IMG/VR virus record: IMGVR_UViG_3300043436_004120
Location: 1 to 64,000 of that record
Source: a virus
Taxonomy: Duplodnaviria > Heunggongvirae > Uroviricota > Caudoviricetes
Reading direction: 5' to 3' (one strand)
Length of the DNA stretch: 64,000 nucleotides
Part shown: piece by piece, positions 1 through 64,000 of the stretch
Numbering within the stretch: position 1 is the first letter of the stretch
Layout of the letters: each line of letters begins with the position of its first letter
Notes under the pieces: generated by a model
What the model was told of the DNA's origin: nothing
Database searches by the model: none
Seen by the model: the letters and a program-made list of their open reading frames with translations, nothing else
Program-made: the position numbers and the translations under genes

Positions 1-3
1 TTT

Positions 4-32
4 GTTGATTCTTTTTGTCAAATACTGTATAA
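4..32 (+). promoter_or_regulatory. sigma70-like promoter (TTGATT-N17-TATAAT)
   Basis: -35/-10 hexamers with 17-nt spacer at the window start, upstream of an ORF-free segment and tRNA-Glu. Confidence 0.35.
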
Positions 33-356
33 TTTATTTATAAATTAGTGAATTGGGTGACAGCGGAGGCGGGACTTATCTGCCATGCGTCTTAATTGTG
101 GGGAATAAATTACCCGAGCCACAGCCCTTAGCCCCTATAATAAATTGCTCAAACTGTGCTAGCCAGGTCTGCTGGTGCATGTATGCAGATTAACCCCACC
201 GGTAGGTCTCGGCCGAGACGGCGAAAGTGGTAGAATGCTGCAACTGTACCAGAGTTTGTTGAGTGATTTATTATGGGTGTTATGAGGCTCAACACTTGAT
301 GTTGGGATAACAACTTAATTGGGACCGAACAAACTCTAGTCCCAGCCAACTTTTAA

Positions 357-428
357 ACTTGATTCGTCTATCGGCTAGGACACCCGCCTTTCACGCGGAC
401 AAGACGGGTTCGATTCCCGTATCAAGTA
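357..428 (+). tRNA. tRNA-Glu(TTC)
   Basis: Cloverleaf folded by hand: acceptor ACTTGAT/ATCAAGT, D-arm TCGTCTATCGGCTAGGAC, anticodon loop CTTTCAC, T-arm ACGGG-TTCGATT-CCCGT, CCA encoded; resembles bacterial tRNA-Glu. Confidence 0.75.
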
Positions 429-430
429 CC

Positions 431-1640
431 AAACAAGGAGAGACAACTCCGTGCCCCTATAAGGCTGTGCAAAACCTAAACCGTGTTGCTTGCGAAACCC
501 GGCATGATGGTAACAAATAACCACCAATCCTCTGATGAGCACATGCAAGTTGTGCGAAACTCTAGGCCTTCGCGACGAGTGTGCGAGTGTTACCCACCAC
601 TCCACTCGTTGCAGCTTAGGGTCAGGACGAAACCCTGAAAGCAATAGCGAAAACTGAATCTGCCCACCCAGACTGGCCTAGTAGCTTCGGCGAAAACCCA
701 CGACGGCTTACGCAGTGCAACCCAGTAGCTAGCGGAAAGCAAGTAGTACTCCTAGTGAGCAGTTACTATATAAACTGTCGTCTTATCTGGTACCGACGTA
801 AAATGGTCTTGGTAGACTGGTGCACTGACGTACCCGAGCAATAACAACCCGTAAGGTGGTTCGACCCTAAGTTGCAGAGGGTTCGTAAAATTATCTAACC
901 GGAGACAACCGTATTAAACACCGACCCTAAACTGCACAGGGGTCACTAAAAATTGTGTGCAGGCGCTAAGCGTTGAAAGCGTAAGCCCACCCCAAGCTGT
1001 GGCAGGTGGTTAGATTGTCAGCAAAGGTGCAAGAGGAGCCCGCCCTCTACGGCTGAAGAGCTAAGCCAATACTGTTAGTCACGGATACTACAAGCGCTGG
1101 AACCGAAGTAGCTGAAACGTGCATTCCCCCTAGCACAATACTCACAGACTAACCCACTTGTGGTACGATTGCAACAGTTTAGGGTCAGGCACCGTGGTGG
1201 GTAAGTCCTGAATTGGATCACAGAGGAAACCTGGCAGTTGAAATACTGCACTACGACAACCACTATAAAAAACAGTAGGATCCACGTAGCTAAAATTAGC
1301 TGTTTCAAAAGCCCCTCAGCAGTCGCTCTGCCAGGGGCTTTTGTTTTGCCTGTAAAACACCAGGTGCGAAATTACACACGTGCCTGCGCCATTATGCCAT
1401 ACAGTGGTAATTCTTGTCAAGTGAGTTTTCCGACACTTGACCCTAAGCTGCAGTAAACGGCAGCAAATTGAACAGTTTTGCTAGACTCCAGGTTAGCACA
1501 TGCTCAAACAGCGTACATGTAGTCACAACGTGTTCTAATTCAACCGCCAAAAGAACATATCAATTTAGCAAACAAAAAAGCCCCACTATCCGATGATAAT
1601 GGGGCTTTTTGTCGTATTAGTGGCAATTATGTCAGATTAC
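431..1640. other. ORF-free region carrying at least 5 dispersed copies of the GACCCTAARYTG repeat in both orientations (candidate origin, packaging site or regulatory region)
   Basis: No credible ORF in any frame; repeat copies near 612, 863, 923, 1176, 1439; ends in a bidirectional terminator. Confidence 0.45.
1578..1611. terminator. bidirectional rho-independent terminator (AGCCCCA...TGGGGCT + T-run, A-run on the other side)
   Basis: GC stem-loop flanked by A-run and T-run; sits at the 3' end of the minus-strand operon. Confidence 0.6.
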
Positions 1641-1948
1641 TGCGATTTAGGGTCAGTTAAGGCACGCTCGATCATTACTAACACGGTTTTGTTTACCTTT
1701 TCTAGTGATTCCAGCAGCTCAAGGTTGGTGTTGAGTAAAATTGCTATGCGTTCGATGTGCTCCGACTTCTTTACCGGTGTTTCACCGCGCTTGTTAAGGT
1801 AGCTTTTCTTTTGGTAGACTCCTAGGCTCGATAGCTTGGCAATTATGCTACGCTCAGGCACTTCCAGCTCTAGTGCAAGCTGTGGCACCGAAACTCCACA
1901 GTTGTACTGTGCTACCATGTGGTCACAAATTTCTTTGGTGTATTTCAT
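1637..1948 (-). CDS. small helix-turn-helix DNA-binding protein (sigma region-4 / HTH_23-like)
   Basis: 103 aa; segment GVSVPQLALELEVPERSIIAKLSSLG has typical HTH periodicity; adjacent to the repeat-rich noncoding region. Confidence 0.45.
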   Translation of the reverse strand: MKYTKEICDHMVAQYNCGVSVPQLALELEVPERSIIAKLSSLGVYQKKSYLNKRGETPVKKSEHIERIAILLNTNLELLESLEKVNKTVLVMIERALTDPKSQ

Positions 1949-1958
1949 TTGGGCCTCT

Positions 1959-2780
1959 TTAAGCAGACCAAGGAAGGCTATTGTCGTTATTTTTATTAGC
2001 CTGAGGGGCTTTTGTAGTAGTTGCCAGCACTCTAGGATCTATAAAAATTTCCTGTGCTACTAGCGGTTTGGGCATATTATCCCAGTTAATTGGATCTAAA
2101 ATCATATACTCATTTCTGATGCTGGGGTGCGCTAGCCAGATTTGTGTAAGCATTGTTACTGCCAGCTTAGGCAGGTGGCCCAATTCGGTATCTTGAATAC
2201 CAGTCAGGGCCCATGTACTAAGAGGGTTCTTAGCTTGACCCTCAGTCCGACCGCTTTTAGCAAGCAAACCAAGTGTACGAATTTCTAGTAGTCGCTCTAA
2301 GCTAAGTTGTGGAACATCTTCTAACACCATTGCTTGGGCTAAGTTTTTATCTACAACATACCGTATGTCTTCACGATTCCAGTGTGAGTACGGGATGTTT
2401 TGGTACTTTTTCATGCCAGCCATAACAAGCGGAACTAAAGCTCCATAATGTGAGCCCTGTGGAGAATTCTGCTTTTGGATTAGTTTTCCTCGCGGAAGCT
2501 TTGTGGCTACTAGATACATTCCACGCAGTTTAGGGTCCGACCCTAAATTGTGCATAAGTGTTTGTGCTGCATCTATTTTTTCGTTTACGTAGATTGGTTT
2601 AAACTGACCAAATTTAGCAACCAACTGAGGCATCATCCAACTATTATACTGTGGAATTTTTTGTCGCTCAGCAACGTCTTCTAGTTCTTCTAAAGTTGCT
2701 TCTGCGAACTCTTCAAAAGGATATGCTGAGATATCCTGCTTCTTTAACACTACTCCTGTGTAGCGATTTAAAAATGTCAT
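1959..2780 (-). CDS. hypothetical protein (273 aa)
   Basis: Long ORF with no motif I can recognise; contains a palindromic copy of the repeated motif. Confidence 0.45.
   Translation of the reverse strand: MTFLNRYTGVVLKKQDISAYPFEEFAEATLEELEDVAERQKIPQYNSWMMPQLVAKFGQFKPIYVNEKIDAAQTLMHNLGSDPKLRGMYLVATKLPRGKLIQKQNSPQGSHYGALVPLVMAGMKKYQNIPYSHWNREDIRYVVDKNLAQAMVLEDVPQLSLERLLEIRTLGLLAKSGRTEGQAKNPLSTWALTGIQDTELGHLPKLAVTMLTQIWLAHPSIRNEYMILDPINWDNMPKPLVAQEIFIDPRVLATTTKAPQANKNNDNSLPWSA
2529..2547. repeat. near-perfect 19-bp palindrome TTTAGGGTCCGACCCTAAA (two inverted half-sites of the GACCCTAA motif)
   Basis: Read directly from the sequence; operator-like dyad symmetry. Confidence 0.6.
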
Positions 2781-3169
2781 GTTTGACCCTAAAGTGTAAA
2801 AACCTTATTGCTAAGGTAAAAATCCCCGGCTAGAGCCAGGTGGTTGAAAGGTGGGAAAATTACTTAACCCACAAAAATTGCTTTGGTTTTATCAAATAAC
2901 ACAAAGCAATAAAAAACAAAATACTTGCCCCATTAAGCAACTGCTGGGTAGTTATATTAGATAAATTACCCTAAATTGCATCAGCCTTTGAAACCTAACC
3001 TCGACGGGGCTCGTAAGTTTCAAGCTAACGCATTTAGTGAATTTATCACTATAACTACAATACTTAACTCTCTAAATTATATTAAATTATAGCACACTCG
3101 ATAATCAAAAAGCAAGCGTATTTTTATATGAGGAGATAGTTTGTGATTTTCTTTGTCAGTGGCTGTGCA

Positions 3170-3427
3170 TTAGCCTTGAATAAGCGCTTTGGCCTTGGTG
3201 GCAATTTGTTCCCGACTTAGGGTCAGATCAATGTATTGGTAGTGTTCTAGGGCAGCAACAATTGCAAGGAAATCTTCGAGTTCACCAACCAGCTCTTGTA
3301 AATTAGTTGTGGTTCGATCAGGGTGTGAGTTCTGTGGGCCAAACCGGTTAATTTTCGAAACAGCTTGAATTACTTCGGCTGCTTCTTCCTGCAGTTTGGC
3401 TGTTAAGTATTGGATTTTGTAACTCAT
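3170..3427 (-). CDS. MazG-like nucleotide pyrophosphohydrolase (putative)
   Basis: 85 aa all-helical protein with an EExxE...ELxxELxD pattern typical of the small MazG/HisE fold. Confidence 0.4.
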   Translation of the reverse strand: MSYKIQYLTAKLQEEAAEVIQAVSKINRFGPQNSHPDRTTTNLQELVGELEDFLAIVAALEHYQYIDLTLSREQIATKAKALIQG

Positions 3428-3571
3428 GTTTTTGGTGCTGTAGTAAATATTATAACGTTTTTTGGTGTGTTTGTCTAGGGTTGTTTTTAGGGTTGCGGCT
3501 GACTTGGTATTCGGCCAACTTGGTCCATTGGAGTTTTGTTACATTGCAGGTAGCAACAAATCGGCTAGACT

Positions 3572-3841
3572 TTAATCAAAAGCATGTACCACAAAGTACC
3601 CACCACCTGTTTGTTGTTGATAGCTGCACACATAGTTCCAGGCATCAGGAACTGTTTCACCAGTCATGGCCAAGTACACTTCATACTCATGTGCTTCTAG
3701 GTGCAGTTCGTCTTGTGCAACCTGAAACCAACCAAAAAGTTTGCCATCTTGATCGTTGATGTACCTGAGCTTGATTAGGTGGTCAGCTTCTACAGGTATA
3801 GTGTTCATGCCAGGGTGTAGTCGGTGTTTGATAATTCTCAT
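3572..3841 (-). CDS. hypothetical protein
   Basis: 89 aa ORF inside the minus-strand operon. Confidence 0.4.
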   Translation of the reverse strand: MRIIKHRLHPGMNTIPVEADHLIKLRYINDQDGKLFGWFQVAQDELHLEAHEYEVYLAMTGETVPDAWNYVCSYQQQTGGGYFVVHAFD

Positions 3842-3991
3842 TGGATAAAGTGCTCCGCTAGTGTGTTAATGCACCAGAATAGTACACAGGCTATACCCAC
3901 AGCAATGGCTGCTGTGGGTATTAACAGTATTACTGCAACAAGCATGGCGAGTAGAATTGCAATAGCTACACAGACTTTGGGTGGAGGTAAT

Positions 3992-4345
3992 TTATTCAGC
4001 ATCAACAATCTCCAGGAAGCGGTACAGTGTCATTGTGGTAGGATCGTATTCCACACCGTTGATTGAGAACTCCATTTTGCGAGTTCCATTGTCAGTTTCA
4101 TACATCCACCAGGTCAGCCAGTCCCACAATTCTGGGCCTAAGAGTTCTTCAACAAGTTTAGTGTATGCAGCTTCTAGTGGCTCACAGACACTGAAAAGGT
4201 AGTTGTCCGACCCTAAGCTGCGGAGAGCGGAGTTAACCATGTCCATGGCAGCACTTTGCTGGATACTGGCCATGGCATAGTCATAAGCGATTTTGTGTGT
4301 TTGTTTCATATTAGTTGTGTTTTTGATATTTACGTAGGTTTTCAC
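3992..4345 (-). CDS. hypothetical protein
   Basis: 117 aa ORF, Trp-rich. Confidence 0.4.
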   Translation of the reverse strand: MKTYVNIKNTTNMKQTHKIAYDYAMASIQQSAAMDMVNSALRSLGSDNYLFSVCEPLEAAYTKLVEELLGPELWDWLTWWMYETDNGTRKMEFSINGVEYDPTTMTLYRFLEIVDAE

Positions 4346-4808
4346 GGTCTAAGAAACTTTCCGATACCGGAATACGTCCAAATAGTTCGTAGTTGGTTAG
4401 GGCTTGAGTTTTGCAAACTGTGGTAGGCTTGGGTGCTCCAGTGCTGCTGATAACCCAGACCTTGTTGCCCGGTTGGACAAAAAACCCATCAGCGGTTACA
4501 CCCACAGCACGCGAGTTTAGCACTGCTTGTGCAAACTGTTCCAGCTCAGCACGCTGTACCGGGCCAATATCGGCCCAAGCACGCAGCCTGGGTGTTTGGT
4601 CTAGTAGGGTTTTTAAGTCCATTTTAGTCGGCTCGGGTACGTTTGTGGTAGTCTGTTTTGGCAAAGGTTGTTTGGGAATACAACCGTGTTGGCTGCAATG
4701 TTTGACAGTTTCGCAACTGTCACAAATAGGGTGTGTCATGTTAGCTCCAGGTGCGGTGGGCTTCAGCAACCCACTCACACCCATCGTATTCGTGAATAGT
4801 CCACTCAA
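4311..4808 (-). CDS. hypothetical Cys-rich protein
   Basis: 165 aa; C-terminal CDSCETVKHCSQHGC cluster. Confidence 0.45.
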   Translation of the reverse strand: MSGLFTNTMGVSGLLKPTAPGANMTHPICDSCETVKHCSQHGCIPKQPLPKQTTTNVPEPTKMDLKTLLDQTPRLRAWADIGPVQRAELEQFAQAVLNSRAVGVTADGFFVQPGNKVWVISSTGAPKPTTVCKTQALTNYELFGRIPVSESFLDRENLRKYQKHN

Positions 4809-5022
4809 CGCCGTCTGGAACTTCCACTACTTTGAGTTCACTGTACCGAGTATCGGCCAACTCACCAAGCTGCTCTACAGTTTGTACCAGGTGTGGGTCG
4901 TCCCGTGCAATTTCCCAGCGATACTCTGATAACGGTATACCTGCCAACGCACGATAATGATTGCTGGCTAGTTCGCTAAGCCCAAACCCACCGTGGCAAG
5001 CATTGATTACAATTTTTTGCAT
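4741..5022 (-). CDS. hypothetical protein
   Basis: 93 aa ORF. Confidence 0.4.
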   Translation of the reverse strand: MQKIVINACHGGFGLSELASNHYRALAGIPLSEYRWEIARDDPHLVQTVEQLGELADTRYSELKVVEVPDGVEWTIHEYDGCEWVAEAHRTWS

Positions 5023-5023
5023 G

Positions 5024-5227
5024 TTAACCTCGTGGATGTGGTGTGTTGCAAAGCACTATGATTGCTTGCAGCTCGCCGTGTGTGAGTGCGATTAGTTTTT
5101 GGCCAACACAAACGTCCCAGCCTTCACCATTGGTCCACTCACACACCTCAATGGTGTCATGTGGTTTGGCCATGTGGCAGTAGTTGTTTAAGTCTGTGTA
5201 AACAGATCGGCGTGTTGAGAAGTTCAT
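5024..5227 (-). CDS. hypothetical protein
   Basis: 67 aa ORF. Confidence 0.35.
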   Translation of the reverse strand: MNFSTRRSVYTDLNNYCHMAKPHDTIEVCEWTNGEGWDVCVGQKLIALTHGELQAIIVLCNTPHPRG

Positions 5228-5628
5228 GCTATTTCCTTTCGGGTTGAGTGTGTGTCCAGGGCATCTTCTGGTGGATTGTCTAGTGGGTGCAAGTACCTGC
5301 CTTGTGAAGCAATCAGGCGGCGAAGACCCTCAGCTGTAGCAGTTACAACGTGTGGCATAATCTCCCACACATCTGCAAACATGTGTGCTTGAACAACCAC
5401 AATCTTGCCATTGCAGTCGTGTCCGGTGGCTTGTGGTGGTACGCCACGAATCATACAAAGTGTTCCAGGTTTGATCATATTTTCTCCGTTTAAGTATATA
5501 TTATACCCCAGAAACGCAAAAGCCACAAGTGCATTTCTGCAATTGTGGCTGAAAAGTGTTGCCAAAAAACAACATTTATGGTCGATTAACTGGAAATGGC
5601 CAGTTTGCGTTATTAAACTCATCATCAA
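5224..5628 (-). CDS. hypothetical protein
   Basis: 134 aa ORF; start overlaps the stop of the neighbouring gene. Confidence 0.4.
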   Translation of the reverse strand: MMMSLITQTGHFQLIDHKCCFLATLFSHNCRNALVAFAFLGYNIYLNGENMIKPGTLCMIRGVPPQATGHDCNGKIVVVQAHMFADVWEIMPHVVTATAEGLRRLIASQGRYLHPLDNPPEDALDTHSTRKEIA

Positions 5629-5836
5629 GTTGATGCTTGCGTTGAGTTTTATAACAAGTGGCTGTGCACTGCTCAGTTGTACCAGGCCAACCGCAAGTGC
5701 AGCGGCGTCCTTGGTCGCAGTCTTGAGTGCAGCCGTTGTTGGTGCAGTTTAGTTGGCGATCGTGGATTGCCCACCATACCAACCCACCAACAATTGTCGC
5801 CAAACAGATTAGTGCTACAATAGTTAAAAGTGTCAT
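5576..5836 (-). CDS. small membrane-anchored Cys-rich protein
   Basis: 86 aa; hydrophobic N-terminal helix followed by a Cys-rich tail. Confidence 0.4.
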   Translation of the reverse strand: MTLLTIVALICLATIVGGLVWWAIHDRQLNCTNNGCTQDCDQGRRCTCGWPGTTEQCTATCYKTQRKHQLDDEFNNANWPFPVNRP

Positions 5837-5839
5837 ATT

Positions 5840-6514
5840 TTAATCCCACAGTGATTGGTAGTATTTTCCGAAAAGCCGGAAACCGTTTTGCTTACGAGCT
5901 GTAAGTGCGGCCAGTGCCGCATCGTCGCATTTAACACCACCCAACATTTTGTCAATGCCGGTGCGACCACTTGGAAACGGCCAGCACTCATCTGGTACGT
6001 CGTGTGTCCAGCAAGCTTCCGAATCAGGATCACCAAGCGCTTCTTGGCGGTGTGCCCAGATAATTTCGTCTAACACCCAGTCCCAACGATCGTGGTGGTT
6101 GTCGTCGATATCCCAGTCATTTTCCTTTGGTGGAGCTTCTGTGCTTCGGAGTCCCAAGCCAGCCGGAACATCTTCGTCGTCAACACATGGCGAGCCGTGC
6201 TTGTGCTCTTTTAGTTTTTCCAGCAGTGGCAGTGCGATTAGGCTCAAGGTATGATCAGCACCCCACACATCGTAGTTGTCGATGTGAACGTAAACATGAC
6301 GCTTGCGGTGGTCTTGAATCCACTGGCAAGTTTTGGTAATCCAACTGTCCGACCCGTCTGAGTTTTCAGCCAACCAAGTACCAAAGTCATGAACCCAGTC
6401 AGGCTTCCTCTTAAAGCCATACTCGTCAGTTTGTGGCTTAGCCCACCAGCAAAGTGCTTCTGCAATTTGGTAAGGACCTACCCAGTTAACGTACGGTCCA
6501 ATCTTTACTTTCAT
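5840..6514 (-). CDS. hypothetical protein (224 aa)
   Basis: Acidic, Trp-rich ORF. Confidence 0.45.
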   Translation of the reverse strand: MKVKIGPYVNWVGPYQIAEALCWWAKPQTDEYGFKRKPDWVHDFGTWLAENSDGSDSWITKTCQWIQDHRKRHVYVHIDNYDVWGADHTLSLIALPLLEKLKEHKHGSPCVDDEDVPAGLGLRSTEAPPKENDWDIDDNHHDRWDWVLDEIIWAHRQEALGDPDSEACWTHDVPDECWPFPSGRTGIDKMLGGVKCDDAALAALTARKQNGFRLFGKYYQSLWD

Positions 6515-6701
6515 AACAATCCTCTAGAATATGTGTTCTGCAAATTTCACTGGCTTCATCAAATGTAGGCCAGCGTTTGTGTTCGTCGTAGTAGTGGTAA
6601 GCTTCGCAAACTATACATCCACGAAAGTATTCTGAGCAGCGCTTGCCATAACCAAAGCCACGCTTTTGATTGGCTCGGCGACGCATTTTGCGTAGCTTCA
6701 T
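6486..6701 (-). CDS. hypothetical protein
   Basis: 71 aa, basic N-terminus. Confidence 0.35.
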   Translation of the reverse strand: MKLRKMRRRANQKRGFGYGKRCSEYFRGCIVCEAYHYYDEHKRWPTFDEASEICRTHILEDCYESKDWTVR

Positions 6702-7015
6702 TAAAACAGCTCCAGTTGCTTGATGTGTGCATGAAGGTTTTCACGAGCACGGTCAAATACTTCGCACGGCTCCAGCAGTTCTGGGTCACAACCCTCAACC
6801 GCACAAGCGTACTGTGCTAGGCACAAGTTGATTTCCTGCCACATGGAGTTAGCACCTGCTACAAATGCCTGACGCATCCAGTAGTCACGATTCTCACGAT
6901 TACCTGGATTGCCAGTCATGTAAACTTGTGCACGATTTGATCCCAGCTCAGGATACTGTTCGTCAAAAAACCATTGATTAAATTCACGGCTGATATTGTA
7001 TTCGGGGTATTTCAT
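6701..7015 (-). CDS. hypothetical protein
   Basis: 104 aa ORF. Confidence 0.45.
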   Translation of the reverse strand: MKYPEYNISREFNQWFFDEQYPELGSNRAQVYMTGNPGNRENRDYWMRQAFVAGANSMWQEINLCLAQYACAVEGCDPELLEPCEVFDRARENLHAHIKQLELF

Positions 7016-7148
7016 TTTAGTAATTTAAAAAGGTTAACAAACAGTGCAATGATTACCAACAACCATATGCTAACAGCTAGACCAGCGGCCACATAAGCAA
7101 GGGTTTTAACAACTAAAACAAGCACCTGGTCTAGCAGTTGGGCTATCA

Positions 7149-7355
7149 TTAGTACGGGCCTTGGCAGTGATCTACTGCTTTTGTAATGTCTGGATAAAAG
7201 TCTTGCACAACTTTGAGTACACTAGCATCGTCGCCGTGTTTGTATGCACCACGAAGTGCATTGTACAAGTCGCCCAGCAAGTTGTGTAAACTAACAGCGT
7301 TGGTGTAGATGTTAACTTCGTCTAGGGTATCACAAGTAATTTTAAGTTCTAGCAT
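7149..7355 (-). CDS. hypothetical protein
   Basis: 68 aa ORF. Confidence 0.35.
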   Translation of the reverse strand: MLELKITCDTLDEVNIYTNAVSLHNLLGDLYNALRGAYKHGDDASVLKVVQDFYPDITKAVDHCQGPY

Positions 7356-7590
7356 ATTTGTTTAATTGTTTGAGTGTTTGAAGATCAGTAACCGGCTGGT
7401 AATTAGACTTGGCCATTGGCACAATGCAATGCTTGAAAGCACGTGCAACTTTCTCGCCACATGGTAGACAAGTGTGTTTGCCCAATGCCCAACGGCGTGG
7501 GTTTACGTCATCTGAACATTTTACGCAAAAATACAACATTGAAGTCTCCGAAATATGAATTATTATATCACGATAACTCAGAGACTTCAA
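7342..7590 (-). CDS. C4 zinc-ribbon protein, TraR/DksA-like (putative RNAP-binding regulator)
   Basis: 82 aa; CxxC-x15-CxxC with Arg-rich spacer (CVKCSDDVNPRRWALGKHTCLPCGE). Confidence 0.4.
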   Translation of the reverse strand: MKSLSYRDIIIHISETSMLYFCVKCSDDVNPRRWALGKHTCLPCGEKVARAFKHCIVPMAKSNYQPVTDLQTLKQLNKYART

Positions 7591-7594
7591 CAGT

Positions 7595-7960
7595 TTATTT
7601 TCGCATCACCTTAACAAGCTGCTCAGTAAGGTGACGAATAGCTTTGCGATAGCTTTGTACAGTAGATACCTGACCAGGCAACCAACATGGCCTGAGTGCT
7701 AGTGCCAGTTCTTCGTCGTGGGTTACTAGGATAGTTTTAAGTGAACCATCTCGCCAACGCAGCTTTTCGCAGTAAATGGTAACCACTTGTGGACCCTCAA
7801 CTGAACCAACTGGTACGCTGGCGTCAAGTTGTGCAAATTGCACAGGCCGCATTACCGCAACTCTGACAGCACCTTGCTTTTCCAGTTGTTCAAGCAACCA
7901 CACCGGTAAGTCTAGTACAGTAATAGCTTCGAAGTCTTGGGTGTACAACACAACATTCAT
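7595..7960 (-). CDS. hypothetical protein
   Basis: 121 aa ORF. Confidence 0.45.
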   Translation of the reverse strand: MNVVLYTQDFEAITVLDLPVWLLEQLEKQGAVRVAVMRPVQFAQLDASVPVGSVEGPQVVTIYCEKLRWRDGSLKTILVTHDEELALALRPCWLPGQVSTVQSYRKAIRHLTEQLVKVMRK

Positions 7961-8215
7961 TTATACGTACCTGTGTTCTGGATGACGTCCAGCATCAAAA
8001 GCCGCCGTCATCCACTGCGTAATAATTTCAAAACGCCGCTGTGGGTCGGATGTACCATTTACCAGGTCATAAAAACGCTCTGAACGTAGTCCATAACTTT
8101 CAGGTTCGTTAAACCAACGATCAAACTCTGCATACTCATACTCTGGCTTTACCATTGCGCTTCTCCAGCAATAAGTTTGCGGTGCTGAATCCAGCCACGA
8201 AGATTGCCCGACCAC
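7961..8215 (-). CDS. hypothetical protein
   Basis: 84 aa ORF. Confidence 0.4.
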   Translation of the reverse strand: MVGQSSWLDSAPQTYCWRSAMVKPEYEYAEFDRWFNEPESYGLRSERFYDLVNGTSDPQRRFEIITQWMTAAFDAGRHPEHRYV

Positions 8216-9075
8216 AAGTCACCGTTGGCACTTACATGAGTAACGCCACTTTCCCAGGTTTCTGGCTCGTAGTAACAATAAGTAGACAAGTCCATTGGCG
8301 TTGCTTGATGCTCAACTGGTGAGGCATGGCAAGGTTGCGATTCGATTAGCTGCTTAAAGATCTTGTGTGCTTTTTCATAGCTGTCGTCTGACTTGCGGTA
8401 GCTGACCTGTGCACAGCAACTGGCCGAAATGATACGGGCTTGTTCTGTGGTAATTGGTGTGTCGGTTGCGTCTAGATAGATAAGTTCGCCGCTGCTTAAA
8501 CGGTGCGATTTAACATAAGGCAGGTGCCACTCACCAGGGTGCAGCAATTGTGGGCTACTCTGATTATGTGCATCCCACATTTTCACAGCCAATTCATGAA
8601 TCTCTGGCTGTGCATCGGCATGAGCACGCAGCCAAAAGAAGTTAGCCCACTCTGTGCCACTGATAACAGTTTTCATAAGCATCCAAGGCTCTGTGATGCG
8701 GTTGGCTACTTGTTTGTGCAACCCCACACGTTCGGCCATTTGCTGTGCCCAGTGCATGGCATCTTGCTGTGCACGCTGCCACATAAACTTGGCATCAGCC
8801 AAGTTGTTGTCAGTTAATTCCTCTTTAGCCTGCATACCTGGCTGGTTCTTGCCCCAGTGCACAGGTTGTGCTGGATTTTCAGTCATGTGTTGGTGCATGG
8901 CTTTAACCGGAATAGCTCGGCTACTTGCACTATTCTTGCTTAGCATACGATGCGTGTTGAGTTCAGCTAAGATAAACCGTGGGTACTCGATTTCCATTGT
9001 GGTCATACGAACACCATCTGGTGAAACTGAGTCGGCTAGGATACGTGCTGTAATAAGTTCTTGGGCTGTTTTCAT
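8149..9075 (-). CDS. thyX: FAD-dependent thymidylate synthase ThyX-like
   Basis: 308 aa; segment ELNTHRMLSKNSASSRAIP resembles the ThyX RHRx7-8S signature; size and context (phage nucleotide metabolism) fit. Confidence 0.55.
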   Translation of the reverse strand: MKTAQELITARILADSVSPDGVRMTTMEIEYPRFILAELNTHRMLSKNSASSRAIPVKAMHQHMTENPAQPVHWGKNQPGMQAKEELTDNNLADAKFMWQRAQQDAMHWAQQMAERVGLHKQVANRITEPWMLMKTVISGTEWANFFWLRAHADAQPEIHELAVKMWDAHNQSSPQLLHPGEWHLPYVKSHRLSSGELIYLDATDTPITTEQARIISASCCAQVSYRKSDDSYEKAHKIFKQLIESQPCHASPVEHQATPMDLSTYCYYEPETWESGVTHVSANGDLWSGNLRGWIQHRKLIAGEAQW

Positions 9076-9281
9076 CTAAAGCAGTGGCTTTCTAGGTAGT
9101 TTTTAATTGTGTTTTCGTCAACGTCTTGTGGACATTGTCCATTAAACGCGGCATTAGGAGTGGTCCACCACTTGATGACCAGTTGTGGGTCACCAAGCAG
9201 TGAGATCAGCATATTGTGTAAGTAGTCACCAAGCCGCACATTACACCTCAATTGTTTTAAAAGGGTCAAAGCCAACACCAT
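9072..9281 (-). CDS. hypothetical protein
   Basis: 69 aa ORF. Confidence 0.35.
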   Translation of the reverse strand: MVLALTLLKQLRCNVRLGDYLHNMLISLLGDPQLVIKWWTTPNAAFNGQCPQDVDENTIKNYLESHCFR

Positions 9282-9996
9282 CGTTCATGGCATTGTAGTA
9301 ACCATGAGGATTAGCAACCACACGAGTATCACCAAGCACAATATCTGTAGCATCATGTGTGTGGCCAAAAAGCCAAGTAGCATCAGACATAGTAGAAATA
9401 TACTCACCAAGATTATTAGCAAAGTAGTCATTTAGTAGGTTAGCTCCACGCCAACGTGGTGCAATGCACTCACGAGCTGGCAAAAAGTGTGTGACAACCA
9501 CAACTTTACTACCCTCACGATGTTCGTATTGATCTTTGATAAAATCAAAGTGTTGGTAGTAGGTTTGTGCACAACGGTTAACATCAAAGTCACGGATCAC
9601 ACGAAAATCATTGATGCCACGCTTGGCTGCACTTTGACTAAACGGATTAGCATCAAAGTTAGTCCACAGTGTACCACCAACAAATAACACATCGTCAATT
9701 TCAACAGTACCAGGGTTTAAAAAGTGCACGCCTTCAATGTCGGCACATTTAGCTGCCATTTTGGTGTTAAAGTCATCAAAGCTGGTACCATAGTACTCAT
9801 GGTTGCCAGGCACGTACACAATCTCGGGGAAGCCACAATCTAAAAAGTGTTTGATAACATCAATGGTATTGGTTGAGCCACTGGCAATGTCGCCAGCAAG
9901 CACAAGCACATCTTCACCACGATACTCCGACATTTGGTGAGTTTTGTAAGGTAAGCGGAATTCTGTGTGTAGGTCTGAAAGTAGTCTGATTTTCAT
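9241..9996 (-). CDS. calcineurin-like metallophosphoesterase
   Basis: 251 aa with GDIASG..GNHEYYG..GHTHD motif series. Confidence 0.65.
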   Translation of the reverse strand: MKIRLLSDLHTEFRLPYKTHQMSEYRGEDVLVLAGDIASGSTNTIDVIKHFLDCGFPEIVYVPGNHEYYGTSFDDFNTKMAAKCADIEGVHFLNPGTVEIDDVLFVGGTLWTNFDANPFSQSAAKRGINDFRVIRDFDVNRCAQTYYQHFDFIKDQYEHREGSKVVVVTHFLPARECIAPRWRGANLLNDYFANNLGEYISTMSDATWLFGHTHDATDIVLGDTRVVANPHGYYNAMNDGVGFDPFKTIEV

Positions 9997-10043
9997 ATAT
10001 TTTGTTCCTTATGCCATTATTATACCAGACTAAGCTCGGCCTG

Positions 10044-10505
10044 TCAACTATAAAAAATATGATTTCCAATAACAGCTACCACACGCTTGCTGTATTTCCA
10101 GCGGGGTTTGACTTGTTTGGTATGAAAATAAAGGGCTTTAAAGTCTGGTAAATGTATTGAGTTGGTTAGTACAGCAGTAGCAACAGCCACTGACGCTTCC
10201 CAGGCTTTAATGTCTTTGATCTTTTTTGTGCGGCCAATAGTCCACGAAAACTGTCGGTCTGCATAAACAACATTGCAGATATTGTTTTGAAACTTACCGC
10301 TAGCAACACGGTTAACAGTAACTTGTGCAACTGCAATCTGTCCTTGCAGTGGTTCGCCACGAGCCTCGTGATAAATATTCTTGGCCAAACAGTTTATTTC
10401 TATTCTGCTAGCAAATTTGGTTTTTGGTGCTGCCAGGGAACCCGTTCCTAATCCTATAGTCGTTAGCATCGTTATTGCTAAGATCCCTAGTTTGAATGTT
10501 TTCAT
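10044..10505 (-). CDS. secreted cell-wall hydrolase (SleB/CwlJ Hydrolase_2-like)
   Basis: Signal peptide, then YHEARGEPLQGQIAVAQVTVNRV and QFSW motifs characteristic of the SleB family. Confidence 0.55.
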   Translation of the reverse strand: MKTFKLGILAITMLTTIGLGTGSLAAPKTKFASRIEINCLAKNIYHEARGEPLQGQIAVAQVTVNRVASGKFQNNICNVVYADRQFSWTIGRTKKIKDIKAWEASVAVATAVLTNSIHLPDFKALYFHTKQVKPRWKYSKRVVAVIGNHIFYS

Positions 10506-10564
10506 TTAAGATCTCCATTATGCAGTCAAAGCTACGTTGCTCTAGGGCAGTGCCTTGGCCAGTG

Positions 10565-10882
10565 TCAAGTTTCTCCGCTAGGTGCTGGAGTAAAACTAGA
10601 ATTTCGAAGTGTTTCATAAGCCTGTGCTAGTTCTCCTAATTGGCGCTGCAAGTTAAACAGTGCTTGATTAGATTGTTCGATTTGGCCGTGCAATGCAAGT
10701 ATTACATTTGCTGCCTTTATCATTAAATGTGTTGGCGGAGTATTTACCTGATAAGGATCGTTATCCCCATCTTGTACTGTATAACTATCTCCGTGCTTTA
10801 ATCGGTGTACAAGCAGATTAATGTCCATATTTTCTTTTAAAAAATTGCATAGAGTTACATTATAACCGAAACACCGTGCCAT
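10565..10882 (-). CDS. hypothetical protein (first gene of the minus operon)
   Basis: 105 aa ORF reading away from a divergent promoter region. Confidence 0.4.
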   Translation of the reverse strand: MARCFGYNVTLCNFLKENMDINLLVHRLKHGDSYTVQDGDNDPYQVNTPPTHLMIKAANVILALHGQIEQSNQALFNLQRQLGELAQAYETLRNSSFTPAPSGET

Positions 10883-10932
10883 GGCAAGTCAAAATTTTCG
10901 TGCTGTGCGCCAAACCACGAAAAAATTTTGTG

Positions 10933-10961
10933 TTGACTTAGTGGTACCGCCGTGATATAAT
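10933..10961 (+). promoter_or_regulatory. sigma70-like promoter TTGACT-N17-TATAAT
   Basis: Consensus hexamers, 17-nt spacer, in a divergent intergenic region. Confidence 0.5.
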
Positions 10962-11089
10962 TACAAATCTAGCACATCTGGGCCTTTTATTTATGAAATT
11001 CAGCGAGTTTATTAAAACCTACGCGCTACAAGCGTACCTTGATTATTGCAAGCGAAACTCAATTGAACCGCTGGTGGACATAAAAGAAG

Positions 11090-11599
11090 TTGTTCCTACT
11101 AAAGTGTGTGCATTACTTAAACCAAACTCAGACCACAATGCCTAAACTAGACGAAATCGAACACATTACAGTATTTGGACCACAAATTACTTTAACAGAC
11201 GCACAAAAAGAACAATTACTTGCGGCCGCTGATGATATTCAAGAACGCGCTATTAAAGCTGAAAAAGAATATTATGGCACAGCACTAAAATTTGACCAAA
11301 ACAAACTACCTCTTAACTTGCTGAGTACTGAAGCCATGAACCAAACCGCAGCAGTTTTGGCTTTTGGTGCACAAAAGTACGCAGAACACAACTGGCGTAA
11401 AGGCTTTGCCTGGAGCCGACCCTTAGCCGCAGCAATGCGACACATTACAGCATTTAATGACGGTGAAGACTGTGACCCTGAATCGGGCCTATCGCACCTG
11501 GCTCATGCAGCCTGCTGTATTATGTTCCTTTTAGAATTCGAGAAAACTCACCCCCACCTAGATGACAGATACAAACCCAACGTACCGCCGATTAACTAA
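11090..11599 (+). CDS. dATP/dGTP diphosphohydrolase-like (MazG-related) protein
   Basis: GAQKYAEHNWRKG, RHITAFNDGEDCDPESGLSHLAHAACC and FLLE motifs; probable true start is the internal Met at 11138. Confidence 0.4.
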   Translation: MFLLKCVHYLNQTQTTMPKLDEIEHITVFGPQITLTDAQKEQLLAAADDIQERAIKAEKEYYGTALKFDQNKLPLNLLSTEAMNQTAAVLAFGAQKYAEHNWRKGFAWSRPLAAAMRHITAFNDGEDCDPESGLSHLAHAACCIMFLLEFEKTHPHLDDRYKPNVPPIN

Positions 11600-11795
11600 A
11601 CAGCTATCAGGTACTCGCAAGACCCTAACCCAAGCCTGCCTAGACGCAGGCGTAGACATAGAAGACGTAGATGATTACTTGCTGGAACAGTGGGTCAAAG
11701 AATGTTCACACTGCGGTATTTGGGGCACTGACCACAGAACTGATTCGGACGACTTTCCAGTGTGCCGAATTTGTTTTGGCTTAGTTGGTCGATAA
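11562..11795 (+). CDS. small zinc-ribbon protein
   Basis: 77 aa; CSHCG-x16-CRIC. Confidence 0.4.
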   Translation: MTDTNPTYRRLTKQLSGTRKTLTQACLDAGVDIEDVDDYLLEQWVKECSHCGIWGTDHRTDSDDFPVCRICFGLVGR

Positions 11796-11839
11796 TTTTA
11801 CAGTTGACATAGCGAGTTATATTTAGTATAATTATCGCT

Positions 11840-12847
11840 ATGAACACATTTAATCCAAACATCAATCGCATTGGCTTTGCTTGTAAAATTCAAAGTGAGC
11901 ACGATACTGCACACCCAGACTTGAACACCAAGTCCACAACCATTACATATCTGGCTCGTCAAACACCTGATGCACAACGTGCCAAGCTATGGGATTTGCT
12001 CAACCACAATTTGAGCACGTTCTATCGCCAGCTAAAGTGGGTTGCCAAGCAGCCAGCAAACCAACGTATGTTTCGTATTACGTCAGACTTGCTGCCAGCA
12101 TATACTCACGACGACTATATGGCCTTTTACTTCCAGCCCGACGTAGTTGCCAAACTTGAATCGCAGTTGAGTATGTGCGGCGAGTTTGCTCGTGCCAATG
12201 ATATTCGACTAAGTTTCCACCCAGGCCAGTTCTGTGTGTTGGCATCGGAGAATCCTGGTGTTGTTGAGAATTCGATCACCGAGTTCGAGTATCATGCTGA
12301 CCTAATCCGTTATATGGGTTATGGCAAAACATTTCAAGACTTCAAATGCAATGTGCACGTTGGCGGCAAGCTGGGTCCGGACGGTATCAAAGCTGCAATG
12401 CGTCGTCTTAGCCCCGAAGCACGCAATTGTTTAACAATCGAAAACGCCGAGTTTACCTGGGGTCTTGATGCCAGCTTAGAGCTGGTTGACACTTGTGCCC
12501 TAGTCTTAGACATTCACCACCACTGGATTAACACCGGAGAATACATTGAACCTACTGACCATCGTTTCAAACGTGTTCAAGATAGCTGGCGTGGTGTGCG
12601 TCCTGTTATTCACTATAGTGTTAGTCGAGAAGATTGCATTGTTGACCACGATACCGCAGTGCGTCCTGACTTAAAACAATTAAAGTCGCAAGGCTTTACA
12701 GCAGCTAAACTTCGTGCTCACAGCGACTACTACTGGAATCAAGCAGTAAATTCTTGGGCCTTGACTTTTAGTCCATATGCTGATATAATGTGTGAATCAA
12801 AACAAAAAAACTTAGCAAGCACTCAACTAATCAAACAACTAACATAA
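11840..12847 (+). CDS. uvsE: UV DNA damage endonuclease (UvdE/UvsE family)
   Basis: 335 aa; RIGFACKIQ N-terminal motif, LTIENAEFTWG and HxH motifs typical of UVDE TIM-barrel endonucleases. Confidence 0.6.
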   Translation: MNTFNPNINRIGFACKIQSEHDTAHPDLNTKSTTITYLARQTPDAQRAKLWDLLNHNLSTFYRQLKWVAKQPANQRMFRITSDLLPAYTHDDYMAFYFQPDVVAKLESQLSMCGEFARANDIRLSFHPGQFCVLASENPGVVENSITEFEYHADLIRYMGYGKTFQDFKCNVHVGGKLGPDGIKAAMRRLSPEARNCLTIENAEFTWGLDASLELVDTCALVLDIHHHWINTGEYIEPTDHRFKRVQDSWRGVRPVIHYSVSREDCIVDHDTAVRPDLKQLKSQGFTAAKLRAHSDYYWNQAVNSWALTFSPYADIMCESKQKNLASTQLIKQLT

Positions 12848-12851
12848 TACC

Positions 12852-13310
12852 ATGAATCCAACTAACCCAAACTTACGCGAATTTGCAGCCGGAACTAAAA
12901 ATGACGCAATCTTTAAAACATCGGCACCTTACAACAACCCTTATCAGACTGATCGTCCTCGCTGGTTGTTTGTGTGCAGTGCTGGCCTCTTGCGAAGCCC
13001 AACCGGCGCTGCTCTAGCCATTCAACGAGGAATCAACGCCAGATCGTGTGGAAGCAATTTTAACTATGCGTTGATTCCTTGCAGTGCCAATTTGATTAAC
13101 TGGGCAGACAAAATCGTGTTTGTTAATCGTGAGAACCTGTGGAACTTAGAAGATAACTTCCTAGGCCATGCGTACTTGTTGGAGCAAATTGAATCTAAGC
13201 AAATTGTGCTGAACATTCCAGACAACTACGAATACATGGACCCAGAGTTGGTAGGTTTCTTTGAAGCTGAGCTGTTCGTACCCTATGGCCCAGTAACAAA
13301 GAAAATGTAA
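12852..13310 (+). CDS. low-molecular-weight phosphatase / ArsC-like protein (CX5R P-loop)
   Basis: 152 aa; FVCSAGLLRSPTG matches the C-X5-R(S/T) signature. Confidence 0.45.
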   Translation: MNPTNPNLREFAAGTKNDAIFKTSAPYNNPYQTDRPRWLFVCSAGLLRSPTGAALAIQRGINARSCGSNFNYALIPCSANLINWADKIVFVNRENLWNLEDNFLGHAYLLEQIESKQIVLNIPDNYEYMDPELVGFFEAELFVPYGPVTKKM

Positions 13311-13315
13311 CACAT

Positions 13316-13387
13316 CTGGCTATCGTATAACGGATAATACAGGGGTCTTCTAAGCCCTTAATGTGGGTTCGATTCCTGCTAGCCGGG
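13316..13387 (+). tRNA. tRNA-Arg(TCT)
   Basis: Acceptor CTGGCTA/TAGCCGG, D-stem GTAT/ATAC, anticodon loop CTTCTAA, T-arm GTGGG-TTCGATT-CCTGC, CCA encoded. Confidence 0.75.
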
Positions 13388-13397
13388 CCAAAATAAT

Positions 13398-13817
13398 ATG
13401 TTAGAATGTTTAATAGTTGGCGACTCTATAGCCGTGGGCGTTGCCCAGCATAAGCCTGAATGTAGTATATATGCTAAAGGTGGCATTAATAGTTGGCAGT
13501 GGAACCGTCAATATCGTGATGCACACTTGAATACAAAAGTAGTTCTTATTAGTTTAGGTTCTAACGACCACAGCGGGGTTAAAACTTTGCAAGAACTAGA
13601 ACGCTTACGAGAACGCATAACCGCTGCTCGTGTATACTGGGTGCTTCCACACGGAAACTTAAAAGCTAGCAATATACCTATTAGTACTATTCAGATCTGG
13701 GTTAAGAAAATTGCAGAGAAGTATAGTGATATAGTGCTGCCTATTACATATCCAAGCAGTGACGGAATACACCCTAGCACTCGTGGATACAAACACTTGG
13801 CTGAACAAGTACAATAA
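13398..13817 (+). CDS. SGNH/GDSL-family hydrolase (esterase/acetyl-esterase)
   Basis: GDSIAVG (block I), GSNDH (block III), DGIHP (block V). Confidence 0.65.
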   Translation: MLECLIVGDSIAVGVAQHKPECSIYAKGGINSWQWNRQYRDAHLNTKVVLISLGSNDHSGVKTLQELERLRERITAARVYWVLPHGNLKASNIPISTIQIWVKKIAEKYSDIVLPITYPSSDGIHPSTRGYKHLAEQVQ

Positions 13818-13877
13818 ATTCAAACTTGAACATTTGCTTAAATCAGATTATAATATAGTCTGATTTGGAGAAATAAT

Positions 13878-14222
13878 ATGAGTGAATATACACCAGACGT
13901 TTGGGTTGTCTTAGAATTTGATGCACCTGAACTGGAGAAACCAACACGCAAAGTATTTGCTGGCTGGTATGGCGGCTTTGCTGGGAGCAATAGTTGGAAG
14001 CTGAATTCGGGTATTACTGCTATACGTAAGGTTGAAGACTGGTTTGAATTCGACGGTTATAGTGGCAGCACATACCGCTGTCATAACAACAACTACCACT
14101 TGAGTGGCTTAATGCACGGAGTATTAGCCAATTGGCTAAAACAGGCTGATGAGCGTGGTGATACTAAGATTCGTGTTTTGACACTTGACGAAGTAGCTGA
14201 AATGCTTTATAATATAGGCTGA
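13878..14222 (+). CDS. hypothetical protein
   Basis: 114 aa; its leader TATAATATAGTCTGATTTGGAGA is repeated almost exactly in the next gene. Confidence 0.45.
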   Translation: MSEYTPDVWVVLEFDAPELEKPTRKVFAGWYGGFAGSNSWKLNSGITAIRKVEDWFEFDGYSGSTYRCHNNNYHLSGLMHGVLANWLKQADERGDTKIRVLTLDEVAEMLYNIG

Positions 14223-14234
14223 TTTGGAGATATT

Positions 14235-14432
14235 ATGGCAGGCTATTCACGCGAATTTTTAATTAGTGCTTTTATGTCACGATACATTAATTGTACTCTC
14301 ATATCTATTGAGAGTCTTGTGCATCTTGAACAAATGGCACACGATCTTTATGATCGAGTAGGTCGTGACAGCTTTCGTACTTATGCCAGCTTAGATGCTG
14401 AAGCAATTCGAGTCTATAAAAATAGTTTATAA
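14235..14432 (+). CDS. hypothetical protein
   Basis: 65 aa; same conserved promoter/leader module as the previous gene. Confidence 0.4.
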   Translation: MAGYSREFLISAFMSRYINCTLISIESLVHLEQMAHDLYDRVGRDSFRTYASLDAEAIRVYKNSL

Positions 14433-14439
14433 TTAAGTC

Positions 14440-14700
14440 CCGCCATGCTTGCCTAGCACGTCCCTAGTATTAGGCAGCACACTTCGGTCGAAACGGGTGA
14501 AAGCCCCGTCTTTGTAAAATAAACGCCCCGCCGCTGTAGAGGGGATGTTTCGGATATTCTAAGATACAGCAGGACTGTCGTCCTGGTTCAAGACTATATT
14601 GAGACACTTTAGGGAGTGTCTCCATATAAAAGCACATACTGTTCCGCCCTCTAGTAAGGGAGATAGCGACTAGCGTTGAAGGACGGTTTAAATGTGTTTT
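14440..14700 (+). ncRNA. candidate structured ncRNA (multiple GC-rich hairpins) preceding a tRNA-like element
   Basis: No ORF; consecutive perfect hairpins (ACGGG-TGAAAGC-CCCGT, CAGGAC-TGTC-GTCCTG, GAGACACT-TTAGGG-AGTGTCTC and others). Confidence 0.3.
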
Positions 14701-14705
14701 TATAT

Positions 14706-14876
14706 GGATCGGTAGCTTATATGGTTAAAGCACAAAGCCGGCATACAACACTTTTGAATGTAGATAGTTGACCCTGGCCCTGCAACGGCGTAATCAGCTA
14801 CAATTCAGCCTGAGTTCGAATACATGGTCGTGTGTTGTATAATTTTAGGAAGCAGGTTCGAGTCCTGCCCGATCCA
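14706..14876 (+). tRNA. interrupted tRNA-like gene (canonical 5' acceptor/D-arm and 3' T-arm/acceptor separated by a ~100-nt insertion)
   Basis: 5' GGATCGG-TA-GCTT..AAGC and 3' GCAGG-TTCGAGT-CCTGC-CCGATCC-A-CCA pair perfectly, yet no standard anticodon arm can be folded between them. Confidence 0.35.
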
Positions 14877-15018
14877 CCATAATTTAACACATTAGGCGAA
14901 CAATGGCTCCTATTGCAGCCTAAGTAGTTTAATGTGTTAAATTATGGGTTTAAAAATTTACACTTGTGGTTATATGCTTTTTCAAGTATAATTACTACTC
15001 TTTGAAAGAAACACTACC

Positions 15019-15159
15019 ATGCGAGTTTTTACCAAAATCAACGGAAAATTAGCTGTGTGGGACTGTGACGGCACTGACTACGATTCAGCAATTCGTGCAG
15101 TTCGTGATGAATTAGGCCGAGAACATCGCAACGCTGTTTTAGCCCTTGTAAAATATTGA
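15019..15159 (+). CDS. small hypothetical protein (46 aa)
   Basis: ATG..TGA ORF below the track cut-off, downstream of a TATAAT element. Confidence 0.25.
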   Translation: MRVFTKINGKLAVWDCDGTDYDSAIRAVRDELGREHRNAVLALVKY

Positions 15160-15263
15160 CTTGATTGTGCAGCCCTTTTGCTGTATAATTATTATTCTGA
15201 TCTTGCTTCCACCGACAGATCGCTATATCGGGGAGATTTCGCACTATTCTAAAAAGTGTGTAT

Positions 15264-15334
15264 CAGGGCGTAGTGAAATGGCATCACCCGACGTTTGGGA
15301 CGTTGTAGCGCAAGTTCGATTCTTGCCGCCTTGA
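15264..15334 (+). tRNA. tRNA-Pro(TGG)
   Basis: Acceptor CAGGGCG/CGCCTTG, D-stem GTGA/TCAC, anticodon loop TTTGGGA, T-arm GCAAG-TTCGATT-CTTGC, CCA encoded. Confidence 0.7.
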
Positions 15335-15516
15335 CCATATCGTTGTATGCTTTGCTAGTGGCCAATTCAGTTATGGAACATTGCAGGCTTGAGAACATTA
15401 ACACCCGGGAAGGTTAGTGGGTATGGCTTGAGTTCTGGTACAGGTGTACGTCATGAATACGCTAAGCCAGAAACACACCCTTAGCGGGGTGGGTAGTAAA
15501 CAAAGTATACAACAAT

Positions 15517-15684
15517 ATGGAAACAAAAAGCGTTTCACGAACATTTACTCCGTATTTGGATAAAATACGTGAGATAGTCTACACAACTAAAGTAGACCAA
15601 AATAACAAAGAGTTTGTGCAACAAGTAGTCTACTACAGACCTGTAGACCCTAGTCGTGGTATAAACGTAGACATAAAAGTATAA
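15517..15684 (+). CDS. small hypothetical protein (55 aa)
   Basis: ATG..TAA ORF between tRNAs; not in the track (<60 aa). Confidence 0.3.
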   Translation: METKSVSRTFTPYLDKIREIVYTTKVDQNNKEFVQQVVYYRPVDPSRGINVDIKV

Positions 15685-15685
15685 T

Positions 15686-15766
15686 GCGTTGGTGGTGGAA
15701 TGGTATACACGCTGGTCTTAGAAGCCAGTGCCGCAAGGATTGAGAGTTCGAGTCTCTCTCGACGCA
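15686..15766 (+). tRNA. tRNA-Leu(TAG), type II
   Basis: Acceptor GCGTTGG/TCGACGC, anticodon stem CTGGT/GCCAG with loop CTTAGAA, long variable arm, T-arm GAGAG-TTCGAGT-CTCTC. Confidence 0.75.
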
Positions 15767-15775
15767 CCACAATTT

Positions 15776-15847
15776 GGGCTGTTAGTGATAATGGTAGCAC
15801 ATGTGCTTTGCAAGCATGAAGCGGGAGTTCGATCCTCCCACGGTCCA
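15776..15847 (+). tRNA. tRNA-Ala(TGC)
   Basis: Acceptor GGGCTGT/ACGGTCC with a G3:U70 pair, anticodon loop TTTGCAA, T-arm GGGAG-TTCGATC-CTCCC. Confidence 0.75.
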
Positions 15848-15859
15848 CCAAAGGAATAT

Positions 15860-15982
15860 ATGAAAACACGAAAACCTCGAAACCACGTGCAGCTTGCGTT
15901 GCTAAAACGTAATGGCAGTGGTTTCCATCAAAAAAGCCACAAGCAGCTTCGTGGCCAATGGAAGCGCAGCCTGGACGTATAA
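15860..15982 (+). CDS. small, very basic protein (40 aa, K/R-rich)
   Basis: Good SD (AAGGAA) 7 nt upstream of the ATG; its 3' end overlaps the start of tRNA-Lys by ~10 nt. Confidence 0.35.
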   Translation: MKTRKPRNHVQLALLKRNGSGFHQKSHKQLRGQWKRSLDV

Positions 15983-16044
15983 CTTAACGGCTAAAGTAGT
16001 GGGCTTTTAACCTACAAATCAGAGTTCGATTCTCTGTGCGTCTA
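15973..16044 (+). tRNA. tRNA-Lys(TTT)
   Basis: Acceptor GGACGTA/TGCGTCT, D-stem ACTT/AAGT, anticodon loop CTTTTAA, T-arm CAGAG-TTCGATT-CTCTG. Confidence 0.75.
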
Positions 16045-16170
16045 CCATATTTGAGTGCATTAGCAGTTGGCGTTCAACCACTTGTTTAATCCTTGCAAGG
16101 CAACACGTCTAGGGAACAAAGTACAAGTTCCAAAAGTGGACGCTAGTGCATTCAAATATGGTATTTAACC

Positions 16171-16255
16171 GGGACATTACTCAAGTGGTTACGAGAGCGG
16201 TTTGCTAAACCGTCGTTGAGAAATCGGCGCACAGGTTCGAATCCTGTATGTCCCG
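16171..16255 (+). tRNA. tRNA-Ser(GCT), type II
   Basis: Acceptor GGGACAT/ATGTCCC, anticodon stem GCGGT/ACCGT with loop TTGCTAA, long variable arm, discriminator G. Confidence 0.7.
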
Positions 16256-16271
16256 CCAAACAAAGGAATTT

Positions 16272-16535
16272 ATGCCTTGCATAAAATGTGCTAATGGTAA
16301 GTGGAAGTATGGTGAAGGTGGTCGCTGTCAGTTTGATACCCTAAAAGCGTGTCGAGCAGCAGAAGCCGCTATTCATGCTAAGCCTAAGAACAATGCAGCA
16401 GGTAGTGTAATGGAAGCACCCGACTCTGTGAAAGTCGTAGACCGAGATCGAAACTCGACTGTCTGCCCAAAGGATAACCATGACCGAAATTCAGACACTC
16501 TTAGACAAAGAAGCCAATCTTGCCAATCGCCGTGA
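16272..16535 (+). CDS. hypothetical Cys-containing protein
   Basis: The track ORF begins at 16248 inside the tRNA; the internal ATG at 16272 has an AAGGAA SD and is the likelier start. Confidence 0.4.
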   Translation: MPCIKCANGKWKYGEGGRCQFDTLKACRAAEAAIHAKPKNNAAGSVMEAPDSVKVVDRDRNSTVCPKDNHDRNSDTLRQRSQSCQSP

Positions 16536-16692
16536 CTTAGTGCACAAGCAGATTAAAGTCTTGCGTGGTACTGAGCCTCCAGTTTGCTGGGGTATGGACG
16601 ATTGTTCTACAAACATCTTATCACAGTGTCCTTGGCGTATTGACTGTGCTAGCTATGCAGCTGAGCAGTTTCAAGGTTCAAGCAGCTGGTAA
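16480..16692 (+). CDS. hypothetical protein
   Basis: 70 aa, Cys/Trp-containing; SD AAGGA upstream. Confidence 0.35.
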   Translation: MTEIQTLLDKEANLANRRDLVHKQIKVLRGTEPPVCWGMDDCSTNILSQCPWRIDCASYAAEQFQGSSSW

Positions 16693-16698
16693 AATAAT

Positions 16699-16771
16699 GC
16701 AACTTTAGCTGATGTGGTCATAGCGGTCGCCTGAAGAGCGATGGAAACAGGTTCGATTCCTGTAGGTTGCA
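16699..16771 (+). tRNA. tRNA-Phe(GAA)
   Basis: Acceptor GCAACTT/AGGTTGC, anticodon stem GTCGC/GCGAT with loop CTGAAGA, T-arm ACAGG-TTCGATT-CCTGT. Confidence 0.7.
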
Positions 16772-16778
16772 CCAAGTA

Positions 16779-16903
16779 TTTATAAGTTTGACCCTAAGTT
16801 GGAGTGATTACCAATCCTTTACGAACGGACTAATCCACCTAGTAGTTGCAATAGGCCCACGTCTCAACTCAAAATTGCCCGTGGTTAGGGTTAAACTTAT
16901 AAA
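16779..16903. repeat. 19-bp inverted repeat TTTATAAGTTTGACCCTAA / TTAGGGTTAAACTTATAAA flanking ~87 nt, immediately upstream of an ACACTTG..TATAAT promoter
   Basis: Read directly; the arms carry the GACCCTAA core. Confidence 0.55.
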
Positions 16904-16958
16904 TATTCACTTGAACACACAGCTTAACTGCTGTATAATTAATCTTTAAACAAACAAC

Positions 16959-17030
16959 ACTCCGGTCGTCTAGTGGCTAGGACGCCAGCCTTTCAAGTTG
17001 GAGAAGCGGGATCGAAACCCGTTCGGAGTA
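16959..17030 (+). tRNA. tRNA-Glu(TTC), second copy
   Basis: Acceptor ACTCCGG/TCGGAGT, D-arm TCGTCTAGTGGCTAGGAC, anticodon loop CTTTCAA, T-loop ATCGAAA (slightly atypical). Confidence 0.65.
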
Positions 17031-17044
17031 CCAAAAATTTTCAT

Positions 17045-17127
17045 ACCTTGGTGCAGGGAATAGGAAGACCGGCAGTGTTGAGAACGCTGTGACCCAAGAG
17101 GTGCGGGTTCGAGTCCCGCTCAAGGTA
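17045..17127 (+). tRNA. tRNA-Leu(GAG), type II
   Basis: Acceptor ACCTTGG/TCAAGGT, anticodon stem CAGTG/CGCTG with loop TTGAGAA, long variable arm, T-arm GCGGG-TTCGAGT-CCCGC. Confidence 0.6.
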
Positions 17128-17269
17128 CCAATTTAATCGCCTGACTGGTGGCGTACAATGAGATAAGTAGCCAGTCACTAATTCTATCCTTGAGTTAAGC
17201 GGGGCCGTATACACCCTTGCCAATAGTTGGGAATGTCAACATCGGCGTTGACCTCAGGGGCCAAATATT

Positions 17270-17341
17270 ACTGGGGTAGCTCAGCGGCAGAGCACTCGCT
17301 TGATAAGCGATAGGTCGAGGTCTCGGTATCCTCCCTCAGTA
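17270..17341 (+). tRNA. tRNA-Ile(GAT)-like with aberrant T-loop (possibly degenerate)
   Basis: Acceptor ACTGGGG/CCTCAGT, D-arm GCTC..GAGC, anticodon loop TTGATAA; T-arm GAGGT-CTCGGTA-TCCTC departs from the TTCRANT consensus. Confidence 0.45.
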
Positions 17342-17418
17342 CCATATCAGCACGGCCATTAGTGCGGCCGCGAGTAGGTGCGAGGCCTACACCTTACACA
17401 CAACACACAGGAATTACT

Positions 17419-17646
17419 ATGAATCCATTTGAAATCCGTGCAGAACTAATTGCACAATCAGCTGACTTTTTAAAGCGTCAGCATGAAATCAACACCGAAT
17501 TTGCCAAGAAAACATTCGACCAACTTGTAACGCAAGGCCAAAAAGTTCAGGCCGACTACAAAGAGTATATGCCAAAAATGTACAGCTTTGAAGATGTGAT
17601 TGCTCAAGCCGAAAAGCTATACGGGTTTGTTAAAAATGCTAAGTGA
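17419..17646 (+). CDS. hypothetical protein
   Basis: The track ORF starts at 17362 inside tRNA/hairpin sequence; the internal ATG with AGGAA SD at 17419 is the likelier start. Confidence 0.45.
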   Translation: MNPFEIRAELIAQSADFLKRQHEINTEFAKKTFDQLVTQGQKVQADYKEYMPKMYSFEDVIAQAEKLYGFVKNAK

Positions 17647-17650
17647 GTTA

Positions 17651-17791
17651 ATGGCACGTATCCGAGAAGTATTTGAGCCATATACTTTCGAAGACTTTAT
17701 CAAAGACTCAAATCCACAATCAATGGAAGAATTAGAGCATTTAGAAAAAGTATGGAATCGCACTACTGACGATTTCAAGAAAATGTACTAA
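17651..17791 (+). CDS. small hypothetical protein
   Basis: 46 aa from an internal Met of track ORF 17600..17791. Confidence 0.3.
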   Translation: MARIREVFEPYTFEDFIKDSNPQSMEELEHLEKVWNRTTDDFKKMY

Positions 17792-17795
17792 ATAA

Positions 17796-17863
17796 CGCGG
17801 GGAGTCAGGGTAGAAGCAAGTCTCATAAGCTCCGCTTAGAAGGTTCGAGTCCTTCCCCCGCAA
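17796..17863 (+). tRNA. initiator-like tRNA (fMet-like acceptor, CTCATAA loop) with weak anticodon stem
   Basis: 5' CGCGGGG and 3' CCCCGCAACCA match the E. coli tRNA-fMet acceptor including the C1:A72 mismatch; T-arm GAAGG-TTCGAGT-CCTTC; anticodon stem poorly paired; 68 nt. Confidence 0.4.
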
Positions 17864-17869
17864 CCACTT

Positions 17870-18208
17870 TGTAAAAGCACGTATTGCTAGACTAGCGTAA
17901 GCTACCGGAGTGCTCCGGCTATACTGGGAAATTAGTACCCGGTTATTACATTGCAGGCTTGTAAACAAATCAGTGCTAATACCACTGTCCTGCGTCCGCT
18001 GAAGCGAAAACAAGATGGGCTGCTCTCACGGGGTTTAGTAGTTTCCTGACACAAAAATAACTACTGTGGTTACTGTTTTACATACGGCTACAGACTATGC
18101 CCCCTTGAGGAACTGAAACAGCGTCAATGTCTTCAGGCACAACGAAATGTGTCGCCGGAGAATGTAACCGGCAACTATTCACACAGCCAGAAAGTTTTTC
18201 TGGCTTTT
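17870..18208 (+). ncRNA. candidate ~330-nt structured noncoding RNA ending in an intrinsic terminator
   Basis: No ORF; hairpins CCGGAG-TGC-TCCGG and GCCGG-AGAATGTAA-CCGGC; terminator GCCAGAAAGTTTTTCTGGC + TTTT at 18185-18208. Confidence 0.3.
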
Positions 18209-18280
18209 GGTTTTGTAGCACAGTGGTAGTGCACCGTCTTCATACGGCGTTGGTCGTGAGTTCGAATCCCACCAAAACCA
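18209..18280 (+). tRNA. tRNA-Met(CAT), elongator-like
   Basis: Acceptor GGTTTTG/CAAAACC, D-stem GCAC/GTGC, anticodon loop TTCATAC, T-loop TTCGAAT. Confidence 0.6.
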
Positions 18281-18287
18281 CCAACAT

Positions 18288-18358
18288 ATGTCCCTAGTGT
18301 AATGGCAGCATAACGGTCTCCAAAACCGTTGGTCACGGTTCGAGTCCGTGGGGGCGTG
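18288..18358 (+). tRNA. tRNA-Trp(CCA)
   Basis: Acceptor ATGTCCC/GGGGCGT, anticodon stem ACGGT/ACCGT with loop CTCCAAA, T-arm CACGG-TTCGAGT-CCGTG. Confidence 0.7.
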
Positions 18359-18371
18359 CCAAAATTTAGAT

Positions 18372-18400
18372 TTGCCGCAGATTGCTATTTGCGGTATAAT
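18372..18400 (+). promoter_or_regulatory. sigma70-like promoter TTGCCG-N17-TATAAT
   Basis: Hexamers and 17-nt spacing; upstream of tRNA-Tyr. Confidence 0.45.
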
Positions 18401-18412
18401 TATTCTTTAAAC

Positions 18413-18494
18413 GGAGATTCCGCCGCAATGGTGTGGCAGGGGACTGTAAATCCTCCAACTTAGGTTACGACAGGTTCGATCCCTGTAATCTCCA
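18413..18494 (+). tRNA. tRNA-Tyr(GTA), type II
   Basis: Acceptor GGAGATT/AATCTCC, anticodon stem GGGGA/TCCTC with loop CTGTAAA, long variable arm, T-arm ACAGG-TTCGATC-CCTGT. Confidence 0.7.
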
Positions 18495-18567
18495 CCAATT
18501 TTTGCAAACAGCTTTGACGCCTGGCGATAGCTGTTCAGGGGAAGTCTTAGTTGTTTGCATCTTATAT

Positions 18568-18651
18568 GCGAGAGTGGTGGAACGGTATACACAGCAGACT
18601 TAAAATCTGCCGCCTGTAATGGGCTTACGGGTTCGAGTCCCGTCTCTCGTA
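18568..18651 (+). tRNA. tRNA-Leu(TAA), type II
   Basis: Acceptor GCGAGAG/CTCTCGT, anticodon stem GCAGA/TCTGC with loop CTTAAAA, long variable arm, T-arm ACGGG-TTCGAGT-CCCGT. Confidence 0.75.
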
Positions 18652-18927
18652 CCAAATTGGGTCTAAAGTGTTCATGGACGCACACGGCACTGTCACTGCC
18701 GAAGAGTGGGGATCGTTACCCCCTAGACCCGCCAAAACCTGCCTTAGGTCCGTGCCGTTCCGGTTAGAGCGTCCGTAATCCAATCGGTAGCTACGACAAT
18801 GCTACGCTGTATATCGTAAGCAGCATTATTATTTTAGTATATAACTATCCATTATAAACAAGCAGCAGAGACGCTGTTGTCCAACGATCACATCATCGGG
18901 GTAAGGGGTTGTATGCTAAAATAATAT

Positions 18928-18999
18928 TCCACAGTAGCACAGCGGTAGTGCAGTTGGCTGTTAACCAATTGGTCGTAGGTTCGATCCCTGCCTGTGGAG
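18928..18999 (+). tRNA. tRNA-Asn(GTT)
   Basis: Acceptor TCCACAG/CTGTGGA, D-stem GCAC/GTGC, anticodon loop CTGTTAA, T-arm GTAGG-TTCGATC-CCTGC. Confidence 0.75.
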
Positions 19000-19009
19000 C
19001 CAGTTTTGT

Positions 19010-19080
19010 TGGGGATTAGTTAAATGGTATAACCACGGATTTTGATTCCGTTGTCAGAAGTTCGATTCTTCTATCCTCTG
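19010..19080 (+). tRNA. tRNA-Gln(TTG)
   Basis: 5' TGGGG start typical of Gln, D-stem GTTA/TAAC, anticodon stem ACGGA/TCCGT with loop TTTTGAT, T-arm AGAAG-TTCGATT-CTTCT. Confidence 0.6.
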
Positions 19081-19086
19081 CCACAC

Positions 19087-19160
19087 GGGTCTGTAGCTCA
19101 ATGGATGAGAGCACTTGGCTACGAACCAAGAGGTTGGGGATTCGACTTCCTCCAGACCCA
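19087..19160 (+). tRNA. tRNA-Arg(ACG)
   Basis: Acceptor GGGTCTG/CAGACCC, D-stem GCTC/GAGC, anticodon stem CTTGG/CCAAG with loop CTACGAA, T-loop TTCGACT. Confidence 0.75.
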
Positions 19161-19176
19161 CCACACAACAACCACT

Positions 19177-19647
19177 ATGCACGAATTTAACTTACAAGAA
19201 GTCCGAGACTTTATTGCAGCACAATCACCAGAAACCAAGATTTATCTTGGTGCAGATAGTGAACGTGTTAAGGTTAATGGTGTATGGCACGCAGACTATA
19301 CACTAGCAGTGGTAGTACATATTGACGGCAATCACGGTTGCAAGATTTTTGGAACTATTACCAGAGAACGTGATTGGGATCAAAAAGCTGATAAACCTAG
19401 TTTGCGACTAATGAATGAAGTTTATAAAGTCTCAGACTTATTCCATGAATTATCGGATGTGCTACAAGATCGACACGTTGAAGTGCACCTAGATATTAAT
19501 CCCAGCGAGCGATACAAGAGTTCTGCTGTTGTACAACAAGCTGTTGGTTATATTAAGGGAACTTGTAACATTGATGCTCAAGTTAAACCCAATGCTTTTG
19601 CAGCAAGCTATGCTGCTGACCGATTAAAATTTATATTGGCTAATTAA
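19177..19647 (+). CDS. hypothetical protein (possibly RNase H-like, YkuK/DUF458-like)
   Basis: Internal Met of track ORF 19042..19647 (the upstream part is tRNA sequence); KIYLGADSERV motif; assignment is weak. Confidence 0.35.
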   Translation: MHEFNLQEVRDFIAAQSPETKIYLGADSERVKVNGVWHADYTLAVVVHIDGNHGCKIFGTITRERDWDQKADKPSLRLMNEVYKVSDLFHELSDVLQDRHVEVHLDINPSERYKSSAVVQQAVGYIKGTCNIDAQVKPNAFAASYAADRLKFILAN

Positions 19648-19648
19648 A

Positions 19649-19852
19649 ATGACTGACCGCTTTGACTTAGAACAAAACATTATGCAGTGCTGGAATGTCT
19701 GTGACGACATTCAGTTGTACTTGGATATGCACGATAACATGGACGAAGATCAGCGTATAAACTACCTGATTGGACTCAAGCAAATGTATCACATGAAGTT
19801 TGAGCGTTGCTGGAATAACTTTGAGCAGTGTGTCCGTACTCGTCAAATTTAA
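19649..19852 (+). CDS. hypothetical protein
   Basis: 67 aa ORF. Confidence 0.4.
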   Translation: MTDRFDLEQNIMQCWNVCDDIQLYLDMHDNMDEDQRINYLIGLKQMYHMKFERCWNNFEQCVRTRQI

Positions 19853-19853
19853 T

Positions 19854-19927
19854 GTCGGTGTGTAGCCGAATGGCTAGGCCACGGATTGCAAATCCGTTTT
19901 ATGCAGGTTCAAGTCCTGTCACCGACT
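19854..19927 (+). tRNA. tRNA-Cys(GCA)
   Basis: Acceptor GTCGGTG/CACCGAC, anticodon stem ACGGA/TCCGT with loop TTGCAAA, T-arm GCAGG-TTCAAGT-CCTGT; D-arm slightly irregular. Confidence 0.65.
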
Positions 19928-20060
19928 CCACTTAATGCGCTCAAACCTCTGGTACATGCTGGTCGTGTATTACGTTTGAGCCTTCTCAAGTCAGTTCCTA
20001 TGTGACTTTAAAAAAGGCCGCGAAAACGCCAACGGTTTAGCATAAGCTCACAGTTGGATT

Positions 20061-20131
20061 GCCCTTGTAGTATATTGGTATTACAGTTGCCTTGTAAGCA
20101 TCAAAAGAAGGTTCGATTCCTTACTGGGGCA
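20061..20131 (+). tRNA. tRNA-Thr(TGT)-like with mismatches in three stems (possible pseudo-tRNA)
   Basis: Acceptor GCCCTTG/CTGGGGC (one mismatch), anticodon loop CTTGTAA, T-arm GAAGG-TTCGATT-CCTTA (one mismatch). Confidence 0.3.
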
Positions 20132-20239
20132 CCATATTTTAGCACACTGCTCGCCACTTAATAAATAAATGCAGAGCCGCACCGGTCACGCTTTCTGCGG
20201 GTAACTAGAAACACCTGGCCAGGGTTTAATCTAGCTTGG

Positions 20240-20690
20240 GTAGTGTGCTAAAATATGGTTGTATGAAGCAAAAAGAAAAGAATTCTGGACGCGGGTTCGA
20301 CTCCCGCCAGCTCCACCATAAGCGCGCGCAGAGGGTAGTATGTAAGCCATAAGTACATTGGCTGAGGACTGGGATTCCCTTCCTACTAACAGTAGGGCGC
20401 TTTTGATGGGGCTGCCTTGGTTTCGACAGGGTTACAAGTAAGCAAGTGGACAACTAGGTAATGCAGAAGCCTTAGGATTGGGGATTCCCGGTCGCAGAAG
20501 CAAAACAAAAATAAACGCAAACGATCAAGTTTACGCTTTAGCAGCTTAATTGCCGCTTAGGGTTTGGCCAGTTCCTCGTAACAGAATACTGGCACTATAG
20601 TTTAGCACTTTAGAAGCCCACACCTTGTCGACTAGGGTATCTAGAACGTGGTTACGACGCCTGTCCGTTAGAGTGCTAAACTATATTAAA
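20240..20690 (+). ncRNA. ssrA: circularly permuted (two-piece) tmRNA (ssrA): acceptor piece ~20240-20318 ending GGACGCGGGTTCGACTCCCGCCAGCTCCACCA; coding piece from ~20408 (GGGGCTGCCTTGGTTTCGACAGGG) with tag reading frame 20517-20549 (A)ANDQVYALAA
   Basis: The 3' segment is near-identical to the E. coli tmRNA 3' end but lies UPSTREAM of the GGGGCUG...UUCGAC 5' segment; tag ORF GCAAACGATCAAGTTTACGCTTTAGCAGCTTAA; two ~16-bp long-range stems (20141/20241 and 20596/20676) flank the pieces. Confidence 0.8.
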
Positions 20691-20697
20691 GGAACCC

Positions 20698-21291
20698 ATG
20701 AACAAAGACAATTATATCGACCCTAAGTTGTTTGGTCAGGACAAGTATAGTAATAGCTTTTCAAAGCCAGTTGCACAGCTTCATGAGTTTTACCTAAGCG
20801 GCCCTGTGCTGGATGCTGAAGAATACATTGAATGGTTTGATACAATCCGTAATGCATCGGAGATTGATACCATTCGCATTTACATTAACTCACCTGGCGG
20901 TGACTTGTATACCACACTACAGTTCCTACGAGTAATGTCGGACACACCTGCTACTATTGTTACCAGTGTAGAGGGTGCTTGCATGAGTGCAGCTACCATG
21001 ATCTTCTTACACGGTCACACGCATGAAATCACGCCACACAGCTTGTTTATGTTTCACAACTATAGTGCCGGAACATTTGGCAAAGGTGGCGAAATGTACG
21101 ATCAGCTACAGTTTGAGCGCAAGTGGTCAGAGAACTTTATGCGAGCAGTGTACCGCGACTTTTTAGCTGAAGATGAAATTCAAAGTATGCTCAACAACCG
21201 TGACATTTGGATGACCTCAGATGAGGTTGCACAGCGGCTAGAAAAACTGCAAGAGGCTCGTGCACAACAAGCCAAAGAGTCCAAAGAATAA
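20698..21291 (+). CDS. clpP: ClpP-family serine protease
   Basis: 197 aa; YINSPGGD motif, Ser in GACMSAAT, His in FMFHNYS, C-terminal Asp region; strong SD AAAGGAA upstream; directly follows the tmRNA. Confidence 0.65.
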   Translation: MNKDNYIDPKLFGQDKYSNSFSKPVAQLHEFYLSGPVLDAEEYIEWFDTIRNASEIDTIRIYINSPGGDLYTTLQFLRVMSDTPATIVTSVEGACMSAATMIFLHGHTHEITPHSLFMFHNYSAGTFGKGGEMYDQLQFERKWSENFMRAVYRDFLAEDEIQSMLNNRDIWMTSDEVAQRLEKLQEARAQQAKESKE

Positions 21292-21296
21292 ACAGT

Positions 21297-21385
21297 GGGT
21301 GGTAATGCAGCGGGGTTGGTCCTGCGACTGGCCTTGAAAACCAGGTTCCGTTAACGCGGATGGGGTTCGACTCCTCTGCCACCCG
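21297..21385 (+). tRNA. selC-like / allo-tRNA with 8-bp acceptor and 4-bp T-stem (8/4), long variable arm, discriminator G, anticodon TGA (Ser, UCA codon)
   Basis: Acceptor GGGTGGTA/TGCCACCC (8 bp, perfect); anticodon hairpin CTGG-CCTTGAAAA-CCAG aligns with E. coli selC CTGGA-CTTCAAA-TCCAG; T-arm GGGG-TTCGACT-CCTC; 89 nt. Confidence 0.55.
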
Positions 21386-21458
21386 CCATAGTTAAGTATA
21401 TTTGGGGCTGCTAGACGCCGTGGGTTGTCACTCACTTTAAGCGTGAATATACTTAATT

Positions 21459-21782
21459 ATGGCAATATCATTTAAAAATATCAAAGACCCTAAACTGGGG
21501 TTAACCGACACACTAACATTTGGCAAACTAAAAGGCTGCCGTGTATGTGATGTTGCACAAGATCACTACGAATACTTGATCTGGGCTGAAAAGTCTGGTT
21601 ATGTTAAATATCAAGCAGAAGTTGTTGCACTAATCCAAGAGCAGGCTAGTTTTGCGGCTTGGCAGATCAATGAAGCTGAAGAAGTTGCCCCTTACATGGA
21701 CGGCAACAAATATGAATACTTGGCAGAAATTGCCAGCCGTCAAGACTATGATACCAGTTTTGATGACGATGTACCTTTTTAA
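21459..21782 (+). CDS. hypothetical protein (N-terminal MAISFKN shared with ORF 40335)
   Basis: 107 aa; first 20 nt of the coding sequence almost identical to the start of 40335..40976. Confidence 0.45.
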   Translation: MAISFKNIKDPKLGLTDTLTFGKLKGCRVCDVAQDHYEYLIWAEKSGYVKYQAEVVALIQEQASFAAWQINEAEEVAPYMDGNKYEYLAEIASRQDYDTSFDDDVPF

Positions 21783-21783
21783 T

Positions 21784-21856
21784 GCGTGCTTAGCTCAGCT
21801 GGTAGAGCAGTGGGTTGCCAACTCACAGGTCGCAGGTTCGAACCCTGTAGCCCGCA
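21784..21856 (+). tRNA. tRNA-Gly(GCC)
   Basis: TA-GCTC-AGCTGGTA-GAGC D-arm, anticodon stem GTGGG/CTCAC with loop TTGCCAA, T-arm GCAGG-TTCGAAC-CCTGT; one acceptor-stem mismatch. Confidence 0.65.
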
Positions 21857-21892
21857 CCACTTTTACCCCGGCGCCAAAGTGCCAAAATTACA

Positions 21893-22099
21893 ATGTACCG
21901 AGTTTATTACACAGACCCTGAATCGGGGCAAGCCAAAGGCGTTACAGTCAACGAACTGCAAGCAGCACTGGCTCGTTGTGAACAACTTCGTGATTATGGT
22001 TACTGGTATGTTACCATGGTCTCAGACTATCACGACATGGTTGGTAAGCCAGGAGTTAGTGGCGCAGGCACAAATTATGTGCCACAAATGTTAAATTAA
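21893..22099 (+). CDS. hypothetical protein
   Basis: 68 aa ORF between tRNAs. Confidence 0.4.
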   Translation: MYRVYYTDPESGQAKGVTVNELQAALARCEQLRDYGYWYVTMVSDYHDMVGKPGVSGAGTNYVPQMLN

Positions 22100-22102
22100 A
22101 TT

Positions 22103-22173
22103 GCAGGGTTGGTATAGTGGCTGTGCCCCATCCTTCCAAGTTGGTGACACCGGTTCGATCCCGGTACCCTGCT
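22103..22173 (+). tRNA. tRNA-Gly(TCC)
   Basis: Acceptor GCAGGGT/ACCCTGC, anticodon loop CTTCCAA, T-arm ACCGG-TTCGATC-CCGGT; one anticodon-stem mismatch. Confidence 0.6.
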
Positions 22174-22178
22174 CCAGT

Positions 22179-22250
22179 GCACGGTTAGCTCAGCGGTAGA
22201 GCGGCTGCTTTACACGCAGCGGGTCGGCGGTTCAAACCCGTCACCGTGTA
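22179..22250 (+). tRNA. tRNA-Val(TAC)
   Basis: Acceptor GCACGGT/ACCGTGT, D-stem GCTC/GAGC, anticodon stem GCTGC/GCAGC with loop TTTACAC, T-arm GGCGG-TTCAAAC-CCGTC. Confidence 0.75.
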
Positions 22251-22267
22251 CCACAAAAAATTTTTAC

Positions 22268-22296
22268 TTGCAAAGTTACCCTAAATCTAGTATAAT
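22268..22296 (+). promoter_or_regulatory. sigma70 promoter TTGCAA-N17-TATAAT
   Basis: Consensus hexamers; followed by SD AGGGGG and the ATG of the fibre gene. Confidence 0.6.
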
Positions 22297-22312
22297 GGTG
22301 CTAGATTTAGGG
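22279..22312. repeat. operator-like palindrome CCCTAAATCTAG-tataatggtg-CTAGATTTAGGG straddling the -10 element
   Basis: Perfect 12-bp inverted arms carrying the CCCTAA core. Confidence 0.6.
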
Positions 22313-22356
22313 TATTTTTATTTGCCCAGTTATAAACTAAAATAGGGGGTACGGTT

Positions 22357-23319
22357 ATGCCATTACCATCGTCTGGTGCGATATCATTATCACAGGTCAA
22401 CACTGAACTTGGACTAAGTGCAACCGCAACTATTAGCATGAATGATGCTGCTGTACGAACACTGTTTGGAGTGGGTGGTAGTGGTACTACAATATCCATG
22501 TCGCAAGGCTACGGCAAAGCAAACGCGTTTTCTTTTACTATTAGCAGCAATCAAACCAACGCCAACCTTCGCACACTGGCCGTAAACGCTGGTTGGAATC
22601 AGTCCAGCAAGGTTATTGCAACCATCGGTAGTGGTATATTCATCAGCAGTAACGGTACTGGAACTACTGCCCTTACAATCAGCGGTAGCTTTCCTGGCGG
22701 AGTTGACCTAATCAACAACGGCACTATTGCTGGCATGGGCGGCGCTGGTGGTATTGGTGCTGCCGTCAACAGTAGCGCCGTCGCCACTCCAGGTACTGCT
22801 GGCGCTAGCGGTGGATTGGCACTTTCTGTTTCTTCTGCTGTTAGCATAACCAACAACGGCACTATCGGTGGCGGTGGCGGCGGCGGTGGTGGTGGTCAGG
22901 CCGCCCGGAACCGGTACTACGATCGGGATTCTAGAAATCTTTGGGGTGGTGGTGGTGGTGGTGGTCAATCAAGCGCTGCGGCCAACTCAGCAGGTGGTGC
23001 TGCCGGCAGCACCACATATGGTTTTGACATGACTACCCTGCCTCAACCGGGTGGTGCAGGCACATCTAGTGGTGCTGGGGCAGGTGGAGCAGGATCCACC
23101 GACACCGTCGCCTACCCCCCTAACCCGGGCTATGGTGGTGCTGGCGGTGCTGGTGGCACACGAGGTGCGGCTGGCGCAAGTGGAGGAAATTATTCTGCGA
23201 CTGGCCCTGTATTGTCCCTAACCGGTCCATACAGTGGCGGCAGTGGCGGTGGTGCCGTATCGGGCAGTGCAAATATAACTTGGCTGGCGACCGGAACTCG
23301 CCTTGGAGCAATAACATGA
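22357..23319 (+). CDS. glycine-rich fibre-like protein (putative tail fibre)
   Basis: 320 aa; long poly-Gly/GGAGG repeats; followed by, and translationally coupled (ATGA) to, a tail-fibre assembly chaperone. Confidence 0.5.
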   Translation: MPLPSSGAISLSQVNTELGLSATATISMNDAAVRTLFGVGGSGTTISMSQGYGKANAFSFTISSNQTNANLRTLAVNAGWNQSSKVIATIGSGIFISSNGTGTTALTISGSFPGGVDLINNGTIAGMGGAGGIGAAVNSSAVATPGTAGASGGLALSVSSAVSITNNGTIGGGGGGGGGGQAARNRYYDRDSRNLWGGGGGGGQSSAAANSAGGAAGSTTYGFDMTTLPQPGGAGTSSGAGAGGAGSTDTVAYPPNPGYGGAGGAGGTRGAAGASGGNYSATGPVLSLTGPYSGGSGGGAVSGSANITWLATGTRLGAIT

Positions 23320-23765
23320 ACATTACATACACATACGAAATTATTTCTGTTGACCAACAGGCCCGTTGCATGGAGGTTGTGTACACCGCAGAGGGCTATC
23401 AAACACTACACATTGGAGCAAGACTTCCATACGAAGGCGAAACCCTTGAAGCCATTGTTCAGATGTATGCTCCAGTTCGGTACTGGGAAGAACAAAATAC
23501 ACCAGTTGTTACGGTAAACCCCGGACAAACAGGCAGTGTGCAAATTCTTCCACCTGTAGTTATTAGTGCAGCAGAAACTGCTAGAGCACAGCGCAACCTT
23601 TTGCTTACAGACAGCGACTGGACTCAGTTAAGTGATGCACAAATTGGTGAGCTTGAAAAAACTGAGTGGCTTGGATATCGTCAGGCACTTCGCGACTTGC
23701 CAAGTCAAACGGGTTTTCCTGACGCTATTGTTTGGCCTCTTTCTCCCGGCTTGGAGCTTCGTTAA
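23316..23765 (+). CDS. tfa: tail fibre assembly chaperone (Tfa / Caudo_TAP-like)
   Basis: C-terminal RNLLLTDSDWTQLSDAQIGELEKTEWLGYRQALRDLPSQTGFPDAIVWPLSP matches the Tfa consensus (DW..L.D....W..YRQALRD.P...GFP..V.WP..P). Confidence 0.6.
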   Translation: MNITYTYEIISVDQQARCMEVVYTAEGYQTLHIGARLPYEGETLEAIVQMYAPVRYWEEQNTPVVTVNPGQTGSVQILPPVVISAAETARAQRNLLLTDSDWTQLSDAQIGELEKTEWLGYRQALRDLPSQTGFPDAIVWPLSPGLELR

Positions 23766-24325
23766 TGCGATCTGAAGATTGTTTGCAACAGATTATTCCC
23801 GGCATCGCTGACGCTGGTGTGTTAGTAGAGGTTGGCGTATTGCGTGCGACTAACCTGTTGGCTTTGGCCGCAAGATTCCCAGCAATGCGCTTGATTGGTA
23901 TTGATTCCTATGAAACGTACACTGATCCTTTGCATGGCGGCTATGTTGTCACAGCTGAAATGAGTCGAATGAATGAAGATATTGCTAAAAGGCGTATCAG
24001 CAAAAGCAACTTTGCCGATAGAATTGAACTTAGGGTAGAGCGGTCCGACTTAGCGGCATCAAAAATGTTGGATGCAAGTGTCGATCTTGTGTACTTGGAT
24101 AAGGGCTTCACAGCCGCCGAACAGTTTGATGACGTAACTAAGTGGTTTCCCAAGGTGCGACCCGGGGGCATCTTAGCAGGACATGAAGCATACACTACAG
24201 AGGTGGTACGTGCAACCAAAGAAGCTCTCAAGGCGCTTGGAGTAATACCAGAATTAAAAATCATTAGCGGTCAGGTTTGGTATTTAGTAAAACCTAATAA
24301 CGCTCAACAGTATGTTCCTGATTAG
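23765..24325 (+). CDS. class I SAM-dependent methyltransferase (O-MTase family 3 / TylF-like)
   Basis: LIGIDSYETY, VDLVYLDKG and RPGGILAGHE motifs; start overlaps the tfa stop (TAATG). Confidence 0.55.
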   Translation: MRSEDCLQQIIPGIADAGVLVEVGVLRATNLLALAARFPAMRLIGIDSYETYTDPLHGGYVVTAEMSRMNEDIAKRRISKSNFADRIELRVERSDLAASKMLDASVDLVYLDKGFTAAEQFDDVTKWFPKVRPGGILAGHEAYTTEVVRATKEALKALGVIPELKIISGQVWYLVKPNNAQQYVPD

Positions 24326-24424
24326 TTTTTAATACCCTAAACCGCAGTAATTTCACACTTGAACACAATCCCCGAATGCGGTATAATAATTACTGTTTCG
24401 GGGATTATTTATTTAAGGATTTGT

Positions 24425-24721
24425 ATGCGTAAGATCGTTATTGGAATGCATGCTGGTATGGCAGGCACGGACAGCTGGGGCTTTTGGATAGTTCCAGATG
24501 ACGTGTCTGACGATGAGCTAGCAGATTTTTCCTGGGAGCTTGCTAGAGATCATGCTGAAATGTATGGTATTTATCCTCGTGAGGAATATGTGGACACCGA
24601 GGATTTTGACGAGGACGACGAATCTTATTCAGACAGCATTGAAGGCTGGTTTGAGGACTACAATCCCGAATTGCACGACGGCCACCGTGTTGGCAGTGAC
24701 CGCAGCTGGGAAACTTACTAA
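24425..24721 (+). CDS. acidic hypothetical protein
   Basis: Internal Met with AAGGA SD; highly acidic C-terminal half. Confidence 0.4.
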   Translation: MRKIVIGMHAGMAGTDSWGFWIVPDDVSDDELADFSWELARDHAEMYGIYPREEYVDTEDFDEDDESYSDSIEGWFEDYNPELHDGHRVGSDRSWETY

Positions 24722-25245
24722 TGGCTAATATCTTTTTTGCAAGTGACCATCACTTTCACCATGCCAACATACTCACATTCAAGCGTCAGGATGGTACTCT
24801 AGTGCGTGAGTTTGATGACGTACATCACATGAACGAGCACATGGTCAACTGCCATAACTCAGTGGTTAAGCCACATGACAAGGTGTACTTTTTAGGTGAC
24901 GTTAGTATGCAAACTACCATTGAAGCACTAGAAATCCTACGTCGCATGAATGGCGAAAAAGTTTTAGTTAAGGGCAACCACGATCTTGCCAAGCCTGGCA
25001 GGTACATGGAACACTTCAAAGACATTCGCGGTTCGCATCAATTTGATGGAATGATTTTAACACACGTTCCAATTCACCCCGAAAGCCTAGCCCGCTGGGG
25101 TTTAAATGTACACGGGCACTTACACCACAACGTGGTAAAACTACCACTAGCACAGATTCCGGACAAACGATACTTTAATGTAAGCATGGAACGAATCAAT
25201 TACACACCAATTTCACTAGAAGAAGTTAAAAAACAATGTCGCTAA
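24721..25245 (+). CDS. metallophosphoesterase (calcineurin-like phosphatase)
   Basis: SDHHFHH, GDVSM, GNHD and HGHLHH metal-ligand motifs. Confidence 0.55.
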   Translation: MANIFFASDHHFHHANILTFKRQDGTLVREFDDVHHMNEHMVNCHNSVVKPHDKVYFLGDVSMQTTIEALEILRRMNGEKVLVKGNHDLAKPGRYMEHFKDIRGSHQFDGMILTHVPIHPESLARWGLNVHGHLHHNVVKLPLAQIPDKRYFNVSMERINYTPISLEEVKKQCR

Positions 25246-25688
25246 CATTACAAAACTTAGAGAGTGCACTGGCCGGTGAATCAATGGCGCACACAAAGTA
25301 CTTGTACTTTGCACGTATTGCCAGAGAAGACGGCTTTGAAGATGTTGCAAAACACTTCGAGCACACCGCAGCACAAGAACTAAAACATGCCTGGGGTCAT
25401 TTAGAACTTTTAATCGGTCGTCCTAGTACCAAAGTTTGTCTAGAAAAAGCTATTGCTGGCGAAACTTACGAGTACACAGAAATGTACCCACGCATGGAAG
25501 AACAAGCAGAACGCGAAAACAACGAATCCGCTTTGCTAGAAGCTCGTCAACAAATTGCAGAATCGCAAGAACACGCCGAGCAGTTCCAAGCCGTGCTAAA
25601 GAAAGCAGAAAAGCGTTTTAGTGCACTAAAGCGTGTGGAACAACGCCATGCAGAAGCATATCAACAAGTTTGGGAAACAGTAAAATGA
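25236..25688 (+). CDS. rubrerythrin/ferritin-like diiron protein
   Basis: Two ExxH-containing helices (EQELKHAWGHLE and a second E-rich helix); followed by a rubredoxin. Confidence 0.5.
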   Translation: MSLTLQNLESALAGESMAHTKYLYFARIAREDGFEDVAKHFEHTAAQELKHAWGHLELLIGRPSTKVCLEKAIAGETYEYTEMYPRMEEQAERENNESALLEARQQIAESQEHAEQFQAVLKKAEKRFSALKRVEQRHAEAYQQVWETVK

Positions 25689-25819
25689 CACACATTTGCA
25701 TCGTATGTGACCATGTTCACGATCCAGAAACAGAAGGTCGTTGGGAAGATTTGCCTGACAATTTTGAGTGCCCTGAATGCGGGGTAGGCAAGGAAGACTA
25801 TGTTGAGTTCACAGATTGA
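25685..25819 (+). CDS. rub: rubredoxin (44 aa; not in the ORF track)
   Basis: MTHICIVCDHVHDPETEGRWEDLPDNFECPECGVGKEDYVEF: CxxC...CPxCG rubredoxin signature; ATGA-overlapped with the upstream gene. Confidence 0.7.
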   Translation: MTHICIVCDHVHDPETEGRWEDLPDNFECPECGVGKEDYVEFTD

Positions 25820-25958
25820 AAGTCCGTGTCGGCAAAAGTGTAATCTCGACCCTCAACTGCAGCGTTGTACCACTTGCTTGCGAACTCTAGAACAGATCAC
25901 AGACTGGGTATACTACACCCCCGAACAAAGAAGTGAAATAATGAATAATTTGCGCTGA
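25800..25958 (+). CDS. possible small Cys-rich (CxxxC..CxxC) protein
   Basis: 52-aa ORF overlapping the rubredoxin 3' end and the tRNA start; weak. Confidence 0.2.
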   Translation: MLSSQIESPCRQKCNLDPQLQRCTTCLRTLEQITDWVYYTPEQRSEIMNNLR

Positions 25959-26025
25959 TAGCTCAGTTGGTTAGAGCAGCCGACTCATAATCGGTTGGTC
26001 ACAGGTTCAAGTCCTGTTCGGCGTA
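25952..26025 (+). tRNA. tRNA(CAT), Ile2 (lysidine)-like or Met
   Basis: TA-GCTC-AGTTGGTTA-GAGC, anticodon stem GCCGA/TCGGT with loop CTCATAA, TGGTC variable, T-arm ACAGG-TTCAAGT-CCTGT; anticodon arm resembles E. coli tRNA-Ile2. Confidence 0.7.
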
Positions 26026-26037
26026 CCACTACTACAC

Positions 26038-26066
26038 CAAACCCACCATCCAGGTGGGTTTTTTGT
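26038..26066 (+). terminator. rho-independent terminator
   Basis: AAACCCACC-atcc-GGTGGGTTTTTT. Confidence 0.65.
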
Positions 26067-26146
26067 TTGCAGAAATATTCACTTGAAATATGCAGTACTT
26101 TTTGATATAATTATTCTTTAACAACGCAACCCAACCACAAAATCAC

Positions 26147-26512
26147 ATGAAAATTAATTTCGCACAAGTTCCCGCACATGACGTTGATGTATTCGGCGAC
26201 GACAGTCTTTTTGGCCCTGATGCTGACGGCAACTTTTACTACAACTACGTAGAGTTTGGCACTAATCCTGGTGGCACGGACGAAGTCGCTATCACAGACG
26301 GTTGCGGCCGTTATATGCCTATTGCAGTAGACAACATTCCAGACCTGATTGCTGCACTTGAAGAAGTTGCGCGTATCAGTGGTACCCTTAACCTTGCCAA
26401 GCAACTTGAAATGTATGCAGAAAGTACCTCAGAAGCCTATGTGGAAAATGACCAAGTCCGCCATGACCCCGAATCCGTTCAGGAAATTGTTAGACGAGCT
26501 GCTTACCGCTGA
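26147..26512 (+). CDS. acidic hypothetical protein
   Basis: 121 aa; downstream of an ACTTG..TATAAT promoter. Confidence 0.45.
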   Translation: MKINFAQVPAHDVDVFGDDSLFGPDADGNFYYNYVEFGTNPGGTDEVAITDGCGRYMPIAVDNIPDLIAALEEVARISGTLNLAKQLEMYAESTSEAYVENDQVRHDPESVQEIVRRAAYR

Positions 26513-26693
26513 ATTCCAGCCGGTTACGCTTCAACTACTTGAAAGTGTAACCAGCGTAATAAACGAGCCTAGTGTGGTAGTTCAAACATACGGCGAAGCT
26601 TTCCAAACCCTGGAATTTTTAGCACAGGCTCGTGCAGTAGAACTCGTACCCCTAGAACCCGGCTCGCAACAGTACAAAATCAGAAAGTTATAA
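26463..26693 (+). CDS. hypothetical protein
   Basis: Internal Met of track ORF 26349..26693; overlaps the previous gene. Confidence 0.3.
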   Translation: MTPNPFRKLLDELLTAEFQPVTLQLLESVTSVINEPSVVVQTYGEAFQTLEFLAQARAVELVPLEPGSQQYKIRKL

Positions 26694-26694
26694 A

Positions 26695-27081
26695 ATGGCA
26701 ACAAAATCTCAAAAACCCGCAGCAAGCACCGGACCCTCAAGCGCAGTACAGCGTACGCAAGCCAACCGCAAACGCAAACTGTTAAAATTGCTAAAGCAGC
26801 AACCAAACAACAAGCAATTGCAAAATGCTGTACTAGAAACAGGGCAAGTGCGTAAAAAGCCTGTTACACCACAGTGGTCACATGGTGCAATTCGCTTGGC
26901 TAAATTGTTTAAGTATTTTCGTGGCAGTGCACCCAAAGAATTGTTTTCAGGCAACCCCAAGGTGCAGCAAGCGGCACTATCGGCACCTAGTACCAAACAG
27001 TTCATCAACCTGCCACAAGGCAAAGTAGACTTCTCACTTGGCGCTCGTGCTTTTATGCGTAAGGCCAGCACATGGAATTGA
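26695..27081 (+). CDS. basic (K/R/Q-rich) hypothetical protein
   Basis: 128 aa, lysine-rich. Confidence 0.45.
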   Translation: MATKSQKPAASTGPSSAVQRTQANRKRKLLKLLKQQPNNKQLQNAVLETGQVRKKPVTPQWSHGAIRLAKLFKYFRGSAPKELFSGNPKVQQAALSAPSTKQFINLPQGKVDFSLGARAFMRKASTWN

Positions 27082-27332
27082 TTAGTTACTATTTGCTTTT
27101 TGCACTTAGTACTGCAATTGCCGCGTGTTATTTATGGTTTTGGCCAATGGTGCAGCAGGCTAAAGCCGCTGGCGTACAAAATAGTTTTACAGAATATCCC
27201 AAAATTAGTACCCTAGTGTACGTATTGGTAAGCACAGTGGTTGCTCCGCTGCTTGTGCCGCCTATGCTAAGTGAAACTATGGCCCAGCGATTTCAGGCTG
27301 GCCTACACCGTGAAATCTTCAAACAAGATTAA
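27072..27332 (+). CDS. small membrane protein (2 TM)
   Basis: Two hydrophobic helices. Confidence 0.4.
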   Translation: MELISYYLLFALSTAIAACYLWFWPMVQQAKAAGVQNSFTEYPKISTLVYVLVSTVVAPLLVPPMLSETMAQRFQAGLHREIFKQD

Positions 27333-27383
27333 AAATTTCTAACTTGAGTCACACAGTCAATCGCTGTATAATATATACTTAGA

Positions 27384-27677
27384 TTGATACAAAAGGCAAA
27401 CCACATGAAACTCGTAGAATTCAAATACACAAAAGCAGACGGCACAACCAGCGATCGTGCAGTAATCGAAGTCCTGCAACCCAGCAAGCACTTTGAAGGC
27501 ATTGACATTTCTGATATGCCAGAAGCCGTATTCGCCGAATTCACCAGCGAATATCGTGACTTGCTTGCTGAGCAGTATAATGCTAAAATAAGTATTATGC
27601 AAAAGTATGACTTAAAGCATAACTATCGTCGATTCCTTCCAGAAAAAATGACCGACGTAACTACAAACCACATTTAA
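27384..27677 (+). CDS. hypothetical protein
   Basis: 97 aa, preceded by a TATAAT element. Confidence 0.45.
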   Translation: MIQKANHMKLVEFKYTKADGTTSDRAVIEVLQPSKHFEGIDISDMPEAVFAEFTSEYRDLLAEQYNAKISIMQKYDLKHNYRRFLPEKMTDVTTNHI

Positions 27678-27698
27678 ACAAAACTGAAAGAAAACAAA

Positions 27699-28067
27699 AT
27701 GGCTGCTACATGGACAGATGAGTTGAAATCCGAAGTTATTGCCAAGTACGAAGGTGCTGGCCCAACTCCTGAAAACTCAACAGAAATTATCAAAGACATT
27801 GCCGAAGAAATCGAAATGTCACCCAATGGTGTGCGTATGGTACTAGTGCAAGCTGGTGTGTATGTGAAAAAAGACCCAAGCGCTGCTCCTGCCGGTAAAA
27901 CCAAAACTGCTGGCACTGGCGACAAGCCTGCTCGCGTATCAAAAGAGTCGGCTATTGCTGACTTGACTGCCGCTATTGAAGAAGCTGGCAAAACAGTTGA
28001 CGCTGACATCTTGAGTAAATTGACCGGCAAAGCCGCTGTTTACTTCTTGGGTGTTATCAAAGGTTAA
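27699..28067 (+). CDS. hypothetical protein with HTH-like repeat unit (related in composition to 32050..32799)
   Basis: WTDELKSEVIAKYEG..TEIIKDIAEEIEMSPNGVRMVLVQAG resembles the repeated modules of ORF 32050. Confidence 0.4.
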   Translation: MAATWTDELKSEVIAKYEGAGPTPENSTEIIKDIAEEIEMSPNGVRMVLVQAGVYVKKDPSAAPAGKTKTAGTGDKPARVSKESAIADLTAAIEEAGKTVDADILSKLTGKAAVYFLGVIKG

Positions 28068-28068
28068 T

Positions 28069-28090
28069 CTCAAGCGGCCTAGTGCCGCTT
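28069..28090 (+). terminator. stem-loop terminator
   Basis: AAGCGGC-ctagt-GCCGCTT followed by TTTTATTT. Confidence 0.5.
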
Positions 28091-28735
28091 GTTTTATTTG
28101 GGGAATACATGGCAACGAAAAAACGAAGTGATCTTGAAGCAGAATTGATGACTGATGCCAATATCAGCAAAGTTATTCGCTTGCTTGAGCCTCAAGAAGA
28201 AGGCGTCAAGCCTATTACCAAAAAAGATGCTTGCCAAATTCTAGGCATGAGCTACAACACTACGCGTCTTGGTACGATCATCGAGGAATTTAAAAAGACT
28301 CAGGCTCGTAATGCCCAACGTCGTGCTGAACTGCGTGGCAAGCCTGCTAGTCGTGAAGATATAGTGTATATTATATCCGAGTACTTGAACGGCGAAACAG
28401 TGGATGCTATTAGCAAGATGACGTACCGCTCACCAACCTTTATCAAAAACTTGCTTGAAACACACGCAGTACCAATTCGTGTGCCAGGCCATACTTACTT
28501 TAATCCGGAGCTAATTCCTGATGGTGCAGTACGTGACCGATTTGCTGTAGGAGAGATTGTTTATAGTGCTCGTTACGACAGCCTAGCACGTATTGATAGT
28601 GAAACCAAAACTGAAAAGTATGGATATATTTATCGTGTGTGGCTATTGGCAGAAAAGTGGTTGCAATCGGCCAACCAAGAAGCCTATGAGCTTGCCAGCC
28701 TTCAACATCTTCGAGAACTAGGAGTTCGTATATGA
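28082..28735 (+). CDS. putative DNA-binding regulator (HTH)
   Basis: ITKKDACQILGMSYNTTRL helix-turn-helix-like segment; likely start at the internal MATKKRSD. Confidence 0.4.
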   Translation: MPLVLFGEYMATKKRSDLEAELMTDANISKVIRLLEPQEEGVKPITKKDACQILGMSYNTTRLGTIIEEFKKTQARNAQRRAELRGKPASREDIVYIISEYLNGETVDAISKMTYRSPTFIKNLLETHAVPIRVPGHTYFNPELIPDGAVRDRFAVGEIVYSARYDSLARIDSETKTEKYGYIYRVWLLAEKWLQSANQEAYELASLQHLRELGVRI

Positions 28736-28893
28736 TTCAAATGCTAATAGTATTCGTACTATTAGTACTGCTGATTGCTTATGTATATCACGCAGTATCT
28801 AAATTTACTCTACGCGAGTATAAGTTAGCCTTTAAAATTGGCGCTTTTGCTACCGTAGCCTTGGTTATTATGTTTATTCTCACACAAATCTAA
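28732..28893 (+). CDS. small 2-TM membrane protein (NfeD-like partner of the SPFH protein; not in the track)
   Basis: 53-aa ORF MIQMLIVFVLLVLLIAYVYHAVSKFTLREYKLAFKIGAFATVALVIMFILTQI, ATGA-coupled to the upstream gene and ending 1 nt before the SPFH lipoprotein gene. Confidence 0.35.
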   Translation: MIQMLIVFVLLVLLIAYVYHAVSKFTLREYKLAFKIGAFATVALVIMFILTQI

Positions 28894-28894
28894 A

Positions 28895-29692
28895 ATGAAA
28901 AATACTTTTAAACTTCTTGCACTATCTGCTCTGATCGTTGCTGCTACTGGCTGTACTCGTATTGAAACCGGCGAAGTCGGTGTTCGCGTGGGCTTTGACA
29001 AACAAGTGCAAAGCGGTGAACTGCTGCCAGGTTCATTTAACCAAACTTTGGTTGGTAGCGTTATGACTTTTCCAGTCAAAGACGTTAACGTAGTCTTGGA
29101 GAATATGACTCCAGTTGCCAAAGACAACTCAACCATGAAAGACTTGGACGCTGTTGTTGTTTACAACATTAACCCACAAAATGTGGCTGAGCTGTACTCT
29201 ACCAAGAACAAAAGTTTTCACGCTGAGTTCAAAGGCGACACTTATGTAATGTACAACTACATTGTTCAAAATGCTCGTAATGCTATCTACAAGGCGGCTC
29301 GTAAGTACGAAGCCTTGGACATGGCAGACAACCGTACCGACATGGAAAATTTCATCAAAGACGAAATTACTCGTAACCTTGCTGAAGAAAAGCTGGATGG
29401 TAGCGTTACTATTAGCCAAGTAATGATTCGTAATGTGCTGCCCAGCGATACAGTTGTTGAGTCGGCCAATGCACTGGTTCGAAGCAAGAACGAACTCAAG
29501 CAAAAAGAAGTTGAAGTTAAAACTGCCGAAGCTGAATCACGTCGTATGGCGGCACTAGCCAACAACAGTGGTAGCTCTATTGCATTCATGCAAGCTCAGG
29601 CTATGTTAAATATCTCCGAAGGTATCAAGAACGGGCAAGTTCAAACCATTGTTGTGCCCAGCAACTTCAACGCACTTATGATGCCTAAGTAA
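28895..29692 (+). CDS. SPFH/band-7 (stomatin/HflC-like) lipoprotein
   Basis: Lipobox LIVAATGC; SPFH-like N-terminal region (GFDKQV..GELLPG, AKDNSTMKDLDAVVVYNI), coiled-coil C-terminus. Confidence 0.55.
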   Translation: MKNTFKLLALSALIVAATGCTRIETGEVGVRVGFDKQVQSGELLPGSFNQTLVGSVMTFPVKDVNVVLENMTPVAKDNSTMKDLDAVVVYNINPQNVAELYSTKNKSFHAEFKGDTYVMYNYIVQNARNAIYKAARKYEALDMADNRTDMENFIKDEITRNLAEEKLDGSVTISQVMIRNVLPSDTVVESANALVRSKNELKQKEVEVKTAEAESRRMAALANNSGSSIAFMQAQAMLNISEGIKNGQVQTIVVPSNFNALMMPK

Positions 29693-29937
29693 TGCGATAC
29701 TGGATTTACTGCGAACCCGCGTCGGAAACTTCCAGCGAAGCAGTATACCAGATTTACTCAGATCGTGCAATACTCGACACCTACTGGGACTATTGGTCTA
29801 GTACCATGCGTGCAGTAGGTCGAGAGTCGCAAATCTCAGAAAATAATTGTATTACTGATTGGGCTGCTGTGCATTGGGCATGGCCAGCAGACCACGAAAG
29901 CTTGCAGAAAATTATATCTGCGCCAAAACCGGAATAA
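29692..29937 (+). CDS. hypothetical protein
   Basis: 81 aa ORF. Confidence 0.35.
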   Translation: MRYWIYCEPASETSSEAVYQIYSDRAILDTYWDYWSSTMRAVGRESQISENNCITDWAAVHWAWPADHESLQKIISAPKPE

Positions 29938-29939
29938 TT

Positions 29940-30224
29940 ATGGACGCTAATATACAATACGAAAAACTAATCGAAGAAAACATGGACAAAGGTTTTCAGG
30001 TTCGATTAGTGGTCAATGACTTTCGTGAAACCACATACATCCAATTACGCAAATACTTTTTATCCTATGAAGGCGACTGGGTTCCTAGTCGCGAAGGTGT
30101 AAGCATACCTGCCTCACTAGAAAATATGCGCGGCATTATTGATGGTATGCTGGACATATGTGCCCGTGCCGAAGGCGAAGAAATTATCACGCATTATTAC
30201 AACAAGATCAAGGGTATTGAATAA
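29940..30224 (+). CDS. PC4/YdbC-like ssDNA-binding protein (putative)
   Basis: FQVRLVVNDFRETTYIQLRKYFLSYEGDWVPSREGVSIP resembles the PC4-fold consensus; internal Met of the track ORF. Confidence 0.4.
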   Translation: MDANIQYEKLIEENMDKGFQVRLVVNDFRETTYIQLRKYFLSYEGDWVPSREGVSIPASLENMRGIIDGMLDICARAEGEEIITHYYNKIKGIE

Positions 30225-30240
30225 ATACACTTGATTCAGT

Positions 30241-30259
30241 GACCCTAAACTGCTATAAT
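30241..30259 (+). promoter_or_regulatory. GACCCTAAACTGC motif fused to a TATAAT -10 element
   Basis: GACCCTAAACTGCTATAAT directly upstream of the ligase gene. Confidence 0.45.
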
Positions 30260-30261
30260 AG

Positions 30262-31218
30262 TTGCTTATGAACAAAATCACACAATATCTCGACTCAGCT
30301 TCAGCCGCGTATTACGCAGGTAGCCCATTTATCAGTGACGCACAGTTTGATGCGCTTGCTGATAGTGTGGGTTATGGGGCTGTGGGCGCTAAACAAAATT
30401 CCAAAACCGAGCGTCATCTGTACCAGATGTACTCACTACAAAAGTACTATGAAGATGAAGGAGTCCAACCTCTCCAAGGCATTCGAGGCATTGCTACAAG
30501 TATTAAGCTGGATGGGGCAGCTCTCAGCTTACTTTATGTTGACGGTAATCTTGTTCGAGTTCTTACCCGTGGGGATGGTGTAGAAGGTCAAATTGTAACC
30601 GATAAGTTCTTGGGTAACCCGATTGTTCCGCAAACAGTGCCGTTTAGTGGTATTTACCAGATCACTGGTGAGATTGTTGCCCCAATCAACATTGAAAACG
30701 CGCGTAACTACGCAGCTGGCGCACTAAACTTAAAAGATGTTGCCGAGTTCCGGTCACGAGCACTCAGCTTCTTTGCTTATGGTGTTCAGCCAATTCTAAC
30801 TCCAACTTTTAACCAAGACTTAGAACTGCTTAAAAGCGCAGGCTTTTCAGTAATCAATGAACCAGACCTGGACAAAATCTTTCCTTGTGACGGCGTTGTG
30901 TTCCGTGTCAACGATAATGTTCAGTTTTATGAAATGGGTTACACAGCTAAACATCCTCGTGGTGCTTATGCTAAAAAAGAACGTGCAGCCCATGTTGAAA
31001 CACAACTTCTTGGCGTTGAGTGGCAAGTTGGCAAGTCAGGCAAAGTAAGTCCAGTTGCTATTCTACAGCCTGTGCTAATCGGCGATGCGCTAGTATCACG
31101 AGCCACACTAAACAACCCAGGCTTTATTGAAATGCTAGACCTGCAAATTGGCGACACAGTTGCCGTTATCCGAGCAGGCGAAATCATTCCTTGCATTTTA
31201 CACAAAGTAGATGCTTGA
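30262..31218 (+). CDS. ligA: NAD-dependent DNA ligase, N-terminal half (adenylation + OB domains)
   Basis: KxDG adenylation motif in SIKLDGAALSL; TRGDGVEGQ motif; ends before the Zn-finger/HhH/BRCT part. Confidence 0.7.
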   Translation: MLMNKITQYLDSASAAYYAGSPFISDAQFDALADSVGYGAVGAKQNSKTERHLYQMYSLQKYYEDEGVQPLQGIRGIATSIKLDGAALSLLYVDGNLVRVLTRGDGVEGQIVTDKFLGNPIVPQTVPFSGIYQITGEIVAPINIENARNYAAGALNLKDVAEFRSRALSFFAYGVQPILTPTFNQDLELLKSAGFSVINEPDLDKIFPCDGVVFRVNDNVQFYEMGYTAKHPRGAYAKKERAAHVETQLLGVEWQVGKSGKVSPVAILQPVLIGDALVSRATLNNPGFIEMLDLQIGDTVAVIRAGEIIPCILHKVDA

Positions 31219-31235
31219 GCAGTAAAAATTTACAC

Positions 31236-31264
31236 TTGTCACAGCGTTCCCAAACCGGTATAAT
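31236..31264 (+). promoter_or_regulatory. sigma70 promoter TTGTCA-N17-TATAAT between the two ligase ORFs
   Basis: Near-consensus hexamers with 17-nt spacer in the 71-nt gap. Confidence 0.6.
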
Positions 31265-31289
31265 ATAGTCTACAAAGCAATAAATCACC

Positions 31290-32057
31290 ATGAAGATCGA
31301 AATCCCAACAACCTGCCCCTGCTGTAGCTACAAACTAGAATTGGTCAATGACCAACTCTTTTGTCGCAACACGGCTTGTGGTGCTCAGCTTGGTAAAAAA
31401 GTTGAACACTTCTGCAAGACATTAGGCATCAAAGGTATGGGGCCAAAGTCAGTTGAAAAACTTGACTTGCAAGATTTAACAGAATTGTTTTACTTAGACT
31501 TGGACAGTGTTACCAAAGCACTTAGCAGTGAAAAAACTGCCCTAAAGCTGCTTGATGAAATCAATCGTGCTAAGTCAGCTGATTTAGCCACAGTGCTTGC
31601 TAGTTTTTCAATCCCACTGGTAGGTAACACTGCTAGTAAAAAGATTTGTGAAGTGGTTGAGCACATTGACCAAATCACATACGAAACCTGCAAACAAGCA
31701 GGTTTAGGCGACAAAGTAACCGAAAACCTAGTTGGCTGGTTACAAACCGATTTTCCTGACTTGCGAGAGTTTTTGCCGTTCTCTTTTAAGTCTAATCTCA
31801 ATTCCAATACAACCAGTAATAATAATTTCAAGACTGTTTGTATCACAGGAAAATTATCTTCGTACAAAACCAAAGCAGAGGCCTACACCGCCCTGGAAGC
31901 TGCCGGTTACAGAGCAGTAGAGTCCGTTACTAAAACAACGGACTATTTGGTTGATGAAGAAGATAAGGCTAGTACAAAACGCAAAAAAGCCGAATCACTT
32001 GGCATCCCAATTATAACAAACTTAAATACTTTCTTGAAAGAAAATACAAATGACTGA
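31290..32057 (+). CDS. ligA: NAD-dependent DNA ligase, C-terminal half (C4 Zn finger + HhH + BRCT)
   Basis: CPCCSYKLELVNDQLFCRNTAC zinc finger; helix-hairpin-helix region; BRCT-like C-terminus (TVCITGKLSS...). Confidence 0.6.
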   Translation: MKIEIPTTCPCCSYKLELVNDQLFCRNTACGAQLGKKVEHFCKTLGIKGMGPKSVEKLDLQDLTELFYLDLDSVTKALSSEKTALKLLDEINRAKSADLATVLASFSIPLVGNTASKKICEVVEHIDQITYETCKQAGLGDKVTENLVGWLQTDFPDLREFLPFSFKSNLNSNTTSNNNFKTVCITGKLSSYKTKAEAYTALEAAGYRAVESVTKTTDYLVDEEDKASTKRKKAESLGIPIITNLNTFLKENTND

Positions 32058-32799
32058 AAAAGCTACTAAAAACTGGTCTGACGAAGCTGTTGACCAATTG
32101 ATGCAAATCGTTGGAAACGAAAGCCCTGTTAGCGTTGATAGCGTTGAGCGTGCTGCTGAACAACTGGGTAAAACTACTCGTTCTATCGCCAGCAAACTGC
32201 GTCAACTTGACCGTGAAGTTGCTAGTCTTGCAAAAGAAAAAACCAGTGCATTTACACCCGACGAAGGCGCTGATCTTGCCGATTTCGTTGCGGCTAATGC
32301 CGGTAACTTGACTTACAAAGAAATCGCTGAGCACTTTGCTGACGGCAAGTTCTCTGCAAAACAAATCCAAGGCAAACTGCTGGCCTTGGAACTAACTGGC
32401 AGTGTAAAGCCAGCTGAAAAAGTAGAAGTTGCACGCACTTACACAGAAGCCGAAGAAGCTACTTTTGTAAAAATGGCTGATGCCGGTAACTTTATCGAAG
32501 ACATTGCTGCTAAGCTGAACAAAACTGTTGCTTCAGTTCGTGGTAAGGCATTGAGCCTAACACGCAAAGGTCAGATTTCAAAGATTCCAGCACAGCGCGA
32601 ATCTCATGCCAAAGAGTCGGTTGATCCAGTGGTTGCACTTGGTGACCGTATTCACACTATGACTGTTGCTGAAATTGCTCAAGCGGTTGACAAAACAGAG
32701 CGTGGTCTGCGTACATTGCTGACTCGCCGTGGTATCAAAGTTGCAGACTATGACGGTGCAGCTAAAAAAGCCAAAGCCGAAGCTAAAGCAGCTGCTTAA
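32050..32799 (+). CDS. protein with four tandem HTH-like repeats (putative DNA-binding)
   Basis: Repeats of the form xxEIAExxxKTxxSIxxKLxxL (SVERAAEQLGKTTRSIASKLRQL, TYKEIAEHFADGKFSAKQIQGKL, FIEDIAAKLNKTVASVRGKAL, TVAEIAQAVDKTERGLRTLLTRRG). Confidence 0.4.
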   Translation: MTEKATKNWSDEAVDQLMQIVGNESPVSVDSVERAAEQLGKTTRSIASKLRQLDREVASLAKEKTSAFTPDEGADLADFVAANAGNLTYKEIAEHFADGKFSAKQIQGKLLALELTGSVKPAEKVEVARTYTEAEEATFVKMADAGNFIEDIAAKLNKTVASVRGKALSLTRKGQISKIPAQRESHAKESVDPVVALGDRIHTMTVAEIAQAVDKTERGLRTLLTRRGIKVADYDGAAKKAKAEAKAAA

Positions 32800-32815
32800 T
32801 TTGGTTTAAACCAAC

Positions 32816-32850
32816 AGCCCGGGAGTCCCATAAAGCTCCCGGGCTTTTTC
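32816..32850 (+). terminator. rho-independent terminator
   Basis: AGCCCGGGAG-tcccataaag-CTCCCGGGCT followed by TTTTT. Confidence 0.65.
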
Positions 32851-32869
32851 TGTTTTAGGAGGTCAAAGT

Positions 32870-33169
32870 ATGCGTGTTACAATCACATACCATGACAATG
32901 AATCATTTACAATGGAAGAAGTTGTAAAGCAAGCTGTGCATAACTACGGTAAAGCCGCACACGTAGAAATCACACCAGAATCTACAATGGCTTATGACCA
33001 CATTTACTTTGGCTTACAGCAGTTGATAACTCACGAGCAGTTGAGTTTGCTGTACGACAGTGGTGCAACATATCAGCAAGACTTAAAAAAGTTACGAGAT
33101 CAGATAATGTACAAAGTTACCGAAATCGTAGATCAAGTTATTATAGACAATGAAGCGAAAGTAGGGTAA
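32870..33169 (+). CDS. hypothetical protein
   Basis: 99 aa; SD GGAGG upstream. Confidence 0.45.
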   Translation: MRVTITYHDNESFTMEEVVKQAVHNYGKAAHVEITPESTMAYDHIYFGLQQLITHEQLSLLYDSGATYQQDLKKLRDQIMYKVTEIVDQVIIDNEAKVG

Positions 33170-33170
33170 C

Positions 33171-34559
33171 TTGGATACATCAGCAGTAGTCTTAAATAAA
33201 TTATTAACAGAACGTAACCTAGATATCTGGGCCAAACTCAAGTTAGTGTTTTTAGATCCTGCGTATTCTTCCTTGTATAGCGTGGTAAACAAGTACTATG
33301 AAAAGTACAGCGCTATTCCGTCGTTCGATGAACTCGAACTAACCTTAAGGGAGGGTCCGGCGTCAAAAACACTGGCAACTCTCCGGTTAACCGAGGTACC
33401 AGACGTTTCCGCAGAAGTAGCTTTAGATGCCCTCATCGACCAGTATACTCAGAGCGAAACGGTAAAATTACTAGACAAGTTCGTAGATAAACTGCCACTC
33501 TACGACACAAACGAAATAAAAGAAAACTTAGCGACAATTGCGCTAACAATCGAAGAAAAAACTCATACATCTGAAAAGGTGTTTACAATGGCTGACATGA
33601 TGATGTTTAGCCACCCAGAAGACTTGGAGCGTGAACGTGTTTACCTTGGCCTTAATAATAGCTTTGACAGTGTGCTTGGTGGTGTTGCTCGCCAAGAACT
33701 CATTCTCATTGGGGGTAAACGAGGGTCTGGTAAATCTATTAGTTGTAGCAATCTTTTTATTAATCAATATGAGTCTGGTAACAGTTGTATTTACTTTAGT
33801 ATTGAAATGACTGCCAAAGAGACTATGGAGCGTAACTTGGCTATTTTAGCTAATGTCAATCTCCAGAATCTCAAGCAACACAAATTAACAGACGAAGAAG
33901 TTCTCAGAGTAGTGCGTGCACGAGCAGGAATGTTCGAAAACGCTGACGATACCGTTGGCGAGTTTTTGCGTCATCGTGACCGATTCAAGTTCGAAGAATT
34001 GTTAGTACGAAACTTTCAGTTAAAACCTGATAATCAGATGATTATTGTTGACGACCGTGACTTGACCCTAAGCAGCATCGACTTGCACATTGGCAAAGCC
34101 AAGGCAAAGTTTGGTGACAAGCTAAAAGTTGCGGTAGTTGACTACTTAAACCAGATTGTCTTAGAAGGAAACGAGCAATATGATTGGAAGCCGCAAATTG
34201 AAGTCAGCAAAAAGCTCAAAAATCTTGCCCGTAAGTACGAGATTGTTATGGTTAGTCCATATCAAATCGACAAAGACGGGGAAGCTCGTTTTGCAAAAGG
34301 TATTCTTGACGCCGCAGATATTGCCCTTACAATGGAAGCACATGATAAGGAAACCAATGCAGTCAGCTTTGAAACTACCAAGATTCGTGGAGGTAAGGAA
34401 ATGGCGTTTACATGCCCAATTGACTGGGATACCTTACGTATCTCGCCACAAAGTGTGGACAAGCCTGCTGCTAAAGAAGCGGTTAAGCGAGTGAAAAAAG
34501 ACAAAGAAGAAACTGTAGCCGTTAATGATTCAGGTGCAGATTTACCTTGGAACGCATAA
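33171..34559 (+). CDS. DnaB-like replicative DNA helicase
   Basis: 462 aa; Walker A GGKRGSGKS, RecA-like C-terminal domain with Walker B (IIVDD), helical N-terminal domain. Confidence 0.7.
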   Translation: MDTSAVVLNKLLTERNLDIWAKLKLVFLDPAYSSLYSVVNKYYEKYSAIPSFDELELTLREGPASKTLATLRLTEVPDVSAEVALDALIDQYTQSETVKLLDKFVDKLPLYDTNEIKENLATIALTIEEKTHTSEKVFTMADMMMFSHPEDLERERVYLGLNNSFDSVLGGVARQELILIGGKRGSGKSISCSNLFINQYESGNSCIYFSIEMTAKETMERNLAILANVNLQNLKQHKLTDEEVLRVVRARAGMFENADDTVGEFLRHRDRFKFEELLVRNFQLKPDNQMIIVDDRDLTLSSIDLHIGKAKAKFGDKLKVAVVDYLNQIVLEGNEQYDWKPQIEVSKKLKNLARKYEIVMVSPYQIDKDGEARFAKGILDAADIALTMEAHDKETNAVSFETTKIRGGKEMAFTCPIDWDTLRISPQSVDKPAAKEAVKRVKKDKEETVAVNDSGADLPWNA

Positions 34560-34750
34560 TGCACACATCAGAAGAAATAATGGAAATACTTGGCGAAGAA
34601 GACGTGGCTATGATAAGTCATGACTTTTGGATAAAGTACCACAACCGAATAGTGCCGGGCAAACCCATATCAACATCGGCTTACGCACAGCTACTAGCCT
34701 ATCAAAACGGCTGGTTAGCTTGTAAGAACTTTTACAAGATCAGAGACTAA
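34547..34750 (+). CDS. hypothetical protein
   Basis: 67 aa ORF overlapping the helicase stop. Confidence 0.35.
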   Translation: MERIMHTSEEIMEILGEEDVAMISHDFWIKYHNRIVPGKPISTSAYAQLLAYQNGWLACKNFYKIRD

Positions 34751-34751
34751 T

Positions 34752-35606
34752 ATGAGCGACCCAGTACTAGAACTAATTCAAAAGAATGGGTTGGGATACC
34801 AAGTTTCGGGTCGCGACTACTTGATCAAGTGCTTAAACCCAGAACATCCTGACTCAAACCCCAGCTTTCGAGTTGACCGTGTAAGTGGGGTTGCACACTG
34901 TTTTGCGTGTGGATTTAAAACCAATCTATTCAAGTTTTATGGGGTTTTTACCAACCCTATTCCAGTAAAGATTGCAGCACTCAAAGAAAAGCTGGCTGTG
35001 TTAAAATCTTTTGGACGAGAGCTAGACTTGCCACAAGGTTATACTCCTTGGACAAAAATGTTTCGTGGAGTAAGTCCTGCAACACTCAAGCACTTTGGTG
35101 CTTTTTATACCAATCAAGTAGAAAAACTACAAGATCGTATCATATTTCCTGTTAAAGATATTACACAAAAAACAGTGGTATTTGTGGGCCGTCACACTAT
35201 GAGTGCTGGCAATCCCAGGTATGTTAACTACCCACAAGGTGTAACAATGCCACTGTTTCCAGCACACTTACCCAGTGGGTATTCTAGCATGGTACTGGTG
35301 GAAGGCATATTCGATATGCTTAACTTATACGACAACGGTTGTGAAAACGCAGTATGCGCTTTTGGTACTAAAACACTTCAAAATGACACAAAACAAAAAC
35401 TACTCCCTTTCCGAGCACAAGGTATCACGCACATCTACTTGCTTTTTGACGGGGACGAGGCAGGTAGCAGTGCAGCAAAAGCACTCAAGCCAGTGCTTGA
35501 AGCCGAAGGCTTTGTTGTTGAAATCATCGAACTACCAGACGGCACAGACCCCGGAGATTTAGATGCTGAAAATGTGCGTAGTATTGCAGAGTATGTAAAT
35601 AAATGA
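34752..35606 (+). CDS. DNA primase (zinc-binding domain + TOPRIM)
   Basis: C-x2-H..C-x2-C zinc-binding motif (CLNPEHPDSNPSF...CFACGF); TOPRIM EGIFD...FDGDEAG. Confidence 0.75.
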   Translation: MSDPVLELIQKNGLGYQVSGRDYLIKCLNPEHPDSNPSFRVDRVSGVAHCFACGFKTNLFKFYGVFTNPIPVKIAALKEKLAVLKSFGRELDLPQGYTPWTKMFRGVSPATLKHFGAFYTNQVEKLQDRIIFPVKDITQKTVVFVGRHTMSAGNPRYVNYPQGVTMPLFPAHLPSGYSSMVLVEGIFDMLNLYDNGCENAVCAFGTKTLQNDTKQKLLPFRAQGITHIYLLFDGDEAGSSAAKALKPVLEAEGFVVEIIELPDGTDPGDLDAENVRSIAEYVNK

Positions 35607-35770
35607 GCACAAAAGAACAATATTTAAATTCACTGCCAACCGACCGCATTAAACTATTGCGGGACGAGTGGAAAGAAATATGGCTACAACGCCCACACTA
35701 CTGGATAGCTGAAGTAGAATACAAACTGCTAGACCGTATTGCTGCAGCCAGAGAACAAAAACAAACTTGA
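35603..35770 (+). CDS. small hypothetical protein (55 aa; not in the track)
   Basis: ATGA-coupled to the primase stop. Confidence 0.3.
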   Translation: MSTKEQYLNSLPTDRIKLLRDEWKEIWLQRPHYWIAEVEYKLLDRIAAAREQKQT

Positions 35771-35817
35771 ACTATTAGCCCAGATACGCTATAATAAAGT
35801 ATCACAAGGATTATTAC

Positions 35818-38115
35818 ATGAAAATTGCGTTAATTGACAAAGCACCTAACCGCACACGGTACTCAGACTACTTTGAGTTTGAGTTCGACCACTATCACAT
35901 GAGTTCAGTACCAGTTACAAAACTACTGAAAAAAGATGTGGACTTGGTGGTTGACTTGGAACCTTATGACTTTGTTATCTTAGTAGGTGCAGAAGCCGCC
36001 AAAGAATATGCAAAGATTACATCGGTAACAAACATGGCAGGCCAGCTAGTAGACGATAAATTTATCGCTATTAGTAATCCTGCTATGTTGGCGTTTAAGC
36101 CAGAAGGCAAGCCTGACTTTCAGCGTGCTTGCGATAAAATTCACAAGTATGTGCGTGGCGAACTAAAAGCCGCCAAAGTGGTTGGTGACTATGCAGGTAT
36201 TCAAGATACTGCGGAGGCCAAGCGTTACTTGCGTGAAATCTTAGACAATGCCCAAGGCTATGTTGCTTGGGACACGGAAACAACTGCACTCTACCCTCGT
36301 GATGGTTATGTGCTGGGACTTTCGCTAACATATAAAACTCATCAAGGCCGGTACATTGAAACTGACTGTTTAGACGAGTTGTGTATTGAACTGCTGCAAA
36401 AAATTGCCAACACATTCCATCCAGTGTTTCACAACATGAAGTTTGACTTTAAGATGATTAAATATCACTTAGGTCTAGACTTTCCTCGTGATCGTGTACA
36501 CGACACAATGGTAATGCACTATGTACTAGACGAAACTGATAGCCATGGTTTGAAACCATTGGCCCTAAAGTACACCGACTACGGCGACTACGACACACCA
36601 CTAGATGAATTTAAAAAGGCATACTGCGCTCAGCATGGTATGTTGCAAGAAGATTTTACCTATGACCTTATTCCGTTTGAAACAATTGCTCAATACGCTA
36701 GTATTGACACTGCGGTTACATTTGACTTGTTCCATAAGTTCTGGCCTATTGTTCAAGCGAACGCCAAGCTACGCAAGGTTTATGAAGAAATCCTGATTCC
36801 GGGCACACTGTTCTTAATGGACATGGAAGAAGTTGGTATTCCAGTTAGCCGTGAGCGTATGGCAGCTGCTGAAAAGTACCTGGACTATGAGATCGAAGAA
36901 GCTAAAAAACTAGTTTATAGCTTTGATGCGGTAAAACAGTATGAAAAAGATTCCGGAAAGATATTTAACCCCAACTCAGTTATGCAGCTTCGTGTTGTGT
37001 TATTTGATTATTTGGGACTCAATCCTACTGGTAAAAAGACTGCTACCGGAGCCGTCTCCACCGATGCAGAAGTGCTCGGTGAGTTGTCCGAAGAGCATGC
37101 ATTGCCAGCGGCGATTTTAAAGGTACGACAACTTGGAAAAATCCAAAACACCTATATTTCAAAGATTTTACCGGAAATTGACCGCGATGGTCGTATTCGT
37201 ACAAATTTTAATCTTATCTTTACTACTAGCGGTCGCCTGTCTAGTAGTGGCAAGTTCAACGCTCAGCAAATACCTAGGGACAATCCTATTATCAAAGGTT
37301 GCTTACAGGCTCCAGCTGGCTATAAGATTGTATCGCAAGACTTGACAACAGCTGAAATGTATTATGCTGCTGTGTTGTCAGGCGACAAGAACCTACAAAA
37401 GGTGTTTAGCAGTGGCGGCGACTTTCACTCAACAATTGCTAAAATGGTGTTTTCACTGCCATGTCCAGTTGAAGAAGTTAAAAAGCTGTATGGCTCAATG
37501 CGTCAAAGTGCTAAGGCTATTAGCTTTGGTATCCTATACGGTTCAGGAGCTAACAAAGTTGCTGATACAGTTACCAAAGGCTTACCAGAAGGCGAAAGCT
37601 ATCCAGTTGAGCAAGCCCGTGACGATATCAAAGCATACTTTACAAAGTTCAGCAAACTAAAACAGTGGTTAAATGACAGAAAACAATTTATTGAGCAAAA
37701 CGGATACACTTACTCCTTTTTCGGCCGCAAACGCAGACTACCTAATGTGTTTAGCTCAGATAAAGGCATTGCAGCTCACGAAGTCCGTAGTGGAATCAAC
37801 GCAGAAGTACAAAGTCTCGCCAGTGACGTTAACTTACTTGGCGCTATGCGAACAGCAAATGAGATTTCAGCAAAAGGCTTAGACGCTAAAATCTTTATGT
37901 TGGTTCATGACTCGATTGTTGCGCTTGTAAAAGACGAAGATGTGGTGGAATACTGCGAGATCCTAAAGCGTAACACTCAGCACGAATGGGGTTGTGAGAT
38001 TCCTGGCACACCCATTGGTGTTGACCAAGATGTGGGCGATGACTACAGTTTTGGAGACTGGGAAAAGTTCTATGAATTTACAGGAAATAACCTGGCCCGT
38101 GTTCAAGCTGGGTGA
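35818..38115 (+). CDS. polA: family A DNA polymerase (Pol I-like, 3'-5' exonuclease + polymerase domains)
   Basis: 765 aa; exonuclease motifs (WDTETT...), motif A (KIVSQDLTTAEMYYAA), motif B (RQSAKAISFGILYGSG), motif C (LVHDSIV). Confidence 0.9.
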   Translation: MKIALIDKAPNRTRYSDYFEFEFDHYHMSSVPVTKLLKKDVDLVVDLEPYDFVILVGAEAAKEYAKITSVTNMAGQLVDDKFIAISNPAMLAFKPEGKPDFQRACDKIHKYVRGELKAAKVVGDYAGIQDTAEAKRYLREILDNAQGYVAWDTETTALYPRDGYVLGLSLTYKTHQGRYIETDCLDELCIELLQKIANTFHPVFHNMKFDFKMIKYHLGLDFPRDRVHDTMVMHYVLDETDSHGLKPLALKYTDYGDYDTPLDEFKKAYCAQHGMLQEDFTYDLIPFETIAQYASIDTAVTFDLFHKFWPIVQANAKLRKVYEEILIPGTLFLMDMEEVGIPVSRERMAAAEKYLDYEIEEAKKLVYSFDAVKQYEKDSGKIFNPNSVMQLRVVLFDYLGLNPTGKKTATGAVSTDAEVLGELSEEHALPAAILKVRQLGKIQNTYISKILPEIDRDGRIRTNFNLIFTTSGRLSSSGKFNAQQIPRDNPIIKGCLQAPAGYKIVSQDLTTAEMYYAAVLSGDKNLQKVFSSGGDFHSTIAKMVFSLPCPVEEVKKLYGSMRQSAKAISFGILYGSGANKVADTVTKGLPEGESYPVEQARDDIKAYFTKFSKLKQWLNDRKQFIEQNGYTYSFFGRKRRLPNVFSSDKGIAAHEVRSGINAEVQSLASDVNLLGAMRTANEISAKGLDAKIFMLVHDSIVALVKDEDVVEYCEILKRNTQHEWGCEIPGTPIGVDQDVGDDYSFGDWEKFYEFTGNNLARVQAG

Positions 38116-38602
38116 GCGTGAACCGCAGCAGCGTGATGGTGTCACATACTATATAGTTAACTATGTTGACGAACAAAACCAACCTGCTGTAAGCTTTAAA
38201 GTAGTAGATGACAAAACTGTGCCGGGTGCAACACTGGGTTTACGCCGACTACACCTAAAATCGCAGGGCGAAAAGCTGTTTGCAATTCGCACTGCGGTTT
38301 ATTTTTTAGCAGACTTGGTTAAGTTGGCAAAATCAAAGACTTGGTTTGTGGATAGTAGTGGTCACACATTTCAGTACAGAAAAACCATACGCGCCAAACT
38401 GACTACAAAGAAGATAAAACAAGTTTTACCTGCGGATGGTCTAGGGTGTGTTGTTGAATTGGTTGGCATTAGCAGCAGATTTAAATGTATGCGACACCCT
38501 GATGAGTTTGAAAGCTATGCCAGAGTACTACAACACGGCATGGGATTTATTTTTTACGGCTTTTGCGAAACACACGAGCCAGATAGTTGGAGAATGGTCT
38601 AG
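38072..38602 (+). CDS. hypothetical protein
   Basis: Internal Met of track ORF 37994..38602; overlaps the polymerase stop by ~44 nt. Confidence 0.4.
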   Translation: MNLQEITWPVFKLGEREPQQRDGVTYYIVNYVDEQNQPAVSFKVVDDKTVPGATLGLRRLHLKSQGEKLFAIRTAVYFLADLVKLAKSKTWFVDSSGHTFQYRKTIRAKLTTKKIKQVLPADGLGCVVELVGISSRFKCMRHPDEFESYARVLQHGMGFIFYGFCETHEPDSWRMV

Positions 38603-39897
38603 TGCCTAAAGCTGTAATATCAAACCGTATTTACATGGATAATCCTGGTGTGGAACATACCAAAAAGATTATTAGTGCACTTACGTACAAAATCAAAAAA
38701 GACACTGGTGCTAAAAAGTTTAGTCCCATAGAAACTATCAAAAACTACAAAGTATTGCCCAAAGGTATCTTGTCAATTCCACAAGGCAGGCTAGACCTAG
38801 TGCCTGAAGATTATGAAATCATTGATAAACGAGTGCTTGAGGATGTGCCTTTCCCGACACCTAAATTTGGTTTACGGCCCGAACAGCAAGTGGTTTATGA
38901 CCCAATCGACGACACGTGCTTTATCAATGCCCTTGTGGGATGGGGAAAAACTTTTACAGCCTTACACCTTGCACACAAGTTCGGACAAAAAACTCTTGTT
39001 ATCACCCACACAGCAGCCCTACGAGACCAGTGGTGCGAAGAAGTCGAAGTGTTATTCGGGACGCAACCCGGAGTTATTGGTGGTGGACGAATTGACTACG
39101 CCGACCACTTTATCACGGTCGCCAACATACAAACCCTTACTAAGCATGCTGGTGATTTGGCTAAGGAGTTTGGGTGTATTATCTTGGACGAGGCGCACCA
39201 CTGTCCTGCCACTACATTTGCACAAACAGTGGACGCTTTCCATGCCAGATACCGCATTGCCCTATCGGGTACAATGATTCGCAAAGACGGCAAGCACATT
39301 TTATTCGGCGATTACTTTGGACCACTAGTCTATAAACCACCACAGTCACATACTCTAACACCCACAGTGCATATTGTTAAGTCGGGGATTACACTTAAAC
39401 CTGGTGTACCTTGGGTTGAAAAAGTGTCAGAACTACTAGAATCAGAAAAGTATCGTGAGTTTATTGCTGATCTAGCGCAAATGCACATTAATAATGGCCA
39501 CAGTGTACTGGTTATTGCAGACAGAGTAGAGTTTCTACACAAAGTAAAGGAATACATTGGTGAAGATTGCGCGGTTGTTACAGGCGACACCGAATACGAA
39601 GAACGACAGCTTGTTAAGCAGCAAATCTTGTCTGGAGAAAAACGTGCTATCGCCGGTTCCCGGCAAATTTTTTCAGAAGGCATTTCTATTAACAGCTTAT
39701 CCTGCGTTATCTTAGCTGCTCCAATGAGCAACGACTCACTACTAGAACAAATTGTGGGTCGAGTACAGCGTATGCACGACGGCAAACTAGACCCACTAGT
39801 AGTAGATATCAACTTTGCTGGTTATGCGGATAAAAAACAAAACAACGACAGGCTTGCGCTTTACTTACGCAAAGGCTGGCAGGTAATAACGGTATGA
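38587..39897 (+). CDS. SF2 DEAD/DEAH-box helicase (UvsW/RAD25-like)
   Basis: Walker A GWGKTFTALHL, DEAH box ILDEAHHC, helicase C-terminal motifs (RAIAGSRQIFSEGISI, QIVGRVQR). Confidence 0.7.
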   Translation: MENGLVPKAVISNRIYMDNPGVEHTKKIISALTYKIKKDTGAKKFSPIETIKNYKVLPKGILSIPQGRLDLVPEDYEIIDKRVLEDVPFPTPKFGLRPEQQVVYDPIDDTCFINALVGWGKTFTALHLAHKFGQKTLVITHTAALRDQWCEEVEVLFGTQPGVIGGGRIDYADHFITVANIQTLTKHAGDLAKEFGCIILDEAHHCPATTFAQTVDAFHARYRIALSGTMIRKDGKHILFGDYFGPLVYKPPQSHTLTPTVHIVKSGITLKPGVPWVEKVSELLESEKYREFIADLAQMHINNGHSVLVIADRVEFLHKVKEYIGEDCAVVTGDTEYEERQLVKQQILSGEKRAIAGSRQIFSEGISINSLSCVILAAPMSNDSLLEQIVGRVQRMHDGKLDPLVVDINFAGYADKKQNNDRLALYLRKGWQVITV

Positions 39898-39956
39898 CAA
39901 ATTTACACTTGCCAAGCGTTGGTCAATGTAGTATAATATAGTCTTAGCAACACATT

Positions 39957-40331
39957 ATGGCCCTATTCTTCAACTTAGAACTACTGGAGTCTGAAACCAA
40001 CTGTGACCCTAAATTAATGCTTTTAATGTTGGAACGGCATTCCGGCAAAAAACTAATACCGAAAAACCATCGCGACACAAATAATTACCGCAACATTGTC
40101 GGACACAGTTTTTTACTAGATGCCGCTTCACTTTTCAACGACTCATCGGATATAGCTTTTAAAGCACAATATATTCGATTAGCAGGCCGGAGGGATTATA
40201 GCTTATACAAATTGTACAAAGTTACTTACCTAGACTTAAGTTATTTCAAAGACCTAGACTTAAACGCACTTGCATTAAATCCCCTGCTCCAAATAAAACA
40301 AAACAAAATATATTTCAAATACGAGAACTAA
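39957..40331 (+). CDS. hypothetical protein
   Basis: 124 aa; downstream of a TTGCCA..TATAATATAGTC promoter. Confidence 0.4.
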   Translation: MALFFNLELLESETNCDPKLMLLMLERHSGKKLIPKNHRDTNNYRNIVGHSFLLDAASLFNDSSDIAFKAQYIRLAGRRDYSLYKLYKVTYLDLSYFKDLDLNALALNPLLQIKQNKIYFKYEN

Positions 40332-40334
40332 CAC

Positions 40335-40976
40335 ATGGCAATTTCATTTAAAAACACCAAAGGCAAAGCTATTTCCAACAAAGTTGAGGCTTTTGAGTAC
40401 AAAGACGGCGAAAACACAGTACGGTTGATTGGTGGCGTATTGCCCCGTTATATCTACTGGTTGAAGGGTGCAAACAACAAAGACATTCCAGTTGAGTGCT
40501 TGGCTTTTAGCCGTGACAAAGAAAAATTCGACAACATCGAAAAAGATCACGTTCCACAATTCTTTCCAGACTTGAAGTGCAGCTGGTCATACACAGTTAA
40601 CTGTATTGACCCCAAAGACGGCAAAGTCAAAGCACTAAACTTGAAAAAGAAACTGTTTGAGCAAATTGTGAGCGCAGCCGAAGACCTGGGCGACCCAACT
40701 GATCCAGACACTGGCTGGGACGTTGTTTTCAAGCGTACTAAAACAGGCCCACTAGCTTTTAACATCAGCTATGACCTCTCAGTGTTGCGTTGCAAGCCAC
40801 GTAAATTAACTGATGCCGAGCGTGCTGTTGCTGCCGAAGCCAAGTCCATTGACGAAAAGTACCCACGTCCAACAGAAGCCGAAGTGCTTGCCCTCTTGGA
40901 AAAGATTACTACTAACACTGAAGACAGCGAAAGCGGCGATGAAGCTGCACAAGAAGCTGTTAAAGAACTAGGTTAA
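40335..40976 (+). CDS. putative ssDNA-binding protein (acidic C-terminal tail)
   Basis: 213 aa with an acidic C-terminus (EDSESGDEAAQEAVKELG), positioned among replication genes; assignment is tentative. Confidence 0.3.
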   Translation: MAISFKNTKGKAISNKVEAFEYKDGENTVRLIGGVLPRYIYWLKGANNKDIPVECLAFSRDKEKFDNIEKDHVPQFFPDLKCSWSYTVNCIDPKDGKVKALNLKKKLFEQIVSAAEDLGDPTDPDTGWDVVFKRTKTGPLAFNISYDLSVLRCKPRKLTDAERAVAAEAKSIDEKYPRPTEAEVLALLEKITTNTEDSESGDEAAQEAVKELG

Positions 40977-40984
40977 ACACACAT

Positions 40985-41018
40985 AGCCCGTTAGATCTAA
41001 AAGGTTTAACGGGCTTTC
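40985..41018 (+). terminator. stem-loop terminator
   Basis: AGCCCGTTA-...-TAACGGGCT followed by TTCTT. Confidence 0.5.
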
Positions 41019-41032
41019 TTATCTTATACATA

Positions 41033-41989
41033 ATGAAAATACTTTTTACAGCGGATGTGCACATTAAACTAGGTCAAAAAAACGTTCCGCTAGACTGGGC
41101 TAAAAATCGTTTTAGGATGTTTATTGAACAATTTCGTGAAATGCAGTCCAGTGCAGACTTGGTAGTAATAGGTGGTGATGTTTTTGACCGATTGCCAACA
41201 ATGGACGAAGTAGAGCTTTATTTTGACTTTGTGGAATCATTTATCAAGCCCACATTAATCTACCCAGGTAATCACGAAATGTTAAAGAAAGACACCACTT
41301 TCTTAACACACTTAAAAAAGTCTACGCACCGTTTAAATCCACTGGTAAGTGTTGTTGACGATTACTACGAAAACTGTGGTTTTAACATAGACATTATTCC
41401 TTACAACAAGCTCAAAGACTTTGAAAAGCATGGTCGTCAATTCAGTGGCCGAATTCTTTGCACACACGTTCGTGGTGAGATTCCTCCACACGTTAAACCA
41501 GAACTTGATTTGGAGTTATTCGATCGCTGGGACATAGTACTAGCAGGAGACTTGCACAGTTATGAAAACTCTCAAAGAAATATTTTATATCCTGGTAGTC
41601 CTTATACTACTAGTTTCCATCGTTCCAGGGTTGATACCGGTGCTATTATGCTTGATGCTGATAGCTTGGAACATACGTGGCTTAAATTCAACTTGCCGCA
41701 ACTCATTAAACGAACAATCGCCGCTGACGAGACGCCGGTTTCTACAGACTTTGACCACACCGTGTACGAAGTCCAAGGGGACATGCAAGAACTCGGAGAA
41801 CTAGCCGATTCGGAGCTTATTGCTTCAAAGGTTATCAAGCGCGATAGTGATAGTGCACTAATGCTTGACCCTGAAATGTCGCTGGACGCAGAAGTGCGCG
41901 AATATTTAACTTATATTTTAGAACTACCAGAACCCACAGTAGACAAGGTTCTCAAGGAGATGCAAAATCATGCAGAAAAACTTACCTAA
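41033..41989 (+). CDS. sbcD: SbcD/Mre11-like nuclease (metallophosphoesterase)
   Basis: DVHIKLG, GGDVFD, GNHE and H.H motifs in order; precedes an SbcC-like ATPase. Confidence 0.7.
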   Translation: MKILFTADVHIKLGQKNVPLDWAKNRFRMFIEQFREMQSSADLVVIGGDVFDRLPTMDEVELYFDFVESFIKPTLIYPGNHEMLKKDTTFLTHLKKSTHRLNPLVSVVDDYYENCGFNIDIIPYNKLKDFEKHGRQFSGRILCTHVRGEIPPHVKPELDLELFDRWDIVLAGDLHSYENSQRNILYPGSPYTTSFHRSRVDTGAIMLDADSLEHTWLKFNLPQLIKRTIAADETPVSTDFDHTVYEVQGDMQELGELADSELIASKVIKRDSDSALMLDPEMSLDAEVREYLTYILELPEPTVDKVLKEMQNHAEKLT

Positions 41990-42242
41990 ATCAGCACAAG
42001 TGTGGTCACAAAGTAACTGTCCAGCTTGTGTGGAAGCCAAGCGACTACTAGACATGCATGGTATTCAAATTGAGGAGCGTATGTTAGGCATTAACGGCTA
42101 CACCAAAAAAGAACTAATTGAAGTAGTTCCTCACGCTCGCAGTGTTCCACAAATTTTTGTAGATGGTGAGTACGTGGGTGGATTGCAAGAACTAAAACGA
42201 AAACTCGCAAATGATAACAATAAAAACACTAACATGGTCTAA
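41970..42242 (+). CDS. glutaredoxin / NrdH-like redoxin
   Basis: CPACVEAKRLL active site and VPQIFVDGEYVGG glutaredoxin motif. Confidence 0.75.
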   Translation: MQKNLPKSAQVWSQSNCPACVEAKRLLDMHGIQIEERMLGINGYTKKELIEVVPHARSVPQIFVDGEYVGGLQELKRKLANDNNKNTNMV

Positions 42243-44049
42243 TGCTTTTAGTTACGGTGCAGATAATCGCATTGACTTTAGTGCAGCCCAGTTAACTCAA
42301 CTGGTAGGTAAAAATGGGCATGGTAAAAGCTCTATTGCACTTATCTTAGAAGAAGTGCTGTTTAACAAGAACTCAAAGTCAATTAAAAAAGCCGATATTA
42401 TTAATCGCTATGTTGATGATAAACATTATCAAATCTCCTTGGTGTTTGAAAAAGACGGTACAGAATACACAATACATACAAAACGTGGCAATACACAAAC
42501 CGTTAAGCTATTTCGAGGCAGCACTGACATTAGTGCACATACTAGCACCCAAACTTACAAAGCTATTGAAGAAATCTTAGGCTTCGATCACAAAACCTTT
42601 TCTCAGATTGTTTATCAATCAAATGCAGGTAGCTTAGAGTTTTTAACTGCGCCTGACACAGCACGTAAAAAGTTTTTAATTGAAATCCTAAACTTAGGCA
42701 AGTATACTCAAGCACAAGAAGTATTCAAAGAAACTGCACAAGAGCTAAGCAAAGACATTACCAAAGTTCAGGCACAGGTTGCTACTGTGAATAGTTGGTT
42801 AGACAAATACGCAAAGACTGATCTTAATCAAAAACCTCTGCTAACAGTTCCTGTCATTCCAGATGAACTTGTAACTGGCAGTGCTGAGCTAGAAACTCAG
42901 ATTACGGGGCTTGAATCAATTAACAAAAAGATCACTCAAAATAACACTTACCGTCAAGTACAGTCAAAGATTAAACTGTTTCCTATTCCAGAAAAGCCAA
43001 CCACAGACGTTAAGCCCCTGTTAGTTGAAAGTGCGCAGCTAGACAAGCAAGTAGTAGAGTATAGCAAGACTATTCGTGATTCTGAAGCATTTGTTAAAAA
43101 GATTGCTGCATTGCACGGAACGTGCCCAACTTGCTTACAGGAAATTGATGAAAATAAAATTGCTGAGCTAGTTGCTGAACAACAAGCTATTCAGCTATCG
43201 GCACAAAACAGTAACACAGCACTACTAACACGAATCGCTGAACTAGATCAGTTACGTACAGATATTACAAAGCGTACACAGATTTGGGAGCAGGCTAGCA
43301 AGTCTCGTGAAGAGTGGGAGCGCTATCATGCACTTATTGATCCAGAACTTAGTGAAGACTTACTAGACAAAAACGAGTTAGATTCAAAGTTTCAAGCCTT
43401 ACAGGGCGCTATTCGTGAATTAAAATCAGCTATTGCTGAAACCGAAAAACGAAATTTAGCTGCTAGCGCGCACAATGCTCGTGTAGAGTCATTGAGTTCT
43501 CAGATCACGGAAATGAATGCAGAGTTGGAAACATATAGCAACAATTTACATGAGTTGTCTGAACGCATGAGTATTGTTAACGTACTAACAAAAACATTTT
43601 CAACAACTGGACTAGTTGCCTATAAAATCGAGTGCTTGGTAAAAGACCTAGAAGAAATCACCAATACTTATCTTGTAGACTTAAGTGATGGCAGATTTCA
43701 GATTGCGTTCAAAATTTCGGCTAGTGATAAACTAAATGTAGTTATTACTGATAACGGTCGCGATATTGAAATGCTTGCATTAAGTGGTGGCGAACGTGCC
43801 CGTGTAAACGTAGCCACATTGTTGGCAATTCGCAAACTAATGCAGACCCTAAGTTCGAGCAGAATTAACTTATTGATCTTAGATGAAACCGTTGAAGCCT
43901 TGGACACTGACGGTAAAGAGCGTTTAGTAGAAGTTCTACTAGGCGAAGAACACTTAAATACCTTTTTAGTATCACATGGATTTACACACCCCTTACTAGA
44001 AAAGGTAAATGTTGTTAAACACAACAACATATCACAAATAGAGGTATAA
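42211..44049 (+). CDS. sbcC: SbcC/Rad50-like ATPase
   Basis: Walker A GKNGHGKSS, long coiled coil with CPTC zinc hook, signature LSGGE, Walker B LLILDE. Confidence 0.8.
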   Translation: MITIKTLTWSNAFSYGADNRIDFSAAQLTQLVGKNGHGKSSIALILEEVLFNKNSKSIKKADIINRYVDDKHYQISLVFEKDGTEYTIHTKRGNTQTVKLFRGSTDISAHTSTQTYKAIEEILGFDHKTFSQIVYQSNAGSLEFLTAPDTARKKFLIEILNLGKYTQAQEVFKETAQELSKDITKVQAQVATVNSWLDKYAKTDLNQKPLLTVPVIPDELVTGSAELETQITGLESINKKITQNNTYRQVQSKIKLFPIPEKPTTDVKPLLVESAQLDKQVVEYSKTIRDSEAFVKKIAALHGTCPTCLQEIDENKIAELVAEQQAIQLSAQNSNTALLTRIAELDQLRTDITKRTQIWEQASKSREEWERYHALIDPELSEDLLDKNELDSKFQALQGAIRELKSAIAETEKRNLAASAHNARVESLSSQITEMNAELETYSNNLHELSERMSIVNVLTKTFSTTGLVAYKIECLVKDLEEITNTYLVDLSDGRFQIAFKISASDKLNVVITDNGRDIEMLALSGGERARVNVATLLAIRKLMQTLSSSRINLLILDETVEALDTDGKERLVEVLLGEEHLNTFLVSHGFTHPLLEKVNVVKHNNISQIEV

Positions 44050-44050
44050 T

Positions 44051-44356
44051 ATGATTAAAATTGAACGAAGCACAGCGGTTAATCCGACCATTTTGCGAAA
44101 CGGTACGCGCCAAGCAGTGACACTAAACATGACTGTTACTGCAGAGGAACTAGCTAGCTTGGAAGCTACTAGCGGTAGTATTACATACAGCGTTGATGAA
44201 TTGGAGGTCAAAGTGGTTGACTTTCAGCCCAGCAAACCTGCCCCCAAAGCACCAGTTGTTGACAGCGTTGCAGCTGCCGGAACAGTGGCTGCCGCCGCGC
44301 CTGCCAAGCCAGTTATTCCACCTCCACGTAAAATTCCCAAAACCACGCAAGCGTAA
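44051..44356 (+). CDS. hypothetical protein
   Basis: 101 aa, Ala/Pro-rich C-terminus. Confidence 0.4.
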   Translation: MIKIERSTAVNPTILRNGTRQAVTLNMTVTAEELASLEATSGSITYSVDELEVKVVDFQPSKPAPKAPVVDSVAAAGTVAAAAPAKPVIPPPRKIPKTTQA

Positions 44357-44814
44357 TGGCCGTTGATGCACGAGCAAAAGGTGCACGTACTGAAACCGTA
44401 GTACGTGACCTGCTTCGCAAACACACCGGTTTAGGGTGGGAACGAATACCTGGTAGTGGGGCACTTGACCCTAAACACTTGCTAAAAGGTGACTTATACG
44501 TACCAGGGCGTACTAACTTGTGGTGCGTAGAGGTTAAAGGTTATGCTGAGGATCATGTTACTTCGCAACTACTTACCAGTAAAACTCCTCAGTTAATAGA
44601 GTTTTGGCAGCAAACAATTCGTCAAGGTCAGCAAGTTAGTAAAAAACCTCTGCTAATTTTTAAATTTAATCGCAGCAAGGTATTTGTTGCGTTTGACGAA
44701 ATGCCCAACTCGCAGGCTTACCGTTGCATATACTACAATCACGAATCACACGAATTTTATGTTGCACTGCTCGAAGACTGGTTACAGCATGAGCAACCAC
44801 AATTTGTGACTTGA
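44356..44814 (+). CDS. PD-(D/E)XK nuclease (Holliday-junction resolvase-like)
   Basis: GDLYVPG...CVEVKG (D...E.K) catalytic pattern and an N-terminal basic helix typical of Hjc/VRR-NUC-like resolvases. Confidence 0.5.
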   Translation: MAVDARAKGARTETVVRDLLRKHTGLGWERIPGSGALDPKHLLKGDLYVPGRTNLWCVEVKGYAEDHVTSQLLTSKTPQLIEFWQQTIRQGQQVSKKPLLIFKFNRSKVFVAFDEMPNSQAYRCIYYNHESHEFYVALLEDWLQHEQPQFVT

Positions 44815-44865
44815 AATATAATGGTTTTCAGTGTATAATATACACTTAACCACAAAGAATATACC

Positions 44866-45711
44866 ATGAGTATTACATTTAAAAAAGCCACAGAATCAAA
44901 CAACACACTGTTGGTTGTTGATGCACTTAACTTGGCGTTTCGCTATAAACATTCGGGGGCCACAGATTTTGCCACTGACTACATTCGCACAGTTGACAGC
45001 TTGAAAAAATCTTACAAAGCATCGCACGTTATTATTGCTTGTGACCAAGGCAGTTCAGCTTATCGTAAAGCCCTCAGCCCTGAATACAAGCAAAACCGCA
45101 AAGACAAGCAAGAACAGCAAACAGATGCTGAACGTGCAGCTTTTGAACTTTTCTTTGAAGATTTCTTGGCAACCATTGCCACAATAGAAAACACAACCAG
45201 CTATCCAGTATTGAAGTTCCAAGGTGTAGAAGCCGACGATATTGCAGCTTATATTGTATCGCAAAAATCGAAGTTAAGCACAGACGATATTTGGCTAATT
45301 TCCAGCGACCGAGACTGGGACTTGCTTGTACAACCCGGCGTCTCACGATTCAGCTACGTTACACGCAAAGAAGTTACCATTGACAACTGGAATGACCACT
45401 ATGATTTTGACCCAGAAGATTACATTAGTATTAAGTGCCTTACAGGTGACAGCGGCGACAATGTTGCTGGTGTCCCTGGCATTGGGCCTAAACGAGCAGT
45501 TTCACTTGTGGCTGAGTATGGCAGCACTTACGACATTATTGCAAGTATTCCACTACCCGGTAAGTACAAATATATTCAAGAGCTAAATCAATGCCGCGAC
45601 GTGTTGTTGCTCAACTATCAGCTAATGGACTTGGTAACACACTGTCGTGAAGCTATTGGCGAGCAAAACTTATATGAAATTGACCAAACACTAGAACTTT
45701 ATTTAAAATGA
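44866..45711 (+). CDS. 5'-3' exonuclease / flap endonuclease (T4 RNase H-like)
   Basis: PIN-like N-terminal acidic clusters (LLVVDALNLAF, GVEADD) and H3TH motif GDSGDNVAGVPGIGPKRA. Confidence 0.8.
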   Translation: MSITFKKATESNNTLLVVDALNLAFRYKHSGATDFATDYIRTVDSLKKSYKASHVIIACDQGSSAYRKALSPEYKQNRKDKQEQQTDAERAAFELFFEDFLATIATIENTTSYPVLKFQGVEADDIAAYIVSQKSKLSTDDIWLISSDRDWDLLVQPGVSRFSYVTRKEVTIDNWNDHYDFDPEDYISIKCLTGDSGDNVAGVPGIGPKRAVSLVAEYGSTYDIIASIPLPGKYKYIQELNQCRDVLLLNYQLMDLVTHCREAIGEQNLYEIDQTLELYLK

Positions 45712-46178
45712 ACAACGAATATTTAATTGCCAAAGGCAGCTACAGCGACTGCATTACAGGGCCAACAATTGACTGCCAACTACAACCCGGCGCACATCTT
45801 CCACAACGTGCACATCCCACAGATGCTGGTGCAGACCTGCGTGCACTTGAAGCACACGAAATTTATCCCGATGAACAAAAACTTGTTGATACAGGAGTAG
45901 CGGTTAAAATTCCGCGAGGGTTTGCAGGCTTTATTTATAACAGGAGCTCGCAAGGGAAAAAAGGCATTACAATCCCACATTCGGTTGGAGTCATTGATTC
46001 TGATTATCGTGGAAATTTAAAAGTTTTGCTAAAAAATATTGGCGAAGACCCTTATAAAATCGAGCCGGGTGACAGGATTGCACAACTGGTAGTTCAGCGA
46101 GTTGAATTACCCACATTCCGTGACGCATGGAATGACACACAACGTGGTACTGGCGGCTTTGGCAGTACCGGACAATAA
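45708..46178 (+). CDS. dut: dUTP pyrophosphatase
   Basis: dUTPase motifs AGADLRA, GVIDSDYRGN, RGTGGFGSTG. Confidence 0.85.
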   Translation: MNNEYLIAKGSYSDCITGPTIDCQLQPGAHLPQRAHPTDAGADLRALEAHEIYPDEQKLVDTGVAVKIPRGFAGFIYNRSSQGKKGITIPHSVGVIDSDYRGNLKVLLKNIGEDPYKIEPGDRIAQLVVQRVELPTFRDAWNDTQRGTGGFGSTGQ

Positions 46179-46193
46179 CGAGAAAGATATTAG

Positions 46194-48161
46194 ATGACAG
46201 CAGTAAGCACACGAGCACAAGTAATCACACGTCGTACATATAATCGCCCAACCTCAGACGACGGTAAACAATTTGAAACATGGCAAGAAACAGTAGCTCG
46301 AGTTATTGACCACCAACAGTGGCTGTGGGAACGAGCTGTTGATCGTGACTTAAACGATGTAGAGTACGCAGAGCTATACGATCTTGAGCAACTTATGCTA
46401 GATCGTAAAGTATTAATGAGTGGTCGTACACTTTGGCTAGGTGGCACAAACGTAGCCAAAACTCGTGAAGCATCACAGTTTAATTGCAGTTTCACACACG
46501 TTGAAACAATTTACGACGTAGTAGATGTGCTATGGCTGTTGCTACAAGGTTGTGGCGTTGGCTTTAAACCAATTGTAGGTACACTAAACGGGTTCTCAAA
46601 GCCAATTAAAAATATTCGCGTAGTGCGTTCTGTACGTACTGCCAAGGGCGGTAATGAAGAAAATGTTGAATATTGGGAAGAAGCTACCAAAACTTGGACT
46701 ATTCAAATCGGAGACAGTGCAGAAGCTTGGGCAAAGTCTATTGGCAAGCTGCTTGCGGGTAAGTACCCTGCTGATACTTTGGTTCTTGATTTTAGTCAAC
46801 TACGACCTGCTGGTGAAAGGCTAAAAGGCTATGGATGGATTTCGTCAGGCGATTCGGCAATTAGTACTGCTTATACTGCTATTGCCAATATACTTAATGG
46901 CAGGGCTGATAGCTTGCTTACCCGTATGGACATCCTCGATATTGTCAATCATCTGGGCACCATTCTTAGCAGTCGTAGAAGTGCGGAGATTGCACTATTT
47001 GATTATGACCAACCTGAGTGGGAAGAATTTGCAGTAGCCAAAAAAGACTGGTGGTTGCATAATAATGCACACCGCACGCAATCAAACAACAGTTTAGTAT
47101 TTAAAAAGAAGCCGCTAAAATCTGACTTAGAACGCATCTTCGGGATGATGACAGAAGCAGGTGGAAGTGAACCAGGATTTATCAATGAAGTTGAAGCACT
47201 CCGACGCGCTCCGTGGTTTAAGGGAGCCAATCCATGCGTTGAAATCTTACTCGGTAACAAGGCTTTCTGTAATCTTACCGAAACTGACATTGCCAAGTTC
47301 AAAGGCGACACTGCCGGCTTGCACAACGCTATACGACTGGCAGCTCGTGCCAACTACCGACAAACCTGTGTTAATCTTCAGGACGGCATTCTTCAAGAGT
47401 CTTGGCACCTTAACAACTATTTCCTACGACTATGCGGTGTAGGCTTAACAGGTATTGCAATGCGTCCAGACATGGGCAGCTATGATTACGAATACTTAAA
47501 GCGTACTGCTACAAGTGCTGCTGTGGGTATGAGTTTAGAGCTTGGATTGCCTGCTCCTAAAAACGTAACTTGTATCAAGCCGTCTGGTACACTGAGTAAA
47601 ATCATGGATACCACAGAAGGCGTACATAAACCACTGGGAAAGTACATTTTCAACAATGTTCAGTTTAGCAAACATGACCCGGTGGTTGAGAAGCTACGTG
47701 AAGCTGGTTACCGTGTTATTAATCATCCTGTTGATGATTCTGGAGTTCTTGTTACGTTCCCAGTAATGTGGGACGGCGTTCCATTTGATAAAGTTGATGG
47801 CAAAGAGGTTAACCTTGAAAGTGCTGTTACGCAGCTAGAGCGATACAAATTGCTGCAAACTTCATGGAATCAACAAAACACATCGGTAACTATTAGTTAT
47901 GACCCAGGCGAAGTGCCTGCAATCATTGACTGGTTGCTAGATAACTGGGACTGCTATGTTGGTGTAAGTTTTATCTACCGTACTGACCCTACTAAAACAG
48001 CTAAAGACTTAGGATACCTATATTTACCACAAGAAGTTGTGGATGAACACACATACCGTGAGTATGTTGCCACAGTTGGTGAGGTTGACTTAAACAACAC
48101 CAACTCATTTGATGAGATCACAGACGCCGAATGTGCCACAGGCGCTTGCCCAATTAAATAA
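46194..48161 (+). CDS. nrdJ: ribonucleotide reductase, probably class II (monomeric, B12-dependent NrdJ-like)
   Basis: 655 aa; LQGCGVGF active-site region; C-terminal CATGACP redox cysteine pair; no NrdB/NrdD in the window. Confidence 0.65.
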   Translation: MTAVSTRAQVITRRTYNRPTSDDGKQFETWQETVARVIDHQQWLWERAVDRDLNDVEYAELYDLEQLMLDRKVLMSGRTLWLGGTNVAKTREASQFNCSFTHVETIYDVVDVLWLLLQGCGVGFKPIVGTLNGFSKPIKNIRVVRSVRTAKGGNEENVEYWEEATKTWTIQIGDSAEAWAKSIGKLLAGKYPADTLVLDFSQLRPAGERLKGYGWISSGDSAISTAYTAIANILNGRADSLLTRMDILDIVNHLGTILSSRRSAEIALFDYDQPEWEEFAVAKKDWWLHNNAHRTQSNNSLVFKKKPLKSDLERIFGMMTEAGGSEPGFINEVEALRRAPWFKGANPCVEILLGNKAFCNLTETDIAKFKGDTAGLHNAIRLAARANYRQTCVNLQDGILQESWHLNNYFLRLCGVGLTGIAMRPDMGSYDYEYLKRTATSAAVGMSLELGLPAPKNVTCIKPSGTLSKIMDTTEGVHKPLGKYIFNNVQFSKHDPVVEKLREAGYRVINHPVDDSGVLVTFPVMWDGVPFDKVDGKEVNLESAVTQLERYKLLQTSWNQQNTSVTISYDPGEVPAIIDWLLDNWDCYVGVSFIYRTDPTKTAKDLGYLYLPQEVVDEHTYREYVATVGEVDLNNTNSFDEITDAECATGACPIK

Positions 48162-48162
48162 T

Positions 48163-48357
48163 ATGATAAACCAAAACCCAAATTTTACAATCGAAATCAA
48201 CTTAGAAGAAACAAACATGGTTCTTGCAGCACTGCAAGAGCTACCAGCTAAGTTTTGTAACCCACTAAGCGAAAAAATCAAAGCCCAGGCCCAATCACAA
48301 ATTGCAGAACTGCAAGCTCTAACTCAAGAACCAGTGGCTGAACCCGCAGGCGAATAA
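48163..48357 (+). CDS. hypothetical protein
   Basis: Internal Met of track ORF 48109..48357, immediately after the reductase stop. Confidence 0.35.
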   Translation: MINQNPNFTIEINLEETNMVLAALQELPAKFCNPLSEKIKAQAQSQIAELQALTQEPVAEPAGE

Positions 48358-48371
48358 TTAGCCAAATAAAA

Positions 48372-48406
48372 AGCCCCCGCATCAGAAGATTCGGGGGCTT
48401 TTTTGT
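48372..48406 (+). terminator. rho-independent terminator
   Basis: AAAAGCCCCCG-catcagaagatt-CGGGGGCTTTTTT. Confidence 0.7.
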
Positions 48407-48613
48407 CGTTAAAATTTCGTAGGGTGCGCCAATGCACTTGCCCAAAAATACCCAGCATAATTTCTTATTACCGTGCATTTATGCTCCAGGAACCCTAAAA
48501 GTTGGGTTGCGCTGATTGCAAAACTGTTGTATAATTACCTCAGTTCTTAAATTTTAAGAGCTGCGCAGTGATACGCAGTATCATATCTATCCACAACACA
48601 GAAACTTATTTAT

Positions 48614-49528
48614 ATGGATGATACAACAACTGGCGTACCTGTTTCTGCAGATGCAACTGCAGAAGCTATGGAGGCGCTTAAAAAACAAGCTAGTTTTGCT
48701 GATGAATATTACAAGCAACTAGTATCTCAAACTAAAGAAACTTTAAAGGATAAAAGTATGGCAGAAGTAATGACACCCGGTATGATTATGGGTATGGGCG
48801 GTAGCAATGATGGTAGTTTCGGCGGAGGCGGTTTAATCGGCGGCCTTATCTTAGGAAGCTTGTTACGCAATAACGGAAACTTACTTGGCGGAGAAGGCGG
48901 TGGAGCAGCACTAGGTGCCACACTACGTAACCCACCAGAACAAAACCAAGCTAACATGAGCCTAATGCAAAGCATTGGTGCTGTTGACAAAGCAGTAGCT
49001 GTATCAACAGCAGCAATGGAAGCCTCACAAGCTAACCAAACTATTGGACTTAATGCAGCACTAAATGCTGTTACTCAGGGACTGTCTTTACGTATTGACA
49101 ACGTAAAAGATGTAGTTAACCAGAATTCCGTTGCACTAATGCAAGGTCAAGCAGCTATTCAACAAAATATCATGGAAAACCGCTATGAGTTGTCCAAAGA
49201 CATTAGTGCTGATGGTGAGAAGACTCGTGCTTTAATCACACAACAGTACGAACTAAACTTACAGCGTCAACTAGCTGATGCAAACGCAGCTATTATTGAA
49301 CTACGTGGTCGTGAGCACTCTAGTGTTGTAGGTCGTGGCGTAGAAGTTACCACAACCAACAACATCAACCAGATGCAACAACAACAGCAACAACAAGCTC
49401 AATATGGTCAACTAGCCAACTTGATTTGGAGTTTAGGTCAAAGCATTCAAAATGGTAATGCAGCAATTAACGTTGGAAGCGGTACACAAACTGCTAATCC
49501 AGCAAATACAAATACTAACATTCGTTAA
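48614..49528 (+). CDS. Gly/Gln-rich protein (possible virion or scaffold-like protein)
   Basis: 304 aa; GG-rich and poly-Q segments, coiled-coil-like C-terminus. Confidence 0.45.
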   Translation: MDDTTTGVPVSADATAEAMEALKKQASFADEYYKQLVSQTKETLKDKSMAEVMTPGMIMGMGGSNDGSFGGGGLIGGLILGSLLRNNGNLLGGEGGGAALGATLRNPPEQNQANMSLMQSIGAVDKAVAVSTAAMEASQANQTIGLNAALNAVTQGLSLRIDNVKDVVNQNSVALMQGQAAIQQNIMENRYELSKDISADGEKTRALITQQYELNLQRQLADANAAIIELRGREHSSVVGRGVEVTTTNNINQMQQQQQQQAQYGQLANLIWSLGQSIQNGNAAINVGSGTQTANPANTNTNIR

Positions 49529-49535
49529 TATTGCT

Positions 49536-49570
49536 AGCCCCCGCAGCCACAAGCCGTGGGGGCTTTTTTC
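49536..49570 (+). terminator. rho-independent terminator
   Basis: AGCCCCCGC...GTGGGGGCTTTTTT. Confidence 0.6.
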
Positions 49571-49584
49571 GTAGAGGAACTAAC

Positions 49585-50175
49585 ATGCAATATCAAACAA
49601 TGCCTTTTGGTTGGTGCATGCCACCGTACCTTCCACTTCCGCCAACAATTGACGATCGTGACTTGTTTATAAATAGTGTAGTAAACGGTGGCACAGGTAC
49701 ACCAGGGCCAGAAGGACCAACCGGACCCCAAGGTGAAGCAGGCGTAGGAGTTGTGTCAGCAGAAGTAACTGATAACCCAGGAGACTTGCTATTACTGCTA
49801 ACTGACGGGACTATAATTAATGCGGGCCCTGTAATAGGCCCGACAGGACCGCAAGGAGATATGGGGCCGCCTGGACCAAGTGGCGGCTGCAGTTGCGCTA
49901 CCAAAACTATCACACAGGACTATACGGCCGTTGAAACCGACTGCTATATTGGTGCACAGCTAAAAGATAAGGCAACGGTTACGTTGCGAAACACAGTTCC
50001 ACCAGGCACACGTTACACGATAAAACTGGAGTTTGGTGCACCCGTTGGTAACCGAAAATTAATTGTACAACCAGAGTCACCAGCACTAATAAACGGCGTT
50101 ACTGCAATTACACTAACAACCCCATACGAGTCAGTTAGTGTAATTTACAACAACAACCACTGGTGGACAATTTAA
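49585..50175 (+). CDS. collagen-like (G-X-Y repeat) protein
   Basis: GTPGPEGPTGPQGEAGVG and GPTGPQGDMGPPGPSGG triple-helix repeats; start with SD GAGGAA. Confidence 0.6.
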   Translation: MQYQTMPFGWCMPPYLPLPPTIDDRDLFINSVVNGGTGTPGPEGPTGPQGEAGVGVVSAEVTDNPGDLLLLLTDGTIINAGPVIGPTGPQGDMGPPGPSGGCSCATKTITQDYTAVETDCYIGAQLKDKATVTLRNTVPPGTRYTIKLEFGAPVGNRKLIVQPESPALINGVTAITLTTPYESVSVIYNNNHWWTI

Positions 50176-50184
50176 GGAAATAAA

Positions 50185-50622
50185 ATGGAAGAACTAAAAA
50201 TGGCCCTTAAAAAGGCTTTTGCAACAACCTATGGCTTCCTAGTAAAAGCAGAAAACTTTCACTGGAATGTAGTAGGCCCAAACTTTGTACAACATCACGA
50301 ATTGTTTGGAAAAATATACGACGAGGTAGATGATGCGCTTGATGACTTTGCTGAGCGTGTGCGCGCTTTGCGCTGCTATGTACCTGCTAGCTTTAGCCAA
50401 CTTAAAGATCATTCGCTTGTTTTGGATACACTGGAAGTACTGCCGCCTACCGAAATGGTACGTACGCTATACGTTGACAACGGCAAAGTACATATCGCGT
50501 TGATGGAAGCCTATGCACTAGCTGAATCAATTGGTGAGCATGGTTTAAGTGCTTTTTTAAGTGAACGTATCGATGCACATCGTAAACACGGCTGGATGCT
50601 TTATTCAACAATGCAACCGTAA
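50185..50622 (+). CDS. dps: Dps-like ferritin (DNA-binding protein from starved cells family)
   Basis: HWNVVGPNFVQHHELFGKIYDEVDDALDDFAERVRAL matches the Dps ferroxidase-site signature. Confidence 0.7.
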   Translation: MEELKMALKKAFATTYGFLVKAENFHWNVVGPNFVQHHELFGKIYDEVDDALDDFAERVRALRCYVPASFSQLKDHSLVLDTLEVLPPTEMVRTLYVDNGKVHIALMEAYALAESIGEHGLSAFLSERIDAHRKHGWMLYSTMQP

Positions 50623-50626
50623 ACAA

Positions 50627-50661
50627 AAAGCCCCTAAGTAGCAGTACTTAGGGGCTTTTTT
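50627..50661. terminator. bidirectional terminator between convergent genes
   Basis: AAAAAGCCCCTAAGTA-gcag-TACTTAGGGGCTTTTTT. Confidence 0.7.
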
Positions 50662-50751
50662 ATTAATATCCAGGCTTTGGTTTTTTACCAGGAACTTTTG
50701 GCATTTTTGCAGGAGGTTTTGGTTTAGTTGCCATAATTGCTTTCTATAAAA

Positions 50752-51441
50752 TTAAAGTGGGGTATCTTCGTCAGAGTCTTCGTCGTCTACATCTTCGTAG
50801 TCAACCATGTCTTCTGGTGCTAGTTCGTGGAATACTAACACTAAAATATCGCGGTATGGTTGTTCTACTAAGTGCAAGTCTAGTAAGTAAGTATCTAAGT
50901 GATTGTTTCGTAGCAGCTGTGCGTGGTACATAAACTGACCGAAAGCGTCTAACTGTTCCGAAATGTTTTCGTTAGCATAGTCTTCTAGTGTTTGTGCAGC
51001 AGCCATTAACATCATGTGTGGAATCTGCGATTTGGTTACTGATACCAAGTGCATTGCTTTGGCTTCGCGTGCACGCATAATTTGATTACGCTTTGCGGTG
51101 CTCCACGAGTATCCTCCGTCGCCACCCCATAAATCCCAAGCTACTCGACCTTTGCTTGGAAAACCTTCTTCGCCGCTGCGAAAGCCTGTTGCTTTTTTGT
51201 CTACTTCGTGTCGTGCAAAAAACGAATACATTCGTAGCACAACACTCTCCGATAACGGTTCACGATCTTTTAGTTGATTAGCACGAGCCAAACCAACTAG
51301 TGTACCGCCAGGTTCACCGTCTGCTTTCCACTTCAAGGCACGTTTAGCGGCAGTTGCCATGCCGGTTGTTGGTTTGTATGTTTTTGCCATATTAGTTTCT
51401 ATAAGCCATAATAATTTGTTTACACATTTTTGATCGGACAA
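50752..51441 (-). CDS. hypothetical protein (acidic C-terminal tail)
   Basis: 229 aa; poly-acidic C-terminus (DYEDVDDEDSDEDTPL). Confidence 0.45.
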   Translation of the reverse strand: MSDQKCVNKLLWLIETNMAKTYKPTTGMATAAKRALKWKADGEPGGTLVGLARANQLKDREPLSESVVLRMYSFFARHEVDKKATGFRSGEEGFPSKGRVAWDLWGGDGGYSWSTAKRNQIMRAREAKAMHLVSVTKSQIPHMMLMAAAQTLEDYANENISEQLDAFGQFMYHAQLLRNNHLDTYLLDLHLVEQPYRDILVLVFHELAPEDMVDYEDVDDEDSDEDTPL

Positions 51442-52147
51442 TGTCTTCGTCTAAGAACTCTACAACTTCAATGCCGTCAATGTTTTCTAAACGCTCAACT
51501 GCATCTTCAAGTCCACTATCAGGAATGTCTGACTGCTCGGTATCGCCTGAAAAAATCATTTTGCAGTTTTTGCCAATTCTACTCAGCAGCATTTTCATTT
51601 CTTCACGTGTGCAGTTTTGTGCCTCATCTACTAACACAATGCAGTTGTCAAAAGTGGTGCCGCGTAGGAACCCTAGCGGAGTAGGGTCGATATCCTTTGA
51701 CCTTAAACAATACTCATAAAACCCTTTGCCAAGTGCTTTGGTAAAAATTGCGTCAAACGGTAGCAAGTATGGTGCGTACTTTTCTTCTAGTGTACCGGGT
51801 AAAAAGCCTAAGCCCCTGCCAGTTTCAATGTTTGGTCTGGTTAGGATAACTTTGTCTACACGTTTATAATATAATTCTCGTGCAGCATAGTTAGCTGCAA
51901 TAAAAGTTTTACCAGTGCCTGCACTACCTATTCCAAATATAACGTCATTGTTCTCAATTGCATCTAGATATTCTCCTTGTACGAAGTTTAGTGGTTGAAC
52001 TTCTTTAAAGGTATAGTTACGTTGAGGCTGAGGTTCGTCAAAACCTTCATGCTTACTTTGACGCAGTCTAGACTTCTCTGCCTGTGTGGGCTGTGTAGAC
52101 TTTTTTGCTGGAAAGGTGCGATGTGATTTACCACTATTTCTTGCCAT
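51392..52147 (-). CDS. phoH: PhoH-like ATPase
   Basis: Walker A GSAGTGKTF, Walker B VLVDEAQN, PhoH-family C-terminal motifs. Confidence 0.85.
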   Translation of the reverse strand: MARNSGKSHRTFPAKKSTQPTQAEKSRLRQSKHEGFDEPQPQRNYTFKEVQPLNFVQGEYLDAIENNDVIFGIGSAGTGKTFIAANYAARELYYKRVDKVILTRPNIETGRGLGFLPGTLEEKYAPYLLPFDAIFTKALGKGFYEYCLRSKDIDPTPLGFLRGTTFDNCIVLVDEAQNCTREEMKMLLSRIGKNCKMIFSGDTEQSDIPDSGLEDAVERLENIDGIEVVEFLDEDIVRSKMCKQIIMAYRN

Positions 52148-52225
52148 GTACTTCCTTGTTGGTTTATAAAAATCCGGGGTAAGTACTTATTATACCACCC
52201 CTTGTTTATAGTGTCAAATAAAAAT

Positions 52226-52426
52226 TTATTTACCCTGCTTTGGTGGCGGCACTGGTGTACCTTCTAGCTTTTTATGAATTTTTACTTCTTTGCAAACTTC
52301 TTTGGGCTTTTTTGTTTTGGGGTCTGTTTGCTCAACACAAACACGTTTGGTTTCTGCGGCAGCAAAAACTGTTGGTGGCGCCAATAAGCCTAAAATTGTT
52401 GCTAACACAATTAATGGTAGTTTCAT
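52226..52426 (-). CDS. small secreted Lys-rich protein
   Basis: Signal peptide, then a basic mature region. Confidence 0.4.
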   Translation of the reverse strand: MKLPLIVLATILGLLAPPTVFAAAETKRVCVEQTDPKTKKPKEVCKEVKIHKKLEGTPVPPPKQGK

Positions 52427-52879
52427 TTAAATCTCCGGTTGAAATGCTTGTTGTGGTGCAGGTTTACCATTTATAAAACGTATTTCTGCTGTGGCTGTTC
52501 CATTAAATCCGGCAGTAGTAGAAAAACCAGGACTAAATGTAGGCTCTTGTTTGGGTACATACGAAGTTTTAGCTGCGGCAGCTGCATTTTCTTGTGCTTG
52601 TTTCATTAGTGCTAGACTGGCATCTACTTCTTCTTTGCTGCCTCCGGCTAACATAATTCCAGATAATGTACCAGTTAAAAATGTTGCAATTGGTACAATT
52701 AACTCAAAAAACTTTTGGTCGATTGGCGAAATTGCGTTTAATGGTTGAGTTACAAAAATAAGAGAGTATAAAACAACAAACACAATTCCTGTTAGTGTAA
52801 GTGCTAAACATACCCCAATAAAGAATTTTAAACGAGCCATTAATTGCTCGTCGCTGTATAAAAATTGATTACTTTGCAC
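52427..52879 (-). CDS. membrane protein (3 predicted TM segments)
   Basis: Three hydrophobic helices. Confidence 0.4.
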   Translation of the reverse strand: MQSNQFLYSDEQLMARLKFFIGVCLALTLTGIVFVVLYSLIFVTQPLNAISPIDQKFFELIVPIATFLTGTLSGIMLAGGSKEEVDASLALMKQAQENAAAAAKTSYVPKQEPTFSPGFSTTAGFNGTATAEIRFINGKPAPQQAFQPEI

Positions 52880-53138
52880 AGGAGACTCCTGGAGTTGTGG
52901 TTAAGGGGGCTGGCGTACTAGTGGCTTGTGGATCAATTCGTGGATCACGTTGGCCTTTGAACACATGGTCTGGGCAAGTACGAGTTACATCACAAATTGG
53001 TCGTTTACATTGAGCCGTTTCCCAGTTTTCTGGATTTTGGCATGGATATCGAAAACGGTCTCCACCAAAAAATGCTAGTGTAACTGGCAGTAGTACTAGT
53101 ACTCCTAGCCACTTAAATAGTTTAAGGTCTGTGTTCAT
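52869..53138 (-). CDS. small secreted Cys-rich protein
   Basis: Signal peptide plus 6 Cys. Confidence 0.4.
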   Translation of the reverse strand: MNTDLKLFKWLGVLVLLPVTLAFFGGDRFRYPCQNPENWETAQCKRPICDVTRTCPDHVFKGQRDPRIDPQATSTPAPLTTTPGVSCAK

Positions 53139-53139
53139 T

Positions 53140-53727
53140 TTATTTCCCTGCTAGTGGGTTGTCAATGGCTTTTTGGATTTTGGTGTCAACTTCTTTTTTA
53201 AGTGTTTCAACTTCACGAGATATTTCACGACGAGCAGTTGCCATTTCTCGACGAATTAGTTCAACTTCGCTTTTTGCCTTATCCAAGTCTTCACGCACGT
53301 CTTTACGAGCTTGACGTATTTCTTGCTCAGTTTCACGTTGTGCTTGCTTTACTGCACGCTCTACTTGTTCTGTTACTGACTCGTTGCGACGAATATCTTG
53401 TTTTAGGTCATTTTTAATATCACGAGTATAGTCTGTTGTTTTTGACGAGTTTTCTTCAATAACAGCCAGGCGCTTATCAAACTCACTTAAGTCTGGAGCA
53501 GTATACTCAGCTATTTTCTTTTTCATGCTTTGATAGTCTTTGTATACTTCAAACGCACCGTAAAGACCGCCTAGTAGTGAGCTAACTAATGTAAAAGCTA
53601 CCATTAATTTAGCGGGCGTAAATTCGTATCCACCAATTGAAATAACGGTATCTTTGCTTGCATACTGTTTTGCAGTAGCTTCTATCTTATCTACCTGGGT
53701 GTTTATATTTTTTATTTCTGTAGTCAT
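53140..53727 (-). CDS. membrane-anchored coiled-coil protein
   Basis: One N-proximal TM (FTLVSSLLGGLYGAF) followed by a long charged coiled coil. Confidence 0.45.
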   Translation of the reverse strand: MTTEIKNINTQVDKIEATAKQYASKDTVISIGGYEFTPAKLMVAFTLVSSLLGGLYGAFEVYKDYQSMKKKIAEYTAPDLSEFDKRLAVIEENSSKTTDYTRDIKNDLKQDIRRNESVTEQVERAVKQAQRETEQEIRQARKDVREDLDKAKSEVELIRREMATARREISREVETLKKEVDTKIQKAIDNPLAGK

Positions 53728-53735
53728 ATCGTCCT

Positions 53736-54155
53736 TTACTTACTATTAACCATGTTCTCAAACTTTAGTGCTCGCAAGTTCTGCAACTCGCGCTCTAGTT
53801 TTTGAACTTCCATACGCTTCTTTTTTAGCTCTAGCTGATATAACTCATTGCAGTCTAAGCGAGTTCGTGGAGCACCTATTGGTATTGTAATCCTGCCGTA
53901 CACGCCAACATCGCGCTGCTGCATATTTAAGTCCGTGGTTATTGTATTAGGTGCCCTGTTAATAACACCTATTACACCAAACTCTACGTTGGTAGCACTA
54001 CCTATTGCCATAGAACAATCAAGGCCTTCTGCACGAAAGCTATCAGATTGATAGCTACCCGGCGCGCCTGGTAGTGCTAGGTTAATGGAGTTATTTTGAC
54101 CAAAAGCAGGTACTCCAAGACTAAATAGCAGTACGCAACATAAGAATCTAAGCAT
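53736..54155 (-). CDS. secreted protein
   Basis: Signal peptide MLRFLCCVLLFSLGVPAFG. Confidence 0.4.
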   Translation of the reverse strand: MLRFLCCVLLFSLGVPAFGQNNSINLALPGAPGSYQSDSFRAEGLDCSMAIGSATNVEFGVIGVINRAPNTITTDLNMQQRDVGVYGRITIPIGAPRTRLDCNELYQLELKKKRMEVQKLERELQNLRALKFENMVNSK

Positions 54156-54538
54156 TATTTAACCTTAGAACATATTTTTGATGAAATTGCTGTATCTCGG
54201 GCGTCTTGTTTACGAAGACGAGATTCAGTGCAAATGTAAACTATACGAGATAAATCTTGAGCCTTGATATACACATTTACCGGCTTTGTTTCAAGATACC
54301 TAATATTTACTAGTTTATTTTCAGTAGCAAAAGGCAAAGACTTCCAATTAGCGTCATAGACGTCTAGTTCATAGTACTCTACATCTTGTCGTTTATTAAA
54401 AAGCTCCATTCTAGTGCTGAGTACCCCGTCTACAAAGGAGGTGCTGAACTTAGGGTAAGTAGGAGTAAATTGGTGTGCCTGTAGCGGCACACCAATCAAG
54501 CATAAGCTAAGTACTAGACTGTTTACTAGTCTGTGCAT
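54155..54538 (-). CDS. secreted protein
   Basis: Signal peptide; ATGA-coupled with its neighbour. Confidence 0.4.
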   Translation of the reverse strand: MHRLVNSLVLSLCLIGVPLQAHQFTPTYPKFSTSFVDGVLSTRMELFNKRQDVEYYELDVYDANWKSLPFATENKLVNIRYLETKPVNVYIKAQDLSRIVYICTESRLRKQDARDTAISSKICSKVK

Positions 54539-54541
54539 AGT

Positions 54542-55042
54542 TTATAAGGCAATACACTGCGCTAATACAACTGACTTGTATTCGCCCATTGGAAAAGATT
54601 TATTATAACCATACTGAGCTTTTGAAGTGGCGGCAAACCAAACGGTGCCTTGAACTGTTAAGTCAATTTCGGTTATGTTGCCATTGTACACACGTTTAGC
54701 ATTTGTGTACGCAGACATACTTGCATTTGTAATTTTGCTTACGTCAACACTACTAGTCCAAGTTACTGAATCCGCCAATGTTGGTGAAGTAGTAAAACTA
54801 TCTGGTGTAGTAATAATTGCTTTGTAGTATCCAGCTTGAATTACATCATAGCGAACTACAGCAGGTCGGCCGCCGTCAGCGGCAAATGTGCTAAGTATTT
54901 CTGGCGTTGGGTTGCCGTAAATACCTGGGGTATCTACGTTAATAATACATTTTGAGGTAACCATTCCACGAATAGGTATCTCGGTTGCACCAGCAGTAAA
55001 ACCAAGTGCTAGTGCGGCTGCCACGATAAGTTTTTTAATCAT
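54542..55042 (-). CDS. secreted protein (pilin/SCPU-like beta-rich protein?)
   Basis: Signal peptide, conserved Cys near both termini, Thr/Ser-rich beta-strand composition. Confidence 0.35.
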   Translation of the reverse strand: MIKKLIVAAALALGFTAGATEIPIRGMVTSKCIINVDTPGIYGNPTPEILSTFAADGGRPAVVRYDVIQAGYYKAIITTPDSFTTSPTLADSVTWTSSVDVSKITNASMSAYTNAKRVYNGNITEIDLTVQGTVWFAATSKAQYGYNKSFPMGEYKSVVLAQCIAL

Positions 55043-55051
55043 GTTAATTCC

Positions 55052-55903
55052 TTACTTTTTAATCATATACTGCAAATCAACTAGTTGATTGTGCAGACGT
55101 TCTTGGCTCATGTTAAGTCTACGACTATTACTGCTGTCTGGTAATTTTTTATCTGCGTACTGTAGTACGTCTTTGTAAACACCGCCAGGTATTTGTTGGC
55201 TATAAGCCACAAGCCCTGGCAGATTATTTAAAGCTTCAAAGGACTGAGCCAATCCTAAAGCTTGTGCTGTTAATAATGCATTTTTGGCTGTGTTGCTTGA
55301 TCTTGATCTAGCCTTGGCGTTACTGCTGGCTAGTACAAATTTTCTGGAATTTTCTTCCTCGATTGCATCAGGCATGTATTTTTTAACTTGGTAACTGCCA
55401 ACAACAAATTCGTCTTCGCTGTAGGCAAATATAGCACTGGATTTGTAGTTTGGGCAGCCGGGGTCAACCACAACTGCACTCTTACAAGTATCGTATGTGT
55501 AGTTGTAGAATAGGCTGTAGTCTACAACTTGTCCCACACCTTGTGTTGTAATTTCACCCGGACCCCACTGGGTACCCGGTATGTTATTAACTGGTACTGT
55601 TTTTGTTATAGTGTTACCAGGTACCCCTGTCCAGTCATCCTGTGTTCTGAAAACATAACCATTGCCAGTACTAGACAAATTTTGTACATTTACCACAAAT
55701 GGGTCTTGTGTTTGTTTTTGTGCAGTATACTGATAACTAACTGCTGTAACTGATAAACCTGTATATTTTGGTAATATGTTAGTCATTGTCCAGGTCAAAC
55801 CACCAGCGGTCGCATTGGCGGTTTGACCACGTACTACTTCAGAGTAAGAGTAAGAGCAGCAAGCTAATAAGGCCAGCGCCCCCAAAAAGTGTTTTAATTT
55901 CAT
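55052..55903 (-). CDS. secreted protein (283 aa)
   Basis: Signal peptide; Tyr/Thr-rich. Confidence 0.4.
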   Translation of the reverse strand: MKLKHFLGALALLACCSYSYSEVVRGQTANATAGGLTWTMTNILPKYTGLSVTAVSYQYTAQKQTQDPFVVNVQNLSSTGNGYVFRTQDDWTGVPGNTITKTVPVNNIPGTQWGPGEITTQGVGQVVDYSLFYNYTYDTCKSAVVVDPGCPNYKSSAIFAYSEDEFVVGSYQVKKYMPDAIEEENSRKFVLASSNAKARSRSSNTAKNALLTAQALGLAQSFEALNNLPGLVAYSQQIPGGVYKDVLQYADKKLPDSSNSRRLNMSQERLHNQLVDLQYMIKK

Positions 55904-56411
55904 TGCTTAGACCCTTGGGCTCTGGTTTATAGTCAGGCTGATCTGCTTTGTTTGCTTTCCAGGCTGCTTTGGCTTCTGCACCAATTGTTCCGTCGTACGG
56001 ACAAGGTGTGCCGGCTTGCATCATAGCATCAAACACACGGCGATCTTGACACAGGGTACTAACAGCTGCCACTTTCATGCCCATGTCATACAGTGTTTTT
56101 GATAGTTTTAATCTTTCACAGTTCATGTCACGAACTGTAGAGCCAGCACTAATACCCAAGATTTGAGTTTGCACAGCACCTGCAACACCCACTGTACACA
56201 AATCTGTGTTAGAAGTATTTATTGTAGGCGATATTGCACTTGCTGGCGGGGACTTAACTGTTGTTGTAGCATCAGATTTAGTGGTTACTACACTGTTTGT
56301 AACTATCTGATTATTTGCATCAGTTGTTGGCTGTTGCACTAGTTGTTGAGCATTACTTAGCCCAATTTGTAGTACTAGTGCAACGGGTAACAAATATTTT
56401 AAAAGGTGCAA
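55839..56411 (-). CDS. secreted Thr-rich protein
   Basis: Signal peptide; low-complexity T/S-rich N-terminal half. Confidence 0.4.
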   Translation of the reverse strand: MHLLKYLLPVALVLQIGLSNAQQLVQQPTTDANNQIVTNSVVTTKSDATTTVKSPPASAISPTINTSNTDLCTVGVAGAVQTQILGISAGSTVRDMNCERLKLSKTLYDMGMKVAAVSTLCQDRRVFDAMMQAGTPCPYDGTIGAEAKAAWKANKADQPDYKPEPKGLSNEIKTLFGGAGLISLLLLLLL

Positions 56412-56412
56412 C

Positions 56413-57039
56413 TTAGGCTCCTAACACGTGTAGTGCGTGATTATAATGTTTGATGCGGTCGTCTAAGCCAATGGTGCCCCCATTAATACGTTTGGTTAGG
56501 GTTACAATATCGCCTTTATCGGCCCAGGTATTTAACTTATTTGTTTCCCAAAACCAGCAGGCACTCTGTGCAGCACCTTCAAACGTTTCTAGATATTCAG
56601 CGGCTTCTTCAACTGTTATATCTAAACTAGCTGCAAACCAAGTATAATTATCTTTGCCAGTTAACTGAATTAGTCCTTTGCCAGCAAAACGCCACCCATC
56701 GCCACTTTCAGGAGGTCCATTACCCATGCGATTTGCATATACTAAGTTAGCTATTGCTTGTTGCTTGTTTGGCTTTGAAGCGTACTGCTGTGCAAACTCG
56801 TCAGTGGGAAAATACTTTGGAAAAATTTTACGCAGTGTTTGCCACTTGTAATTTAAATTTTCGCGTAACGCAGTAAAGTTTCCTGACTCGTGTGCACACT
56901 GTGCAATAAAAGCAGCAATACGTTGTGGCGTATTGATCTCATAGTCGGGTAATAGTTGGCTTAATGCTGTATGCCACTGCTGCGTATGCGGATTTTTGGG
57001 AATTAACTGTTGTAGTTGCTGGAGGGTTAGTTGAGTCAT
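56413..57039 (-). CDS. endolysin, glycoside hydrolase family 19 (chitinase-like lysozyme)
   Basis: AAFIAQCAHESGNFTALRENLNYK matches the GH19 catalytic motif (FLAQxSHETxG); adjacent to the spanin pair. Confidence 0.7.
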   Translation of the reverse strand: MTQLTLQQLQQLIPKNPHTQQWHTALSQLLPDYEINTPQRIAAFIAQCAHESGNFTALRENLNYKWQTLRKIFPKYFPTDEFAQQYASKPNKQQAIANLVYANRMGNGPPESGDGWRFAGKGLIQLTGKDNYTWFAASLDITVEEAAEYLETFEGAAQSACWFWETNKLNTWADKGDIVTLTKRINGGTIGLDDRIKHYNHALHVLGA

Positions 57040-57302
57040 CGTAGCCTTTCAAATAAGACTTTTTGTTCTTGGTACCATTTTTGCCAAGCTTCTAACTTAA
57101 TCGCGCACTGATAGTACAGGGTATAGTTATTGCTTACTATAGTAGCAACTTGAGAAAGTTGTGGATTATCGGGCAGGCGCTCTAGGGAAGGGCAGGGCTC
57201 CTGCACTAATTGACCTGGTGATTCAGGCCACTTTGTGGTTACAGGTACTACCGTGCTGCAACCGGCTAAAACAACGGAAAGTGCCAATACTAGTGCTTTC
57301 AT
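57036..57302 (-). CDS. o-spanin (Rz1-like outer-membrane lipoprotein)
   Basis: Lipobox VLAGC, Pro-rich mature region, 88 aa, immediately downstream of and overlapping the i-spanin gene. Confidence 0.55.
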   Translation of the reverse strand: MKALVLALSVVLAGCSTVVPVTTKWPESPGQLVQEPCPSLERLPDNPQLSQVATIVSNNYTLYYQCAIKLEAWQKWYQEQKVLFERLR

Positions 57303-57718
57303 TTTGGTATCTCCGCTGCGGCGTTGTGTGCTCGTACAAATTCAGGAGGAATATAGCAACCAGCATCGTGTTTGGTTACTTCTCGCGTTATATACTCTAC
57401 TGTGTTTGCACCACGTTGTTTTACTATTTGAGTTTTGTAAATAACTCGTTCTTTTATTTCAGTATTAACTACCTGAGATTGTTGAGTTAATTCAGCAACT
57501 TTTGCTTCTAATTCCCTTGCTGCCTGCTTCCAGGTATTGTCGCTGTATAGCATACCCAAAATAAAAATACTTATTGCTATGGTAGTACCACCAACTATTT
57601 TTAATAGTAAAGCATAAGGTTTTAGCAGAGGCAACCAAGAAGCTAACGCAGCAAATATTCCGCTAAAAAGCATTATCCACCACAACCATTGTGGAAAAAA
57701 TTTAAAAAACCAAAACAT
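57299..57718 (-). CDS. i-spanin (Rz-like) or holin-like membrane protein
   Basis: N-terminal TM segment(s), then periplasmic coiled coil (AARELEAKVAELTQQSQVVNTEIKER). Confidence 0.5.
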   Translation of the reverse strand: MFWFFKFFPQWLWWIMLFSGIFAALASWLPLLKPYALLLKIVGGTTIAISIFILGMLYSDNTWKQAARELEAKVAELTQQSQVVNTEIKERVIYKTQIVKQRGANTVEYITREVTKHDAGCYIPPEFVRAHNAAAEIPK

Positions 57719-57721
57719 TTT

Positions 57722-58441
57722 TTATTGTACCTTTAGGTTAGGATAATATCTAGCTAACAGCTCTTTGTGTATTAATATATCAATATTTCTATTTACAGAA
57801 TTTTTTACTCTGAAATGATCTACTGCTGCGCTTACATTATCTAGCTCGTCCTTGAAACTGTCGATGGTTACATTTTCTAAGTATTTTACCGAGTTTATAC
57901 CATCTAGTATATCTGCGTTGCAAGTCTCGGTAAAAAATTCGCTAAGAATTCTGTCTTCTGGTAGGTACTTACCGTTATGTGTAAGATATACCTTTTCTGG
58001 CTGATCTAGTAATTGGTCTATAAGGTTTTTTGATATTACCATATCAGATCCAACTACATATTTAGGTGAAAAATATCCTATTCTTCCAGTTATAGTGTTT
58101 AACCTAGGTAACGTACTAAGTCTACTTAATAACTTATCAAACACCCAAAAAGTACTAATATTAGTCCTTACTAAGTAATCGTATGTGTGTTTAGAATCTA
58201 TATGTTGTAGTGCCTGTACTACTTTTTTTGCAGGATGTGGTTGTATAACAGACTCTATTAAATTTTCGTACACTAAATCATAGTCTTGTGGAACGAAGGT
58301 TACTTTGCCGGCATAAACAAAGTATACTTTTATATCTGTGCTGCTTTGTATATACTTAACATATAAATTTTTAAGCTCATTGTACAGTAGGCTTTCGGAC
58401 GCTAACACTAACAATACAGCTTTATAGTAGGTTTTTTCCAT
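57722..58441 (-). CDS. paralog 3 of a tandem triplicated glycosyltransferase-like family
   Basis: MxKxYYKAVLLVLAS N-terminus, YPGM, DYLVRTNISTFW and HFRVKN motifs shared with the two upstream paralogs. Confidence 0.45.
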   Translation of the reverse strand: MEKTYYKAVLLVLASESLLYNELKNLYVKYIQSSTDIKVYFVYAGKVTFVPQDYDLVYENLIESVIQPHPAKKVVQALQHIDSKHTYDYLVRTNISTFWVFDKLLSRLSTLPRLNTITGRIGYFSPKYVVGSDMVISKNLIDQLLDQPEKVYLTHNGKYLPEDRILSEFFTETCNADILDGINSVKYLENVTIDSFKDELDNVSAAVDHFRVKNSVNRNIDILIHKELLARYYPNLKVQ

Positions 58442-59147
58442 AGTAGTGATTTAATAAAAATTTTGCTATGTATATGTCTTGATGCCTTAAATCTTTTACA
58501 CTTTTTATTCTGTAGTGGTCAATACCACTATCACGACTTACTAAGTTAACCAAGTCACTGTTACTTACTGTTTTATTATTTTCCAATATACCAATTGATC
58601 TGTATTTATTGTGTTCTACTACTACGCCAGAGTTTCTCAAAGAGTTAGATAGGGCGTAGTCTTCAGGATAATCTATATCAAGTATATCAGTGTCTGTAAG
58701 TAGCTTATAAGCTGCATCACTAGACATAACAAGACTAGTTCCTGAAATATAGTCAGGTAGCTTAATATTCTTATGTTTACAGGCTCTAAAAGGTCCTGTG
58801 GCGTAGTTATATTTTGGCAAGGATTCTAACCTTTGGAGTAGTCTGTCAAATATCCAAAAAGTGCTAATATTTGTTCTAATAATATAATCACAAGTAAGAT
58901 TATTTTGTACCCAATTAATAGCAGATAGTGTTTTACACACCATACCTGGATAATATGTTTCAGGTATGTCAAATACCAGTTCCGAACTAACGTCTGAATT
59001 TTTACACGTCTTATTTCCGAATACAAAAAATACCTTAATGTCAGAATTAACATTAAGGTATTGATCGTATATGTTTTTAAATTGACGATATATTTCAGTA
59101 TTATCAGAAGCCAGTACCAGCAATACTGCTTTATAGTGCTTTTTCAT
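58422..59147 (-). CDS. paralog 2 of the triplicated glycosyltransferase-like family
   Basis: MKKHYKAVLLVLAS, YYPGM, CDYIIRTNISTFW, HYRIKS. Confidence 0.45.
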   Translation of the reverse strand: MKKHYKAVLLVLASDNTEIYRQFKNIYDQYLNVNSDIKVFFVFGNKTCKNSDVSSELVFDIPETYYPGMVCKTLSAINWVQNNLTCDYIIRTNISTFWIFDRLLQRLESLPKYNYATGPFRACKHKNIKLPDYISGTSLVMSSDAAYKLLTDTDILDIDYPEDYALSNSLRNSGVVVEHNKYRSIGILENNKTVSNSDLVNLVSRDSGIDHYRIKSVKDLRHQDIYIAKFLLNHYYGKNLL

Positions 59148-59937
59148 AAATGTCTAAGAGTAGCCTAGATAGTACTTGTTTATCAACAGATCTATTGGTG
59201 TAATTTTTTATTCTAAAATGATTAAGATTATTAGCAAGTTGGTGGTCTCGTATAGCCAAATACTTTTGTTCGCTAAACTCAGTTAACATACCATTTTTTG
59301 CTTCTTGCGGACTAGGGATCATGCTCATAAAAGAAGCAGTGTTAGAAACAAAATGTGAATCCATTGAAACTTCAGCATATTTTTTAATTGCAGCATTTAA
59401 CGCAACGTCTTCTAAGTCAAGATAAACTTTGCTTTGTAGAATTTCGTTTGAAAAAGGTAAGATCTTTTTAACTATATCCTTACTTATTAACAAGTCAAAA
59501 CCGGCTACATAATCCAAAGCTTTATCTTTTATTACTATACGAGTACCTGTAACACAGGTAGGCGGCAGAATATTTAAATGTTCTACTAACCTATTAAAGT
59601 CCCAGAAGGTACTAAGATTAGTTCTTATTAGGTAGTCATAACTATAGTTAGTATCAATATGCTCAATAGCTCTAATAGTCTTAGCAAGCATGCCGGGATA
59701 GTATTTTTCTGGTATATCTTCGTATACTAAATCGTAATTGTGTTTATCAAAAGTAGTACCAGCACCATAAACAAACAATACTTTTATATCTGAGTGTTCA
59801 AACATATATGCTTCATACACAGACTTCATAAATGGATAAAGCGGCCAACTATCTTTTTGTGCTTTTTGAAAAACTGACTCAATTGGAACATCTTCAGATG
59901 CTAATACTAACAGTATTGCTTTATAGTGCTTTTTCAT
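59131..59937 (-). CDS. paralog 1 of the triplicated glycosyltransferase-like family
   Basis: MKKHYKAILLVLAS, YYPGM, YDYLIRTNLSTFW, HFRIKN. Confidence 0.45.
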   Translation of the reverse strand: MKKHYKAILLVLASEDVPIESVFQKAQKDSWPLYPFMKSVYEAYMFEHSDIKVLFVYGAGTTFDKHNYDLVYEDIPEKYYPGMLAKTIRAIEHIDTNYSYDYLIRTNLSTFWDFNRLVEHLNILPPTCVTGTRIVIKDKALDYVAGFDLLISKDIVKKILPFSNEILQSKVYLDLEDVALNAAIKKYAEVSMDSHFVSNTASFMSMIPSPQEAKNGMLTEFSEQKYLAIRDHQLANNLNHFRIKNYTNRSVDKQVLSRLLLDIYEKAL

Positions 59938-59944
59938 GTACTAA

Positions 59945-61138
59945 CTACTCTAATAAAATACTTGGATAGTATCTAAGAATAGTAGCAGTTTCGCAACTAG
60001 CAAGCGCTTTTTCTTTTATTTCTGTATAAAAGTTCCAGGCTAGTGGTATTACTACTAGTGGTCGGGTATCTTTAGCTAACTGTGTTGGGGGCACTATGGG
60101 TATATTTGTACCCGGTGTAAGCAATCCTTGTTTTAGCGGATTATCTTCTACTATGTAGTCCAAAGATATTTTACTGTAGTTTAAAAAGGTATTTGATTTG
60201 GCGGCGGCGCCATAACCTATTACGGCGTATCCGGATGCTTTCAAGGATTCGACCATAGATACCACAGCCGAAGTTACCGCAGACACTTTAGCAGAAAACT
60301 TTTCAACAACTTGTTTGGTAACTTCCGGAAATTTACTCAAGCACATTTCAGTACCATGTTTGCGCAAAACAAAAATATAACTAGTGCCGTGTATACTAGG
60401 CATTTGTATATCAACTAGTTTTAAACCTGCACTACGAGCAAGAGCCTGCATAGACTTAGGACTGAAAAAAGATAAGTGTTCGTGGTATACAGTATCAAAC
60501 TCGCCATTAAATATCATATTGGCTTGTGAGGTTTGAATAAATATAGCGCCTGTGTTTGACAAACAGCTGGCACTATATTGTAAAAAATCTTTGGTATAGG
60601 CAAGGTGTGCAAATACATTTTGTGCAACGATAACATCAAACTCAACACCAAAACTTTTGATGTTGTCTGCGGTAAGATAATCACATATAATATTGCCTTG
60701 CCTAGAACTCAAATCTAATAAATTTTCCGCAGGGTCTATGCCAAAAGTCTTATAGCCTTTTTGTTTATAAAACTCTAGCTGAGAACCGTCGTTACATGCA
60801 ATATCTAGTACGTTTGTAATTTTTGGTACGTAGGTTTCTGTTATACCAACAAAGTCTGAGAAATGTTGTTTTCCAGTACTGGTAGTACCTGAAACGTATA
60901 AGTAATTTTTAAATAACTCATCTGGATCTACGCTAACAGTTAGCTGAACATGAGTACATTCTTCACAGTATTGTAACTCTAGTGGATATGTGTTTTCTTG
61001 TTGTGGTTGTTTTACATAACTGTTGGCAAGGGGCTGATTGCCTAAGTCTAAAAATTTTGTAAGATGTTTGCCGCCACAAGCTAGGCAACTTGTTATGTGT
61101 GTGTATTTTAAAGCCATTGTTTGTTTTCTAAAGTCCAC
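59945..61138 (-). CDS. NDP-hexose C-methyltransferase-like (N-terminal zinc-binding domain + SAM MTase + C-terminal domain)
   Basis: CLACGG...CEEC zinc cluster (Methyltransf_13-like), class I MTase core, TylC3-like C-terminal domain. Confidence 0.6.
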   Translation of the reverse strand: MDFRKQTMALKYTHITSCLACGGKHLTKFLDLGNQPLANSYVKQPQQENTYPLELQYCEECTHVQLTVSVDPDELFKNYLYVSGTTSTGKQHFSDFVGITETYVPKITNVLDIACNDGSQLEFYKQKGYKTFGIDPAENLLDLSSRQGNIICDYLTADNIKSFGVEFDVIVAQNVFAHLAYTKDFLQYSASCLSNTGAIFIQTSQANMIFNGEFDTVYHEHLSFFSPKSMQALARSAGLKLVDIQMPSIHGTSYIFVLRKHGTEMCLSKFPEVTKQVVEKFSAKVSAVTSAVVSMVESLKASGYAVIGYGAAAKSNTFLNYSKISLDYIVEDNPLKQGLLTPGTNIPIVPPTQLAKDTRPLVVIPLAWNFYTEIKEKALASCETATILRYYPSILLE

Positions 61139-62211
61139 TCTACAACTTGTTTAATTCTAGTATTGAAGTCATATTTTGGCTCCCAGCCGAGACTTTTCAT
61201 ATACTCTCCGCTAAGGCTGTAACGGAAATCGTGTCCAGGGCGTTGCTGGTCATAACTTACTAGTTTATAGTTAAGTTCTCGGCCTACAATTTCTGCAACT
61301 TTTTCTGCTACATAAAGATTACTGTGTTCTGCTTGTCCTACAATATTAAATTTGGGGCAAGTAAAGTCTTTGATATACTTGGGAAATGGAAAGCCTTTGT
61401 GTGGCAAATCCATAATAAACATAGTAGCATCAGCAACATCTGCTGCATGAATCCAGTGACGCAATCCGGATTTAGTACCAGTTTCTGCATCAGCATGAAT
61501 CAGTACTTCTTGGTTGGCTAGTAGTTTATTGATTACTAAACCGATAAATTTTTCGTTTAACTGGCGTTCGCCAAAAACGTTCATTGTATGTGTACAGTAT
61601 ATAGGCATACCGTATGTGTTTTCATATGCTACACATAATTCTTCTGCACCTGCTTTTGTTGCAGAATAGGGGCTACGACTATTGTATCTGGAGTATTCGT
61701 AAAAATCTATGCCTTCTGGTGCAGAGCCAAATACTTCATCAGTGCCAAAGTTAATGAACTTTTGCAAATTGGGTAAGTATTTGCGTGCATACTCCAACAA
61801 GTTACAAGTGCCCACAACATTGTCTTGTACAAACAACATAGGATTTTCAATGGATCGGTTCACGTGACTTCCAGCAGCCATGTGAATTATGTAATCAACA
61901 TTGCCAAGTTGTTGTGCTAGTCCGGGATTTATTTCTGCGCGTAAGTCGTGATATACAACCCGTAAACGCTTTAAGGTGTCTTTTGAAAATTCGCCAGAAA
62001 GTTCTGCTAATCTATTTAAGTTGCCAGAAAAGTCTAGTCTGTCTAGGGATATTACCCTGTATTCTGGATGCTTTAATAAGCGACGTATCATGTGGTGCCC
62101 AATAAATCCAGCACCACCAGTAACCAAAACTGTTTTAATATGAGTATTTTCCATTAAATAGAACGCTGATTTTTGTTGTTGAATATTTTTTAAGTAACTG
62201 AACCCACTCAT
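61108..62211 (-). CDS. rfbB: NDP-sugar 4,6-dehydratase (RfbB/SDR extended family)
   Basis: VLVTGGAGFIGHH Rossmann motif, YSATKAGAEE catalytic YxxxK, dehydratase-like C-terminal half. Confidence 0.7.
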   Translation of the reverse strand: MSGFSYLKNIQQQKSAFYLMENTHIKTVLVTGGAGFIGHHMIRRLLKHPEYRVISLDRLDFSGNLNRLAELSGEFSKDTLKRLRVVYHDLRAEINPGLAQQLGNVDYIIHMAAGSHVNRSIENPMLFVQDNVVGTCNLLEYARKYLPNLQKFINFGTDEVFGSAPEGIDFYEYSRYNSRSPYSATKAGAEELCVAYENTYGMPIYCTHTMNVFGERQLNEKFIGLVINKLLANQEVLIHADAETGTKSGLRHWIHAADVADATMFIMDLPHKGFPFPKYIKDFTCPKFNIVGQAEHSNLYVAEKVAEIVGRELNYKLVSYDQQRPGHDFRYSLSGEYMKSLGWEPKYDFNTRIKQVVEWTLENKQWL

Positions 62212-62716
62212 CCGGCGATTTTATGTTTATGTGCATGTTTTCGCCAGATAAAAAAGAGTTATTTGAAGGCGAAGTGCTAACCGAAAACATTAGCGTACCT
62301 CCGGTATCTACATAACTGCTTGCCTCGTTAATAAAGCTTTGTAACTCAGAATCTGGTATATGCTCTAGTACGTCCGAACAAACTACTAAGTCAAATTTTG
62401 TAGTTGGCTTTTTGCTGTATATATCCACAGCAGGATCATACCTATAAAAGCCTTGAACTTTCTCACCTAAAACCGTCATCAAAGATTTGGTTTTGTTTAC
62501 AAGTGTATGCTTATGCCAGTGAATAGCAGTACCGCAGCCAAAGTCCAGTATGGTAACTGACTTTTTATCTGCAATAATGGCAAGTATAGTGTCTATTAAG
62601 CTACGAATACCACCACCATCAAAAGCAGCATAGTCTTTTAATGTAATTTCTTGGCCTTTTCGTATAAACTTGCCACCTTCAAAAATGGACTTATATTCTT
62701 GTATGTAAGACTTCAT
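62135..62716 (-). CDS. class I SAM-dependent methyltransferase
   Basis: ILDFGCGTAIH motif I and VVCSDVLEHIPD post-II region. Confidence 0.55.
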   Translation of the reverse strand: MKSYIQEYKSIFEGGKFIRKGQEITLKDYAAFDGGGIRSLIDTILAIIADKKSVTILDFGCGTAIHWHKHTLVNKTKSLMTVLGEKVQGFYRYDPAVDIYSKKPTTKFDLVVCSDVLEHIPDSELQSFINEASSYVDTGGTLMFSVSTSPSNNSFLSGENMHINIKSPDEWVQLLKKYSTTKISVLFNGKYSY

Positions 62717-63234
62717 TTATTTTCTAGTTTGCGTTTTAAGGCTTCTATTTCCTGTTGCTGTGCTTTTGCAACTTCAATTAACAGCGGGATAATTCGTGGG
62801 TAGTTTACGGTTAGGTAATTTTGCCCTGATTTTGAGCCGCCGGCATCTGCACGATCAAATGGAGCCAATTCAACAGCATCAGGTATTACACGTAATATTT
62901 CTTGAGCTTTTACACCGTGCTCGTGCACGTTAATATAGTTAAATCCAAGTTCTTGGCAAAGTTCTTGATCCCAATCAAATTCATATCCATTTATTAAAGA
63001 TAGTTTACCTATTGGATCTTGTATCTTAATAAAGTTCTTTTTAAGCCTTTGATCTGAAGAATATGCAGTAATATTAGAAGAAGCCGCTATAGTACCTGCA
63101 GACCCCTCGTTAACGCCTACACCCAGCGCGTTAAATCTTACGCCAGACCCAGTACCTAGCCCGCTGAAGTTGTTGTCTAATTGAGTGTGCGATAGAGTAC
63201 TTCCGGCACTTCTTAGTGTAAAGCTTTGTGGCAT
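62713..63234 (-). CDS. short fibre-like protein with a peptidase S74 intramolecular-chaperone (CIMCD) domain
   Basis: SSDQRLKKNFIKIQDPIGKLSLINGYEFDWDQE matches the S74 chaperone-of-endosialidase motif (SDxRLKxNI...L..L....Y.W); Gly-rich N-terminal stalk. Confidence 0.6.
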   Translation of the reverse strand: MPQSFTLRSAGSTLSHTQLDNNFSGLGTGSGVRFNALGVGVNEGSAGTIAASSNITAYSSDQRLKKNFIKIQDPIGKLSLINGYEFDWDQELCQELGFNYINVHEHGVKAQEILRVIPDAVELAPFDRADAGGSKSGQNYLTVNYPRIIPLLIEVAKAQQQEIEALKRKLENK

Positions 63235-63246
63235 ATATACCCTTTA

Positions 63247-63930
63247 TTATTTATAAACGTACTTATCCTTGTATTTAGCACGTTCAGTTGTAGTATAGTC
63301 CAAATAAGCATCTACTTTTGCCCGCCAGTCTACATCGACTTCGGGATTAATAATACCAGATTTAGGACTACTCAATGCTCGATTTACCCACGATTTAGGG
63401 TCTTGTTGAGTAAATAGAAACTTATTTACATGGTAAAAGCTACCTTGCTCTACCTTATTATATGAATCAATAGGCTCTATTGTTTTGTCAAGACATACGG
63501 CGTACACAGCGGACTCACTCATATGAGAAGTATAAACTACTTCGGTTTCGTCCGCCAGGAGCAGCTTATACATATCAGCGTCTCGCTCTGTTACATTGGT
63601 GCTGCCAAATAAGTCTTTTAGCTCACCAATTAACTGATGTGTAGTTAGTGGATGTGGTTTAAACCAAACCTCATCTTCGTGCTTATCTTTAATCCACTGT
63701 AGTTTATTTAAGCAAATTCTTTCTTTTAATTTATTAGAACCTACTAAAATAACTAGTGCCTCTCTTGGAGTGTATTCTTGCACTTTGTCAATGTGTTCAT
63801 ACTTATTGGAGTTACGATTAGTGACTCTATCTTTAAAGTATTCTACATAATCGACCTGTGTGGCTGTTGTATCATTATAAGCATCCAACATTTGTTGGAT
63901 TCGTAATTCTTGTTGCAATGGGTGCATCAT
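63247..63930 (-). CDS. hypothetical protein
   Basis: 227 aa ORF upstream of the S74-domain gene. Confidence 0.45.
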   Translation of the reverse strand: MMHPLQQELRIQQMLDAYNDTTATQVDYVEYFKDRVTNRNSNKYEHIDKVQEYTPREALVILVGSNKLKERICLNKLQWIKDKHEDEVWFKPHPLTTHQLIGELKDLFGSTNVTERDADMYKLLLADETEVVYTSHMSESAVYAVCLDKTIEPIDSYNKVEQGSFYHVNKFLFTQQDPKSWVNRALSSPKSGIINPEVDVDWRAKVDAYLDYTTTERAKYKDKYVYK

Positions 63931-64000
63931 AAAACAATGTGCCCATTCAGTATAGTTTATAGTCTTGTAGTGTGGAAGTTCATTTGCTACTACATCATAG

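Follow-up and report, generated by a model that had tools for sequence, protein, structure and literature searches.

To our knowledge, virus-encoded glycosylation of virions has been established only for giant viruses, with their fibril and capsid glycans, and for mycobacteriophages. Such viruses carry their own glycosyltransferases and sugar-modifying enzymes beside structural genes. The same arrangement is found in a compact minus-strand late-gene cluster of an uncultured T5-like phage (positions 57722-63234 in the ORF listing of the window, i.e. the whole 64,000-nucleotide stretch analysed from record IMGVR_UViG_3300043436_004120), which also has a GT-A family in common with the giant viruses. 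The phage system differs from these precedents in its Gram-negative host, its T5-like carrier, its other glycosyltransferase families and its branched C-methyl sugar pathway, and also in its putative acceptor, which is a dedicated repeat protein of more than 1,000 residues and not a short capsid-protein tail. Mycobacteriophage virion glycosylation is credited to Freeman et al. 2023 in PMC12582341. The phage island also differs from the serine-rich repeat adhesin islands of Gram-positive bacteria (GspB, Fap1), which employ GtfA/B and accessory glycosyltransferases: it lacks an accessory Sec system, Trp recurs at regular intervals in its Thr-rich repeats, other enzyme families are involved and the context is viral. 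With a probability of about 0.5, we regard the block as the enzymatic part of a late-expressed phage island that glycosylates a Thr/Ser/Trp fibre protein of the virion.

All minus-strand genes described in the first-pass annotation (counted as eight) were recovered as ORFs. The fibre and lysis genes that it had placed next to them are there as well, an S74 mini-fibre gene inside the block and a lysis cassette downstream (56413..57718, likewise on the minus strand), which marks the downstream boundary and lies outside the sugar module. At the other end, the functional block reaches one gene further than previously described, from 63247 to beyond the window end: the C-terminal 250 codons of a minus-strand HP-motif gene occupy 63247..64000, and its start lies approx. 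131 nt past the window (294 aa in full). Overlaps of 4-31 nt between neighbouring genes fit the expectation for a single operon; the block contains no enriched promoter or terminator signal. The GC content is 35% in the block and 31-32% in the GT-A paralogs versus 42.8% for the window. Probably, the sugar block is late-transcribed, in one operon with the tail-fibre and lysis genes of a lytic-type phage.

The best-characterized relatives of the two deoxysugar enzymes come from antibiotic pathways, in which C-methyltransferases like MtmC, TcaB9 and KijD1 act together with RmlB. The phage dehydratase (61108..62154; 348 aa according to gene callers, with the longest ORF extending to 62211) is an extended SDR that matches Pfam GDP_Man_Dehyd/Epimerase and dTDP-glucose 4,6-dehydratases in the PDB (E from 7e-51 for the best to 7e-35). 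The GxxGxxG, T-D-E and YxxxK signatures of RmlB are represented by GGAGFIG at residue 13, TDEV at 138 and YSATK at 163. Its score on TIGR01181, 241.9 bits, is under the NCBIfam equivalog cut-off of 365.1, indicating a divergent RmlB subfamily. By sequence it is a clear RmlB homologue, and the nucleotide of its substrate would be dTDP or UDP. The C-methyltransferase (59945..61138; 397 or 390 aa) scores above the Pfam cut-offs for Methyltransf_13, _23 and _14 (zinc domain PF08421, 72 bits; PF13489, 54.1 bits; PF08484, 98.8 bits), and the four cysteines of its N-terminal zinc domain form the pairs CLAC and CEEC. In a PDB sequence search it matched MtmC (4rv9) across residues 15-377 with E = 5e-54, and full-length homology extends to TcaB9 (3ndi) and KijD1 (5t6b), with E values of 5e-54 to 1e-41. 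As these three closest solved relatives are all C-3 enzymes, the phage protein most likely adds a methyl branch at C-3. Among 50,697 phage records in INPHARED, just 8 are matched by it.

The phage block has the three-domain architecture and zinc site of the antibiotic enzymes in common with them, as well as the pairing with a 4,6-dehydratase. In contrast, the genes are phage-borne, and a 2,3-dehydratase, an aminotransferase, an epimerase and a separate 4-ketoreductase are missing, which suggests that the substrate is probably a plain 4-keto-6-deoxyhexose. MtmC is a bifunctional enzyme that also carries out a reduction (PMC10269268), and by analogy a similar reduction by the phage C-methyltransferase is possible. 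The motifs and full-length matches bear out the earlier identification of both enzymes, and the homologies support the chemistry of the 6-deoxy, C-/O-methylated sugar then proposed, O-methylation being graded as possible. A nucleotidyltransferase is absent from the window, as had been noted: none was found when every non-overlapping ORF of at least 90 aa was scanned against Pfam (a few replication genes against PHROGs). The suggestion that an rfbA-like gene might lie past position 64000 did not hold, since neither this nor any other nucleotidyltransferase was among the called genes in the 10 kb past the edge on a 97.7%-identical contig (L016). The nucleotide-sugar precursor is therefore most likely host-derived. 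The absence of a 4-ketoreductase from the window had gone unremarked. Several related phage loci also lack both 4-ketoreductase and nucleotidyltransferase, so that the sugar end-product in our main reading is tentative.

Between the dehydratase gene and the HP-motif gene lie two smaller genes. The 193-aa class I SAM methyltransferase (62135..62716; Methyltransf_23, 47.8 bits, E = 1.7e-12; phrog_24759, E = 1.9e-29) is a candidate glycan O-methyltransferase. The 173-aa mini-fibre (62713..63234) starts with approx. 59 residues that bear a tail-fibre-type N-terminus and continues with an S74 intramolecular chaperone domain (Peptidase_S74, PF13884, residues 60-121; 35.1 bits versus a Pfam cut-off of 22). 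In PHROGs, it aligns with the C-terminal ends of numerous tail-fibre families, and SS/DQRLKKNF is its likely self-cleavage site. The lysis cassette encodes a 139-aa membrane/coiled-coil spanin-like protein with weak matches to Rz-like spanin PHROGs, an 88-aa lipoprotein with the lipobox LAGC and a 208-aa GH19-type endolysin (phrog_181, E = 7e-78).

The three tandem genes next to the lysis cassette encode GT-A paralog 1 (59131..59937; 268 aa), paralog 2 (58422..59147; 241 aa) and paralog 3 (57722..58441; 239 aa). They were introduced as a triplicated, glycosyltransferase-like family. Three tandem paralogs are indeed present, with 34-39% identity and a BLASTP E value of 1e-37 for the most distant pair. 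They are old lineages, however, and not the product of a recent triplication: for each paralog, other phages encode proteins closer to it (identities of 46%, 66% and 52-55%) than its siblings are. Among the sequence blocks said to be shared by all three, YYPGM is replaced by VIQPHPAKK in paralog 3, although the family-invariant residues are all kept. The glycosyltransferase-like character is substantiated by fold and sequence. The AF2 model of paralog 2 (pLDDT 90.7) has a GT-A fold and in Foldseek came nearest to B3GalT5 (8zwp; E = 2.9e-11, TM 0.69) and B3GNT2 (7jhl; E = 4e-11), with weaker matches to a Stealth-type phosphotransferase and nucleotidyltransferases (E approx. 1e-4). A profile of 54 family sequences, moreover, matches human B3GalT5 at E = 1.6e-10. 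Pfam gave a divided answer: paralog 2 has a weak Galactosyl_T match under the gathering score (19.5 bits versus 23, E = 9e-4), and paralogs 1 and 3 match neither PF01762 nor PF02434. Weak Galactosyl_T matches occur in 24 of the 54 family members (best E = 7.8e-8).

The active site departs from the GT31 enzymes (B3GalT5, B3GNT2, B3GalT6, B3GLCT and the GT31 domains of chondroitin synthases), with which the family has the GT-A fold, a hydrophobic beta-4 strand and an (E/D)-D-V-type catalytic motif in common. At the end of beta-4, the DxD metal-binding motif, a hallmark of most GT-A enzymes, is absent from the paralogs, which have N-x-S instead, within a near-invariant R-T-N-(L/I)-S-(T/S)-F-W. 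In the HMM alignment, R-T-N-l-S is opposite K-T-D-S-D of B3GalT5, R-A-D-D-D of CHSY3 and K-A-D-D-D of B3GalT6. N93 is found in 161/166 and S95 in 155/166 members, and Asp occupies position 93 once. GT31-type catalysis should thus not be assumed. The (E/D)-D-V-type motif, aligned with L-E-D-V of B3GalT5, is kept (E/D at 162 as well as D163 in 161/163 members), and a conserved H-x-R-x-K could take the place of the metal in diphosphate binding. The phage paralogs further differ from GT31 enzymes in being soluble proteins of approx. 240 aa devoid of a membrane anchor, and in belonging to a family, found only in viral contigs, that is tied to C-methyl deoxysugar genes and not to UDP-Gal/UDP-GlcNAc chemistry. 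Taken from sequence and model, they are predicted glycosyltransferases, old members of an unannotated GT-A family remotely related to GT31.

This family comprises approx. 3,300 cluster representatives, none of them annotated, and was found in phage and giant-virus contigs only; two signature-motif scans revealed no member in 185,579 prokaryotic species genomes. Of 41 IMG/VR loci that carry a GT-A family gene, 19 also encode the same C-methyltransferase within 10 kb, and 8 of the 9 phage-like loci are among these 19. In giant-virus contigs, the GT-A gene adjoins or is fused to an ORF for a C-methyltransferase plus SDR, and one protein (P0118) combines the GT-A family domain with an RmlD-like domain and a C-methyltransferase. 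Further fusions involve GT2, GT41, Mannosyl_trans3 or HtrL domains. Linkage and fusion suggest that the family probably transfers the branched C-methyl sugar.

A fourth transferase is probably encoded by the HP-motif gene at the window edge. Searches of the 294-aa protein gave no Pfam, NCBIfam or PDB sequence match, and its sole hits were to functionally uncharacterized PHROG families. Its model displays a reduced GT-B-like fold similar to CMP-Kdo and sialyl transferases, with KpsC, WbbB and KrkA as nearest structural relatives. K158, H160 and P161 of a K-P-H-P motif, following model strand 155-158, are invariant in 33 homologues and may correspond to the HP of KpsC and WbbB. Judged by the model, the protein probably transfers a CMP-activated ulosonic acid, for example Kdo or a sialic-type sugar. 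Unlike the beta-Kdo transferases (KpsC, GT107; WbbB, GT99; KrkA) and the bacterial sialyl/polysialyl transferases, to which sequence similarity is undetectable, it is shorter, phage-encoded and in every case located beside a Thr/Ser/aromatic-rich fibre-module protein and not in a capsule or O-antigen locus.

On L016, the gene directly upstream of the 294-aa gene is a single open frame of 1,194 codons (approx. 1,190 residues) coding for 42% T, 21% S and 10% W, with DNA repeat periods that are all multiples of 3. Such Thr/Ser/Trp repeat genes, 0.5-3.6 kb in length, were missed by gene callers in three contigs checked (L007, L016, L017). The pair of a T/S/aromatic-rich protein and then a 29x-aa transferase recurs in eight other contigs (L012, L015, L017, L019, L020, L023, L024, L026) and in the cultured Caulobacter phage Lullwater as gp41/gp42, each time after a tail-fibre gene. 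Its company varies: a GT4-methyltransferase fusion and a 2OG oxygenase in L017, three GT2/GT9-like genes and Methyltransf_23 in L019, a GT92-like gene in L020. The T/S/aromatic-rich protein is the most conserved partner of the transferase, even where S74 and GT-A genes are lacking (L012, L017, Lullwater). This synteny makes the Thr/Ser/Trp protein the most likely glycan acceptor, although a beta-solenoid free of glycans or a carbohydrate-binding fibre would be an alternative.

A pathway can be proposed from these parts. Starting from NDP-glucose of the host, in either its dTDP or its UDP form, the RmlB-like enzyme would produce NDP-4-keto-6-deoxyglucose, to which the TcaB9/MtmC-type zinc SAM enzyme would add the methyl branch, most likely at C-3. 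The 4-keto group might be reduced by the methyltransferase itself, if it is bifunctional like MtmC, by a dehydratase with a second activity or by a reductase of the host. The three DxD-less GT31-offshoot paralogs might then transfer the branched 6-deoxyhexose and/or lengthen the glycan, in a probably metal-free reaction with Asp163 of the (E/D)-D motif as base. The 193-aa methyltransferase may O-methylate the glycan, and the HP-motif enzyme could add a CMP-activated acid sugar, e.g. Kdo, which every Gram-negative host supplies. Thr/Ser residues of the repeat protein encoded immediately upstream, past the window edge, would serve as acceptor, and synteny suggests that virions would thereby carry a mucin-like glycoprotein fibre. 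Only tentatively do we extend this scheme to other viruses, with the DxD-less offshoot, seen only in viruses, as a dedicated 3-C-methyl-6-deoxyhexose transferase common to tailed phages and giant viruses; in phages, it would act together with a CMP-ulosonic-acid-type transferase to make the Thr/Ser/Trp protein a mucin-like virion fibre.

Virion proteins, the host surface receptor and DNA had all been listed as possible targets; the late fibre-to-lysis operon and the cross-lineage synteny with the Thr/Ser/Trp protein and the fourth transferase favour virion proteins. Remodelling of the host surface is unlikely but has arguments of its own. Lipid-linked glycans of bacteria are the substrates of KpsC, WbbB and KrkA, and the deoxysugar enzymes belong to the type known from bacterial O-antigen and antibiotic pathways. 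LPS-type genes also occur in marine phages, and the receptor of T5 is blocked by the phage itself. Alteration of lipid-linked O-antigen, capsule or LPS core glycans during infection might block superinfection or prevent adsorption of progeny to debris. Yet all enzymes look soluble, the block contains neither a flippase nor a polymerase nor a membrane partner, the genes sit in a late operon of a lytic-type phage, the two motif scans of prokaryotic genomes yielded no member of the GT-A family, and the association with tail-fibre and Thr/Ser/Trp genes is kept across unrelated phages. Rather improbable, too, is another acceptor on the virion (capsid, tail tube, other fibres or the S74 mini-fibre), with the Thr/Ser/Trp protein as a mere neighbouring fibre component. 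Mycobacteriophages reportedly glycosylate capsid and tail-tube subunits, and L019, L021 and L026 likewise encode a small S74 protein after the 29x-aa transferase, but the most conserved partner of that transferase is the Thr/Ser/aromatic-rich protein, not the S74 protein.

Doubt may also be cast on the paralogs themselves, as the loss of DxD in nearly all members and the weaker fold matches would fit a transferase for sugar-phosphate or other groups, a sugar-nucleotide-binding protein or a non-catalytic one. We think this improbable given the retained catalytic-base position, the H-x-R-x-K that could bind diphosphate, and the fusion of members to domains that are established glycosyltransferases or serve sugar synthesis. 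Besides, DxD-less, metal-independent GT-A enzymes exist: BoGT6a of Bacteroides (4cj8), which has NxN, is among the Foldseek matches. Attachment of the sugar to a modified base is very improbable. Phages are known to glycosylate DNA bases (e.g. PMC13326640), and the window covers only approx. 64 kb of an approx. 100-kb contig. However, none of the window ORFs was seen to encode a base-modifying enzyme, the single thymidylate-synthase-like gene found there is of the ThyX type and not a ThyA-type hydroxymethylase, and the cluster belongs to the structural/late module, away from replication genes. As far as we know, the DNA glucosyltransferases of T4 are not GT31-like either.

If virion-protein glycosylation is the correct reading, a mobile module of this kind among phages that infect Gram-negative bacteria would considerably widen the known range of virion glycosylation. 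An orphan GT-A family would gain a testable role as transferase for a branched C-methyl deoxysugar and offers a natural example of a GT31-type enzyme lacking DxD. The uncalled Thr/Ser/Trp genes indicate that phage annotation may overlook such genes. Fibres coated with glycans would bear on how phages recognise their hosts and how stable they are, and on the immune recognition of therapeutic phages. On the more tentative extended scheme, they would also constitute a hitherto unrecognised class of phage surface structure in several lineages, cultured Caulobacter phages included.

The minus-strand block at 57722–63234 encodes an S74 mini-fibre, a small class I methyltransferase, an RmlB-like dehydratase, a zinc C-methyltransferase and three paralogs, so that the gene set described by the first-pass annotation is real. 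A lysis cassette comes after the paralogs on the same strand. Gene ends in the block overlap by 4–31 nt. As promoter-like and terminator-like sites show no excess over shuffled sequence, the block looks co-transcribed with the upstream fibre and downstream lysis genes. Within paralog 2, at 59062–59029 (minus strand), one terminator-like site was called, a 15-bp AT-rich hairpin with a T-run after it; it is probably incidental. The GC content of the block is 35% (31–32% in the paralogs) compared with 42.8% in the window, which suggests that it was acquired as a cassette.

None of the three paralogs (59131–59937, 268 aa; 58422–59147, 241 aa; 57722–58441, 239 aa; all minus strand) passed Pfam, PHROG or NCBIfam thresholds, and a tblastn search with paralog 1 gave no match in 50,697 phage records. 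A word-indexed search returned 15 relatives of the family. A full profile search (E ≤ 1e-3) returned 3,311 cluster representatives, so the family is sizeable, although it carries no annotation. For paralog 2, the AlphaFold model (pLDDT 90.7) shows a GT-A fold. Among solved structures it is closest to the GT31 enzymes B3GalT5 and B3GNT2 (E about 3e-11, TM 0.69), and among viral proteins to uncharacterised ones from giant viruses (TM 0.84). B3GalT5 was also detected by sequence with a 54-sequence family profile (E = 1.6e-10). In the profile alignment, the R-T-N-x-S of the family lies opposite K-T-D-S-D of B3GalT5 and opposite DDD of CHSY3 and B3GalT6, and its (E/D)-D is matched to the E-D-V catalytic motif. 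Near-invariant residues among 166 members include N93 (161), S95 (155) and D163 (161 of 163), and likewise R213 and K215. Fold and profile matches, motif alignment and residue conservation together identify the family as a relative of GT31 in which the metal-binding DxD is lost and a putative catalytic base retained. The conserved H-x-R-x-K may have taken over the role of the metal. The three copies are ancient, and a recent triplication in situ was rejected, because the nearest relatives of each are found in other phages and not among its siblings. Tandem arrays of two or three family copies recur in other phage lineages. Copy number varies between close relatives: the 77%-identical contig L015 holds two GT-A genes, the 268-aa paralog 1 being absent (L015:5164–5326 compared with window 59131–59937), and L023, of the same relative lineage, holds three.

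The paralog family occurs at 41 IMG/VR loci, nine of them phage-like and the others in giant-virus bins or very large contigs; one database member adjoins an mRNA capping enzyme gene. A bacterial origin was set aside. When the genomes of 185,579 bacterial and archaeal species were scanned twice for signature motifs, 8 and 9 stretches matched; no true member was among them, and such pattern scans overlook divergent relatives. A C-methyltransferase of the same type lies within 10 kb of a family member at 19 of the 41 loci and at eight of the nine phage-like ones. This type matches only 8 of the 50,697 deposited phage records, and the association is thus far above background. On giant-virus contigs, the C-methyltransferase is either the neighbouring ORF or part of a fusion, with an SDR domain or with the family domain itself; in the family member P0118, the family domain is followed by an RmlD-like reductase and the C-methyltransferase. 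From this linkage and these fusions, we infer that the family transfers a C-methyl-branched deoxysugar.

Homology also supports the sugar chemistry that had been proposed for the block, namely synthesis of a methylated 6-deoxy sugar. The 348-aa dehydratase matches solved dTDP-glucose 4,6-dehydratases at 7e-51 and contains GGAGFIG, TDEV and YSATK. Its score is below the RmlB equivalog cut-off, and its substrate may be dTDP- or UDP-glucose. The 397-aa protein consists of a zinc domain, a SAM domain and Methyltransf_14, and can be aligned along its whole length with MtmC (5e-54), TcaB9 and KijD1, all of which are C-3 methyltransferases of 4-keto sugars. MtmC, its closest solved relative, is a bifunctional 4-ketoreductase and 3-C-methyltransferase (PMC10269268). 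No nucleotidyltransferase, epimerase, 4-ketoreductase or further glycosyltransferase was found among the non-overlapping ORFs of at least 90 aa in the window. This agrees with the earlier remark on the missing nucleotidyltransferase, and no hidden RmlA, RmlC or RmlD gene was found in the same ORF set. Sequence past position 64000 was taken from the related contigs L016 (97.7% identical) and L007. The same activities were absent from the called genes of the next 10 kb in L016, so that the rfbA-like gene that might have lain just beyond the window edge was not found there. Several related phage loci are equally pared down to a dehydratase, a C-methyltransferase and two or three paralogs. The host or a bifunctional enzyme must therefore supply the precursor and carry out the final reduction.

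The module is larger than originally described. The ORF at 63247–64000 (minus strand), cut by the window end, represents the C-terminal 250 residues of a 294-aa protein with at least 193 homologues, none of them annotated. Its K-P-H-P motif is invariant in 33 homologues and may correspond to the HP motif of CMP-sugar enzymes; the family profile gave only a chance match against PDB sequences. This protein is probably a fourth transferase, of the CMP-sugar type. Directly upstream of its gene, the same phage has a Thr/Ser/Trp-rich ORF (L016:6285–9866, about 130 nt past window position 64131) with one open frame of 1,194 codons, composed of 42% Thr, 21% Ser and 10% Trp. Further such ORFs are located at L007:917–3101, L017:7305–9917, L019:7434–8954 and L012:4194–5609. 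In L007, L016 and L017 they were missed by gene callers, and contigs often break inside them. Several features show that this is a real coding gene: no other frame is open throughout the divergent copies, a central aromatic element and both termini (R-V-T-N-F-Y at the C-terminal end) are conserved, and all DNA repeat periods are multiples of three. A PHROG scan of four of these proteins gave no match, possibly as a result of composition filters. Judging from its gene neighbourhood, the repeat protein is the likely acceptor of the sugar.

The order tail-fibre gene, Thr/Ser/aromatic-rich protein gene and 29x-aa transferase gene is found across lineages in L012, L015, L017, L019, L020, L023, L024 and L026, the L019 phage having a T4-type capsid gene, and in diverged form in the cultured Caulobacter phage Lullwater (gp40, gp41 and gp42). 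The genes after the pair of repeat protein and transferase differ. They are deoxysugar enzymes and three GT-A genes in the window, a 2OG oxygenase and a GT4-methyltransferase fusion in L017, a GT92-like gene in L020, and in L019 an S74 mini-protein, a double-GT2 protein, Methyltransf_23, another GT2 and a GT9-like protein. In L021, the C-methyltransferase gene is followed by three GT-A genes, the 29x-aa transferase gene and a small S74 protein gene. A constant core of repeat protein and transferase beside exchangeable glycosyltransferase sets is what a repeat protein serving as acceptor would predict, and the gene neighbourhood fits such a role. Downstream of the pair in L017 (16029–18280 and 19978–20670), the oxygenase and the fusion are accompanied by a collagen-like protein, a set that may point to hydroxylation combined with glycosylation, as in collagen. 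The fibre gene of L019 (4309–7434) has (S-G-X)n triplet repeats with an aromatic X. About 8 kb upstream of the pair, at L019:1–624, ATP-sulfurylase and APS-kinase genes make glycan or protein sulfation conceivable. Literature searches on virion glycosyltransferases of phages, threonine-rich fibre proteins and Caulobacter phage Lullwater retrieved no description of the module.

Glycosylation of the repeat protein has to be weighed against other targets. Remodelling of host glycans would suit the KpsC/WbbB-like fold of the 294-aa protein, but is weakened by the late-operon position of the block, its lack of membrane partners, the synteny with fibre genes and the failure of signature-motif scans to find the GT-A family in prokaryotic genomes. 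There is little support for DNA as the target, since the cluster is not among the replication genes and the thymidylate synthase is of the ThyX type. A ThyA-type hydroxymethylase was ruled out as a sign of DNA modification: the gene at 8149–9075 (minus strand) is ThyX-like and labelled 'thymidylate synthase' in PHROGs. With the DxD missing, it is conceivable that the paralogs are no longer glycosyltransferases. Yet the catalytic-base position is retained, family members are fused to other sugar enzymes, and DxD-less GT-A enzymes exist.

The source is an uncultured tailed phage with a T5-like layout. All 26 tRNA genes and a permuted tmRNA lie between 357 and 26028. The tmRNA (20212–20604, plus strand; tag ANDQVYALAA) scores 119.9 bits with Rfam tmRNA_permuted and 95.4 bits with beta_tmRNA; the latter match may point to a betaproteobacterial host. 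Also in this early region, a 320-aa glycine-rich protein, a Phage_tail_APC (tail assembly chaperone) ORF and a Methyltransf_24 protein (22357–24325, plus strand) are oddly placed for tail-type genes, and a protein with a dATP/dGTP diphosphohydrolase N-terminal domain (PF18909, E = 2e-34) is encoded at 11090–11599 (plus strand). The plus-strand replication block after the tRNA region comprises a DnaB-like helicase, primase, DNA polymerase I type, SbcCD, ribonucleotide reductase and split NAD-dependent ligase. At its end (48614–50175, plus strand) follow a 304-aa Gly/Gln/Asn-rich protein and a 214-aa protein with short collagen-like G-X-Y tracts (GTPGPEGPTGPQGEAG). A perfect-consensus sigma-70 promoter (TTGACA, 17 nt, TATAAT, extended TG) at 52217–52189 (minus strand) precedes a PhoH-like gene (51392–52147), and a second site of this type at 53165–53137 has 11 of 12 matches. 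The minus-strand unit occupies the window from about 53 kb onwards. Just downstream of the lysis cassette, six consecutive ORFs (53140–56411, minus strand), kept in L015, have no Pfam matches and match only PHROG families of unknown function. By eye, at least five have a signal-peptide-like N-terminus, and one has a Ser/Thr-rich stretch and a hydrophobic C-terminal tail. The DNA polymerase is 50–51% identical to those of T5-like Vibrio phages. Megablast against the 50,697 deposited phage records found no near-identical relative of 57000–64000. Several metagenome contigs encode proteins identical to those of the window, and L001 and L016 are 99.2% and 97.7% identical to it over 10.5–10.8 kb.

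In summary, virus-encoded glycosylation of virions is already known, and the functional steps beyond homology are predictions here. With this module, we add a DxD-less GT31 offshoot, found only in viral sequences here and linked to the synthesis of C-methyl sugars, a probable fourth transferase of the CMP-sugar type, and a giant Thr/Ser/Trp protein, overlooked by gene callers, as the likely acceptor.
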